A stretch of 48,272 bases of DNA from an uncultured Gammaproteobacteria bacterium (GTDB lineage: Bacteria > Patescibacteriota > Patescibacteriia > UBA9934): NCBI GenBank assembly GCA_964582615.1, contig CAZORP010000008.1, positions 3,165 to 51,436 of the forward strand, given 5' to 3'. Position 1 is the stretch's first letter, and every line of letters starts with the position of its first letter. The position numbers and the translations under genes were made by a program. Shown here piece after piece: positions 1 through 48,272 of the stretch. The notes under the pieces are model-generated. The model was not told the origin of the DNA and did not search any database. It saw only the letters and a program-made list of their open reading frames with translations.

Positions 1-55
1 TACCGGAGCCGCGAGGTCGTCTGGCGTGAGAGATCCACTTGTGAGGAATCCTCCG
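1..55. repeat. Exact 55-nt direct repeat, copy 1 (copy 2 at 610..664)
   Basis: taccggagccgcgaggtcgtctggcgtgagagatccacttgtgaggaatcctccg is identical at 1..55 and 610..664. The flanks diverge immediately after it. Confidence 0.95.
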
Positions 56-3000
56 CGAAGTCCGCCAATGCTACCGACAATCGTGAGGGATGGTGTTGCA
101 CCGGTGTCAGGTACCCCACCTTCTTCTAGCGTGAGCGTGAGGACGCTGTCCCCTGTTCTTGTGAGTGTTGTCACCGTGTAACCGTCGAGCGTGACGTCCG
201 AGGCGTCGAGTGTGAGTGCATCCACATCTTCCGAGAGCGTGAGGATGACGTGGTCAAGGTAACCATCTTCGTCAGCGTCTTGGGTGTCTGCACTTACAAG
301 ACTTGGTGCAAAGGACTCTGTTGTAAAGGTTGCGGGAAGGACGAGGCTTGCAAGGGTCACAAGGGTGTTGCCTGCAAGATCCTCTCCCGTGGGCAAGCTT
401 AGCGTGACGTCGCTTGCGTAGTCCCAAGCATCTGTGTGCGTGAGGGTAAGTACCGTGTCACCAAGGGACCATACCTCTGCGAGATCTGCAGGTTCGTCAG
501 AGAAGACGAGCGACACGAGTGTCGTGTTCATGGGCTCGGAGAAGGTAAGGACGACATCCTGTGTACGTGCAACATTGGTCTGTCCATCTTCTGGGGTGAG
601 CGTGAGAAGTACCGGAGCCGCGAGGTCGTCTGGCGTGAGAGATCCACTTGTGAGGAATCCTCCGTTGATACCAGAAATGGTATCAACGATCGAAACGCTA
701 GGTGTAGCTCCCGTATCAGGAACTCCGCCCTCCATAAAGGTGACCACAATCTCATCAACATCCCCTCGAACAGCTGAGGTTACCGTATATCCATCTACGA
801 GAATATCACCTACATCAATACTCTCAGCGATAATTTCTTCTGAAAAAGAAATGGTAACGCCATCAAGGTAACCATCAGCATCTGCATCTATTGTTGCCGA
901 AGAAACAAGTGAAGGATTGAGCACTTGAATTCTAAATGTCGCAGGAAGTACCGCTCCGGTTGCCGCATCGATAAATGCATTTCCCGAAGGATCGGGAGCG
1001 GCAAGTATGGAAAAAGTTACATATTCAGCATACGACCAAGGTCCAGTATGCGATATGGTGAGAATCTTATTATCAACACTCCACGAATCAGAAATTCCCG
1101 ATGGCATCGATGAAAGATCATAACTCACCATGCCTGTCGCCAATGATTCACTAAAGGCGGCAGTGATATCTGCATAAGGATCAACTTCGCTATCTGCATC
1201 AGCCGGTGTCAGCGTAATGAGCACTGGAGAGGCTTCGTCGGCAAGTGAATGCGTTGCGATGGATGAAACAATGTTATTCGCCGCATCACGAAGGTGAGCT
1301 GTATCGCTATAGGAAATCTCAGGCTCAACTCCCCCACTCGATCCCGTAGTAAATGAATCGGCTGTGACAGAGAATTCTAATGTTGTCGTTCCATTTCCAC
1401 CGTAAAGTCCAGAAAGCGCAAGTCCCGAGAGATCATTTGCATCAAGTGTCCAGTCAAGTGCATCAAAGGTGATAAGTGCCGGCTCGGTAAATACTAGATG
1501 AACGCGATCAACCGTACCATCTTCATTGACATCTTGGTAGGCTGGTAGATTTCCCGCATCGGTACGAAGAATTGGCATTGCGCCATCACGAACCGTTGTT
1601 GCAGAGAAGGACTGTAGACGATTTCCCGAAGGGTCTTCAACGTATCCCAAAAGAGGCTCAAAAGATAGCGTAGGCTGAGATCCCCCAACGGAAATTCCCG
1701 TAAGCCAATCTTGTGCTGTTGCCGAAAGATAAATCGTGGAAGATCCACTACCACTTTCATAACCCGTAATTGTAAGGTCAGTAATGCTATTTGGCACAAT
1801 ATACCAATCCGTCGATCCGTACGAAATGGAAATCGGCTCGGTAAACATCAAACGAACGCGATCAATCGTTCCATCACTATCCGCATCCTCGTAACGAGGT
1901 GAGAGACCGTTATCCGAACGCAAGCGAGGATCGGCATCATCGATAAGCGTCGAGAAGTTAAAAGCGCTTAATGCATTTCCCGCACCATCAGTGAGTGAAT
2001 TTGGACTGCCACCAAGCCCCGTGTAGCCGAACGAGATATCCAGAGCTGTAGTATATTCAGGAGATCCCGTAAGGGTAAAGCGTAGGGATGTTCCCGGGAG
2101 TGAAGGACACGCCACGAAGGAAATATCCCCCACGTCAGGGCCTCCAAAGGCATAATCATTAGCCTCACACACACCAACAGCAACCTCTTCAGAAAAGACA
2201 ACATCAATAGCATCAATTTGTCCATCACTATTTTCATCAACATACTTAGCAGAAAGAGCTTCAGCAGAAGCCCCGTCGGCAAGCGTACCAAGAGAGAGGG
2301 ACGTTCGAGCGTTTCCAGCATCATCGACTAAGGATCCGATTGTCGCCGTGAAGATAACAAAAGGACCAGTAACCGCCCCTGTTATATGTGCATTTGCCGT
2401 TGCAGAAAAAAGAATTTCATCAGTGCCGTTTCCCGAACTAATTCCTGTAATATCAAATCCCGTAAGGTTATTAGCAGTAACATCCCAATCCCCATCGCTA
2501 TAAACAATGGTTACATTTTCAGTAAACACTACTCGAACAATATCCACAACTGACTCCCCACTCTTTTCATAACGAGCACTCACAACGCGTGGAAGTGCAA
2601 GGTCAGTCAGTGTCTGGCTTGAAAACGTTGCGGCAGAATTTCCGACATCATCAACAATAGAGTTGGCAACAATACCTCCTCCTGAATACGCCAGCGTAAG
2701 TGAAAGCGAAGTCGTGTCCTCGGGAGTTCCCGAGAGGACTAAAGAAAGCGTACTTCCCGCAATACTACAAGAAGCTATCGTAACCCCCGAGCTTCCCGAC
2801 CCACCCAAAACGTAATCATCTTCTTCGCATGATGATCCCTCGATAGATTCCGAGTAAACAACCTGGGCTCGATCAATTCTTCCGTCACTATTTACGTCAA
2901 TATACTTCCAAGAATATGCAACAGGAGCCGCTCCATCGGTAGAAATAATCTCCCCCGAAGTCATATATTGACCACCCGCTCCCTGCACCGAACCAACGAC

Positions 3001-6000
3001 CGTAACCGTTGGAGTCGCCCCGGTGGTATACGTCGTCTCCGTGAGCGTGAGAGTTATCTCCCCTGACGCAGTTCTCGAGGCACCTGTAACCGTATATCCG
3101 CCGACGGAAAAATCCCCCGCCGCAACGGTTCCTGAAATAATATCCTCCGAAAGAGAAAGAACGATGGTGTCAATCTTTCCGTCAGCATCAAGATCTTGAG
3201 TTTCTGCGGACACAAGCTCCGGAGTAGTGACAGCGATAGAAAATGTTGCGGGATGCGTTACCCCAGAAGACCCGCCAGCAAACGTATTTCCAGAAGCATC
3301 CGGAGCGGCAGTCACCGTGAAAGTAACATCAGATCCACTCGTCCAAGCCTCAGCATGAGAAAGTGTAAGAAGTGTATTGCTCAAAGACCAGGCCTCTGAA
3401 AGATCCGCCGGGGTCTGAGAGAGCGTGTATGAAACTGAAGCTGTCACGACAGGTTCGGTAAATGCAACCGCAATATCAGCGATTCCAGAAACATCTACAT
3501 CGTCATTCGCCGGACTCAACGAAAGTATTCTCGGACGAGCACCATCAAGAAGCGACATCTCTGAAATTGTCATCAGCGCATTTCCATAATCATCCTCAAG
3601 TGATCCAAGTGTCGCTAAAAATTCCAGAGTCGGTTGAGTTCCCGTGCCAACACCCGTCAATCCAGCATCAGCAGATGCGGAGAGGTAAAGGGTTTCAGTT
3701 CCATTTCCTGAAGCGTATCCCGTAACCGTGAAAGCGCTCAAATCATTGGATGATGCACTCCAGTCACTTGCATCAAATGTCAACGTTACATTTTCGGTAA
3801 AAAGAAGTCGAACACGATCAATAGTTCCGTCACCGTTCGCATCTTCGTATCGTGGAGCCGAACCTCCAGCAAGAAGCACGGGAGCGGCAAGATCGACATG
3901 ACTTTCATTGAGGTCAGGTGAGCTTGTAACATTAACCCCATCAGTCCACTCCCCCGCTATTCCAAAGATGTTTAGTGATCCTATTGCGGTATTCCTTGTC
4001 GACTGTCCAAGTACATTAGTCAAAACAATCGACGACGATGCTCCTGCGGGATCGGAAATAGTCGCAGAGGAAACGAGAGATCCGTCAGGAAGCCGTATAC
4101 TTCCAAAATCAGCAAGCACAGGAGCAGACCCATCATCAGTGTCAACATTTTCTGACCAAGAAATCGTCAATTTATCAATAAAACCATCAGCATTTACATC
4201 CTCAGCTTCGAGCGTTGCAATATGCGGTGCAGCACCATCGGCGATCATGAGATCGCCCCAAGAAGCGACAGGATTTCCTGAAATATCACGAAGACCATTT
4301 GCCGTACCAGACGATGCCGAGTACGAAAAGAGAATTCCTAAATCAGTATTTTCTTGAGCAAGATTTGAGAGTCCAAATCGAACATCGCTAGCATTTTCCG
4401 TGCACGAAGAAACCGAAAGACTTGGCGCCTCGGGGCTTGTTAGCGTGTAATCTCCACTCTCACAAAGGTCAACATCCATGGCCTCGGAGAAGGAAATGTC
4501 AACTCTATTCACCGAACCGTCAACATCGGTATCCTTATAAATCCCCGAGAGCACAATAGGAGCCGCTCCATCGTCAGGATTCGTATCGCCAAACGTAATC
4601 TCACCAGAAGAAGCTCCGCTTATTGTACCAACAATGCTCACCATTGGTGTTGCGGCGGTATCGTAAGAAAGCTTCTCGTCAAGCACGATAGTTACGACTC
4701 CACTTGCCGTTCGTGATGCGGAGAGAACATCATAGCCATCAACCAAGAAGTCAGAACCATCAACCGTAATATCCTGAATATCCTGGTCAAAACTTACTTC
4801 AATTGCATCAATATATCCGTCGGTGTCAAAATCTCTTGTTATCGATCCTGTAAGTACTGGGTCAATAATTACCGCAACAATGGTGAACGTTGTTGGATTC
4901 GCAACACCCGAAACACTACCTTCAAATATATTTCCTGCAGCATCGGGGGCGCTGGCTATTTCGAAGTCAATGATTGCCGCCTCTGAAAAGTCTCCCACGT
5001 GCGAAATCGTAAGCGTCGTGTCACTTAGTGACCACGTGTCAGAAATTCCTGACGGCGTCTCAGAAAGAGTATATCCAACACTTCCCGTTGCAATAGATTC
5101 GCTAAATACTGCAACAATATCAGTATTAGCAGACACTTCAGTTGATCCGTTTGTGGGGCTAACCGAAAGCAATACTGGACCAGCGTAGTCATTAAGACTC
5201 TGCGTTGAAAATGAGGTCAATGCATTACTATCACCATCAATAAGAGATCCCGATCCTGCCGAGAAAGAAATGGTTGGCTGAACACCAGTGCCAACACCTG
5301 TAACATCACTTACCGCGGTTGCATTAAGATAGATAGTCGAAGAACCCGAACCCGAGGCATATCCTGTAACATCAAAACTCGCAAAATCATTCTGCGTAAT
5401 TGTCCAATCCGTATCTGCATACGTAACCGAAACATCTTCAGTGAACACCAACCGAACACGATCAATAGTTCCATTGGCATTCACATCCTCATATCGAGGA
5501 GCATTTCCTCCATCAGTTCTCAATAAAGGTGCCGCCAAATCTCCAAGAGTCACCGCATCAAAAGATGGCATAGCCTCAACCGAGACCGCCCCTTCTAAAG
5601 AATTTGCTGTGGCATTTTGCGCATCATACGCAATACGAACCGTAGTTGCCGTATCAAAAGCATTTCCTCCTGTAACCGTAAGCTGGACATCATCTCCCGA
5701 GACCGCGCATCCCGTGATTGTATAAAGACTTCCATCAAGGCCTGTAAGCGTATAGTCGGAAGCCTCACAACTCCCCACGGTCATCGCTTGAGAAAAACGA
5801 AGATCAAAACGATCAATCCGACCATCAGCGTTGCTGTCCTTGTACTTTCCGTAAAGAATAGCAATAGTTGCATTATCAACAAGTGATGCCGTCGAAATAC
5901 TTGAGCGACTATTTCCCGCATCATCAACAATACTTCCCCCCAATCCAGAAGAAAATGCGAGGGTCGGCTCAGTGCCACCAGAAACACCAACAATATCAGC

Positions 6001-9000
6001 CGCTGCCGTCGCATCGAGAGTAATAATTGTAGATCCATTTCCCGAAGCGTATCCCGTGACATCAAATCCCGTAAGGTCGTGTGCGGTAGCCGTCCAATTA
6101 GCATCACTGTACGTAAGCGTAACCGGCTCTGTAAAAATGAGAGTTACCGATGATACACCGCCGCTTGTGCTGTTATACGTTGGAGCATAGCCGCTATCCG
6201 TGCGCAACAGTGGAGCAACTCCGTCGATGAGTGGAGTTGAGGCCATTTCAGCAAATGCATTTCCCGAAGCATCAACCACAGATCCTGTCCCGGGAATAAA
6301 GGCAATTCTTGGTTCGGTACCACTACCAACACCGGTCTTTTGTGCGGAGGCTGTTGCGGAAAGATAGATCGTCTCCGTACCATTTCCCGAAAGATATCCT
6401 GTAACATCAAACGATGTGAGACTTCGTGCATTTGCCACCCAATCGGTATCGCTATACGTAAGCGTCGCGGGTTCGGTAAACACCAAACGAACCCTATCTA
6501 CCACACCATCATCATCAGCGTCTTCATACTTTGGACCCGACGAACCATCTGTACGAAGAACAGGAGCCGCGGCATCAGAAACCGCAGCATCAGTGATACT
6601 CGTAATGCTATTTCCTACATCATCAGCAATACTATTACTCAACCCCGCCGTTTGATTGTAGGAAAAAAGCACGTCAAGTAACGTGGTGTATTGGGGAGAT
6701 CCTGAAAGAGAAAGTTCAAGGGTATTCCCTGAGGTTCCACACGTTGTAACGCTCATCGAAGTACCATCGGCTCCCCCGAAATCATAATCACCAACCTCGC
6801 ACTCGCTGAGCACAATAACTTCACTAAAGGCAACGTCAATACGATCGACAGTTCCGTCATCATTGGTATCAAGATATTCATATAAGATTGGTCGAGGAGA
6901 TGTTGCGTCAAGCAATGTCGCCGCAGACCACGAGGCAATCGCACGATCTCCTCCGTCAAGAAGCGAAGACGATCCATTGTCGTAAGCAATGGTAAGATCG
7001 AGGTTTGTATCGTTTGCAGGAGTTCCCGAAATGGTGAGCTGCAAATCCTCTCCCGAAACCGCACATGATGCAACCGCAATACCAGAAGCATCCGTGCCTC
7101 CAAAGGTATAATCACCTGAAGAGCAAGATCCAACCTGAAGCTCTTCGGTGAAGGTGATATCAAGACGATCGATCTGTGCATCAAGATTCGTATCGCGATA
7201 CGATTGGTTCGTCTTTAGTGGTAATGCATAATCCGTAAGAGTTCTCGCAGAAAAACTTGAAATCGCCGCACCCGCTGCATCGATAATCGAACCACCACTT
7301 CCCGCGGAAAAAGCCAAGGTAGGCTCGGTTCCCAGAGCGCCAACGCCCGTTCTTCCCTCTTCCGCTGTAGCGGAAAGATACACCGTTGTCGTTCCATTTC
7401 CCGAAAGATAGGAACCAACATCAAAAGAAGAGAACGTTCCGTCAACCGCACTCCAGTTTGCATCAATATAGGTAACCGTCACTGATTCAGAGAAAACCAA
7501 ACGCACTCTATCTACCGTTCCGTCGGTATTATTATCCTCATATCTCGGAGCATTTCCTCCATCGTTACGAAGGTAGGGAGCGGCGCCATCAGCGAGTGTT
7601 GTTGAAGAAATGCTTTCGAGGACATTTGAAGATCCGTCTATGATACTTCCTCCACTTTGCAAAAAGGCAAGGGTTGGAGCCGTTCCTGAACCAACACCCG
7701 TCACGCCCGATGCCGCCGTAGCAGAAAGGTAGATTGTTGTCGTTCCATTTCCTGAAGTATAGCCCGTAACATCGAAGTCCGTGAGATCGTGGTCGGTTGC
7801 CGTCCAATCACCATCACTATACGTTACGGTTACTGCCTCACTAAATACTAAGCGAACCCTGTCTACCTGACCATCTCCCGTAGCATCTTCATATTTTGGA
7901 GCGTTCGAACCATCGGTACGAAGTACCGGAGCAGCAACATCAAGTAAAGATTCTCCATCATCAGGATTTGTCGTGGCATTTGTACCATCAGTCCACTGCG
8001 ATGTAATGCCATTAATTCCGAGAGATCCTGCTGCGGTGTTTATCGTCGTCTGGCCTGTCACATTTGTAAGCGTCACCACAGATGACGACCCTGCGGGATC
8101 GGAAATAGTCGCAGAAGCTACCGATTGTCCATCGGGAAGCGTAATCGTTCCAAAATCTGCCAAGACGGGAGCAGATCCATCATCAGTATCGACATTCTCA
8201 CTCCACGTTACCGTCAGCTTATCAATAAGACCGTTGGCATTGGTATCCTCACTTTCAAGAGAAAGAATTGCAGGAGCAGCACCATCGGTTACCGTACGCG
8301 CGGAAGAAAAAGTAGCAACGCTATTTCCCGAAGCATCAACAAGCCGATTTCCTCCGTTGGTATAGAGAATTTGAGGACTTACTGCGGAAGAGGTTTCTCC
8401 TGCATCCGCAGATACCGTCACCGCAATCGTTTCCGTTGATGAGGAAGATGCACCTGTGTCAGCAAGCGTTACACTTCCCGCGGTAGGAAAGCTCCAATCC
8501 GCGCTATTGTATGATGAAAGTGTCACTATTTCAGAGAACAGTATGTGAACGACATCAAGCGTTCCGTTCCCAGAAATATCTTTATACGCCGCAGAAATTG
8601 CCACCGGAGCGGCATCGTCGGTAAGCGAAGCGCTGCTTATGTTAGCAAGAGCATTTCCCGCACTATCTTCAAGAGAGTTTGCCGTTCCCGACGAAGCCGT
8701 ATAGCTCAACGTTAATGCAAGTGACGTATCATACGATGGCCCACCGGTGAGGGTGAGTGTGAGCGTATCGCCCAAAACACTACATGCACTCACCGCAAAT
8801 GAACCCGCATCCAAACCTCCGAAACTATAATCAGCTGCATCACACTCCCCTAGTGCAATATCCTCAGAAAAGAGTGCCGTAAGGGTATCAACCGTTCCAT
8901 TAGCATCTCCATCGGTATAAGTTCCCGATTGCCAAAGTGGAGCAGCGCCATCAGTTGAAGTAATATCACCAGAGGTTGTAGGATTTCCTGAAGTATCCGT

Positions 9001-11277
9001 TATCGATCCCACAATCGTCACGAGCGGTGTTGCATCGGTATCAATACTTACACTTTCCGTAAAAAGAATCGTCACCTCCCCACTTCCTGTGCGTGAAACG
9101 GAAGTTACCGTAAAGGCTCCAACGGTAAAATCCTCGGTACTCAAAGAACCCGAGGAGACGTCGTTATCAAAAAGGAGAACAACACCATCGATATGTCCAT
9201 CAGCGTCTACATCCTGCGTTGTCGATGACGTCATGACAGGACCTGGTAAAAATGCCTGTGCGAGAACCACCGTTCCATCATCTCCATACACCGAACTACC
9301 AGGACGCAATCCTCCTGCAGTATTAGCAGAAGAAGTCATTGTTGATAAAAATGTGGAAGAATCCGTAGTGTAGTAAATGTAGATACGACCTCCCGAGCCT
9401 CCTCCGCCATCTCTTATAGTTCCCGTCACATCTCCACCATTACCTCCTGCGGCAACTATTGAACCTGAACCCGCCAAAGTGTCCGCCGAGATATGAATAC
9501 TTCCTCCCGAGCCACCTCCACCACCATATCCCGTTCCCGAAATCGTTCCCGTTGATCCCGAAGCCCGTATCAATCCCTCTATCGTTAATGTTCCAATATC
9601 AAGGGTAAGCAAACCTCCCCCGGCTCCCCCAAAAGCATTTGTTGCATTACCCGCCGAAGAGCCAAAAAACTGAGGATTATTTTGATCACCATACGAGCTA
9701 CCACCAGCAGCACTTGATGCACTTGTTCCTCCAGATCCTCCATGCCCTGCACCTCCTGTTCCTCCTGACGTCGAAAGACCCGAAGTCGCACCACCCGTCG
9801 CGAGAGTACATGCATTTCCCGCATCAGGACCGTAGCCAGCGGCTGAATTCGTAGAGTTAGTCCTACACCCCTTTCCTGTTGCATTGATCGATGCCGTGCT
9901 ATTGACCGTTAGTGCATCAAGAATAAGCGAAGCATTTCCTGCAATACTTGAGGTGCCCGCAAGAGTAATGTCAGAAAGTGGCTCGTTCAAGGAAAAAATA
10001 CCTTCGTTTGTTGTAGAAATAGTAACATTGGTCCATGTTTGAGAAACGTCATCAGGAAGGTCAAGGGTGAGATCGGCACCCGTGGTACCTACCGCAAGCG
10101 ATGCCCCTGTTCCAAAAGTAAAGCCGCCCGTTGCTGCAACCGAAAAACTTGTTAACGACGTTCCCGAACAGGAAAAAGCACCATTAATCACCATGGTGAG
10201 TGCAGAAATTGATGGCGTTGCGGCAGAATTTAAACAAGCAAGCGTTGAGCTTGTTGCGAATGTAACTTCGTCAAAGGTGTAGTCAACATCCGCAGCAACG
10301 AAATTCCCAAAAAATGTTGTGTAGTCCGCCGTCGCATCGTACACCTTCGCCAAACCCGCCGTTCCCGCCGAAGTACCACCACTCGTTCCTCCTGCAGTAA
10401 GAAATTTTGATGAGGTAAGAGACGCGGTAGATGTGGTGTATTGCAAAAAAATCCTTCCTCCACCTCCTCCTCCCGAATCCGAACTTGTATCAACTCCTGC
10501 GCCACCTTTTACCGAGAAGGTTCCCGTGGAATTTTCGTATGAACCAACTACTACATTAATCGACCCTCCACTTCCTGCACCACTCGCACCTCCCCCACCT
10601 GTTGTTGCGCCATTCCCTCCATCTGCGACCAAAGAACCATTATGGGTAAAGGTTCCCGAGATGGAAAGGCGAATAATTCCTCCTCCAATACCCGCACTCG
10701 TGGTAAAAGCCTTGCCTCCCGAAGATCCAAAAAAAAGAGGATTATCATAGGATCCATAGATCGTTCCTCCTCCCTTATTTGCACCGCTTGTACCACCGAT
10801 ACCCGCATACCCTCCACCACCTGCAGACTGCGATGAACTCCCAGACGCCGTACCATACCCTGCAGTGCTTACTGTACAGATGTTTGACGAGTTTGGACCA
10901 AAACCATTCGATGAACTCGCGGCGCCAGCCGTGGTACAACCCTTTTGCGAAGAGCTAATACTACTTCCAGAATCTATCGTAAGATTATCTGCAGTGAGCC
11001 ACCCATAATATCCATTCGTCGTATCTGATGCAAATGTAAGAGTGCTATTGTTTGTTATAAGCACGGTCTTACCGGAACAATCCCACGTGGTTGCATCGGT
11101 TGGAGTCCACGTTGTACTTGCGTTAATGGTGATTGTTCCATTTACCGTAGCATCACTGTCTCCAGCTCCGCCATCGGTTACTGGACATGCCGCGGCAAAT
11201 GTTTGTTGTAGGGGGAAGAGAGAAAAAAAGAGAACGCTGAAAATTCCAAGAAGAAGCGTTCTAAAAAGCATTTTCAT
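1..11277 (-). CDS. Giant secreted modular surface protein, N-terminal 3,759 codons; C-terminus lies beyond the left window edge
   Basis: Absent from the ORF track, which omits ORFs lacking a stop inside the window. The reverse complement from 11277 reads ATG AAA ATG CTT..., giving MKMLFRTLLLGIFSVLFFSLFPLQQTFAAA/CPVTDGGAGDSDATVNGTITINASTTWTPTD (signal peptide with an AxA site). 11277 is divisible by 3. Every listed minus-strand ORF inside 1..11277 ends at a coordinate that is 1 or 2 mod 3, so this frame has no listed fragments, consistent with one open frame. Hand translation at about 30 checkpoints stayed open (e.g. 9361-9390 GRIYIYYTTD; 8938-8952 DGAAP; 4-30 DDLAAP). Confidence 0.85.
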   Translation of the reverse strand, partial: MKMLFRTLLLGIFSVLFFSLFPLQQTFAAACPVTDGGAGDSDATVNGTITINASTTWTPTDATTWDCSGKTVLITNNSTLTFASDTTNGYYGWLTADNLTIDSGSSISSSQKGCTTAGAASSSNGFGPNSSNICTVSTAGYGTASGSSSQSAGGGGYAGIGGTSGANKGGGTIYGSYDNPLFFGSSGGKAFTTSAGIGGGIIRLSISGTFTHNGSLVADGGNGATTGGGGASGAGSGGSINVVVGSYENSTGTFSVKGGAGVDTSSDSGGGGGGRIFLQYTTSTASLTSSKFLTAGGTSGGTSAGTAGLAKVYDATADYTTFFGNFVAADVDYTFDEVTFATSSTLACLNSAATPSISALTMVINGAFSCSGTSLTSFSVAATGGFTFGTGASLAVGTTGADLTLDLPDDVSQTWTNVTISTTNEGIFSLNEPLSDITLAGTSSIAGNASLILDALTVNSTASINATGKGCRTNSTNSAAGYGPDAGNACTLATGGATSGLSTSGGTGGAGHGGSGGTSASSAAGGSSYGDQNNPQFFGSSAGNATNAFGGAGGGLLTLDIGTLTIEGLIRASGSTGTISGTGYGGGGGSGGSIHISADTLAGSGSIVAAGGNGGDVTGTIRDGGGGSGGRIYIYYTTDSSTFLSTMTSSANTAGGLRPGSSVYGDDGTVVLAQAFLPGPVMTSSTTQDVDADGHIDGVVLLFDNDVSSGSLSTEDFTVGAFTVTSVSRTGSGEVTILFTESVSIDTDATPLVTIVGSITDTSGNPTTSGDITSTDGAAPLWQSGTYTDGDANGTVDTLTALFSEDIALGECDAADYSFGGLDAGSFAVSACSVLGDTLTLTLTGGPSYDTSLALTLSYTASSGTANSLEDSAGNALANISSASLTDDAAPVAISAAYKDISGNGTLDVVHILFSEIVTLSSYNSADWSFPTAGSVTLADTGASSSSTETIAVTVSADAGETSSAVSPQILYTNGGNRLVDASGNSVATFSSARTVTDGAAPAILSLESEDTNANGLIDKLTVTWSENVDTDDGSAPVLADFGTITLPDGQSVASATISDPAGSSSVVTLTNVTGQTTINTAAGSLGINGITSQWTDGTNATTNPDDGESLLDVAAPVLRTDGSNAPKYEDATGDGQVDRVRLVFSEAVTVTYSDGDWTATDHDLTDFDVTGYTSGNGTTTIYLSATAASGVTGVGSGTAPTLAFLQSGGSIIDGSSNVLESISSTTLADGAAPYLRNDGGNAPRYEDNNTDGTVDRVRLVFSESVTVTYIDANWSAVDGTFSSFDVGSYLSGNGTTTVYLSATAEEGRTGVGALGTEPTLAFSAGSGGSIIDAAGAAISSFSARTLTDYALPLKTNQSYRDTNLDAQIDRLDITFTEELQVGSCSSGDYTFGGTDASGIAVASCAVSGEDLQLTISGTPANDTNLDLTIAYDNGSSSLLDGGDRAIASWSAATLLDATSPRPILYEYLDTNDDGTVDRIDVAFSEVIVLSECEVGDYDFGGADGTSMSVTTCGTSGNTLELSLSGSPQYTTLLDVLFSYNQTAGLSNSIADDVGNSITSITDAAVSDAAAPVLRTDGSSGPKYEDADDDGVVDRVRLVFTEPATLTYSDTDWVANARSLTSFDVTGYLSGNGTETIYLSATASAQKTGVGSGTEPRIAFIPGTGSVVDASGNAFAEMASTPLIDGVAPLLRTDSGYAPTYNSTSGGVSSVTLIFTEPVTLTYSDANWTATAHDLTGFDVTGYASGNGSTIITLDATAAADIVGVSGGTEPTLAFSSGLGGSIVDDAGNSRSSISTASLVDNATIAILYGKYKDSNADGRIDRFDLRFSQAMTVGSCEASDYTLTGLDGSLYTITGCAVSGDDVQLTVTGGNAFDTATTVRIAYDAQNATANSLEGAVSVEAMPSFDAVTLGDLAAPLLRTDGGNAPRYEDVNANGTIDRVRLVFTEDVSVTYADTDWTITQNDFASFDVTGYASGSGSSTIYLNATAVSDVTGVGTGVQPTISFSAGSGSLIDGDSNALTSFSTQSLNDYAGPVLLSVSPTNGSTEVSANTDIVAVFSESIATGSVGYTLSETPSGISDTWSLSDTTLTISHVGDFSEAAIIDFEIASAPDAAGNIFEGSVSGVANPTTFTIVAVIIDPVLTGSITRDFDTDGYIDAIEVSFDQDIQDITVDGSDFLVDGYDVLSASRTASGVVTIVLDEKLSYDTAATPMVSIVGTISGASSGEITFGDTNPDDGAAPIVLSGIYKDTDVDGSVNRVDISFSEAMDVDLCESGDYTLTSPEAPSLSVSSCTENASDVRFGLSNLAQENTDLGILFSYSASSGTANGLRDISGNPVASWGDLMIADGAAPHIATLEAEDVNADGFIDKLTISWSENVDTDDGSAPVLADFGSIRLPDGSLVSSATISDPAGASSSIVLTNVLGQSTRNTAIGSLNIFGIAGEWTDGVNVTSSPDLNESHVDLAAPVLLAGGSAPRYEDANGDGTIDRVRLLFTENVTLTFDASDWSASSNDLSAFTVTGYASGNGTETLYLSASADAGLTGVGTGTQPTLEFLATLGSLEDDYGNALMTISEMSLLDGARPRILSLSPANDDVDVSGIADIAVAFTEPVVTASVSYTLSQTPADLSEAWSLSNTLLTLSHAEAWTSGSDVTFTVTAAPDASGNTFAGGSSGVTHPATFSIAVTTPELVSAETQDLDADGKIDTIVLSLSEDIISGTVAAGDFSVGGYTVTGASRTASGEITLTLTETTYTTGATPTVTVVGSVQGAGGQYMTSGEIISTDGAAPVAYSWKYIDVNSDGRIDRAQVVYSESIEGSSCEEDDYVLGGSGSSGVTIASCSIAGSTLSLVLSGTPEDTTSLSLTLAYSGGGIVANSIVDDVGNSAATFSSQTLTDLALPRVVSARYEKSGESVVDIVRVVFTENVTIVYSDGDWDVTANNLTGFDITGISSGNGTDEILFSATANAHITGAVTGPFVIFTATIGSLVDDAGNARTSLSLGTLADGASAEALSAKYVDENSDGQIDAIDVVFSEEVAVGVCEANDYAFGGPDVGDISFVACPSLPGTSLRFTLTGSPEYTTALDISFGYTGLGGSPNSLTDGAGNALSAFNFSTLIDDADPRLRSDNGLSPRYEDADSDGTIDRVRLMFTEPISISYGSTDWYIVPNSITDLTITGYESGSGSSTIYLSATAQDWLTGISVGGSQPTLSFEPLLGYVEDPSGNRLQSFSATTVRDGAMPILRTDAGNLPAYQDVNEDGTVDRVHLVFTEPALITFDALDWTLDANDLSGLALSGLYGGNGTTTLEFSVTADSFTTGSSGGVEPEISYSDTAHLRDAANNIVSSIATHSLADEASPVLITLTPADADSEVDPYADITAAFSESLATGMVSYDLSSMPSGISDSWSVDNKILTISHTGPWSYAEYVTFSILAAPDPSGNAFIDAATGAVLPATFRIQVLNPSLVSSATIDADADGYLDGVTISFSEEIIAESIDVGDILVDGYTVTSAVRGDVDEIVVTFMEGGVPDTGATPSVSIVDTISGINGGFLTSGSLTPDDLAAPVLLTLTPEDGQTNVARTQDVVLTFSEPMNTTLVSLVFSDEPADLAEVWSLGDTVLTLTHTDAWDYASDVTLSLPTGEDLAGNTLVTLASLVLPATFTTESFAPSLVSADTQDADEDGYLDHVILTLSEDVDALTLDASDVTLDGYTVTTLTRTGDSVLTLTLEEGGVPDTGATPSLTIVGSIGGLRGGFLTSGSLTPDDLAAPV
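610..664. repeat. Exact 55-nt direct repeat, copy 2
   Basis: Identical to 1..55. It marks the start of the same module type (SbsA/Big_5-like) one 609-nt super-unit away. Confidence 0.95.
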
Positions 11278-11286
11278 AACGCAAAA

Positions 11287-11317
11287 AGTATAGCATTTTA
11301 TACCAACTTTTTTACAA
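11287..11317 (-). promoter_or_regulatory. Putative promoter of the giant gene (TTGTAA-N19-TGcTATACT), -10 only 9 nt from the ATG
   Basis: The minus strand reads ttgtaaaaaagttggtataaaaTGcTATACTttttgcgttATG. The extended -10 is good; the -35 spacing of 19 nt is long. No Shine-Dalgarno sequence is present. Confidence 0.35.
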
Positions 11318-11339
11318 CCATCTGTGTATAAAAAACACG

Positions 11340-11819
11340 CTATTCTTCGCGTGTTTTCGTACGTTCTCCAGAGATTTTTTTCACTTCTCTTGCAAAGGTT
11401 TCAAGGTCATTAAATTGCTTATAGACCGAAGCAAATCTAATGTATGCAACCTCATCAAAATCCTTCAGATGCTTTGCGACAATGTCACCGAGCACTGAAC
11501 TCGTCATCTCACCTCCTCGTTGACGATGAATATCCCGCTCAATGTCGTGCGTAAGACGAGAAATATCCTGTTCGGTCGCCGGTCGCTTGTGAAGAGCTCT
11601 ACGAATACCTACAAGCATCTTTTCTCGCTGATACTGCTCGCGTCTGCCATTTCGCTTTACAATCACAATATCAAGCAATTCAACTTGCTCAAGGGTTGAA
11701 AAGCGAAAAACACACGTGCTCTTTTCACATTCACGACGGCGACGAACCGCATCGCCGTCATCGGTAAGACGAGAGTCAACAACCCGCGTCGAAGTTCCAT
11801 TACACAGCGGGCAGTGCAT
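11340..11819 (-). CDS. nrdR: Transcriptional repressor NrdR (zinc ribbon + ATP-cone)
   Basis: 159 aa. It begins MHCPLCNGTSTRVVDSRLTDDG..RRRRECEKSTCVFRFSTLE (Cys4 ribbon), followed by the ATP-cone IVIVKRNGRREQYQREKMLVGIRRAL...AYIRFASVYKQF. It starts 3 nt after the ftsZ stop. Confidence 0.9.
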   Translation of the reverse strand: MHCPLCNGTSTRVVDSRLTDDGDAVRRRRECEKSTCVFRFSTLEQVELLDIVIVKRNGRREQYQREKMLVGIRRALHKRPATEQDISRLTHDIERDIHRQRGGEMTSSVLGDIVAKHLKDFDEVAYIRFASVYKQFNDLETFAREVKKISGERTKTREE

Positions 11820-11822
11820 AAA

Positions 11823-13184
11823 CTACATCATTTTTTTGCGCAAAAACGCAGGAATTGCCCACTCTCCTTCTTCCTCTTTCTCTTTTTGCACAGGAGCCTG
11901 AGCTACTGAAGGTTGAGGTGCGGGCTGTGTCTGATACTGAGCTCGTGAAACTGGAGCAGGATTGAAAGAAGCCGTGGATGCTTCTTCAAATGAAGATCCT
12001 GAAGTTTGTTGTGCAGGTGGGGTAAACGTTCGACGAGCAAACGGCGTCTCGGATCCCTGAGAAACCGAAGCATATGAGGGTACTTGTGCCTGTGGAGCAA
12101 ACTGAGGAGCTTGCTGAGGCTGTGGAGCCGTCTGAGATGCAAATGGAGATGCCTTTACGGAACTCTGTTGCCATCCGCTTTTTGCGGCAATCGTAACCTC
12201 TCCCCCCAGTGAAGGAGCTCTTCGGAATTCACGGTTGTCAAAACCTGTCGCAACAACTGTCACTCTAATTTCATCTTCCAAGCTTTCATCGCGAATAAGT
12301 CCAAAAATAATTTTCGCATCGTCATCAGCGGCGCTCGTAATAACCTTTGACGCCTCGGTGACTTCGAACATCGTTACATTCTTTCCTCCGGTTACCGTAA
12401 AAAGAATTCCCTTCGCGCCATCAATGGAAACTTCAAGGAGTGGGCTTGCGATAGCCTGTTTTGCGGCTTCAACTGCGCGGTTATCTCCCGTTGCTCGACC
12501 GATGCCCATGAGCGCAGATCCTGAATTTTGCATGATAGCTTTAACATCAGCAAAGTCAACGTTAATCTCGCCAGCAGTCGTAATCATCTCAGCAATACCT
12601 TGAACGCCCTGACGAAGAACATCGTCAATAATACGAAAAGCTTCTTGGATGGTGGTATTTTTATCAATAATTTGCAAAACGCGATCGTTGGGAATTGTGA
12701 TAATCGTATCAACGTGCTGAGAAAGTTCCTGATGAGCGTCATCAGCGATGCGCTTGCGCTGAGGTCCCTCAAAAATAAAAGGCTTCGTAACAACCGCAAC
12801 CGTAAGCGCACCTACTTCTCGAGCAATTTTTGCGATTTCTGCGGCGGCGCCACTTCCTGTTCCACCACCGAGTCCAGCAGTAAGGAATACCATATCCGCA
12901 CCACCAAGTGCATTACGAATATCCGCGGCACTTTCCTCAACCGCGTGCTTGCCCATTTGGGGATTCATACCTGCACCAAGCCCTCGCGTGACCGACTTTC
13001 CGATAGGAATTTTATTAGGAGCGGTATTAATATGAAGAGCCTGAGCATCGGTATTTACCGCGATAAACTCAATACCACGGATGCCTTCTGCAACCATGCG
13101 ATTCAGTGCATTGCCGCCTCCACCACCAACACCAATGACTTTAATCTTCGCACATGTTTCAATATCCGGTTTGATTTGAGCCAT
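11823..13184 (-). CDS. ftsZ: Cell division protein FtsZ
   Basis: Carries the tubulin signature GVGGGGGNALNRM, GGGTGSGAA, NVDFADV and the C-terminal peptide WAIPAFLRKK. The ATG at 13184 (MAQIKPDIE) is preferred. The track start at 13271 adds 29 hydrophobic non-FtsZ residues. Confidence 0.95.
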   Translation of the reverse strand: MAQIKPDIETCAKIKVIGVGGGGGNALNRMVAEGIRGIEFIAVNTDAQALHINTAPNKIPIGKSVTRGLGAGMNPQMGKHAVEESAADIRNALGGADMVFLTAGLGGGTGSGAAAEIAKIAREVGALTVAVVTKPFIFEGPQRKRIADDAHQELSQHVDTIITIPNDRVLQIIDKNTTIQEAFRIIDDVLRQGVQGIAEMITTAGEINVDFADVKAIMQNSGSALMGIGRATGDNRAVEAAKQAIASPLLEVSIDGAKGILFTVTGGKNVTMFEVTEASKVITSAADDDAKIIFGLIRDESLEDEIRVTVVATGFDNREFRRAPSLGGEVTIAAKSGWQQSSVKASPFASQTAPQPQQAPQFAPQAQVPSYASVSQGSETPFARRTFTPPAQQTSGSSFEEASTASFNPAPVSRAQYQTQPAPQPSVAQAPVQKEKEEEGEWAIPAFLRKKMM

Positions 13185-13246
13185 AAGACAGGAAAAGCGT
13201 AACGGACTGAATAAAAACGTCAATGGAACCACCCACAGTCTGGAAA

Positions 13247-14506
13247 CTATGGTAAAAATGTCTTCATCCAATCTCGCATTTTTTGAGCAACCTTATCGGC
13301 GCTCTTAAACCGGAAGAGGTTTCCTAGTGAAAATCCTTTTTGATGAAGAGATTGAATATTATACCCCCATTGAGCTAGACCAATCGCCGTAGAAAATGCT
13401 GGATCGTAAAGCTCATCGAGAACACTAGTAACAACTGTTGGCGCTCCAAGTGCACAAGGAAGTCGCAAGACGCGCTTACCAACCTCAAGAACGCCCTCAA
13501 GTTTCATACCTCCACCAACACAAATAGCGCCCACGGGAAGCATACCCGAGCGATCAATCTTTTTAAGCTCAGCGTCTACAAGTCCAAAGAGTTCCTCCAT
13601 GCGAGCCTCAATGATTTCAGCAACAAATCGACGCTTAATATCGTCTTGAAGATCAATTCCAAGCTCCTGAAGAGGAAGTGATTGCTTGCGGTCAATAGCA
13701 TCAGGAACCGCGTGTCCGTATGCCACTTTCACTCGTTCGGCAATATCAATAGAAGTCCGAAGTCCAATAGCGATATCGTTGGTAACATGATCTCCGCCAA
13801 GAGGCAGTACCGCGGTATGTAATAAGTCCCCCTCTTCAAAGACTGCGAGCGAGGTTGTGGAAGCGCCAATATTTACCATGCATACACCAAGCTCTTTCTG
13901 ACGCTGTGTTAATACCGCTTCAGCGGTTGCCAAGGGGCCAAATACCACTTCATCAATATCAAGCCCTGTGCGGTAAATGCTCTTTGTGAGATTTTTTATA
14001 TGCGCAGAAAGCACCTCAACAAGCATGGCATCAACTTCAAGACGAATACCCGACATGCCAACAGGATCTTTAATGCCACGCTGACCATCAACTGAGAAGC
14101 TCTTTGGAATGACGTGAAGAATTTCGTAGTTTGCGGGAATTGCAATGGTTTTTGCGGCTTCAACTGCACGTTCAACGTCATCTTCGGTAATTTCTCCATC
14201 AGGCTTTGTTACCGCAACCGCTCCTCTGCTTGCCTGAATGACACTCTGCTGACCAGAAAGTGCAACCCATGCTGAATTTATTTGCACGCCCGTCATGCGC
14301 TCTGCGCGCTCAAGGGCTCGAGAAAGAGCGGACACCGCATCTTCCATACTCGAAAGAGCTCCGCGATGAACGCCAAGAGACGGGGACGACAACGCGCCAA
14401 TAAGCTGAATATGCGGTTTTCCATCATCCTGCACAACACTCTTGCAGAGCGCAATGCGGATCATTGAGGAACCGATATCAAGACCTGTGATAATTTCATC
14501 AGCCAT
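13247..14506 (-). CDS. ftsA: Cell division protein FtsA (actin-like ATPase)
   Basis: Motifs ITGLDIGSSMIRIA, VNIGASTTSLAVF and CVGGGMKLEGV. The gene lies directly upstream of ftsZ. The ATG at 14506 is preferred over the TTG at 14512. Confidence 0.9.
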   Translation of the reverse strand: MADEIITGLDIGSSMIRIALCKSVVQDDGKPHIQLIGALSSPSLGVHRGALSSMEDAVSALSRALERAERMTGVQINSAWVALSGQQSVIQASRGAVAVTKPDGEITEDDVERAVEAAKTIAIPANYEILHVIPKSFSVDGQRGIKDPVGMSGIRLEVDAMLVEVLSAHIKNLTKSIYRTGLDIDEVVFGPLATAEAVLTQRQKELGVCMVNIGASTTSLAVFEEGDLLHTAVLPLGGDHVTNDIAIGLRTSIDIAERVKVAYGHAVPDAIDRKQSLPLQELGIDLQDDIKRRFVAEIIEARMEELFGLVDAELKKIDRSGMLPVGAICVGGGMKLEGVLEVGKRVLRLPCALGAPTVVTSVLDELYDPAFSTAIGLAQWGYNIQSLHQKGFSLGNLFRFKSADKVAQKMRDWMKTFLP

Positions 14507-14525
14507 ACACAAACTCGATGCGGGA

Positions 14526-14903
14526 TTATTTTACCACATGCGAAAATAACGCAAGGATATGGGGAAGAAAAAGTGCACCACCAATGCCAAATGCCGCAAG
14601 TGCCGTAAGCAAAACAGAGCCCGCCATCATGTCTTTCACTTCTCGCATTGTACCATGAAGACGGGGATGCAAGGCATCCGCAAAACGCTCAAGAACACTA
14701 TTCATAATTTCAAGCACCAAAACACCAAGCACTAAAAGTGCAATAACAATGCGCTCCCAGGCCGCGAAGGAAATAATCCACGAAAGCATGATTGCGCATC
14801 CTCCAAAAATAAGCTGTATGCGAAAATTCTGCTCACTTTGTGCGACATCGTAAATGCCACGAATGGCATAATGTACACTTTTTCGAAGACGAGAAAACAT
14901 CAT
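14526..14903 (-). CDS. dgkA: Diacylglycerol/undecaprenol kinase family protein (DgkA)
   Basis: 125 aa with 3 TM segments. Motifs EIMNSVLE and KDMMAGSVLL match the prokaryotic DAGK family. Its start overlaps the ybeY stop (ATGA). Confidence 0.85.
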   Translation of the reverse strand: MMFSRLRKSVHYAIRGIYDVAQSEQNFRIQLIFGGCAIMLSWIISFAAWERIVIALLVLGVLVLEIMNSVLERFADALHPRLHGTMREVKDMMAGSVLLTALAAFGIGGALFLPHILALFSHVVK

Positions 14904-15325
14904 AGGGATCGCAATATTTCAGCCACCAGAGCATCTTGAAGGGGAAACATTTGCTGAGCATCAGCAGGATCTTCATGATCATAACCAAGAACATGAAGAA
15001 TGCCGTGAACTAAAAGATCGAGAAGTTCAAGCTCGTCATCTCCTTCCGACTGACGAAGCGCCTGCGCCATACAGATAAGCACATCGCCAAGCTCCTCGCT
15101 ATAAGGGCTTTCAAGAGGAAATGAAAGAACGTCAGTTACCTTGTCCTTACCTCGATGCATGCGATTAAGTCTTCGTATCTCAGTTTCATCTACAATGTGA
15201 ATGTGAATAATTCCAGAAACCTTTGGCAGTTGACGAGAGAAAGCTTGCCTTACACGGCGAAGCATGCCATCGCTAAAGCGAAGGCTGTTCGGAAGAAGGC
15301 TCTGTTCGACATCAAAAGAAAGCAT
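14900..15325 (-). CDS. ybeY: rRNA maturation endoribonuclease YbeY
   Basis: 141 aa with the zinc motif HGILHVLGYDH. The ybeY-dgkA order is typical. Confidence 0.9.
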   Translation of the reverse strand: MLSFDVEQSLLPNSLRFSDGMLRRVRQAFSRQLPKVSGIIHIHIVDETEIRRLNRMHRGKDKVTDVLSFPLESPYSEELGDVLICMAQALRQSEGDDELELLDLLVHGILHVLGYDHEDPADAQQMFPLQDALVAEILRSL

Positions 15326-15327
15326 GT

Positions 15328-16242
15328 TTAGGGGGTTTGCACTGACTGATTCTCTTCAACGACAGGAAGCGTAATACTGTTAAGCATCATAGAAAATGTC
15401 TGGAGATATTCGATGCTCAGAGCAGAACCAAGCTCATATACTGCGTGAATGCCATACGCGCCACCATCGATATACGCTTCGCGTCCATTATTTGCAAGAA
15501 GTCCGAGATATCCCTGTTTTGTGAGAAGCTCATGAAAACCCGTAAATGACTTCCCCATCTGACGAACCCAGGGTTTTACCTGTAATAACGCATCCTTTTT
15601 CTCAAGAGAAAAAGAGATCTTTTCACCTTTCTCCAAGGCGAATGAAATAAGTGAACCGTCAGAGGAAACATTCCACGACGCGGGGTAAAGAATAGTTACC
15701 GGAAGTGCATCTGAAGAAAGTACCTTCACTGTTCCTGTATCACGAAGCGTCTCTGGGGAAAGGCCCGTTGGGCTATATCGGTGAAAAACCTCATTACCAT
15801 CAAGAAATGTGTCACCATCAGTATCGGGATTTCGAGACTCGGTTGCGTAAAGACGCTCCTCAATATCCGTAAGTCCATCACTATCTGCATCACTTCCCGG
15901 AAGAGGATCCTTGGGCTTCTCATCAACAACAGGAACAACAACCACCGGTGGAACCTCCTGAGTGCCCCCAAATATACGGTCTTGAAAGAAGAAGAGCACA
16001 CCACCAACACCACCGCAAAGCAGTACAAATCCCAGTAAAAACCAGGGAAGACGAGATGTTGTATGAACAACCTGCGGTTCGGACGGAACCATAAATGGAA
16101 CAATAACCGGCTGAACCTCCACGGGTGGCGCCTGAAAACTTGCAGACGCAAGAGGATCGAATGCCAAAACCGCTTCCCGTGTGCGAAATTCTTTGGGAAG
16201 ACTAAAAAGTCTTGGGGATTCTGGCAAAAGACCTTCTGGCAT
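15328..16242 (-). CDS. Bitopic membrane protein with two TSP3-like Ca-binding repeats and an unknown C-terminal domain
   Basis: 304 aa. It has one TM segment (LPWFLLGFVLLCGGVGGVLFFF), then DADSDGLTDIEE and DTDGDTFLDGNE, then a roughly 170-aa beta-rich domain. It starts 2 nt after the previous stop. Confidence 0.75.
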   Translation of the reverse strand: MPEGLLPESPRLFSLPKEFRTREAVLAFDPLASASFQAPPVEVQPVIVPFMVPSEPQVVHTTSRLPWFLLGFVLLCGGVGGVLFFFQDRIFGGTQEVPPVVVVPVVDEKPKDPLPGSDADSDGLTDIEERLYATESRNPDTDGDTFLDGNEVFHRYSPTGLSPETLRDTGTVKVLSSDALPVTILYPASWNVSSDGSLISFALEKGEKISFSLEKKDALLQVKPWVRQMGKSFTGFHELLTKQGYLGLLANNGREAYIDGGAYGIHAVYELGSALSIEYLQTFSMMLNSITLPVVEENQSVQTP

Positions 16243-16244
16243 AC

Positions 16245-16844
16245 TTAGCGAGGCAATTGCAAAAGCTTTCCATTTCCATTGGGATTGTACCCATTGCGAA
16301 CCTCTTCACCGTCTTTATAGGTATCACCATCGGTATCAGCTCTCAGCGGGTCTGTTTCGTAAACCTTCACCTCTTCCCTATCTCCCAAACCATCTCCATC
16401 GCTATCAGCTTTTGCGACAGATGTTCCAAGTGTACGTTCTTCTTCATTAGAAAGCCCATCACCATCACTGTCAACAACCGCAACAGTTCCGTCGGTAGCA
16501 TTTTTTTCAGTATCATTTACCGTGGATTTTTTTTCAGTAGTTTTCTGCGTATCTTGAGCTTCTGTATCTTGCTCTAGAATCACTTGTTCTTCGGATGGAG
16601 TTGCCGTCATTGCACGATATGCGGCATACCCTGCACCACCAAGGCAAACAAGGGCAATCGTCATCATTCCTATGACGGAAAAAATGTGTTTTTTTGCGGA
16701 AGGATCTGGAGATACCGTAAAGGTATCCTGAGCTACCGGCTGTTGCTCGGTGAATTGTGGAGACAATGTTGGCGATGGCATTGAAGGAGTTTTTTCAGGG
16801 ATGCTTGCAAACATGTCTTTTGGTTCGTTGTGATCGTCAAACAT
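16245..16844 (-). CDS. Bitopic membrane protein with three TSP3-like Ca-binding repeats
   Basis: 199 aa. It has one TM segment (IFSVIGMMTIALVCLGGAGYAAY), then DSDGDGLSNEEE, DSDGDGLGDREE and DTDGDTYKDGEE, and the tail GYNPNGNG. Confidence 0.75.
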   Translation of the reverse strand: MFDDHNEPKDMFASIPEKTPSMPSPTLSPQFTEQQPVAQDTFTVSPDPSAKKHIFSVIGMMTIALVCLGGAGYAAYRAMTATPSEEQVILEQDTEAQDTQKTTEKKSTVNDTEKNATDGTVAVVDSDGDGLSNEEERTLGTSVAKADSDGDGLGDREEVKVYETDPLRADTDGDTYKDGEEVRNGYNPNGNGKLLQLPR

Positions 16845-16847
16845 AAG

Positions 16848-17663
16848 CTATGGTTGTAAAGGATTTTGACCTGCCGCCACTTCATCTCCATCAAACACAC
16901 CATCTCCATCAGTGTCCTGCATTGTATCAGATGTTCCATAGCGAGCCTCTTGCTCAGCAGAAAGTCCATCAGTATCACTGTCGCGCGACGCAAAAAGATC
17001 CTGGCATGTAGCACGCTCCTCCGAAGGAAGTTCGGCACAAGCGCTTGGTGATCCTGATGCGAGAATTGACTCAATACGCATCTGTGTTGTACACGCCTCT
17101 TCAGGGACTCCATATGCAACACAATTACCCTCTCGAATAGCCCTCTGGGTAATAAGACCTTCACATGCATAGCGAACACTTTCACGAGAAGCTGAGGCGC
17201 AGAGCGTCATAAGATCTCCCGCATTGGCGCGAGCAAGAATAACCCCATCGCGACAAGAATTTTTATCCTCTTCACCCATCAAACTATCACACAATGTCGT
17301 CGATCGAGCGGATTTTGCGGCAAGCGAAATACAAGAACTGTATTCTCCACCCTCCAATCCTACACACACATCTCCAACACCTGTCTCACGCGCGACATCC
17401 GCGGTTGCAGAACGCAAGCAATTCACATCATCACTCGAACATGCAGACCGTCTTTCTTCAAGAGCCTGTATCGCCTTCTCCCGAGGGGTGAGCTCGCGCG
17501 AAGATTGCCAAGCGTTCCACCCCCAAACTCCAAGAAAAACAAGTCCGACACTCAACGAACCAAGAATAACAAGTGAACGCGTGGGAGGGAGACGCCCCCG
17601 CAAGCGTGATTGCGCAAGAGGAGCGTCTGGTGGTGTTACGCGAAAAAACTGAGGATTCTGCAT
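16848..17663 (-). CDS. Bitopic membrane protein, Cys-rich helical ectodomain + two TSP3-like repeats
   Basis: The ATG at 17663 (MQNPQFF) is preferred. The track's TTG at 17681 would overlap the upstream stop. It has one TM segment (LVILGSLSVGLVFLGVWGW), 14 Cys in the ectodomain, and the C-terminal repeats DSDTDGLSAEQE and DTDGDGVFDGDE. Confidence 0.7.
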   Translation of the reverse strand: MQNPQFFRVTPPDAPLAQSRLRGRLPPTRSLVILGSLSVGLVFLGVWGWNAWQSSRELTPREKAIQALEERRSACSSDDVNCLRSATADVARETGVGDVCVGLEGGEYSSCISLAAKSARSTTLCDSLMGEEDKNSCRDGVILARANAGDLMTLCASASRESVRYACEGLITQRAIREGNCVAYGVPEEACTTQMRIESILASGSPSACAELPSEERATCQDLFASRDSDTDGLSAEQEARYGTSDTMQDTDGDGVFDGDEVAAGQNPLQP

Positions 17664-17668
17664 AGAGA

Positions 17669-20600
17669 TTACGGAGCACAATATTCAAGACGAATATCTG
17701 ACACTTCAACCATTCCCTCACCGAGGAAGGTAACCTGAAGAGGAATTTCCTGCTCTGATGTCGGATCACAAGAGAAGTTTTCAGGCCATGGAAGAGCGAT
17801 GCCGCTACCCTCCGTAACAAGGCGAGTTGAAAGCTTCGCCACTCCATCACGAGAACTTAGCACGGAAACCGTAATACCAAGAAGCGAATCGACAATGCCC
17901 TTGTAAGCATCTTCAAGATCCTCGGCAGTAGATCCATCATACGCGTAGTCAATGCCATTATCAGCAATTTCCTGACCATTATTTGACGACCACTCATTCA
18001 TAGATGCGATAAGCGACGTGTCGGTGGTAAGTGCAACCGTGTAGAGCTCGTAGTCGTTAGCCTTAAGAAGATCCGCCTCGCTCTCGGGATTATCAGTCGG
18101 AGAACCGTCCGTTAAAAGCACAACAATCTTCCTTGCTTCACTGTCGCTTATTCCATCGAGCATGACCTTTGCCTCGTGAAGAGCGTCCCCTGTATACGTA
18201 GATCCTCCCGTGGTGTATTCAGCGATGCGATCATCAAGAACGCTCTCCTGATTAACCGTAAGAAAACTCAACCTGTCATCACACGTCGTTGAATTATTGT
18301 AGGTACAATCAGCATCTTGCGCACAACTGTATGCCATTGGACTACTACAGATGCCGGATCCTCCAGAATTTGAGTAGCCAACAAGTGAAATATGCGCACT
18401 TTCTCCAAGCTCATCAAAGAGAGATCGAATGGATTGCTCAAGAACATCCTTTGCAACCGTCAATCTATCATCGCTTCCGTCAAGTGGCGTTGCCATGGAA
18501 GAAGATCGATCAGTTACAAAGACGATATATGCCTCAGGTGGAGTAACGTTCTTCAAACTAACTGTTCCCGTGAGCGATGAAGCGACGGTACATGCTGGCA
18601 TGGTAAGCGTCGCGGCATTAGGAAGCGTTGCACTTGAAGAACTATCGTAGCTATAGAGGTTTACCGTTGATGACGCCGAGGATCCTGCAAGGTTTGGTGT
18701 CGCGAGAACCGCAAGAGATGATTGCGATAGCGGACAAGAGGCCGTACAGGTATCTGAACATGTTGGGAAGACACACGATCCAAAGGCACCACATGAAGCC
18801 GTATCTTCTTCAAAAACTCCAAGAGAAGTTGTACAGTACTCACCATTTTGAGCACCACCATCACACATACCTACGCGACGACAGGTATACACCGTGTTAT
18901 TGGATCCTGTGACTGTTTTTCCAGCACGTGCATCCTCAACAGAACATGCACCAAAGATGGTATCCGTAGTACTGTCAAAGTAAGCGTAAGGAATGTCAGA
19001 TCCATCGCAGAACTCTCTTCCATTTACAACTCCATCACCACAATACGATCCGGAAGAGATTACAAGACGACATGACGTTGTACACGCAGAACAAGAAGAT
19101 CCATATCCCGCATCACAACCTGCTCCGTTTGAAGAACCCTCATCACACTCCTCCTCACCAACGTAGATAGCGCCATCTCCACAAACATTGTACTGACAAC
19201 TATCCGTGCAACCATCTGCAGGATCCGTATTTCCATCATCACAAGCTTCATCAGCATCAATAACGCCATCGCCGCAACTTCCCGACTCCGTGCATCGAAT
19301 TGATGACCATGCCGCCGTGTACGCACAGGTACCTCCCGCGTCATCATCACAGGTGCGTACTCGAGTAAAGCCTGACTGACATGCAGAGTATTGAGCAGAT
19401 CCTCCACAGGTTCCTCCGGAGCACTCATCCGAAGAAGAGCATGGCTTTCCCGCAAAAGGACCCGTTGAACAAAGAGCTCCAGCCCACTTGGCATCTTCAC
19501 CATCACAAACTTCACCTTCGTTAATATCACCGTCACCACAGAACGCCGCAGGCCCCTGACAGTCCCACGAACATCCCGAAGATTCAGACTTACTATACTC
19601 ACCGTTAAATGCAACACAAGAAGCACTTTGAGCCGATTCATACGCGCGTCCCGTTGAAGGAAGTGACGAGAAGAGACCTGCATCACCACAATCGCACGAC
19701 TCTCCCGCGGAGGTTACACCATCTCCACAGAATGTTGCAGTTGCGTATGAACAGTCACTTCCACAATATCCATACATACCATTAAGCGCACCGTCATCAC
19801 AAGTTTCACTGCGCACATCAACAATTCCATCTCCACACGTTGAAGATTCACATACCGCATGAGCATCATCAATAAATGCCGTACATGTTCCGTTGCACAT
19901 TTGCGAAGTATATCCATCATTGGTTCCATCGCCATTTCTATCACACGCAACGGAAGATCCTCCACGCTCTCCAAGTTCACACACTTCAGATCCTCCAACA
20001 ATGCCATCACCACAAACCGACGAGGCGCCGCGGATGATGCCGCTACAAAATGGCACCATTGAGAATCCCTGCTTTTCAGAAGAAATATTGCCGGCACGAA
20101 GCGTCACTGTATCCTGAGAAGATTCAAGCGGATAGAACCATGAAGCCTCCCTAAATTCAAGATCGGCAAAAATTTTAGCCTCATGTTGACCAACTGCCTG
20201 GTAGTGGTACGCGGCAGAGAAAAGTGGGCAAACATACGATCCCGAAACTTCATCAACACACGTGTTGGCATTGTATGAAGTGAACGGCGAAGCGCCACAT
20301 CCACGATACACATTCAGCGGATCCTCGGGGAGCGTCATGTCAAGCGCGCCTCCAAGAATCTCTTGCCAAGATCCCCAAACGCTCGATGCCAAGCCTCGAA
20401 CCGAAGTTCCCGAAGGAAGAAGAGGAACACCAGCGCGGCACGTTTCACTTTCCGGACAGTCGCTCGAAGATGCACAAACCTGTTCTGTTGTTTGAGAGCA
20501 GAATCCATTCTCTCGTCCATATGCGGCAATGATATCACCAATATCGGTAATATCCGTAAGACGTCGCATGTCTCGAGAAAGCTTTGCCTTATTGTCGCCA

Positions 20601-23600
20601 CAAATACCCGCAGTACCACAATCACCGTCGTACGAGCACTTTGTTGTAGTAAAGCCTCCAAGACTATCTGTACACAATCCAACCGATGAGAGGTTTGTAA
20701 GGAGTTGAATATTTTCAAGAATTTGCGTGTAGATCTCGGAAGCTTCAGGACCCGCCTCATCGTTATAGGAAAGAATATAGATATTCGAGAATGTGGTATT
20801 TCCCCCTGAAAGATTTGGAGCGGCGATGTACGTCGTTCGACCATCTTGAATAGCAGAAAGACCATCGATAGTGAGTTCCTTTGGAGATCCCGCGAATCCT
20901 TGTCGCTTATACCACGCAAGAGGACTATCGTATGTTGGATTTTTTGCGATACGCAGACCAAAGGCATCGTGAGTTCCCTCAATGGTAAAGAGATATTCTT
21001 TTACAATAGAGTCGTCTTGAGGATTTTCAATGCCGACAACGTGAAGACCGGGAAGATCGTCTGACGATCCGGAAGATCCCGCATCCTTACAATAACCAAA
21101 GGAAACATTCATCCAACCAGCGCCAGCAACCGCACCCTCACCAACATGATCACGATCATCATTCCATGGATAGGAGGATATGCCGGGCCAAGGATTTTCA
21201 CAAAGTAGTGCCGTGAATGGAAGATATCCCGATACTCTTCCCTCAACAAGAACTCCGCTTGTCATGTCGGAAATTTCAGCAGTGGCGGCAATATTAGCAT
21301 CTCCATTTTTTCCTCCCGAAACAACAACCGCCGACTCTCCCACTGTCTTATCTTCAACCAGTTTCACAACACTGTCATCATCAGAAACCCATGTCCAATC
21401 CCACGAGTAAACTCCGTTTATGGGGTGAATTTCTTGAGTTCCTCCCTGCTGATTGTATGAAAGTGCTGTAGCGGTAAGCTCATGCGACTCATCTAGCGAT
21501 GAAAAATATCCAGGAGCATCACTTCCATCGGTCACTTGCACAAGATCAACCTTGCAGATATCACTACCAACTCTAAAGGTTTCGCGAGCATTACCCATTG
21601 GAGCAACGCCGTAAACTGATTTTACGAATGGACGATCACCATCTTCACCACCTTCACTGAAAGGATCTTCATCGCCAATGACCACCAAAGTGTACGATCC
21701 GTTCTCCACAAGAAGTTCCTCGGTATCCAGAGTTACACGATACGTTCCATCTCCCTGAGAAGTTTGGGTGAATCCCGTAACCGGGAGATAGCATCCCGCG
21801 TACGAAGATGCGGCAAAAGCATCTCTTCCAAGAATAAGCCCTCGCAAAACACGCACCATGCGCTCGGCAAATGACTGATTCGCGAAAGCAACTTTGCGAT
21901 GACTTACTGGACAAACGCCGCCAGAAGAAGCGGTATCAAGCTCCACATGGAAACTCGAAACAATTTCTCCAGAGTCAAGTGTTGTGACAAAAGAATTTTC
22001 ATCCATTTCTTGGCTAAACGTTGCGTACAGCGAAGCATTTCTACATACCGCATTTCCAAGTGAGGCAAATGTTACCTCTGGACGATCCATACAACAATTT
22101 CCCGTACCAACACCCTGAACAAAAGGATCTCGACACTGAATATCTCGGGTCGCAGAACAGAAAAGCGTCCAGTCAACACTTGCACCAAGACTTGCATCAT
22201 CTTCAACAACAGAAACGTGCGCTACGGCCTTTCCTGTTTCCGGATCTACTTCAAAAGGAGCCGTTGGAGCAATTTCAGCAACCTGTACCGGATCAATACG
22301 ACCGTCACCTCCCGCACCTCGTTCGCATGCCGCAACTTCACCAGTTCCAATCCTTCCATCACCACAGAAGGAAGGCTCTGCATATAAGCCCGATGAACCT
22401 TCAAGAAGACATCGCGAGGAACAACCGTCACCATTTTCCGTATTACTGTCATCGCAGGACTCCCCCATTCCAAGAGCACCATCTCCACACACTGAAGGAA
22501 CTTGATAACCTCGAGAGGAGCCCTCGAGAAGACATGTCGAGGAACAGCCATCTCCGGAGATAACATTGCGATCATCGCAACCTTCGTATGGAGCTTCGAG
22601 CGATCCGTTTCCGCACAAAGCACTGCCAATGGCAATGAACGTTGGAGTTCCTTCATTGATACATTGCGACGAACACCCGTCACCATTTCGAGCATTGCCA
22701 TCATCACACTCTTCACCTGCAAATGATGTAGGGTCAAGTGCAACGTCTTTATTGCCACATGTTGCACCAACCGAAGAGGACCCCTCAGCAAGACAGATTG
22801 CGGAACATCCATCACCATCCTGAAGATTGCCGTCATCACAATCTTCTCCAGATCCGTCACCACGACGCTCAACCTGTCCGTTTCCACAAGCTCCAAAACT
22901 ATTTCCACCCTCACGAAGACATGCCGAAGAACAACCATCTCCATTGGAAATATTGCCATCCTCACACTCTTCACCGGCAATAGTTTCAAGCACTCCATCG
23001 CCACAAATGGCGCTATATGTTTCACTTCCCGATGACGTACAAAGTGACGTGCATCCTTGAGCGACACTTGCCGGATCGGTATCTACCTCGCCTTCCGCAA
23101 ACCATGTTGCAACAACCGTATCTTCGTTATCGTCATAATTTTCATCCTCAATAGGATTTGTCCACGACCATGGATACGCATATGCATCAAGCATCTGTCC
23201 AGAAACCGAACATGAATCAGCATCTCCAAAGGCAGAAGCTGTAAGAAGCTTCTGATCGCCAACTTCTGAAGACGTTGGCGCCGATGGAGATATACTGACA
23301 CGACTCACCGCACATAGTGTCGCGTCTTCACGAACTCTAAATGTCCAAGCAAAATCACCACCATCATTCGTACGAATAAGTGGAACTCCACTTTCACTGC
23401 GAACGCGTCCAGAAATTACCGCGCGATAAAACTTCTGCGCTTCAAGAGGGCGCTCGAGATCAAACACAACTCCAGAACATGCATTGCTGTCATCATACGT
23501 ACAACGTGGAGTAACTCCTGCAACCTCTTGCTTTGATGTACAAAGTTCATTCGTACAAGCATAAAGCGTTGTTCCAAGAGAAAGTGTTGCGGGCTGTACC

Positions 23601-26600
23601 GGGATATTAAATTCGGCACCTACCACAGCGTTTGTACAAGCCTCCGTACAGTTTGGGTAGTATCGCGTAACGTAAGGATCGGTGAAATTAATGTGAAGCA
23701 CCGCATCCTCGGCGACAAGACTGTCTTTTTCATAAACAACAACCTGAGCATCGCCCTCAGCGAGAGCTTCAATCGTTGCACATGCACTCTCACCACCACT
23801 ACAGAAAGGATCCTCTTCATTAAAGCGAGCATAGGAAGCGCTCACGTTCCAATCCCACGAGAAGTCCTTACTTGAAAGAACTGTACAATCGGTAACCGGA
23901 AGCGCAATAAACTGCTGAAGGTCACCTCGAGCAGTAAGTGTTGCCTCTTCGGGAGAAACGATAACATTTTCAACTCCACACTGTTCACCGTTTGGCGACG
24001 TTGTGAATGTCCAGGAGACTTCTTTTTCAAGAGGAGTTCCCTGCGCAGACATAGCCGCGGTCGTTACACGAACCTTATACGTAGCATCGCGATCGAACGA
24101 GGTTCCTGGAGTAAATGCAACGGCATTTTCTTTTGTTGCGTAAACACCGTCAACAACCTCGCCCTTTTCATTTTCAACAATCAAGGCGTCGTCAAGCGTC
24201 CCCTGATTCATGACCGAAGTGAATTCAACATAGACAATTGCATTTGTACATACCGCATCGGTGAAGCGACTATTTGGAACGGCACTAATAGTTGCATCGG
24301 TACATGCTGTAATAACCTCAGGAACTTCTGGCATGGTTCCCGAAGAAAAAGACCAGGCATACGAAACCTCTGCTGGAGAACCTCCCGAACTTTGGCTATT
24401 GGAAGTTACAAAGAATGTTTTTGTATTACTTTCCTGCTCGTTTTGAGCATTTACCGCGTAGACGTCCCCAGTTTGAACACCCTCGGGAACAACAACCTGA
24501 ACCTCATCAGAAGACCAAGTAGTGACGTTTCCGGAGCCTCCCGTGAATATAACTTTTCCTTGGGAGGATCCGAGATTTTCACCCCAAATAGTCACCGTTG
24601 AACCAGCATCACCTTCCGATGGGCTAAGTGCGCAAATTCCAGGAGCCGCAACATCGTCAGTCATGACAAATTGTACAGGAGAAGATTCCCCTGAAGCAGT
24701 CTCAACGGTAAGTGCATAAACCCCAAGATCTCCCTTTGGAACCATAACAACAATTTCTTCATCGGACCACACACTCGCACTACAAGCCTCGGGAAAATCC
24801 ATATTTCCCTGTAAACGCTCTCCTGTTTGTTCGTGCTCGAACCATACATTTCCCAAGCGCGATCCAAATCCAGTTCCTGTAAGCGTAAGGTACTGCCCCT
24901 CCCCTCCTTGGCTTGGCGTAAGCTGGGCAATGACCGGATCGGTACTCTCACTTGCGCTATCACGAACGGTAAAAATAACCTCATTACTCTCTTCTCCATC
25001 AACTCTGGCAAATACCGAGTATTTTCCTGGGGATACCGAAGGAACCGTTGCAGAAATAGCCGCATCAGTCCACGCGGTATAACTTCCCGCCTCTTTTACA
25101 TTATCGCCGAATACTACAACACTTGAATCGCGCGATGCTCCAAAGCCGTATCCATCAAGATCAAACACCGAAGCAATAGATCCCTTTGATGGAGAAATTG
25201 CGCAAATTCCAGGATGTCGCGTATCGTTAACATCGAAATCAGGAATAAGCTCTCCACGGGCATCATCCGTTGCGTCATCCTCTTGCGAAAATGCTACAAC
25301 TCGCAAAGCTCCATCTCCTGCACCCTCGGGAACAACAACGACAAGCTGGGTATCCGTCCAACCACTAGAACAACTTGCAAGGGAAGCTTTTACCTCCCCA
25401 CCTCTTCCGTTTGAAAAATAGACAGCACCCTCTTTTGTTCCAAATGAAGAACCCGAAATGGTGACATATGTTCCTACCGCTCCATTGTCTGGAGTGACAT
25501 TAGTGATTTCAGGAAGCTCTGTACAGACACCTCCTTCGCAAAAAGCTCCAGAGCCACAATCATAATTCTTCTCACACGAAGAACCCGCCGAAGAGGAGGA
25601 CCCACTTCCGGAACCAGAAGATCCGGAGGAACTAGAAGAACCGCTCGATGAAGAGCCTGTACCCGAAGGACATGCCCCGCAGTACGTTGGAAGGGTTTTA
25701 TCACCTCCGCAATCTACCCCCGTTTCTCCAAGATCGCTATCTTGAATGTCATTAAAACACGTTGCAGATCGGGCGAGAACTTCAACTGACGCCTTACCTG
25801 TATTTCCCGCAACATCTTCAATGACCGCGATAATTTCATGTGAAGTTCCGGGAGCTACGCCATAGGTATTCCATTCGCCTTCAAGAAGCGCGTCGAGTGC
25901 ATATGCATACGGCACAACCGCACTATCAACAAGAACTCCATCAACCGAAAAGTCAGCAAAAGCAACACCCGCGTCATCAAACGCCTGAACCTCAAGAGGC
26001 TCAAGACCGTCAACAGAAACAACCGTATCGGCGTCTGGAGCGGAAAATTCACCCTTTGGATCTTGCGTATCAATAAGAGATCCTGCAGTAAAAGTTTGCG
26101 TACACGATGTCTCGGATGTACATGTTAGGGATTTTCCAGCCGTGTTTTCCAGCGAAGAAGAGACCTTGACGACATACGCCGTGTCGGCGGAAAAGCAATA
26201 TCGATCCTCATTCGGAGCCTCGCAGGGCTGTGAAGGCGTAAATACAACTCGCTTTCCCGATGTCGCGAATGTTCCTTCTACATTTTTTCCACTTTCTTTT
26301 TCGGTGATTTCAATAGCATCAGCTACGGTTTCTTCGTTTACTGCATGAGTAAAACCAAGAGAAACGCGGAGATTTCTTGCTGTCTGAGCCCCGGAAGGAG
26401 AAATTGCCTTCACTTCAAACGCGGAAAGCGAGACCCCTCCGCCAAAAGACCCTCCGCCACCGGAAGAGCCTCCATTTCCCGAAGAATTTCCAATGGAACC
26501 CCCTGTTGCGCCAAGGATACTCGACATGATAAATGAAGTAATCGTCCAAGAAAGAAGGATGATGAGCATGCCGATAAAACCATTGATCATGGTTTTTTTG

Positions 26601-26875
26601 GCATCTTGTATTTTCTTTTCGTCTCCTGCTGACGTCATCCATGTCCAACCGCCATAAAGCACGATACACACCGCAACAACACCCAAAAGACCAAGGCCAA
26701 CTCGAATAAGTCGAGCGATGACTATGGTGATATCTTCGGATCCAAGACCTGCCTGATCGCCAACGGTTTCAAGTGAATCTTGTGCGGTTTGAGCAAAGAC
26801 AGGTATCGTCGCCCCTCCTCCAAGAAGCGCCGTCATGAGGCTAAGAGCAAAACCGTAACGAAGGAAACGATTCAT
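17669..26875 (-). CDS. Giant (3,068 aa) surface protein: T4SS-pilin-like N-terminal anchor, Big_5/IPT Ig domains, Cys-rich CGDG repeats, pilin-like head, C-terminal vWA
   Basis: Single uninterrupted ORF in the track. Domain motifs were read directly from its translation; see the sub-features and findings. Confidence 0.9.
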   Translation of the reverse strand: MNRFLRYGFALSLMTALLGGGATIPVFAQTAQDSLETVGDQAGLGSEDITIVIARLIRVGLGLLGVVAVCIVLYGGWTWMTSAGDEKKIQDAKKTMINGFIGMLIILLSWTITSFIMSSILGATGGSIGNSSGNGGSSGGGGSFGGGVSLSAFEVKAISPSGAQTARNLRVSLGFTHAVNEETVADAIEITEKESGKNVEGTFATSGKRVVFTPSQPCEAPNEDRYCFSADTAYVVKVSSSLENTAGKSLTCTSETSCTQTFTAGSLIDTQDPKGEFSAPDADTVVSVDGLEPLEVQAFDDAGVAFADFSVDGVLVDSAVVPYAYALDALLEGEWNTYGVAPGTSHEIIAVIEDVAGNTGKASVEVLARSATCFNDIQDSDLGETGVDCGGDKTLPTYCGACPSGTGSSSSGSSSSSGSSGSGSGSSSSAGSSCEKNYDCGSGAFCEGGVCTELPEITNVTPDNGAVGTYVTISGSSFGTKEGAVYFSNGRGGEVKASLASCSSGWTDTQLVVVVPEGAGDGALRVVAFSQEDDATDDARGELIPDFDVNDTRHPGICAISPSKGSIASVFDLDGYGFGASRDSSVVVFGDNVKEAGSYTAWTDAAISATVPSVSPGKYSVFARVDGEESNEVIFTVRDSASESTDPVIAQLTPSQGGEGQYLTLTGTGFGSRLGNVWFEHEQTGERLQGNMDFPEACSASVWSDEEIVVMVPKGDLGVYALTVETASGESSPVQFVMTDDVAAPGICALSPSEGDAGSTVTIWGENLGSSQGKVIFTGGSGNVTTWSSDEVQVVVPEGVQTGDVYAVNAQNEQESNTKTFFVTSNSQSSGGSPAEVSYAWSFSSGTMPEVPEVITACTDATISAVPNSRFTDAVCTNAIVYVEFTSVMNQGTLDDALIVENEKGEVVDGVYATKENAVAFTPGTSFDRDATYKVRVTTAAMSAQGTPLEKEVSWTFTTSPNGEQCGVENVIVSPEEATLTARGDLQQFIALPVTDCTVLSSKDFSWDWNVSASYARFNEEDPFCSGGESACATIEALAEGDAQVVVYEKDSLVAEDAVLHINFTDPYVTRYYPNCTEACTNAVVGAEFNIPVQPATLSLGTTLYACTNELCTSKQEVAGVTPRCTYDDSNACSGVVFDLERPLEAQKFYRAVISGRVRSESGVPLIRTNDGGDFAWTFRVREDATLCAVSRVSISPSAPTSSEVGDQKLLTASAFGDADSCSVSGQMLDAYAYPWSWTNPIEDENYDDNEDTVVATWFAEGEVDTDPASVAQGCTSLCTSSGSETYSAICGDGVLETIAGEECEDGNISNGDGCSSACLREGGNSFGACGNGQVERRGDGSGEDCDDGNLQDGDGCSAICLAEGSSSVGATCGNKDVALDPTSFAGEECDDGNARNGDGCSSQCINEGTPTFIAIGSALCGNGSLEAPYEGCDDRNVISGDGCSSTCLLEGSSRGYQVPSVCGDGALGMGESCDDSNTENGDGCSSRCLLEGSSGLYAEPSFCGDGRIGTGEVAACERGAGGDGRIDPVQVAEIAPTAPFEVDPETGKAVAHVSVVEDDASLGASVDWTLFCSATRDIQCRDPFVQGVGTGNCCMDRPEVTFASLGNAVCRNASLYATFSQEMDENSFVTTLDSGEIVSSFHVELDTASSGGVCPVSHRKVAFANQSFAERMVRVLRGLILGRDAFAASSYAGCYLPVTGFTQTSQGDGTYRVTLDTEELLVENGSYTLVVIGDEDPFSEGGEDGDRPFVKSVYGVAPMGNARETFRVGSDICKVDLVQVTDGSDAPGYFSSLDESHELTATALSYNQQGGTQEIHPINGVYSWDWTWVSDDDSVVKLVEDKTVGESAVVVSGGKNGDANIAATAEISDMTSGVLVEGRVSGYLPFTALLCENPWPGISSYPWNDDRDHVGEGAVAGAGWMNVSFGYCKDAGSSGSSDDLPGLHVVGIENPQDDSIVKEYLFTIEGTHDAFGLRIAKNPTYDSPLAWYKRQGFAGSPKELTIDGLSAIQDGRTTYIAAPNLSGGNTTFSNIYILSYNDEAGPEASEIYTQILENIQLLTNLSSVGLCTDSLGGFTTTKCSYDGDCGTAGICGDNKAKLSRDMRRLTDITDIGDIIAAYGRENGFCSQTTEQVCASSSDCPESETCRAGVPLLPSGTSVRGLASSVWGSWQEILGGALDMTLPEDPLNVYRGCGASPFTSYNANTCVDEVSGSYVCPLFSAAYHYQAVGQHEAKIFADLEFREASWFYPLESSQDTVTLRAGNISSEKQGFSMVPFCSGIIRGASSVCGDGIVGGSEVCELGERGGSSVACDRNGDGTNDGYTSQMCNGTCTAFIDDAHAVCESSTCGDGIVDVRSETCDDGALNGMYGYCGSDCSYATATFCGDGVTSAGESCDCGDAGLFSSLPSTGRAYESAQSASCVAFNGEYSKSESSGCSWDCQGPAAFCGDGDINEGEVCDGEDAKWAGALCSTGPFAGKPCSSSDECSGGTCGGSAQYSACQSGFTRVRTCDDDAGGTCAYTAAWSSIRCTESGSCGDGVIDADEACDDGNTDPADGCTDSCQYNVCGDGAIYVGEEECDEGSSNGAGCDAGYGSSCSACTTSCRLVISSGSYCGDGVVNGREFCDGSDIPYAYFDSTTDTIFGACSVEDARAGKTVTGSNNTVYTCRRVGMCDGGAQNGEYCTTSLGVFEEDTASCGAFGSCVFPTCSDTCTASCPLSQSSLAVLATPNLAGSSASSTVNLYSYDSSSSATLPNAATLTMPACTVASSLTGTVSLKNVTPPEAYIVFVTDRSSSMATPLDGSDDRLTVAKDVLEQSIRSLFDELGESAHISLVGYSNSGGSGICSSPMAYSCAQDADCTYNNSTTCDDRLSFLTVNQESVLDDRIAEYTTGGSTYTGDALHEAKVMLDGISDSEARKIVVLLTDGSPTDNPESEADLLKANDYELYTVALTTDTSLIASMNEWSSNNGQEIADNGIDYAYDGSTAEDLEDAYKGIVDSLLGITVSVLSSRDGVAKLSTRLVTEGSGIALPWPENFSCDPTSEQEIPLQVTFLGEGMVEVSDIRLEYCAP
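17990..18532 (-). other. C-terminal von Willebrand factor A domain with intact MIDAS (aa ~2782-2962)
   Basis: YIVFVTDRSSSM (D2789-x-S-x-S; codons checked at 18494-18511), GGSTYTGDAL and KIVVLLTDGSPTD. A 40-aa Cys-rich insert (GICSSPMAYSCAQDADCTYNNSTTCDD) sits between beta strands. Confidence 0.8.
18731..20014 (-). repeat. Cys-rich repeat array 2 (about 7 divergent CGDG-initiated units; aa 2288-2715)
   Basis: CGDGIVGGSEVCE.., CGDGIVDVRSETCDDG.., CGDGVTSAGESCDCG.., CGDGDINEGEVCDGE.., CGDGVIDADEACDDGNTDPADGCTDSCQ, CGDGAIYVGEEECDEG.., CGDGVVNGREFCDGS.. Confidence 0.7.
20135..20599 (-). other. Embedded type IV pilin/pseudopilin-like head domain lacking the hydrophobic N-helix (aa ~2093-2247)
   Basis: KAKLSRDMRRLTDITDIGDIIAAYGRENGFC resembles the ARDAxRxxDIxxIxxALxxYxxxNGxYP helix of pilin-like proteins. 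It is followed by LPEDPLN...YHYQAVGQHEAKIFADLE, similar to the usual P-x-DP...Y-x-Y...A-x-LE tail. Confidence 0.4.
22286..23005 (-). repeat. Cys-rich repeat array 1 (5 full + 1 partial CGDG...CDDGN..GDGCS..C..EG units; aa 1291-1530)
   Basis: Units include CGDGVLETIAGEECEDGNISNGDGCSSACLREG, ...GEDCDDGNLQDGDGCSAICLAEG, ...GEECDDGNARNGDGCSSQCINEG, ...EGCDDRNVISGDGCSSTCLLEG and ...GESCDDSNTENGDGCSSRCLLEG. The pattern matches the Myxococcus-type cysteine-rich repeat (DUF4215-like). Confidence 0.75.
24401..25519 (-). other. Array of four IPT/TIG-like Ig domains (aa ~453-825)
   Basis: Four units of P-x-I-x-x-(V/I/L)-(T/S)P-(S/D)-x-G-x-x-G-x-x-(V/L/F)-(T/D)-(I/L)-x-G-x-(G/S/N)-(F/L)-G, e.g. PEITNVTPDNGAVGTYVTISGSSFG, PGICAISPSKGSIASVFDLDGYGFG, PVIAQLTPSQGGEGQYLTLTGTGFG, PGICALSPSEGDAGSTVTIWGENLG. 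Confidence 0.7.
26501..26875 (-). other. TrbC/VirB2-type (T4SS) pilin-like anchor module of the 3,068-aa protein (aa 1-125)
   Basis: A signal peptide ending PVFAQT is followed by two hydrophobic helices around the loop LYGGWTWMTSAGDEKKIQDAKKTMINGFIGMLIILLSWTITSFI, then a Gly/Ser linker. Confidence 0.6.
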
Positions 26876-26881
26876 AGACGA

Positions 26882-28675
26882 TTAGAAAAGATCACAGGTT
26901 TCTGAAGATTCTTTACCATTGCAACATGAAGGACCCGAGCAAACTCCCCCATCACGACCAGGTCCTTCCGCGGGAACGTAACAGTTTTGATACGCGTTTT
27001 TAATTCCACTACCAAGCGTAACACCATACATATACGTCTTTCCTTCAATGGATTCGAGGAATGTTCCATGAGAAAGCGTCACGAGTGTTTTTTGTGCAAC
27101 TCCACTGCGCTGATGAACTTCATTTCCCTCACCGTCAAGATACGTTGCCTTTGGACGATACCAAAGCTCATGAGAAGTTTGAGATACCGCCTCTTTATTG
27201 GTGAGTGAAATGACATCACTCACCACCGTGTCAGCGAGAAGAACATCGGAAAATACCGCGGTAATTGGAATATCAAGCGCAACATCCGACCCCAGGATGT
27301 TAGGAGAAATTGTTTCAAGAACGGGACCATCAAGCGCAATGCTATCGGTTGTTGAAAACCACCAAGAAATATCATCACCCCCAGCGCCATCATTATTTCC
27401 ATCAAGTGCATTTCCAGAAACATCAGCAATACCATCGTAAGGATATACATCAACTTGTGGAGGATTACTTCCCACTGTTGCGGCCTGCACCAAAACCGAA
27501 ACCGTCTGATCTCCCGGAAGACAATACAATGTATCTCCACAAGAATTAGTTCCGCAAGCATCGGTAGGAATGAACGTCACCGTGGTGTATCCATTGCTCA
27601 GCGCATACGTTCCTCGCAAAGGAATTCGGTCACTTCCCGACGTTTGGATGATATCGTAACCCCCGGAACTTTCTCTTGTTCCTGAAGCGGAAAGTGGATC
27701 AATAGGTTCATCGAACGTCATCTGAACGGTGATATTGCGAGCATATGAGCTTCCTTGACTTGGAACAACCGAAAGAAGCGTTGGCGGCTCAGTGTCAATA
27801 GTAGTTCCTGTTTCAAACGACCAAAGATACCCATCAGCGTATTCTCCTGTAAAAAATGCATCACCTTGGGCGCTGGAAAAATCTCCACTAAGAAAAACTG
27901 AATAAGATACTGGGCTCGAAGGAGATCCAAGATACTCCTGAGGATCGAATACTACCGTGTGAAGATCGGAAGAAAACGCAACGGTCACATTGCTAAGCGC
28001 AGTCTCCTGACCGTCCGCCGTTCGATAAATCTTTACCACGTCAGTATTAAGCATGAGATCACCCTGACTTACATCGTCACTTACATCTTCAGGGGTACCA
28101 TTGTCATCATAGTTAAGAATGATGTCTTCAAGCATAACCGCTTGCTTAAACGTCACGATAACCCGAGCGTTGCGAGGAATATCGGTAGCATTTCTTTCAG
28201 GGTAGTGGTCACGTAGGGATCCACTGCCAAGTGCGCCAGAAAGACGTTCAACAGCGACCGTTGCATATGAAACATCTTTATTGCCATCTTTTACTAATCC
28301 GGAATCACTCAGGAAATTAATGACAAACGTTGTAATCGCGTACGCTGAGAGCAAAATAACCAATCCTACAACACCATTGATTAAGATTCCTCGAGCCTTT
28401 TCAATTTGCTTAGGATCACCCTGCGCATTCATCCAAAGCCAACCTGCATACAAAACAAGAAACAGGAAAACAACGCCTAGCAGTGAAAGAACGATGTTAA
28501 TAAGCGTTCCTAAGATATCAATGAAACTTGTTTGAGAAAAGCCAGCAGTTTGAGCAACTTCCGTTGCTGAAGTCTGCACGTCAAGCGATTGCGCGAATGT
28601 CGTTTGGGCTCCCGCAAAAATCATGCACACACCAAGAAAAAGTGCGATGCGAGAAAGGGGCGAAGAAAAAGCCAT
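26882..28675 (-). CDS. 597-aa surface protein: T4SS-pilin-like N-terminal anchor + three SbsA/Big_5-like Ig domains + Cys-rich tail
   Basis: A signal peptide ending TTFAQS is followed by LYAGWLWMNAQGDPKQIEKARGILINGVVGLVILLSAYAITTFV. Big_5-like units begin at EPPTLLSVVPSQGSSYARNITVQMTFDEPI and DGPVLETISPNILGSDVALDIPITAVFSDVL. The tail is CSGPSCCNGKESSETCDLF. Its stop lies 6 nt before the next ATG. Confidence 0.85.
   Translation of the reverse strand: MAFSSPLSRIALFLGVCMIFAGAQTTFAQSLDVQTSATEVAQTAGFSQTSFIDILGTLINIVLSLLGVVFLFLVLYAGWLWMNAQGDPKQIEKARGILINGVVGLVILLSAYAITTFVINFLSDSGLVKDGNKDVSYATVAVERLSGALGSGSLRDHYPERNATDIPRNARVIVTFKQAVMLEDIILNYDDNGTPEDVSDDVSQGDLMLNTDVVKIYRTADGQETALSNVTVAFSSDLHTVVFDPQEYLGSPSSPVSYSVFLSGDFSSAQGDAFFTGEYADGYLWSFETGTTIDTEPPTLLSVVPSQGSSYARNITVQMTFDEPIDPLSASGTRESSGGYDIIQTSGSDRIPLRGTYALSNGYTTVTFIPTDACGTNSCGDTLYCLPGDQTVSVLVQAATVGSNPPQVDVYPYDGIADVSGNALDGNNDGAGGDDISWWFSTTDSIALDGPVLETISPNILGSDVALDIPITAVFSDVLLADTVVSDVISLTNKEAVSQTSHELWYRPKATYLDGEGNEVHQRSGVAQKTLVTLSHGTFLESIEGKTYMYGVTLGSGIKNAYQNCYVPAEGPGRDGGVCSGPSCCNGKESSETCDLF
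28301..28675 (-). other. TrbC/VirB2-type pilin-like anchor module of the 597-aa protein (aa 1-125)
   Basis: Alignable position by position with aa 40-125 of the 3,068-aa protein: LLG-VV....VLY.GW.WM...GD...I..A....ING..G..ILLS..IT.F. Confidence 0.6.
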
Positions 28676-28716
28676 ATCACCCCATATTTTACCCCATCCA
28701 ATCTTGCAATGAGAGA

Positions 28717-29823
28717 TTATTTCTTGGGAACTGGGGACAACACTCTAGCGAGCTCGCTCTTGAGGTGCAAAAGCCCCTCCTTCGTACGCGCGGAAACAAG
28801 CAGTCCCTCAGGATACTTTTCACAAAGTTCTTGACGAGCACGCTCATCGAGGAGATCTATTTTGTTAAGGACAAGAATGCAGGGAGTCTCTTCAACCCGA
28901 AGAAGCTTCAAGATATCTCTCACAACACCAATCTTTCTTGTGCATGCAGAATCAGAACCATCAGCAACAAGAAGAAGTACATCCGCATGCACTGCTTCGG
29001 ATAGTGTTGCGGTAAATGCATTAATCAGCGAAGGAGGAAGTCCTTCAATGAATCCAATGGTATCTGAAATAAGAACCGCTGTTTGACTTTCGGGCAAAAA
29101 CGCTTCTCCTACCCGAGTATCAAGCGTCGCGAAAAGCTTATCCTCGCCATGCTCTTGTTTTTTTGTAAGCGCCGCAAGTAGCGATGTTTTTCCTGCATTT
29201 GTATATCCAACCAAGGCGACCGTTGCCCTCCCTTGTCGCTCCCGACGCTTTCGCTGTTCCTGCCTTGTATGCTCGTAACGTTCAAGTTTCTCAAGAATCG
29301 TTCGCTCTTGCTCGCGAATATGACGCTTCATGGCTTCAGTATTTCCCTCACCACTTCCACCGCGAGTTCCCGTTCCTCCACGCTGACGACCCAATTGTTG
29401 TCCCATGTTAAAAATGCGAGGTCCCATGTGACGAAGTCTTGCGAGCTCAATCTCAAGCTTCGCTTCGGCAGTTGTGGCGTGCTTTTCAAAAATATGCAAA
29501 ATAAGATCTATACGATCCCACACCTTTACACCAACAGGGCGCAATGCTTCTTCGAGACGGAACATCTGACTCGGCTTGAGTACCGCATTTACAATAAGCA
29601 CCGTTGCTTTCCAGGAAGATGCATGCGCAAGAAGTTCCTCTACCTTTCCCTTTCCTAAGAACGTTTGGTGATCGGGAACAGCACGACGTTGAATAGTGTG
29701 CACAACTGCAATACCACCGTACGTTTTAGTAAGTTCCTCAAGCTCAGCCATGCGGTAGAGCGCTTCGGATTTTGGTACGGAAAAATGAACAACGTCAGCA
29801 AGAATTGCTCGATGTGCAAACAT
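28717..29823 (-). CDS. hflX: GTPase HflX
   Basis: G1 is VGYTNAGKTSLL, G3 is DTIGFI and G4 is NKIDL. The N-terminal HflX domain carries GKGKVEEL. Confidence 0.85.
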   Translation of the reverse strand: MFAHRAILADVVHFSVPKSEALYRMAELEELTKTYGGIAVVHTIQRRAVPDHQTFLGKGKVEELLAHASSWKATVLIVNAVLKPSQMFRLEEALRPVGVKVWDRIDLILHIFEKHATTAEAKLEIELARLRHMGPRIFNMGQQLGRQRGGTGTRGGSGEGNTEAMKRHIREQERTILEKLERYEHTRQEQRKRRERQGRATVALVGYTNAGKTSLLAALTKKQEHGEDKLFATLDTRVGEAFLPESQTAVLISDTIGFIEGLPPSLINAFTATLSEAVHADVLLLVADGSDSACTRKIGVVRDILKLLRVEETPCILVLNKIDLLDERARQELCEKYPEGLLVSARTKEGLLHLKSELARVLSPVPKK

Positions 29824-30278
29824 TAGGAATTTTTTTCAAGAATTTTATCAAGAGCCGCCTTAATACGAGATCCATCCGCAATTCCCTGCAACTCTTTCAC
29901 TAAAAGACCCATAGCCTTTCCCGCCGCTTGAGATCCCTGAATACCAAGCTCGGTAACTTTTTGACGCACCTTCTCCTCAAGATCCGCATCGGAAAGTTGC
30001 TCGGGTAGATATCGCTGTAAGATCGCAAGCTCCTCCTCAGCTTTCTTTGCAAGATCTTCACGGGCCGCGGAAACAAAAGAATCCAAAGCATCCTTAAGCT
30101 TCTTCGCGTCCGAGGCAAGGACTGAAATGATATCCGCATCGGAAAGTTCCTTATTAAGTTCCATGGCCTTATTTTTCACCGAAGAAATTGCCATGCGAAG
30201 AACATCAAGCGTTTGAGCATCGTGCCCCTTCATGGCGGTCTTCATGTCTTCCTGGAGTTTTTGGAGAAGTGTTTGCAT
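29823..30278 (-). CDS. GatB/YqeY domain protein
   Basis: 151-aa helical protein: LQEDMKTAMKGHDAQTLDVLRMAISSVKN...ILQRYLPEQLSDADL. It lies downstream of rpsU, as in many Firmicutes-like operons. Confidence 0.75.
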   Translation of the reverse strand: MQTLLQKLQEDMKTAMKGHDAQTLDVLRMAISSVKNKAMELNKELSDADIISVLASDAKKLKDALDSFVSAAREDLAKKAEEELAILQRYLPEQLSDADLEEKVRQKVTELGIQGSQAAGKAMGLLVKELQGIADGSRIKAALDKILEKNS

Positions 30279-30299
30279 ACAAAAGAAAAAGATAGTTTT

Positions 30300-30327
30300 A
30301 GTATAGCGATCCCTTGGGAGATTACAA
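30300..30327 (-). promoter_or_regulatory. Putative promoter TTGTAA-N16-TATACT upstream of the yqeY-like gene
   Basis: The minus strand reads TTGTAAtctcccaagggatcgcTATACT, 21 nt before the ATG at 30278. Confidence 0.35.
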
Positions 30328-30333
30328 GATCAC

Positions 30334-30362
30334 AAAAGAAAAACACTGGAAAAATCCAGTGT
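30334..30362 (-). terminator. Intrinsic terminator after rpsU
   Basis: The minus strand reads ACACTGGAttttTCCAGTGT (8-bp stem, 4-nt loop) followed by TTTTCTTTTG. It starts 6 nt after the rpsU stop. Confidence 0.55.
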
Positions 30363-30367
30363 TTCTT

Positions 30368-30616
30368 TTAGCGACGACCGCGGAGCTCTTCTTCGGTAAT
30401 CTTTCCCGTCTTGAGAAGGTACGCGCGATGCGCAGCCTTTTTGAGGGATCGGATTGCAGAATCGTGAACTTTGTTCTTTTTTGGAGTTTTTACCCAAAAA
30501 CGATTTGCTTTTACCGTGAGAGACTTTCCGCTTTGTTGCATGCGGCGGGTAAAGCGACGCAAAAGAGCGTCAAAACTTTCTCCCTTTTTTCGTTTGGTTT
30601 CGATATAGCTAGACAC
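30368..30616 (-). CDS. rpsU: 30S ribosomal protein S21
   Basis: 82-aa basic protein. ESFDALLRRFTRRMQQSGK resembles the S21 core (E-x-F-D-x-A-L-R-R-F-K-R). Confidence 0.8.
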   Translation of the reverse strand: MSSYIETKRKKGESFDALLRRFTRRMQQSGKSLTVKANRFWVKTPKKNKVHDSAIRSLKKAAHRAYLLKTGKITEEELRGRR

Positions 30617-30645
30617 ATGATTTCACCTACTTTTCAATGTGAAGG

Positions 30646-30674
30646 AGTATACAGGAAGGAATAAATGACGTCAA
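30646..30674 (-). promoter_or_regulatory. Promoter of rpsU (TTGACG-N17-TATACT) with downstream AGGTGA Shine-Dalgarno
   Basis: The minus strand reads cTTGACGtcatttattccttcctgTATACTccttcacattgaaaagtAGGTGAaatcATG. Confidence 0.5.
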
Positions 30675-30675
30675 G

Positions 30676-32046
30676 CTAGGCCTGTGGTGCAACAACGGGA
30701 GGCTGCGCGGGTCCTCGAAGATCTTGAAGGCGCTTGAGTACCAATGCGACAACCTTTTCAGCGTCGACAATTTCTTGCACGCCAGATTCCATATCGCGAA
30801 TAATCACCGTTCCATCAAGAACTTCCTTTTGACCAAGAATAATCGCAAAAGGAGCCTTTGCCTTATCAGCCATTTCCAATTGACCCTTGAGACTTCCCTT
30901 TGAAAAAGCCTCGGCGATTTCAATATTTGCCTCACGGAATTTTTCATAAATGCGAAGACCCTTGCGACGAGCGGCTTCTCCTAACTGACAGAAGAAGACG
31001 TCAGCGCGGTACTGCGCAACAGGAGCTTTTCCAGCTGCTTTTACCGCATTAAGTACACGTTCAACGCCAAGTGCGGCGCCAATGGCACCAGTTTCTTCGC
31101 GTCCACCAAAAAGTGGAATGAGTCCGTCGTAACGGCCGCCACCACCAAGTGCAGATTGAGCACCCTCCTCGGAAGAAGGGTTCGAGAGGACAACTTCAAA
31201 AACTGTCTTACTGTAATAATCAAGCCCTCGAACCAAGTATGGATTCAGCGCATACGTAACACCAGCATCGTCGAGATACTCAAGAACACGCATAAAGTGT
31301 TGCTTGGATTCTTCATCGATGTACTCAAGAAGCTGTGGAGCTTCAGCGCGAATTTCATCCATGCCGTCTTCCTTGGAATCAAGGACGCGCAAAGGATTGC
31401 GAAGAAGACGCTTTTGATCAACTTCACTCAATTGTTGCTTAACTGACTTAAAGTATTTCACCAAGTCTTGAAGATAAACCTTGCGAGAAGCGAGTGTTCC
31501 AAGAGAGTTAATACGAATAGTGACATCGAGTCCAAGATCGCGACAAAAACGCTCCGTCATGAGAATAATCTGCGCATCCACGATTGGGTCAGCGGAACCA
31601 ATTGCCTCAAAACCAAGTTGCCAGAATTGGCGATAGCGCCCAGCCTGTGGACGTTCGTGACGGAACATTGGCTCAAAGTACCAAAGCTTTACCGGTTGTG
31701 ACTGATTAACCATGCCGTGCTCAACATACGCACGAGCAACTCCCGCCGTTCCCTCCGGTCGAAGCGTCATCTTCACGCCACCCTGATCAACAAAGGTAAA
31801 CATCTCTTTCTCAACAATATCGGTATCCTTACCAATACCACGCTCAAAAAGCGTTGTTTGCTCGAGTGCAGGAAGTCGGATTCTTCCAAATCCATACGCA
31901 CGAGCAAGAGAACGTGCTACTTGCTCTGCTTTATCCCAAAGAGCTTGTTCATCAGGAAGGATGTCGCGGAATCCGCGAAGAGTTTCAGGGGCTTTTGTAG
32001 TTTTCTTTGGAGCTTTTACAGCTTTTGCTGGGGAAACTTTTGGCAT
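30676..32046 (-). CDS. hisS: Histidine--tRNA ligase
   Basis: 456 aa with class II motifs: LRGFRDILPDE, FRHERPQAGRYRQFWQ, GGGGRYDGL. The C-terminal anticodon-binding domain is present. Confidence 0.9.
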   Translation of the reverse strand: MPKVSPAKAVKAPKKTTKAPETLRGFRDILPDEQALWDKAEQVARSLARAYGFGRIRLPALEQTTLFERGIGKDTDIVEKEMFTFVDQGGVKMTLRPEGTAGVARAYVEHGMVNQSQPVKLWYFEPMFRHERPQAGRYRQFWQLGFEAIGSADPIVDAQIILMTERFCRDLGLDVTIRINSLGTLASRKVYLQDLVKYFKSVKQQLSEVDQKRLLRNPLRVLDSKEDGMDEIRAEAPQLLEYIDEESKQHFMRVLEYLDDAGVTYALNPYLVRGLDYYSKTVFEVVLSNPSSEEGAQSALGGGGRYDGLIPLFGGREETGAIGAALGVERVLNAVKAAGKAPVAQYRADVFFCQLGEAARRKGLRIYEKFREANIEIAEAFSKGSLKGQLEMADKAKAPFAIILGQKEVLDGTVIIRDMESGVQEIVDAEKVVALVLKRLQDLRGPAQPPVVAPQA

Positions 32047-32058
32047 ATTGGCGTCACT

Positions 32059-32703
32059 TTACAGATTATAAGTAGGAACTTCAAGTACACCTGCGGCAGA
32101 AAAAGGATATCCACGGATCCACACCCTTCCCGCGAAATGATCAAAAGGAACAGCGCCAATGCGTCGAGAGTCTAAACTTGCATCGCGATTATCCCCCATG
32201 AGAAAGTATTCATCTTTCCCAAGAACCGTACGCATGGTATCAGTCGTTGGTTCGGTGAGATATGTTTCTTCGAGCGTTTTTCCATTTGGGTACGTCTCGT
32301 TATAAATCGTCACAGCTCCGTCGCGAATTTCAACCGTCTCTCCGGGAAGTCCAATAACGCGCTTGATGTAGTATTGAGATTCGTTTCCCGGTGGATGAAA
32401 AACTACCGTTTCTCCACGAAGAGGATCTCGAAAACGATACGAGAGAGCGTCAACAATGAGATACTCATTTTCATGGTAATTAGGCTCCATGGAAGCGCCC
32501 TTTACAAGAAAGGGTTGAATGAGGAAATAGTGGACAATAAACACGATCCCCATTGCAAGACCGATGATCTGAGCAAAATCAAGGACAAGACGAAGAGCTT
32601 CTTTTCCCCAACGCGGTGACGGCGTTGGCATTTGAGGGAGCTGTTCTGATACGGATTCTTGGTCTTGGGACATTTCCTGAGAGGATTCCTGGGAAGATTG
32701 CAT
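32059..32703 (-). CDS. lepB: Signal peptidase I (S26)
   Basis: Motifs VKGASMEPN (Ser nucleophile), YIKRVIGLPGE (Lys) and GDNRDASLDSR. There is an acidic Ser/Gln-rich N-terminal extension before the TM segment. Confidence 0.9.
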   Translation of the reverse strand: MQSSQESSQEMSQDQESVSEQLPQMPTPSPRWGKEALRLVLDFAQIIGLAMGIVFIVHYFLIQPFLVKGASMEPNYHENEYLIVDALSYRFRDPLRGETVVFHPPGNESQYYIKRVIGLPGETVEIRDGAVTIYNETYPNGKTLEETYLTEPTTDTMRTVLGKDEYFLMGDNRDASLDSRRIGAVPFDHFAGRVWIRGYPFSAAGVLEVPTYNL

Positions 32704-32732
32704 ACGTGATTACGGTAACAGAAAAGAAAAAA

Positions 32733-33896
32733 TTAGGCTATCTCAAGAGGCTCAAGTCCGGGCATGCGTTCACCGCTTATGAGAGCGAGCATAGCACCTC
32801 CACCCGTGGAAACATGCCATTCTTTTGGAAGCAACTTCTCTTTTGCAAGAAAGGCAACCGTATCCCCTCCCCCAACTAAAACCGATACGCCACTTTTACG
32901 AAGCGCCTTTGCAAGTGCCCGCGTCCCCTCTTGGCCCTGTTCATCTTCAATAATTCCCATGGGCCCATTCCACACAACACTTTTCGCCTTACCTATAAGC
33001 TCTATATAACTCTTGCGAGAAATTGGCCCAATATCAAAGACTCGTTCTTCTTCAGGATGCGCAACAACATCCGACGGAAGAACAATTTTTCGCTCAAAGC
33101 GATGAAGAACTCTTCGAGCCGCAGTAAGAACCTCTTTCCTTCGAAAAGTTCCTCCCGCCCCCGGAACTTCGTCACCGCGAGCCAACTGAACCGCAAGCGC
33201 AACACCACCCCCTAATAGGAGCGACTCGGCAACGACACCCAAACGCTCAAGTAAACGTACCTTGGTTTCGATCTTAGAACCCCCAACAAGAGCAAGAAGT
33301 GGATGTGCAATGGGTTTTGTAAATGCTCTCATCTCGGAGCGCATCAACTCTCCTGCAAAGCTCGGGATATGACGAGTGATAGCATGAACCGAGGCATGTG
33401 CACGATGACAGACGCCAAAGGCATTATTGATATACAGGGAAAATTCTGCGGCAAGCGAACGAGCAAACGCATCATCGTCACGCTCTTCGGCACGCCAAAA
33501 TCGAACATTTTCAAGAAGAAGAACGCTTCCCTGGGGAGCCCTTTCAAGAGCCTCGCGAACTTCGTCACCAAATACCGCGGGAACATGAATGACTTTTTTC
33601 TTTAATCTTTTTTCAAAAAGCTTCACCATTCGCTTAGTACTCCATTGAGGATCATTTTTTCCGTAAGGCTCCCCCCAATGCGTCATAAGTGCAACAATCG
33701 CCTTACGCTTAAGAAGCTCCTGAATTTCGGGAATGAGCGCCGCAATTCTTCCACGAGGACCGCCGTCATCAAGTTTTTTTGAAAGTGGTTCCCAGGGAAT
33801 ATTCGCGTCACAACGCATGAGAATACGCGTTCCCGGAAGAATGCTTTCGTGCATCAGTGCACGAAGCTCCTTACTCGCCACGAGAGCCTGTTCCAT
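32733..33896 (-). CDS. pgk: Phosphoglycerate kinase
   Basis: Motifs RILMRCDANIP, VGGSKIETK, GGGDTVAF and STGGGA. The start is ambiguous: GTG 33914 (track), ATG 33896 (chosen) or ATG 33854 (AAGGAG 12 nt upstream). The first two overlap the ndh-like stop at 33871. Confidence 0.85.
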   Translation of the reverse strand: MEQALVASKELRALMHESILPGTRILMRCDANIPWEPLSKKLDDGGPRGRIAALIPEIQELLKRKAIVALMTHWGEPYGKNDPQWSTKRMVKLFEKRLKKKVIHVPAVFGDEVREALERAPQGSVLLLENVRFWRAEERDDDAFARSLAAEFSLYINNAFGVCHRAHASVHAITRHIPSFAGELMRSEMRAFTKPIAHPLLALVGGSKIETKVRLLERLGVVAESLLLGGGVALAVQLARGDEVPGAGGTFRRKEVLTAARRVLHRFERKIVLPSDVVAHPEEERVFDIGPISRKSYIELIGKAKSVVWNGPMGIIEDEQGQEGTRALAKALRKSGVSVLVGGGDTVAFLAKEKLLPKEWHVSTGGGAMLALISGERMPGLEPLEIA

Positions 33897-35094
33897 AGGG
33901 GTATTTTCCAACACTCAGACGCAACCATGTGCGAAGAGGAAGAATAGAGAAAAAATAAAGATAATCAATACTGCAACGAATAGCCCATCCAAGAATTCCC
34001 GAACATCGAAGGTAAATTCTCGCAACTGCATACGAACCCCCGAGCGCAAGTGCAACGTGCCACGTTGGAGCACGGAAGGATTTTATAGGGTGTCCACGAA
34101 GGAGAGCTTCTACATTATACGCAACGCAAGAAGCCTCCCTTGTCGCAGCTTGGGCACTTTGAGGATCTCCACCACTCTCGCGACGCGCGTTGTCACCAAG
34201 AACAAAGATGTGTTGATGCTGTTTTGCTAAAAAGGTGTCCTCTGCAAGGAAGCGACCTCGCGAATCCTGCAAAAGACCCCATGTGTCACTTTCCGGATTT
34301 TTTCCAACTCCTCCCATGAAAACCACAAGCGATGCTTCGTGTCGACCTCCAGATGTTCGAATAGCATGCGGCTCAACTTCGCGAAGCGCTTCTTGATAAA
34401 CTTGAATAACACCAAGGGCATCTAGTCGTTTCTTTACCGCCTCCTGAACGGAAGTTGGAAAATTTGCCACGGGACCAGCACCTGCGTCATACAGCGTGCA
34501 AGTAAGCGCCGAAGATGCGAGGTTATAACGCTCGCGCCACGCCCGCACACGAAGCGCACATTCGGCGGAGAATTCAACGCCACTTGGACCAGCACCAATG
34601 ATCGCAATGCTTCCCGAAGGAACCCTTTTGAGACGCACGTCTTCAGCAAGAAGATCGATGCTCTTTCCCAGATGCTCAGCGTCAGAAAATGTTTTCAAAC
34701 GGTGCGCGTATTTTTTCACTCCAGGTATGCCAAAATCCATAGCGATACCACCAAGTGCAACAACAAAAATATCAGCCCTCAATGTTGTTCCATCCTCAAA
34801 AATGACCGATTGATAATCCTTGCTGAAACCAGAAAATGTTCCGGGACGAAATCGAATGTTCCAACTCTTGCAAAGAGTATCAAGGGGAATTCTCGCTAAG
34901 GCACGCAACTGACGACTACGCGAAGGGTATCGGTCAAGAAATCCCGCAGCAAGCGAATAAAGCCAAGGCGTATAGACGTGATAACGCTCCTTATCACAGA
35001 GCACGATTTCAACATCCTTCAACGAGCGCTTTGCCAGGCGAACCGCAACTGTGAGTCCACCAAATCCTCCACCAAGAATGACAACGCGGCGCAT
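33871..35094 (-). CDS. FAD-dependent pyridine nucleotide-disulfide oxidoreductase, type II NADH dehydrogenase-like
   Basis: 407 aa. The first Rossmann motif is RVVILGGGFGGL and the second dinucleotide fold is IAIIGAGPSGVE. VFVLGDNA follows near the C-terminal third. Confidence 0.75.
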   Translation of the reverse strand: MRRVVILGGGFGGLTVAVRLAKRSLKDVEIVLCDKERYHVYTPWLYSLAAGFLDRYPSRSRQLRALARIPLDTLCKSWNIRFRPGTFSGFSKDYQSVIFEDGTTLRADIFVVALGGIAMDFGIPGVKKYAHRLKTFSDAEHLGKSIDLLAEDVRLKRVPSGSIAIIGAGPSGVEFSAECALRVRAWRERYNLASSALTCTLYDAGAGPVANFPTSVQEAVKKRLDALGVIQVYQEALREVEPHAIRTSGGRHEASLVVFMGGVGKNPESDTWGLLQDSRGRFLAEDTFLAKQHQHIFVLGDNARRESGGDPQSAQAATREASCVAYNVEALLRGHPIKSFRAPTWHVALALGGSYAVARIYLRCSGILGWAIRCSIDYLYFFSILPLRTWLRLSVGKYPYGTGSRGE

Positions 35095-35097
35095 ATG

Positions 35098-35538
35098 CTA
35101 ACGAGAAAGAAACATATCCCCTCCATAAACTCTTCCCCAATGAGCGAATATCGCAAAAAGAAGGAATCCACCCACAAGAAGTGTTCCCGGCCCCCACATA
35201 ATCCACGCCTGTCTCCACGCGGGAAGAAGCATGGCGACAAAAAGCACAAGGAGCATTCCCGCATGAACACGTGTGCCTATTCCAAGCGCGAAACCAACGC
35301 ACGCCTCATAGCTATAGATTTTCCAAAATGACCATGAACATACCGTTGCAAAGAACTCAAGAAAAGGAACCGTTCCCTCGCGAACAATTGCAAGAATATC
35401 AGGCATGCCGGCATGAAGCCTTAAAAGCATTACTAGCGCCGACCACGCAAGGATGCCTCGCAAAAAAGCTAATAAAAAACCAGAAACAGCGAGGTGTTCT
35501 CGATGAAAAAGATGTTCGGCGGGGAAAAACTTCTTCAT
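35098..35538 (-). CDS. DoxX-like small integral membrane protein
   Basis: 146 aa with about 4 TM segments. EACVGFALGIGTRVHAGMLLVLFVAML resembles the DoxX core E..gG..L..G..tR.aa. The ATG overlaps the gap stop (ATGA). Confidence 0.5.
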   Translation of the reverse strand: MKKFFPAEHLFHREHLAVSGFLLAFLRGILAWSALVMLLRLHAGMPDILAIVREGTVPFLEFFATVCSWSFWKIYSYEACVGFALGIGTRVHAGMLLVLFVAMLLPAWRQAWIMWGPGTLLVGGFLLFAIFAHWGRVYGGDMFLSR

Positions 35539-36542
35539 ACATCAAGCGACACGGCAAGATCGATAAGCCGATGTGCGTACCCCCACTCGTTGTCATACCA
35601 CGCAACAATCTTCACAAGCGTTCCATCGACCACCATGAGAAGTGGTATATCAATCGTGCAAGAATGTGAGGATCCTTTAAAATCCGAAGAAACACATGGG
35701 TCTGTCGAAGTGGCAAGAATTCCCCTCCAACGAGGGTCTTGTGCGGCTTGCGTAAAGCAATTTGCTAATTCTTCAACGGTAACCGGCTTTCGGAGAACCG
35801 CGACAACATCAAGAAGTGACACCGTCGGAAGAGGAACTCTTACCGAAATGCCATTACATTTTTGGGAAAGTTGCGGCAGTGTTTTTGCAACCGCACGAGC
35901 CGCTCCTGTGGTTGTAGGAATCATATTCTCAACCGCAGATCTTCCCTCTCGCAAATCTTGTTTTGGACTATCAACAAGCGCCTGCGAGGCAGTAAAGCTA
36001 TGCACCGTCGTGAGGAGCGACGAAGCAACTCCAGCGTACTCATCAAGAACCGCGAGAATTGGTGCGGCCGCATTTGTGGTACAGGAAGCATTGCTCACGA
36101 TATGACTCCACGGCAATGCCTCACCCTGACGTGCATTGACTCCATAAACATACGTTGGAATTTGATCATCCTTTGCGGGAGCGGAGAGAACCACATGTCG
36201 AGCTCCTGCTTTTACATGGAGCATTGCTAGCTCTTGCGTTAAAAAAAGTCCCGTACATTCAAGCACGACATCAACCTCTAACCTCTCCCAAGGAAGTCGA
36301 GTAGGATCTTTTTCTTGAAATACGGGAATATCCTGCCCTGCAATACGCAATGTTTGCTGATCTTTTACAGATACAGGAACATTCCAAGTTCCATAGTTCG
36401 AATCGTACGTCAAAAGATACGACAACGTTGCAATGGGAGCGAGATCGTTAATTGCAACAAGTTCAAGATCATCCCTCCCCCAAAGCGCACGACACGCCAT
36501 CCTTCCAATTCTTCCAAATCCATTAATTGCAACGCGAAGCAT
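35535..36542 (-). CDS. gap: Glyceraldehyde-3-phosphate dehydrogenase
   Basis: Motifs RVAINGFGRIGR, SNASCTTN and WYDNEWGY. The ATG at 36542 (MLRVAING) is preferred. The track's longer start would run through the tsf terminator hairpin. Confidence 0.92.
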   Translation of the reverse strand: MLRVAINGFGRIGRMACRALWGRDDLELVAINDLAPIATLSYLLTYDSNYGTWNVPVSVKDQQTLRIAGQDIPVFQEKDPTRLPWERLEVDVVLECTGLFLTQELAMLHVKAGARHVVLSAPAKDDQIPTYVYGVNARQGEALPWSHIVSNASCTTNAAAPILAVLDEYAGVASSLLTTVHSFTASQALVDSPKQDLREGRSAVENMIPTTTGAARAVAKTLPQLSQKCNGISVRVPLPTVSLLDVVAVLRKPVTVEELANCFTQAAQDPRWRGILATSTDPCVSSDFKGSSHSCTIDIPLLMVVDGTLVKIVAWYDNEWGYAHRLIDLAVSLDV

Positions 36543-36549
36543 ATGACGT

Positions 36550-36558
36550 ATTGTAGCA
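36550..36558 (-). promoter_or_regulatory. Extended -10 element TGcTACAAT, 7 nt upstream of the gap ATG (leaderless candidate)
   Basis: The minus strand reads tttcttttcTGcTACAATacgtcatATGCTTCGC. There is no Shine-Dalgarno sequence and no recognisable -35. Confidence 0.4.
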
Positions 36559-36560
36559 GA

Positions 36561-36587
36561 AAAGAAAATCACCCCGTGTGGGGTGAT
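36561..36587 (-). terminator. Intrinsic terminator after tsf
   Basis: The hairpin ATCACCCC-acac-GGGGTGAT (8 bp) starts 4 nt after the tsf stop and is followed by TTTCTTT on the minus strand. A T7 run also follows it on the plus strand, so it looks bidirectional. Confidence 0.6.
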
Positions 36588-36591
36588 TTTT

Positions 36592-37182
36592 TTACGCTCC
36601 AAGCGTCATGCGAACAAAGCGGCCAATCTTCAAATTCTCACCAATCTTCAATACCTGCTGTTCAAGCACCTGCGTTACCGTCAACGCATCGTCTTTTACG
36701 AACTTCTGGTCCATAAGCACGATATCTTCAAAGAATTTATTCATCTTTCCTTCGAGAATCTTCTCAACAACCTCAGCAGGCTTTCCTTCTGCCGCAAGCT
36801 GTTCGCGGTGAATTGCCATTTCGCGAGCAACGACATCAGTAGGAACCTCCTCACGGGTAGTATATTGAGGAGCCGCTGCAGCAATGTGCATTGCAAGATC
36901 CTGACAGAATGCAATGAAATTTTCATTTCGAGCAACGAAGTCTGTTTCACACATAACCTCTACAAGAACTGCGAGCTTTCCATTTCCATGGAGGTAGGTC
37001 TGTACGCGTCCCTCTGCGGTTGCACGCTCTGCTTTCTTTGCAGCCTTTGCCGCACCGCTCTTGCGAAGAAGATCAACCGCCGCATCAAGATTTCCCTGAG
37101 CTTCGGTGAGCGCCTTCTTTGCATCCATCATTCCTGCACCAGTCATTTCACGCAACTTTGCGATATTTTCTACGGTAACCAT
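36592..37182 (-). CDS. tsf: Elongation factor Ts (short form)
   Basis: 196 aa beginning IAKLREMTGAGMMDAKKALTEAQGNLDAAVDLLRKSG (UBA-like N-terminus). It sits downstream of rpsB. Confidence 0.92.
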   Translation of the reverse strand: MVTVENIAKLREMTGAGMMDAKKALTEAQGNLDAAVDLLRKSGAAKAAKKAERATAEGRVQTYLHGNGKLAVLVEVMCETDFVARNENFIAFCQDLAMHIAAAAPQYTTREEVPTDVVAREMAIHREQLAAEGKPAEVVEKILEGKMNKFFEDIVLMDQKFVKDDALTVTQVLEQQVLKIGENLKIGRFVRMTLGA

Positions 37183-37213
37183 ACGATGGTTTTGAGTTAA
37201 TGTAAGTTAAGGA

Positions 37214-37927
37214 TTACGCAACCTTTTTCTCCTCTCGGATCACACGCTTCTTTCCCTCGTTGATTGCTTGTGCAATTGCGCGAGAAATGAGCGTGATAGA
37301 ACTTACCGCGTCGTCATTTCCTGGAATTACATGAGCAACGCCTGCTGGATTTACGTTCGTGTCAACAAGTGCAACAACAGGAAGGTGCACGGATTGCGCT
37401 TCGCGAATAACCGTCTTCTCATTGCGAGCATCAACAACAAAGAGCGCTTCTGGCATGCGGGTAAGCGTAGAGATACCTCCGATCTTTTCATCGAGTTCAG
37501 CGATTTCGCGATCGAAGTTCAACTGTTCAAGCTTCGTATACTTTTTAAGTTCACCCTTTTCACGCTTGTCTTTAAGTGAAAGGTAGTGACGAATAAGACG
37601 CTGGATCTGTGCCCAGTTGGTGAGCGTTCCACCGAGCCAACGGCTTGTAACGTATGGCATGCCACATGCACGAGCGGCTTCAGCGACCGCTTCCTGTGCC
37701 TGACGCTTGGTTCCAACAAAGAGCACAACGCCACCCTTTGCGGCAATGTCTTCAACAAATGCCGCCGCAGTTCCAAGTTGAGCTTGAGTTTTTTCAACAT
37801 CAACAACGTGAATACCCTTTCGTTCACCAAAAATAAATGCGCTCATTTTTGGATGCCAGTGAGCACTGCGGTGTCCAAAGTGCACACCTGCCTTAACGAG
37901 ATCTTGTACCGAAGGAAGAGAAATCAT
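37214..37927 (-). CDS. rpsB: 30S ribosomal protein S2
   Basis: 237 aa with LVKAGVHFGHRSAHWHPKM, RWLGGTLTNW and VALVDTN. Confidence 0.95.
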   Translation of the reverse strand: MISLPSVQDLVKAGVHFGHRSAHWHPKMSAFIFGERKGIHVVDVEKTQAQLGTAAAFVEDIAAKGGVVLFVGTKRQAQEAVAEAARACGMPYVTSRWLGGTLTNWAQIQRLIRHYLSLKDKREKGELKKYTKLEQLNFDREIAELDEKIGGISTLTRMPEALFVVDARNEKTVIREAQSVHLPVVALVDTNVNPAGVAHVIPGNDDAVSSITLISRAIAQAINEGKKRVIREEKKVA

Positions 37928-38044
37928 AAATCCTTTTTTCCGCGACGTCTCACGATGCGCCCCTATAACTTAGAGGGGAGGATGCATGGTGGTGAATAAC
38001 GCCTGAGAGATAAAATAAATAAAATTAGCTGAAAAGCTGCCAAT

Positions 38045-38073
38045 AGGTTACATTTTTTGGCTTTTTTTGTCAA
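38045..38073 (-). promoter_or_regulatory. Possible rpsB-tsf promoter (TTGACA-N17-TAACCT), giving a ~110-nt leader
   Basis: The minus strand reads ctcTTTGACAaaaaaagccaaaaaatgTAACCT. The -35 is perfect; the -10 is weak. Confidence 0.3.
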
Positions 38074-38161
38074 AGAGTTAGCGAAGAACTCGTCACTTGT
38101 GCCAAATAGCATCCTACATTTAGATAAATCCGCCAACGCCAAAGACCAACCGAGGGAAATT

Positions 38162-39208
38162 CTACCTAATAAACATTGCGTCGCCAAAGGAAAAGAACCT
38201 ATACCCACAGCGCTTTGCCTCTTCATAGGCATGAAGTACCGATGCTCTTCCCGCAAATGCAGAAACAAGCACGAGAAGCGTTGATTCTGGAAGGTGAAAA
38301 TTTGTCATAAGTCCCGAAATGATGGCAAAAGAAAATCCGGGAGTGATAAAAAGCGAAACTCCCCCGGAAAATCCCCGCAAAACTCCCCCATGCAGTGCCG
38401 CAACACCCTCAAGGACCCTCACCGTCGTTGTTCCAATGGCAATAATTCGACGACCCTCCTGTTTTGCTTGCATAATCCGACGCGCTGATTCTTCCGAGAG
38501 AAAAACCTGCTCTTCGTGCATGCGGTGTTCGGATAACAGCTCTGTTTGCATGGGCCTAAACGTACCTATGCCAACATGTAGAACAACTTCCTCGCACTGA
38601 ACCCCCATATCCCTGAGCTCCCGAAGAAGCTCAGGGGTAAAATGAAGACCCGCCGTTGGCGCGGCGACGGATCCAACCTCCCGTGCGTATACCGTTTGAT
38701 AAAGCGACTCTTCTTCGGGAGCGAGTTTTGCAATATAGGGCGGCGTAGGAACCGATCCGTAACGCTCGCAGTGCGCAAAAAACTCCTCAGCTGAACACCC
38801 TGTATCAAGAACCGCCGTTCCGTCCTCGTGCTTTTTTTGAACATTTACACGAAGAAATACCTCCCCTTCTTCAGATATCAGGTCAAGGAAAGCTTGCTCT
38901 TGAATCTTTTTACCTGGACGAAGAAGAGCAACCACTCCACCATCTTGCACTTGCAAAATAAAAACTTCAGCATCCCCGCCACTCTCGCGTCGAGCACGAA
39001 GTCGCGCTCGAAAAACCTTTGAGCGATTAAAAACCACCACATCCCCCGCACGAAATTCATGAATAAGATCTCGAACATGTCTATGCACAATATCTCCAGA
39101 AACTCTATCTAGCACCAAAAGTTTTGCAGAATCACGAGGATTTACAGGGGTTTGCGCAATGAAAGACGCTGGGAGATCGTAGGAAAAATCCTGTACGCGA
39201 AGAGACAT
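38162..39208 (-). CDS. queA: S-adenosylmethionine:tRNA ribosyltransferase-isomerase QueA
   Basis: Motifs [39 protein letters not shown] and [10 protein letters not shown]. The ATG at 39208 is preferred over the TTG at 39217. Confidence 0.9.
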
Positions 39209-39231
39209 ATACCGCAAATCCTAGCGCTTTA

Positions 39232-39260
39232 TTGACATCTTTTCAAGAATTTCGTACAAT
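39232..39260 (+). promoter_or_regulatory. Promoter of rpmE (TTGACA-N17-TACAAT)
   Basis: TTGACA lies at 39232-39237, the 17-nt spacer follows, and TACAAT lies at 39255-39260. The track's TTG start at 39232 is this -35 box. Confidence 0.55.
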
Positions 39261-39285
39261 TTTCTCTGAAATTTTTGAGCTTCGT

Positions 39286-39585
39286 ATGAAAGCAGATATC
39301 CATCCCTCCTACTACCCACAAGCAACAATCGCTTGTGCATGTGGAGCAACCTACGTTACCGGTTCTTCAAAAGAGCGCATCGACATTGAAGTATGCGCTG
39401 CTTGCCACCCATTTTTCACGGGTAAGCAAAAGATTCTCGATACCGCTCGCCGTGTAGAAAAGTTTACAGGCCGCGTTTCTTCTGCCGCTACCGGCGTCAT
39501 GTCTGCAAAAGAAAAAGCAGCAGCACGCGCAGCACGCGCTCAAGAAAAAGACGCAAAGCGCTCCGGAAAAGCAGGTGCTCGTTAG
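39286..39585 (+). CDS. rpmE: 50S ribosomal protein L31 (Cys4 zinc type) with Lys/Ala-rich tail
   Basis: [49 protein letters not shown], with the ATG at 39286. Confidence 0.9.
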
Positions 39586-39602
39586 TATCTTTGTCTACCA
39601 CA

Positions 39603-39640
39603 AAAACGCCTTTCCTTTCGGGGATGGGCGTTTTATCTTA
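39603..39640 (+). terminator. Intrinsic terminator after rpmE
   Basis: AAAACGCC-tttcctttcggggat-GGCGTTTT is followed by ATCTTA. It lies inside the track's N-terminal extension of prfA. Confidence 0.55.
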
Positions 39641-39650
39641 TCTATCCCCT

Positions 39651-40739
39651 ATGGACTTTGAACCCATCATTCTCGAGAAGCGAAAGGAGAAACTATCTCT
39701 TGAAGAAAGCCTTAGCAATCCCGAAATCTTGAGTCAACCAAAGAAACTCAAGGAAATCAATATCGCCTACCATACGCTTTCAAAAACACTCACTATTGCT
39801 GATGAGTACGAGAAGCTCACTCGCGATCTCGCCAGCGCAGAGCAAGCGCTTCGCGAGACGCAGGATGCGGATATGCGCATGTTCGTTGAAGAAGAAATTC
39901 GCCTCTGCCAAACAAGACTTCCAGAGATTGCGAAAGCTCTCGAGCTCGCACTCCTCCCCCAAGACCCCATGGATGCACACGATGCCATTGTTGAAATTCG
40001 CGCAGGAACAGGCGGAGATGAGGCGGCACTTTTTGCAGGAGACCTCTTTCGCATGTACCTTCGCTATGCAGAACGTAACGGCTGGCGCGTCAATATCCTT
40101 TCACAATCACAGAATGACCTTGGAGGTCTCAAGGAACTTATCTGTGAAGTTCAAGGAGAAGGCGCTTACGGAACTATCAAGCTCGAAAGTGGCGTTCATC
40201 GCGTACAGCGAGTGCCTTCAACTGAAAAAGCGGGAAGAGTCCACACCTCAACAGCAACCGTTGCTATTCTTCCAAAGCTTGAAGAAGAAGATTTTTCCCT
40301 CAACCTTAAGGAGGTTACTATCGAAGCAACGACAAGCCAAGGCGCGGGAGGACAGTCGGTTAACACCACATACTCTTCATGTCGCGTGGTACACGTACCC
40401 ACGGGTATAACCGTCGTCTGTCAGGACGAGCGATCGTTTTCACAAAATAAAGATCGCGCACTTTCCGTACTTCGTGCACGTGTTTACGCTCAAGAACAAG
40501 AACGAAAACGCGCGGCACTTGATGCTGAACGACGAGGGCAAATTGGAAGCGGAGAACGTTCTGAGAAAATACGAACTTACAACTTCCCGCAAGATCGCGT
40601 AACCGATCATCGCATCAAAACAAGCTGGCACAACTTACCACTCGTTCTTGATGGAGACATTCAACACATCATTGACGCATTGCGCCTTGCCGCTCGAGAT
40701 GCTTCATTTGCCGATCTCTCAACCGACGACGATGAATAA
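39651..40739 (+). CDS. prfA: Peptide chain release factor 1
   Basis: Carries the GGQ motif ([10 protein letters not shown]) and a P-x-T type tripeptide (RVPSTE). The ATG at 39651 (MDFEPII) is preferred over the TTG at 39591. Confidence 0.92.
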
Positions 40740-41649
40740 CGCAACACTTTTTCATACACTCCAATCAGGAGTACAACTTCTCAAAAACGCCTGGTCTGAG
40801 GCGTTTTTTGACGCTCCACCCGATCCACACAAGGATGCTCAAACGCTTCTTGCACACGCGTATCAAAAACCGACAAGTTATCTTTTTGCACACGGAGACG
40901 AAATTGTTCCCGAAGATATTTCCACAACATTTTTCTCGTGGATTCAGGAACGAGCGAATCATAAGCCCATTGCGTACATTCTTGAAAAAAAAGATTTCTT
41001 CGGAAGAACATTTCACGTAAATGCCAACACCCTCATTCCAAGACCAGAAACCGAACTTCTCATCGAAGAAGCCCTTCGACGCATAACACCAACAACGCTC
41101 GTTCTTGATATAGGAACCGGGAGTGGAGCTATTGCGATAACGCTCGCGAAAGAGTCTACCGCCCCTATTCTTGCGGAAGATATCTCGCAAGAAGCCCTAA
41201 AAATCGCAACGCATAACGCGCAAAAACTTGGAGCTGAGGATCGTTGCACCTTTTTCCAAGGAAATCTTCTCGCACGACTTCCGGAAATTCTCACCAAGTG
41301 GCCAAGCTCTCATCCCATCAACCACCTTCTCATATGTGCTAACCTTCCCTATCTTAGCGAGCATCAGTGGGAAGCACTTGATCCACAGGTCAAGCATTAC
41401 GAGCCGAAACTCGCGCTTGTTGGCGGGGGGCCTTACGGCATGGAGCTCTACGAGCGGTTATTTAATGAGCTCGAGCAACTTTCCCCGCCTCATACACTCT
41501 CCGTGACTACGCTTTGCGAAATCGATCCATCGCAAGCAAAACTCATAGCATCCGCATGGCACGCACATTTTCCTCAAGGTACAGGCGTGGTGCTTTCCGA
41601 CTATGGAAATCTTCCAAGATTATTTATAGGAACATCCAATCCTCGCTAA
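40732..41649 (+). CDS. prmC: Release factor glutamine methyltransferase PrmC/HemK
   Basis: The SAM motif is [12 protein letters not shown]. The catalytic motif is the variant NLPY (canonical NPPY). The ATG at 40732 overlaps the prfA stop (ATGAATAA). Confidence 0.85.
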
Positions 41650-42708
41650 CTACTCAGATTGGTTATTTGTAACAATAGCCTCATCAAGCGAGGAAACCAC
41701 CTCAATCCATAGAGATCCCGGGGAAAGCGTAGCAACCGATGTATCCATCTTTGTGAGAGATAGAGGGGATTTATCGCTATCTTTGTGCCACAAAACCTCT
41801 TCACACGATCCATCGCGACACAATAGCGCACGACCGCTTCCAAGGGTAGTAATCGCGCGACGACCGACGTCATCAATAACCGAAATATCCGTCTCAAGAA
41901 CAAGTACATTCTTCGCAAGAGTCACCTCTCCCGAAGAAGCAAGCACAGGCTCATTCTTTCGCGTGCGCACATAGCCATCAGCTGTGCATGTCCACACCAC
42001 GTCATAACCACTCCCCCAAGCAAGAGCAACATCTTCGCATGATTGATTATCGTGAGACTTTGCATCATCAAAAACAAAGCCGTAACGAGTTTCACTCGCG
42101 TCAGACTTTTGTCGATCTGCATATGCAAAGAGCAGTGCGGTTGACGTATAGGCATTGTGCGGGGCGGTTCGATAAGAATCCCTCCAGAAAAATGACCCAT
42201 TCCAGAATTCATTCATATCGTAGAGATCCTGAGTTTCTTCAAGAAGAGCAAGCGCCTCAGGACTTCCTCCAACGTGAGCATATATCGCTGAAGAAAAACC
42301 GGAAATCCATGATACATAGTATGGACGAGCCGATCGTACGGGTCCGATTTTTGTTACCTCATCAGCATCCTCAGCGAAACATGCAACAAAACGTGGGATA
42401 TTTCCTTCAACAGGCGCTTCTATAACAAGAAATGCTCGCTCAACGCCAGAAAGTGGCCATGCATCGGCACTATTTTCAACCATAACACACGCAACTCTTG
42501 GCATAGGAACGGCTTCTGAAGAAGCCTCTCCCGTAAGTGGATGATGAAAAACTTCGGCAGGCTGAACTACAGCAGAACTCTCACCGCTGACGTCCGTTGA
42601 GGTTGGCGAAGCAAGAAAAACGTTACGCATGAGTATTGCAAAAAACCCCGCACCGAGCACAAAAAGAAAACCTGCCACGATACCAAGGATTCTTCGCGAA
42701 ATTTTCAT
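41650..42708 (-). CDS. DUF3048 (YerB-like) secreted/anchored protein
   Basis: An N-terminal TM/signal segment is followed by RVACVMVENSADAWPLSGVERAFLVIEAPVEGNIPRFVACF...GPVRSARPYY, typical of DUF3048. Confidence 0.8.
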   Translation of the reverse strand: MKISRRILGIVAGFLFVLGAGFFAILMRNVFLASPTSTDVSGESSAVVQPAEVFHHPLTGEASSEAVPMPRVACVMVENSADAWPLSGVERAFLVIEAPVEGNIPRFVACFAEDADEVTKIGPVRSARPYYVSWISGFSSAIYAHVGGSPEALALLEETQDLYDMNEFWNGSFFWRDSYRTAPHNAYTSTALLFAYADRQKSDASETRYGFVFDDAKSHDNQSCEDVALAWGSGYDVVWTCTADGYVRTRKNEPVLASSGEVTLAKNVLVLETDISVIDDVGRRAITTLGSGRALLCRDGSCEEVLWHKDSDKSPLSLTKMDTSVATLSPGSLWIEVVSSLDEAIVTNNQSE

Positions 42709-42782
42709 AGATATCTCATGCTATCTCACTCTGAGGAAGGGTTCAAGCGAGAAATAGTACATCTTTACAGGAAATATTTTGC

Positions 42783-42820
42783 ATAAAAAAACAGGCAAGC
42801 TTTCTTTCGAAAATTTGCCC
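42783..42820 (-). terminator. Weak intrinsic terminator after the small Cys-rich gene
   Basis: The minus strand reads GGGCAA-(16 nt loop)-TTGCCT followed by GTTTTTTTA. Confidence 0.35.
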
Positions 42821-42835
42821 GTACGACCCCCCAAA

Positions 42836-43273
42836 CTACGGTGATCTAGGTGGCGGGGTGCAGACTCCCCGCTCTTCTCTCTCCGTGCACGTAACGAGAA
42901 GCCCCTCAACTTCTCTTGCAAAAAACCAACATCCATCACCACACTCCTCACCAACCCCCCACGCCGACGCTGCCTTCCTCCAAGCATCCTCGGGGGAAAA
43001 CTTTTCCCCGTCAAGAAAACACTCCCCATCCCTCAAGGTTCCCAACCCTCCCTTGGGAAACCTCACTCCCAGCAAACCGTTCCCCGGAAGGTCTTTGGCG
43101 TAGCCCGCCAGATTTCCTTCGAGAAGGAAAAAGTCCCCATTGCACAGGGGAAGCTCGACTTTGGGGAGGACTGCTTGCGAAAACAACAAATGCAATGCCG
43201 CCAGCATCGGTGTAGCGGCCAAGATCACCAACCCCACCACTTTTACAGGCGGCGAGCCCTGGTCTTTATTCAC
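42836..43273 (-). CDS. Small secreted/anchored Cys-rich hypothetical protein (145 aa, GTG start)
   Basis: A strong Shine-Dalgarno sequence sits 6 nt upstream of the start (taAGGAGatccaaGTG). It has an N-terminal hydrophobic segment (VKVVGLVILAATPMLAALHLLF), 6 Cys and a downstream terminator-like hairpin. I recognised no homology. Confidence 0.55.
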   Translation of the reverse strand: MNKDQGSPPVKVVGLVILAATPMLAALHLLFSQAVLPKVELPLCNGDFFLLEGNLAGYAKDLPGNGLLGVRFPKGGLGTLRDGECFLDGEKFSPEDAWRKAASAWGVGEECGDGCWFFAREVEGLLVTCTEREERGVCTPPPRSP

Positions 43274-43483
43274 TTGGATCTCCTTACGCCAATTACAACT
43301 TTTGCATTTTACACCACGTAAAACACGAGAAGTAGGACTTGCGGCGCAGCAAGTCTCGCAGAAAGAGATGTTTTAAGAGAAACGATCTTTTTTTGCGAGA
43401 CTATCTGTGCACACAAAACAATTGGCAAGCATGGAATTGTAAAAAGAACCGCAAGAAATGTAGCACATTTTTCTCGAAATAGC

Positions 43484-43511
43484 AAAAAAACACCACCCTT
43501 GCGGATGGTGT
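43484..43511 (-). terminator. Intrinsic terminator after rplY
   Basis: The minus strand reads ACACCAtCCgcaaGGgTGGTGT followed by TTTTTTT. It starts about 15 nt after the stop at 43526. Confidence 0.55.
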
Positions 43512-43525
43512 TTTGTATGTATCTA

Positions 43526-44185
43526 TTAAGCCTTTTCCTCAGTTTCTTCCTCAGCCTTCTTCTCCTTCAATACCTCAACTTGAGATACATCGAAGTCTAC
43601 AGCGTCGTTAAGTGCCGCAAGTTCCGCTTCGGAACGAGGTGCCTGTACCGATGCAACGGCCATGTGGGCATCGTTCTTGATTTCGATTCCTTCCGGAACA
43701 ACGATATCAGAAACGTGGATAACATCATCAAAGGATGCAAGTCCAGAAACATCAACCGTAATCTCAGGAACAAGCTTTGCTGGAAGTGCGAACACTTCAA
43801 CTTCTTCAAGGGATTGAACAAGGGTTCCACCATGGTTCTTTACCGCAGGAGCTTCTCCTACAAGTACCAAGCGAATGTGTGCTTCAATCTTTGCGTTTTG
43901 ATCAATTCGTCGGAAATCTGCATGAGAGAAGAAGTCCGTCAAAGGATCGCGCTGAGTGTCGGCGATAAGTACTGGATGAGAAACGCCATCGAGCACAAGC
44001 TCAACAACGGTACTTTCACCAGCTTTTGCATATGCTTTTACGAAAGCATTGCGGTCAACAGTGATGCTTACAGGTTCAGTACCAAAACCGTACATAACCG
44101 CAGGAACACTTCCTGCTGCACGCAATGCATTGGTAGAACGACCTGAAATTTCGCGCTTTTGCGCGGTAAGGGTTACTTGGTCCAT
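43526..44185 (-). CDS. rplY: 50S ribosomal protein L25, Ctc (long) form
   Basis: LTAQKREISGRSTNALRAAGSVPAVMYG is followed by the Ctc C-terminal domain and an acidic tail. The ATG at 44185 is preferred over the TTG at 44194. Confidence 0.88.
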   Translation of the reverse strand: MDQVTLTAQKREISGRSTNALRAAGSVPAVMYGFGTEPVSITVDRNAFVKAYAKAGESTVVELVLDGVSHPVLIADTQRDPLTDFFSHADFRRIDQNAKIEAHIRLVLVGEAPAVKNHGGTLVQSLEEVEVFALPAKLVPEITVDVSGLASFDDVIHVSDIVVPEGIEIKNDAHMAVASVQAPRSEAELAALNDAVDFDVSQVEVLKEKKAEEETEEKA

Positions 44186-44221
44186 ATCGCGCAATAGTTT
44201 GCCAAAAAAGAGGGGTATGTG

Positions 44222-45322
44222 TCAAATGGTTCTCGCGCGAACCTCCCAAGACGCACGAAAAAGAATGCCCAGAAGGACACTCGTCATAAGAAGCGACGTT
44301 CCACCGTAACTCACCAAAGGCAGGGTGATTCCCGTCACCGGCAGAACCCCCATATTCCCACCGATGTGAATAAATACAGGGATACAAAGGAAGGCGCCTC
44401 CCCCGTATAAAAGCGCCCGAAGGAACCTGTCCTCAGAAGCTCGGGCCGTGCTAAAAAGGCGAATAACGACAAATCCAAAAGCTAAAAGCACTAATCCGGC
44501 ACCAATAAAGCCAAACTCCTCAGCAATAACTGCAAAAATAAAATCCGTCTGACTTTCCGGCAAGAACTGCAACTGACTCTGGCTTCCTCCGGCAAATCCG
44601 CGCCCAAACCATCCTCCGGATCCAATAGCAATCATCGCCTGATTGACGTTGTACCCCGTACTAAGGGGATCTGCGGCAGGATTTAAAAATGTGGAAATAC
44701 GATCCTTCTGATATTGAGAAAAGAACACCGTCCAGCCCAAGAGAAAAAGCACCAATCCCCCACCCAAGGCTCCAAGAATCCAACGCCACGAGATACCCGA
44801 CAAAAACACCATGACACCGGCCGCGCCAAGAAATAACAACGCTCCACCAAGATCAGGCTGTAGCTGTAAAAGAATAGCCATGGCCCCAACCATTCCCCCG
44901 ATACGCAAAACGGTTGCACGAGAAAGCGGATAACGGTCATCTTCTGAGAGAATTTTACTTGCGTAGAGTAAAAATGCGATTTTCGCCCACTCAATCGGCT
45001 GAATACCGAAGTTCCCCACAACAAACCACCCCCGAGCGCCATTGAGCGTTCTTCCAAAAAAAAGCACCGCAACCATACCGATAACCGCAGAAACCCAAGC
45101 TAGGTAAGCGTACTGTCGATACGCTACGGCGGGTTGCGTAATAAGTACCCCTGCGGCAATGACCCCAAGAACAGCGGCAAAAGTTTGTTTTGTAAGAAAC
45201 GCAAACGAACCACCAGACTGCGCAAGCTCTCCAGAGCCGATTGCGATAAGTCCCATGGAAAAAAGGAAGATAACCGCAAGAAAAAGCCACCAATCAAACC
45301 AGGCAAGCACTTGGCGTTGCAT
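44222..45322 (-). CDS. SEDS family peptidoglycan glycosyltransferase (FtsW/RodA/SpoVE)
   Basis: 366 aa with about 10 TM segments. Motifs GARGWFVVGNFGIQPIEWAKIAFLLY, TDFIFAVIAEEFGF, GVLPVTGITLPLVSYGGTSLL. Confidence 0.88.
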   Translation of the reverse strand: MQRQVLAWFDWWLFLAVIFLFSMGLIAIGSGELAQSGGSFAFLTKQTFAAVLGVIAAGVLITQPAVAYRQYAYLAWVSAVIGMVAVLFFGRTLNGARGWFVVGNFGIQPIEWAKIAFLLYASKILSEDDRYPLSRATVLRIGGMVGAMAILLQLQPDLGGALLFLGAAGVMVFLSGISWRWILGALGGGLVLFLLGWTVFFSQYQKDRISTFLNPAADPLSTGYNVNQAMIAIGSGGWFGRGFAGGSQSQLQFLPESQTDFIFAVIAEEFGFIGAGLVLLAFGFVVIRLFSTARASEDRFLRALLYGGGAFLCIPVFIHIGGNMGVLPVTGITLPLVSYGGTSLLMTSVLLGILFRASWEVRARTI

Positions 45323-45328
45323 ACAGAC

Positions 45329-48272
<2,944 letters not shown>

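Follow-up and report, generated by a model that had tools for sequence, protein, structure and literature searches.

The stretch of DNA analyzed here, referred to below as the window, comprises 48,272 nt and is occupied on its left side by a giant open reading frame. This frame lies on the minus strand at positions 1..11277 and spans 3,759 codons; it is complete at the 5′ end and cut at the 3′ end by the window/contig edge. The rest of the window carries nrdR, ftsZ, ftsA, ybeY, hflX, hisS, lepB (signal peptidase I, 32059-32703), pgk, gap, tsf, rpsB, queA, a PCRF/RF-1 release factor gene, prmC, and ftsW, together with the genes of two neighbouring giant proteins of 597 and 3,068 aa (p597 and p3068), and no tRNA genes were found in it. 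An earlier sequence-only reading had described the region as part of a minimal housekeeping genome, which agrees with the housekeeping genes around the frame and with an origin in Patescibacteria (CPR), the relatives of the head domain described below being labelled Peribacteria, Uhrbacteria, and Kerfeldbacteria. The same reading assigned 46% of the window to surface proteins, and recalculation gives the same share ((11277+9207+1794)/48272 = 46.15%). That this share is remarkable holds only in a relative sense, as a CPR predator has previously been reported to encode giant surface proteins of 1.4-4.2 kaa (PMC8080830).

Translation of the reverse complement with tables 11 and 4 revealed no stop codon between the ATG at 11277 and base 1. 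The single minus-strand frame proposed from the letters alone, and said to be refutable by an in-frame stop anywhere in 1..11277, is thus intact. Since 11277 is an exact multiple of three, the frame is open as far as base 1. The chance of so long an open frame, calculated from the gene's own base composition (stop probability 0.050 per codon), is approximately 7e-85. The GC content at the three codon positions (0.55/0.54/0.37) is similar to that of the neighbouring genes. To the left of 11340, the list of open reading frames contains no entry of 150 aa or more; the track looks empty there because the ORF lister leaves out frames that cross the edge, as had been supposed. An independent Logan assembly (SRR16481183), reached via NrdR, provides a 14 kb contig that is 100% identical to the window over positions 10005-21819, including the first 1,272 nt of the gene.

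This Logan contig itself ends within the giant gene, and the short-read Logan assembly is also broken within the 3,068-aa gene. Such breaks would be in line with an assembly artefact, the long frame then being chimeric or the product of a collapsed repeat rather than one gene. The window moreover opens on an exact 55-nt internal repeat (1..55, equal to 610-664), which encodes the peptide GGFLTSGSLTPDDLAAPV at an A-to-E junction between two of the domain types described below. Identity between the two copies is 100% for exactly 55 nt and collapses beyond, and the units flanking them (E3A4 and E4A5) are 48% identical at the protein level. A repeat in this position is typical of a de Bruijn graph break and probably represents one here. 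It is consequently almost certain that the contig stops at the left edge of the window, on a repeat, and the number of stalk domains reported below is a minimum count. The source contig measures 51,436 bp, 3.2 kb more than the window, and the 55-mer at base 1 favours the left edge as its end. An exact 50-mer from the left edge had no match in genome contigs or metagenome contigs. The earlier concern about collapsed repeats is therefore justified for the last ~0.6 kb but not elsewhere, where the intragenic DNA repeats are only 73-84% identical. Wherever the Logan contig overlaps the window it is identical to it, the same domain order recurs in complete orthologs from three other assemblies, and a chimeric frame of 3,759 codons would not be free of stops by chance. 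An artefact is highly improbable on these grounds, and the left 11.3 kb is confirmed as one real gene truncated by assembly.

The upstream region (11278..11352, minus strand) contains a terminator-like hairpin with a T-run after nrdR (11352-11335). The sequence TTGTAA-N19-TATACT, read directly, ends 9 nt ahead of the ATG at 11277 and might serve as a promoter. A scan of 11278..11352 yielded no consensus promoter with a spacing of 16-18 nt, and no Shine-Dalgarno sequence precedes the ATG.

The encoded protein begins with MKMLFRTLLLGIFSVLFFSLFPLQQTFAAA/CPVTDGG. Its signal peptide covers aa 1-~30 (11188..11277, minus strand), with a probable signal peptidase I site after TFA/AAA and Cys31 as the next residue. 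It is the sole hydrophobic segment in 3,759 aa and is modeled by AF2 as a helix over aa 2-19, at low pLDDT. The orthologs begin alike: their signal peptide leads into A-A-[AS]-C-P-V-T-D-G-G. The protein is dominated by S (12.9%), T (12.5%), G (11.8%), A (10.4%), and D (8.9%), with K at 0.7% and R at 2.0%, so that 458 acidic residues (D+E) stand against 100 basic ones (K+R). All of its 22 cysteines occur in pairs. Three features noted in the sequence-only reading are thereby borne out: a signal peptide at the start, which is of the Sec type, a composition rich in S, T, G, D, and A and poor in basic residues, and a construction from repeats, which resolves into 28 tandem domains and a duplicated head unit. 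The combination of a signal peptide as the only hydrophobic segment, paired cysteines, and extreme acidity points to an extracellular location. The protein is thus predicted to be extracellular, as fibrillar adhesin-like proteins are by definition (PMC8286594), with a signal peptide and no further TM segment.

The start of the mature protein also bears on its orientation. In a reversed topology, the N-terminus would be the tether, either as a lipoprotein attached through Cys31 or as an uncleaved anchor, with the head placed at the membrane and the C-terminal domain acting as the distal binder. Cys31 does stand directly behind A-A-A and is kept in close orthologs, and the C-terminal domain of the orthologs is also found at the N-termini of other proteins, so it is no strict sorting signal. 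However, the −3 position is Ala, where a canonical lipobox has Leu, Val, or Ile. More distant homologs have their first Cys 6-7 residues past an ASA/AP cleavage site and a second Cys ~35 residues further on, which fits a disulfide. Since the first Cys is set back from the cleavage site in this way, Cys31 is taken to be structural and not part of a lipobox, and a lipoprotein is judged unlikely. As paralogs also carry an evident anchor at the C-terminus, either SLH or a TM helix, the reversed arrangement has very little probability.

The head occupies positions 9241..11190 (minus strand) and, according to AF2 and the homologs, consists of two Gly-rich β-solenoid units (~aa 30-340 and 341-679). 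Each unit contains a 'GC...G(Y/F)GPxxxNxC' loop and GGGSGGSI / GGGGGGRI turns, and the two are 45% identical (E 3e-9). The AF2 model, based on 12 homologs, is all-β (pLDDT 83.3, pTM 0.80), and the four Cys pairs of this region are 31/67, 114/134, 348/370, and 471/490. The head is conserved among CPR homologs, including the relatives with the three labels given above, and its best-conserved residues are glycines and cysteines. No Pfam match was found for it. Head unit 2 (aa 480-647) aligns with positions 224-407 of NCBIfam AgmC_N (NF047640) at E 1.2e-13, but its score of 50.8 bits, against a curated cut-off of 275 bits, places it outside that family. The match to this N-terminal domain of Myxococcus AgmC falls on the glycine-rich turns and could be an effect of composition.

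A Foldseek search of the head against the PDB returned nothing at E<1e-3 (best E 0.086), and a search of the tandem stalk returned no match at the same threshold, only generic tandem-Ig matches. Consequently, no specific structural family can be named for either part. The weak, non-significant neighbours of the head include β-helix adhesins (EtpA, pertactin, Ag43, HMW1, and PfbA). They also include the P22, HK620, and CBA120 tailspikes, PL6 alginate lyases, polygalacturonase, and GH136. Because enzymes are found among these neighbours, the head could be catalytic, that is, a polysaccharide lyase or depolymerase carried on a long stalk and directed against a host or prey cell's envelope or capsule. 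In predatory bacteria, giant proteins have been tied to cell-wall degradation (bioRxiv 10.1101/2023.11.21.568195). A tethered enzyme is nevertheless quite unlikely: all of the enzyme and tailspike matches are non-significant (E >= 0.25, TM <= 0.2), the Pfam, NCBIfam, and PDB-sequence searches gave no match to a lyase or hydrolase family, and the Gly and Cys residues that are most conserved form no obvious catalytic set.

Behind the head, HMM segmentation delimits a stalk of 28 tandem Ig-like domains (19..9240, minus strand), each about 96-119 aa long, in the order A B B D C C B B C C B C E A B D C E A B C B C C E A E A. The four E domains belong to Pfam Big_5 (PF13205) and lie on the minus strand at 4873..5190 (E1), 3229-3546 (E2), 922-1239 (E3), and 313-627 (E4). 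For the whole protein, PF13205 is matched over these four stretches only, at E 9.6e-34 and 116.7 bits (gathering threshold 23.6 bits), and a single E domain matches at E 6.5e-10. The A-D domains score at most 19 bits (best E 0.0023), below the threshold, or have no match at all. Profile comparison relates the E type to the A-D type within the first 36 columns (hhalign 85%). Big_5 and the A-D type have in common a 'D-x-A-A-P ... FSE-x-V' start and a 'D-x-x-G-N' end, whereas the 'P-x-N-G-x-x-x-V' segment of Big_5 is replaced by a DxDxDG loop in A-D. A search of PDB sequences with the whole protein gave no match.

Alignment of the 24 A-D domains, which are 16-64% identical to a reference domain, shows P5, D19, G24, D27, and D45 to be near invariant, and a strict D-x-[DN]-x-[DN]-G-x-[IVL]-[DN] motif is present in 19 of them. 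Its D-x-[DN]-x-[DN]-G part corresponds to the Ca2+-binding loop motif class of Rigden and Galperin, and judging from the motif the stalk loops probably bind Ca2+. Seven B domains contain a Cys pair spaced 20 residues apart. In the AF2 model of the tandem C1-C2, two β-sandwiches are formed (pLDDT 94, pTM 0.85), and the DxDxDG loop is located between a short first strand and a long second strand. From this strand order, it can be deduced that the loop would be positioned near the N-terminal pole of the domain. Domains of this DxDxDG-Ig type occur in 3,182 representative proteins, many of them 2-7.7 kaa long.

An array of this kind could also lie along the cell surface or build a surface layer, such as a sheath or an S-layer lattice, instead of projecting as an adhesive fibre. 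Big_5 is a bacterial Ig-like domain in Pfam and is typically found in S-layer proteins, SbsA among them, SLH domains occur in paralogs of the head protein, and extreme acidity is a property of many S-layer proteins. For an S-layer subunit, however, a monomer of 3,759 or more aa with 28 serial domains and a terminal head would be an unusual plan, and neither the window nor the direct orthologs contain SLH or another lattice-forming domain. An S-layer or other structural envelope role is therefore unlikely.

The missing C-terminus can be approached through relatives, although these are not easily retrieved. A word-indexed homolog search gave no relatives beyond ~1,200 aa, and the giant ones were found only by exhaustive profile searches and tblastn-based locus searches. 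Two complete colinear orthologs of 3,855 aa (P0121) and 2,623 aa (P0122, MBT4857029.1, Ca. Uhrbacteria), each ~40% identical to the giant protein, come from other Patescibacteria assemblies in which they are deposited as "hypothetical protein", and their stalks repeat the A-B-B-D-C... order. A further relative (L002) is 48% identical to the giant protein, and another (L012) has at least 3,968 aa and 31 stalk domains. No conserved synteny with nrdR-ftsZ-ftsA was found, the orthologs being located in other housekeeping contexts. For the final 209 aa, no homologs were found at E<=1e-5.

The complete orthologs run ~280 aa past the last Big_5 domain, in agreement with the earlier statement that the true protein is longer than 3,759 residues. 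This extension opens with a Kre9/KNH-like Ig domain, after which an acidic linker leads to a conserved terminal domain of ~150 aa. The ~150-aa domain is common to P0121, P0122, L010, L013, L014, and L016. In a locus search with a trimmed alignment, covering 61 metagenome loci, it ends 0-6 aa ahead of the stop in most ORFs, and at eight loci it is also N-terminal in ORFs of ~1,400 aa (stop-to-stop reading frames). It has no relative in Pfam or, by profile against PDB sequences, in the PDB. Because of this, and because of the eight N-terminal occurrences, a role as envelope anchor is a guess by analogy. Two paralogs end in more familiar ways: one (L007) has four SLH stretches at its C-terminal end, and the other (L003) has a C-terminal TM helix with a basic tail. 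By eye, neither LPxTG nor a TM segment is present at the ends of P0121 and P0122, both of which end in a soluble domain.

The giant gene thus probably encodes a fibrillar adhesin-like cell-surface fibre of Patescibacteria, with a C-terminal anchor and a distal head, its function being deduced from anatomy. The anchor is placed at the C-terminus because SLH stretches or a TM helix occur at the ends of paralogs and the orthologs share a terminal domain. In such a fibre, the signal peptide would direct Sec export and be cleaved by signal peptidase I, for which the window carries lepB. After export, the 22 cysteines would form 11 local disulfides. The first ~650 residues would fold into the two-unit Gly-rich β-solenoid head, a candidate ligand-binding tip, and the at least 28 Ig-like β-sandwich domains, most of them with DxDxDG loops that probably bind Ca2+ and thereby stiffen the chain, would form a rod of roughly 100 nm. 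By analogy with the orthologs, the missing end would comprise the last Big_5, the Kre9/KNH-like Ig domain, the acidic linker, and the ~150-aa domain, which probably fixes the protein to the envelope. In this way, the head would be held far from the small cell, allowing attachment to a host cell or surface.

A giant fibre is an ordinary kind of protein; it is the domains of this one that are uncatalogued. The class of fibrillar adhesins has been defined for proteins in which, among monoderms, an N-terminal adhesive domain and a C-terminal anchor are the rule, and nearly half of the monoderm members have no known anchor (PMC8286594). Representatives such as Cna, SasG, and the Mobiluncus adhesin, which reaches 7,651 aa (PMC10619420), are likewise giant secreted chains with an N-terminal non-repeat region, an Ig-like array, and the C-terminal anchoring that is expected here too. 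With respect to the stalk as described in PMC8286594, the giant protein has 28 tandem Ig-like domains, modeled in tandem at pLDDT 94, and a predicted rod shape. Its terminal region is a distinct N-terminal β-solenoid (AF2) with no match to known adhesive domain families in Pfam or Foldseek. It differs from the known members in having no known adhesive or anchor Pfam domain and, with its C-terminus off the window, no LPxTG/sortase motif. Of the 28 stalk domains, 24 are unclassified, as are the head and the terminal domain of the orthologs. Where fibrillar adhesins use isopeptide or ester cross-links, the giant protein has predicted disulfides and DxDxDG loops.

Ca2+-stiffened arrays of Ig-like extenders are established for RTX adhesins (PMC7493085, PMC4083281). 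The RTX extenders (MpIBP/MpAFP RII, LapA-type) and the BIg domains of SiiE are likewise very acidic tandem β-sandwiches of ~100 aa with Ca2+-type motifs, and the extenders have been proposed to hold a ligand-binding region at their end at a distance from the cell. RTX adhesins, however, belong to diderms, use type I secretion, and have C-terminal RTX repeats and N-terminal retention at the outer membrane. The giant protein, in contrast, comes from a monoderm, has a Sec-type signal peptide, and contains no HemolysinCabind (RTX) match in its 3,759 aa, nor do the complete orthologs; it is consequently not an RTX/type I adhesin. The repeats of RTX adhesins are near-identical, whereas those of the giant protein are diverged.

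Another parallel is the CPR predator Vampirococcus lugosii, likewise a reduced-genome bacterium that invests in giant surface proteins, several of which (1.4-4.2 kaa) have been proposed to function in host recognition and attachment (PMC8080830). Compared by reported domain sets, its proteins differ, being composed of WD40, PKD, DUF11, integrin, and fibronectin domains. For the gene described here, the investment is also considerable: at 11.3 kb or more, it would take up around 1% of a ~1 Mb CPR genome, and with its neighbours it makes about half of the 48-kb window code for envelope proteins. Given these shares, the gene stands out as a strong candidate for a role in attaching the cell to a host or a surface. 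Patescibacteria have genomes of ~1 Mb and are thought to live attached to hosts, the molecules of contact being mostly unknown.

Three recurrent domain families, namely the head, the DxDxDG-Ig stalk domain, and the terminal domain, are absent from current libraries, and their description would improve the annotation of thousands of 'hypothetical' giant proteins. The locus also illustrates how such genes get lost, since a frame that is cut by an edge is discarded by ORF callers, and repeats interrupt short-read assemblies. If the stalk is Ca2+-dependent and the terminal domain anchors the protein to the wall, this would be a new anchoring solution for monoderm fibrillar adhesins.

A more specific proposal is that the three undescribed modules, including a new anchor, form a Patescibacteria-centred host-contact fibre of episymbionts that works together with a VirB2-like/T4SS-related apparatus of the p597/p3068 type, which is rather unlikely as a whole. 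A T4SS-related apparatus is reportedly essential for epibiotic growth in Saccharibacteria. The neighbouring p597 and p3068 both carry VirB2-like pilin domains at their N-termini, and in two Uhrbacteria-type genomes their homologs directly adjoin paralogs of the head protein.

The left part of the window, for which the ORF track lists nothing of 150 aa or more to the left of position 11340, contains a real gene. The reverse complement of positions 1-11277 comprises 3,759 codons with zero stops under genetic codes 11 and 4 and is divisible by three without remainder; the minus-strand frame is thus open to base 1. The sequence-only reading, which had proposed one giant frame behind an empty-looking track, was correct; the track looks empty because the ORF lister omits frames running off an end. 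Given the base composition of the gene, stops should occur about once per 20 codons, and such an open frame has a chance probability of ~7e-85. The gene is native, since its codon-position GC (0.55/0.54/0.37) is similar to that of other window genes, including ftsZ, pgk and gap, whose GC3 values are 0.35-0.44. The composition is likewise as described earlier: the product is rich in S, T, G, A and D (12.9, 12.5, 11.8, 10.4 and 8.9%) and poor in basic residues (K 0.7%, R 2.0%; 458 acidic versus 100 basic). Together with the genes of two other large surface proteins, p597 (597 aa) and p3068 (3,068 aa), it occupies 46.15% of the window, in line with the 46% originally estimated.

An assembly artefact is an extremely unlikely explanation of the frame. 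A 14,189-bp Logan contig, assembled from the short reads of run SRR16481183, matches window 10005-21819 at 100% identity and runs on to approximately window 24193, ending inside the giant gene and inside the 3,068-aa gene; this identity independently confirms the start and first 424 codons. Repeat collapse, raised earlier as a way in which the frame could fail, is of no concern for the interior of the gene because DNA-level repeats there are only 73-84% identical, but the left edge is an exception. Window 1-55 is exactly identical to 610-664 over 55 nt, and the match falls apart beyond that; the DNA around the repeat is otherwise ~55% identical, and the protein units there (stalk domains E3-A4 versus E4-A5) are only 48% identical. 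A k-mer length of 55 is a common assembler default, and an exact 55-nt repeat from base 1 looks like the end of a de Bruijn-graph contig at k=55. Because the repeat starts at base 1, the contig very probably stops at the left edge, on a branch of the graph. The gene runs on beyond this edge, and the number of terminal E-A units given here is provisional. A cluster look-up places the window proteins on an NCBI contig of 51,436 bp, 3,164 bp more than the window, and this surplus most likely lies to the right. Searches with the exact left-edge 50-mer in genome and metagenome contigs, and with the last 209 aa, found no continuing sequence. The window proteins are singletons at 90% clustering, so the clustered collection holds no close relative of the organism.

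As the sequence-only reading had stated, the protein starts with a signal peptide (residues 1-~30, the sole hydrophobic segment) and is built of repeats, namely a head of two related units and a stalk of 28 tandem domains. Its 22 cysteines form 11 evident pairs, four in the head and one per B-type stalk domain (seven; spacing 20 residues), an arrangement typical of an extracellular protein. Lipidation of Cys31, at the end of the signal peptide, would reverse the topology; this lipoprotein reading is quite improbable and is weakened by distant homologs, in which the first cysteine lies several residues past the cleavage site and pairs with the second.

The head spans residues 30-679 (window 9241-11190, minus strand). 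Unit 1 (aa 94-190) and unit 2 (aa 451-545) share 45% identity (E 3e-9), and each carries a 'GC...G(Y/F)GP..(S/G)N.C' loop and glycine turns such as GGGSGGSI and GGGGGGRI. The AlphaFold2 model, based on an alignment of 11 homologs, is all-beta (mean pLDDT 83.3, pTM 0.80). Foldseek against the PDB gave no significant match, the best being the EtpA secretion domain (E 0.086), and nearly all of the non-significant neighbours listed have a right-handed beta-helix; they are adhesins (pertactin, Ag43, HMW1, PfbA), phage tailspikes and polysaccharide lyases. The head matched no Pfam family, and in NCBIfam it gave a sub-threshold match to the Myxococcus AgmC N-terminal domain (50.8 bits; cut-off 275). 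A tethered depolymerase head, for which the tailspikes and lyases could speak, is improbable; a beta-solenoid head would instead form a binding tip.

The stalk (residues 680-3753) consists of domains of 96-119 aa, defined with self-built HMMs and assigned to types A (5), B (8, including the intermediate X1, whose best match is the B profile), C (9), D (2) and E (4). Along the chain they run A B B D C C B B C C B C E A B D C E A B C B C C E A E A, and six residues (DLAAPV) of another E-like domain come after them. Pfam recognises type E as Big_5 and missed types A-D (best E 0.0023, to Big_5). The latter are mutually alignable, with P5, D19, G24, D27 and D45 nearly invariant, and hhalign relates their profile to that of type E, with 85% probability, over the first 36 columns. 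Of the 24 A-D domains, 19 contain a strict D-x-[DN]-x-[DN]-G-x-[IVL]-[DN] motif, the classical DxDxDG calcium-loop pattern. AlphaFold2 folds the tandem C1-C2 into two beta-sandwiches (pLDDT 94, pTM 0.85), for which Foldseek returned only generic tandem-Ig matches (Fabs, titin, nectin). In this model the motif forms the loop between the short first and the long second strand, and the strand order would place it near the N-terminal pole, beside the incoming linker.

The head was found in proteins of 1,100-5,000 aa from Patescibacteria MAGs labelled Peribacteria, Uhrbacteria, Kerfeldbacteria and Parcubacteria. Several head-carrying MAGs (loci L004, L012, L015, L016, L023, L026 and L036) are titled 'uncultured Gammaproteobacteria bacterium'; these titles look like doubtful labels or mixed host-epibiont bins. 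When 1.84 billion representative proteins were searched with a profile built from the 24 A-D domains, 3,182 matched at E<=1e-3 and 255 at E<=1e-30, often of 2,000-7,700 aa and with up to 52 copies. The best two matches are complete orthologs, ~40% identical to the window protein: P0121 (3,855 aa; ENA contig k141_413965) and P0122 (2,623 aa; GenBank MBT4857029.1, 'hypothetical protein', Candidatus Uhrbacteria), whose IMG copy is auto-named 'trimeric autotransporter adhesin'. Both have the signal peptide, the 'AAACPVTDGGAGD' start, the same head and a stalk opening A-B-B-D. Past the final E domain they continue with a Kre9/KNH-like Ig domain, an acidic linker and a conserved ~150-aa C-terminal domain, which bears out the earlier view that the true protein exceeds its part in the window. 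By analogy, one E domain and some 280 aa after it, together at least ~390 residues, would be missing from the window protein, and its full length is probably at least 4,100 aa. Two further orthologs are truncated: L002, with 48% identity, breaks off at 1,791 aa, and L012, with at least 3,968 aa and 31 stalk domains, lacks both ends. The P0121 and P0122 loci have housekeeping surroundings, like the window, but a different neighbourhood. A gene for a VirD4/TrwB-type T4SS coupling protein lies at 4114-5847 of the P0121 contig (L080), ~4 kb upstream of the P0121 gene.

The C-terminal domain of the orthologs has no relative in Pfam or by PDB-sequence search. It occurs in 61 metagenome loci, in most carrier ORFs (300-1,900 aa) 0-6 residues from the stop codon, with varying upstream content that in some includes A-D/E stalk domains. 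Eight of the loci (L082, L090, L091, L095, L099, L103, L123 and L124) contain the domain twice: it closes an ORF of ~540 aa and opens another of ~1,400 aa (both read from stop to stop). Its occurrence at either terminus makes it a movable module and not a sorting signal confined to the C-terminus. The head-bearing paralogs L007, L008, L027 and L003 have up to four head units. L007 ends in four SLH stretches (E 3e-40), L008 and L027 also have SLH ends by eye, and L003 ends in TSP3 repeats followed by a TM helix with a basic tail. These differing ends indicate modular exchange of anchors, and because they are SLH or TM segments, the C-terminus in this family would be cell-proximal and the head distal. 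The same orientation is typical of monoderm fibrillar adhesins (PMC8286594). An S-layer-like structural role, to which the SLH ends might be referred, is unlikely for the giant protein.

The protein would be exported by Sec, cleaved by signal peptidase I (lepB gene at 32059-32703) and oxidatively folded after export. Ig-like domains are spaced roughly 3.5-4.5 nm each, as in titin and SiiE. A rod of ~28-30 such domains would measure roughly 100 nm, similar in scale to a CPR (Patescibacteria) cell. Ca2+ at the DxDxDG loops would stiffen it in the way demonstrated for RTX-adhesin extender regions (PMC7493085, PMC4083281). We infer adhesion, Ca2+ binding and anchoring for the giant protein, which most likely belongs to the known kind of giant fibrillar adhesin-like surface proteins; giant surface proteins have a CPR precedent (PMC8080830). 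Public databases already list its orthologs as hypothetical proteins. The new elements are descriptive, namely three recurrent domain families absent from Pfam; the terminal domain is probably a new anchoring or binding domain, and a link to pilin-fusion giant proteins is possible.

The genes on the same strand are, in transcription order, p597 (26882-28675), p3068 (17669-26875), three membrane proteins, ybeY, dgkA, ftsA, ftsZ, nrdR and the giant gene. The N-termini of p597 and p3068 combine a signal peptide with a two-helix VirB2-like 'T4SS_pilin' (PF18895), joined to large extracellular regions; p3068 also carries TIG, Big_5, DUF4215/'myxo disulfide' repeats and a VWA domain. To our knowledge, it is unusual for a pilin domain to be part of so large a fusion. 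In L010 (Ca. Uhrbacteria UBA12070; 14277-20849) and L013 (15417-21767), the genes immediately downstream of head-protein paralogs encode homologs of p597 (44-50% identity) and p3068 (39%); none lie beside the direct orthologs P0121 and P0122 (L080, L081). This gene order is suggestive of a functional linkage of the head protein, p597 and p3068. In one Saccharibacterium, epibiotic growth requires patescibacterial T4SS loci that encode several VirB2-like pilins (review PMC12857230). A CPR host-contact fibre system coupled to a T4SS-like apparatus is a rather unlikely reading.

The three consecutive single-pass membrane proteins (304, 199 and 277 aa; 15328-17681, minus strand) have TSP3-type repeats of the bacterial, calcium-binding, DxDxDG-like type, and the third is also Cys-rich. 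Their curated similarity is limited to sub-threshold CglD and MtsD (Myxococcus gliding/cohesion). Myxococcus surface proteins are the sole curated-family resemblances of the envelope gene set: AgmC_N in the head and CglD/MtsD fall below the cut-off, and myxo_disulf_rpt in p3068 lies above it (156 vs 20.8 bits). They may reflect a common repeat chemistry of extracellular proteins or a more ancient kinship. In the gap that separates nrdR from the giant gene (11278-11352, minus strand), where no Shine-Dalgarno sequence precedes the ATG, a terminator-like hairpin is followed by TTGTAA-N19-TATACT, which stops 9 nt short of the ATG; this layout hints faintly at a separate, nearly leaderless transcript.
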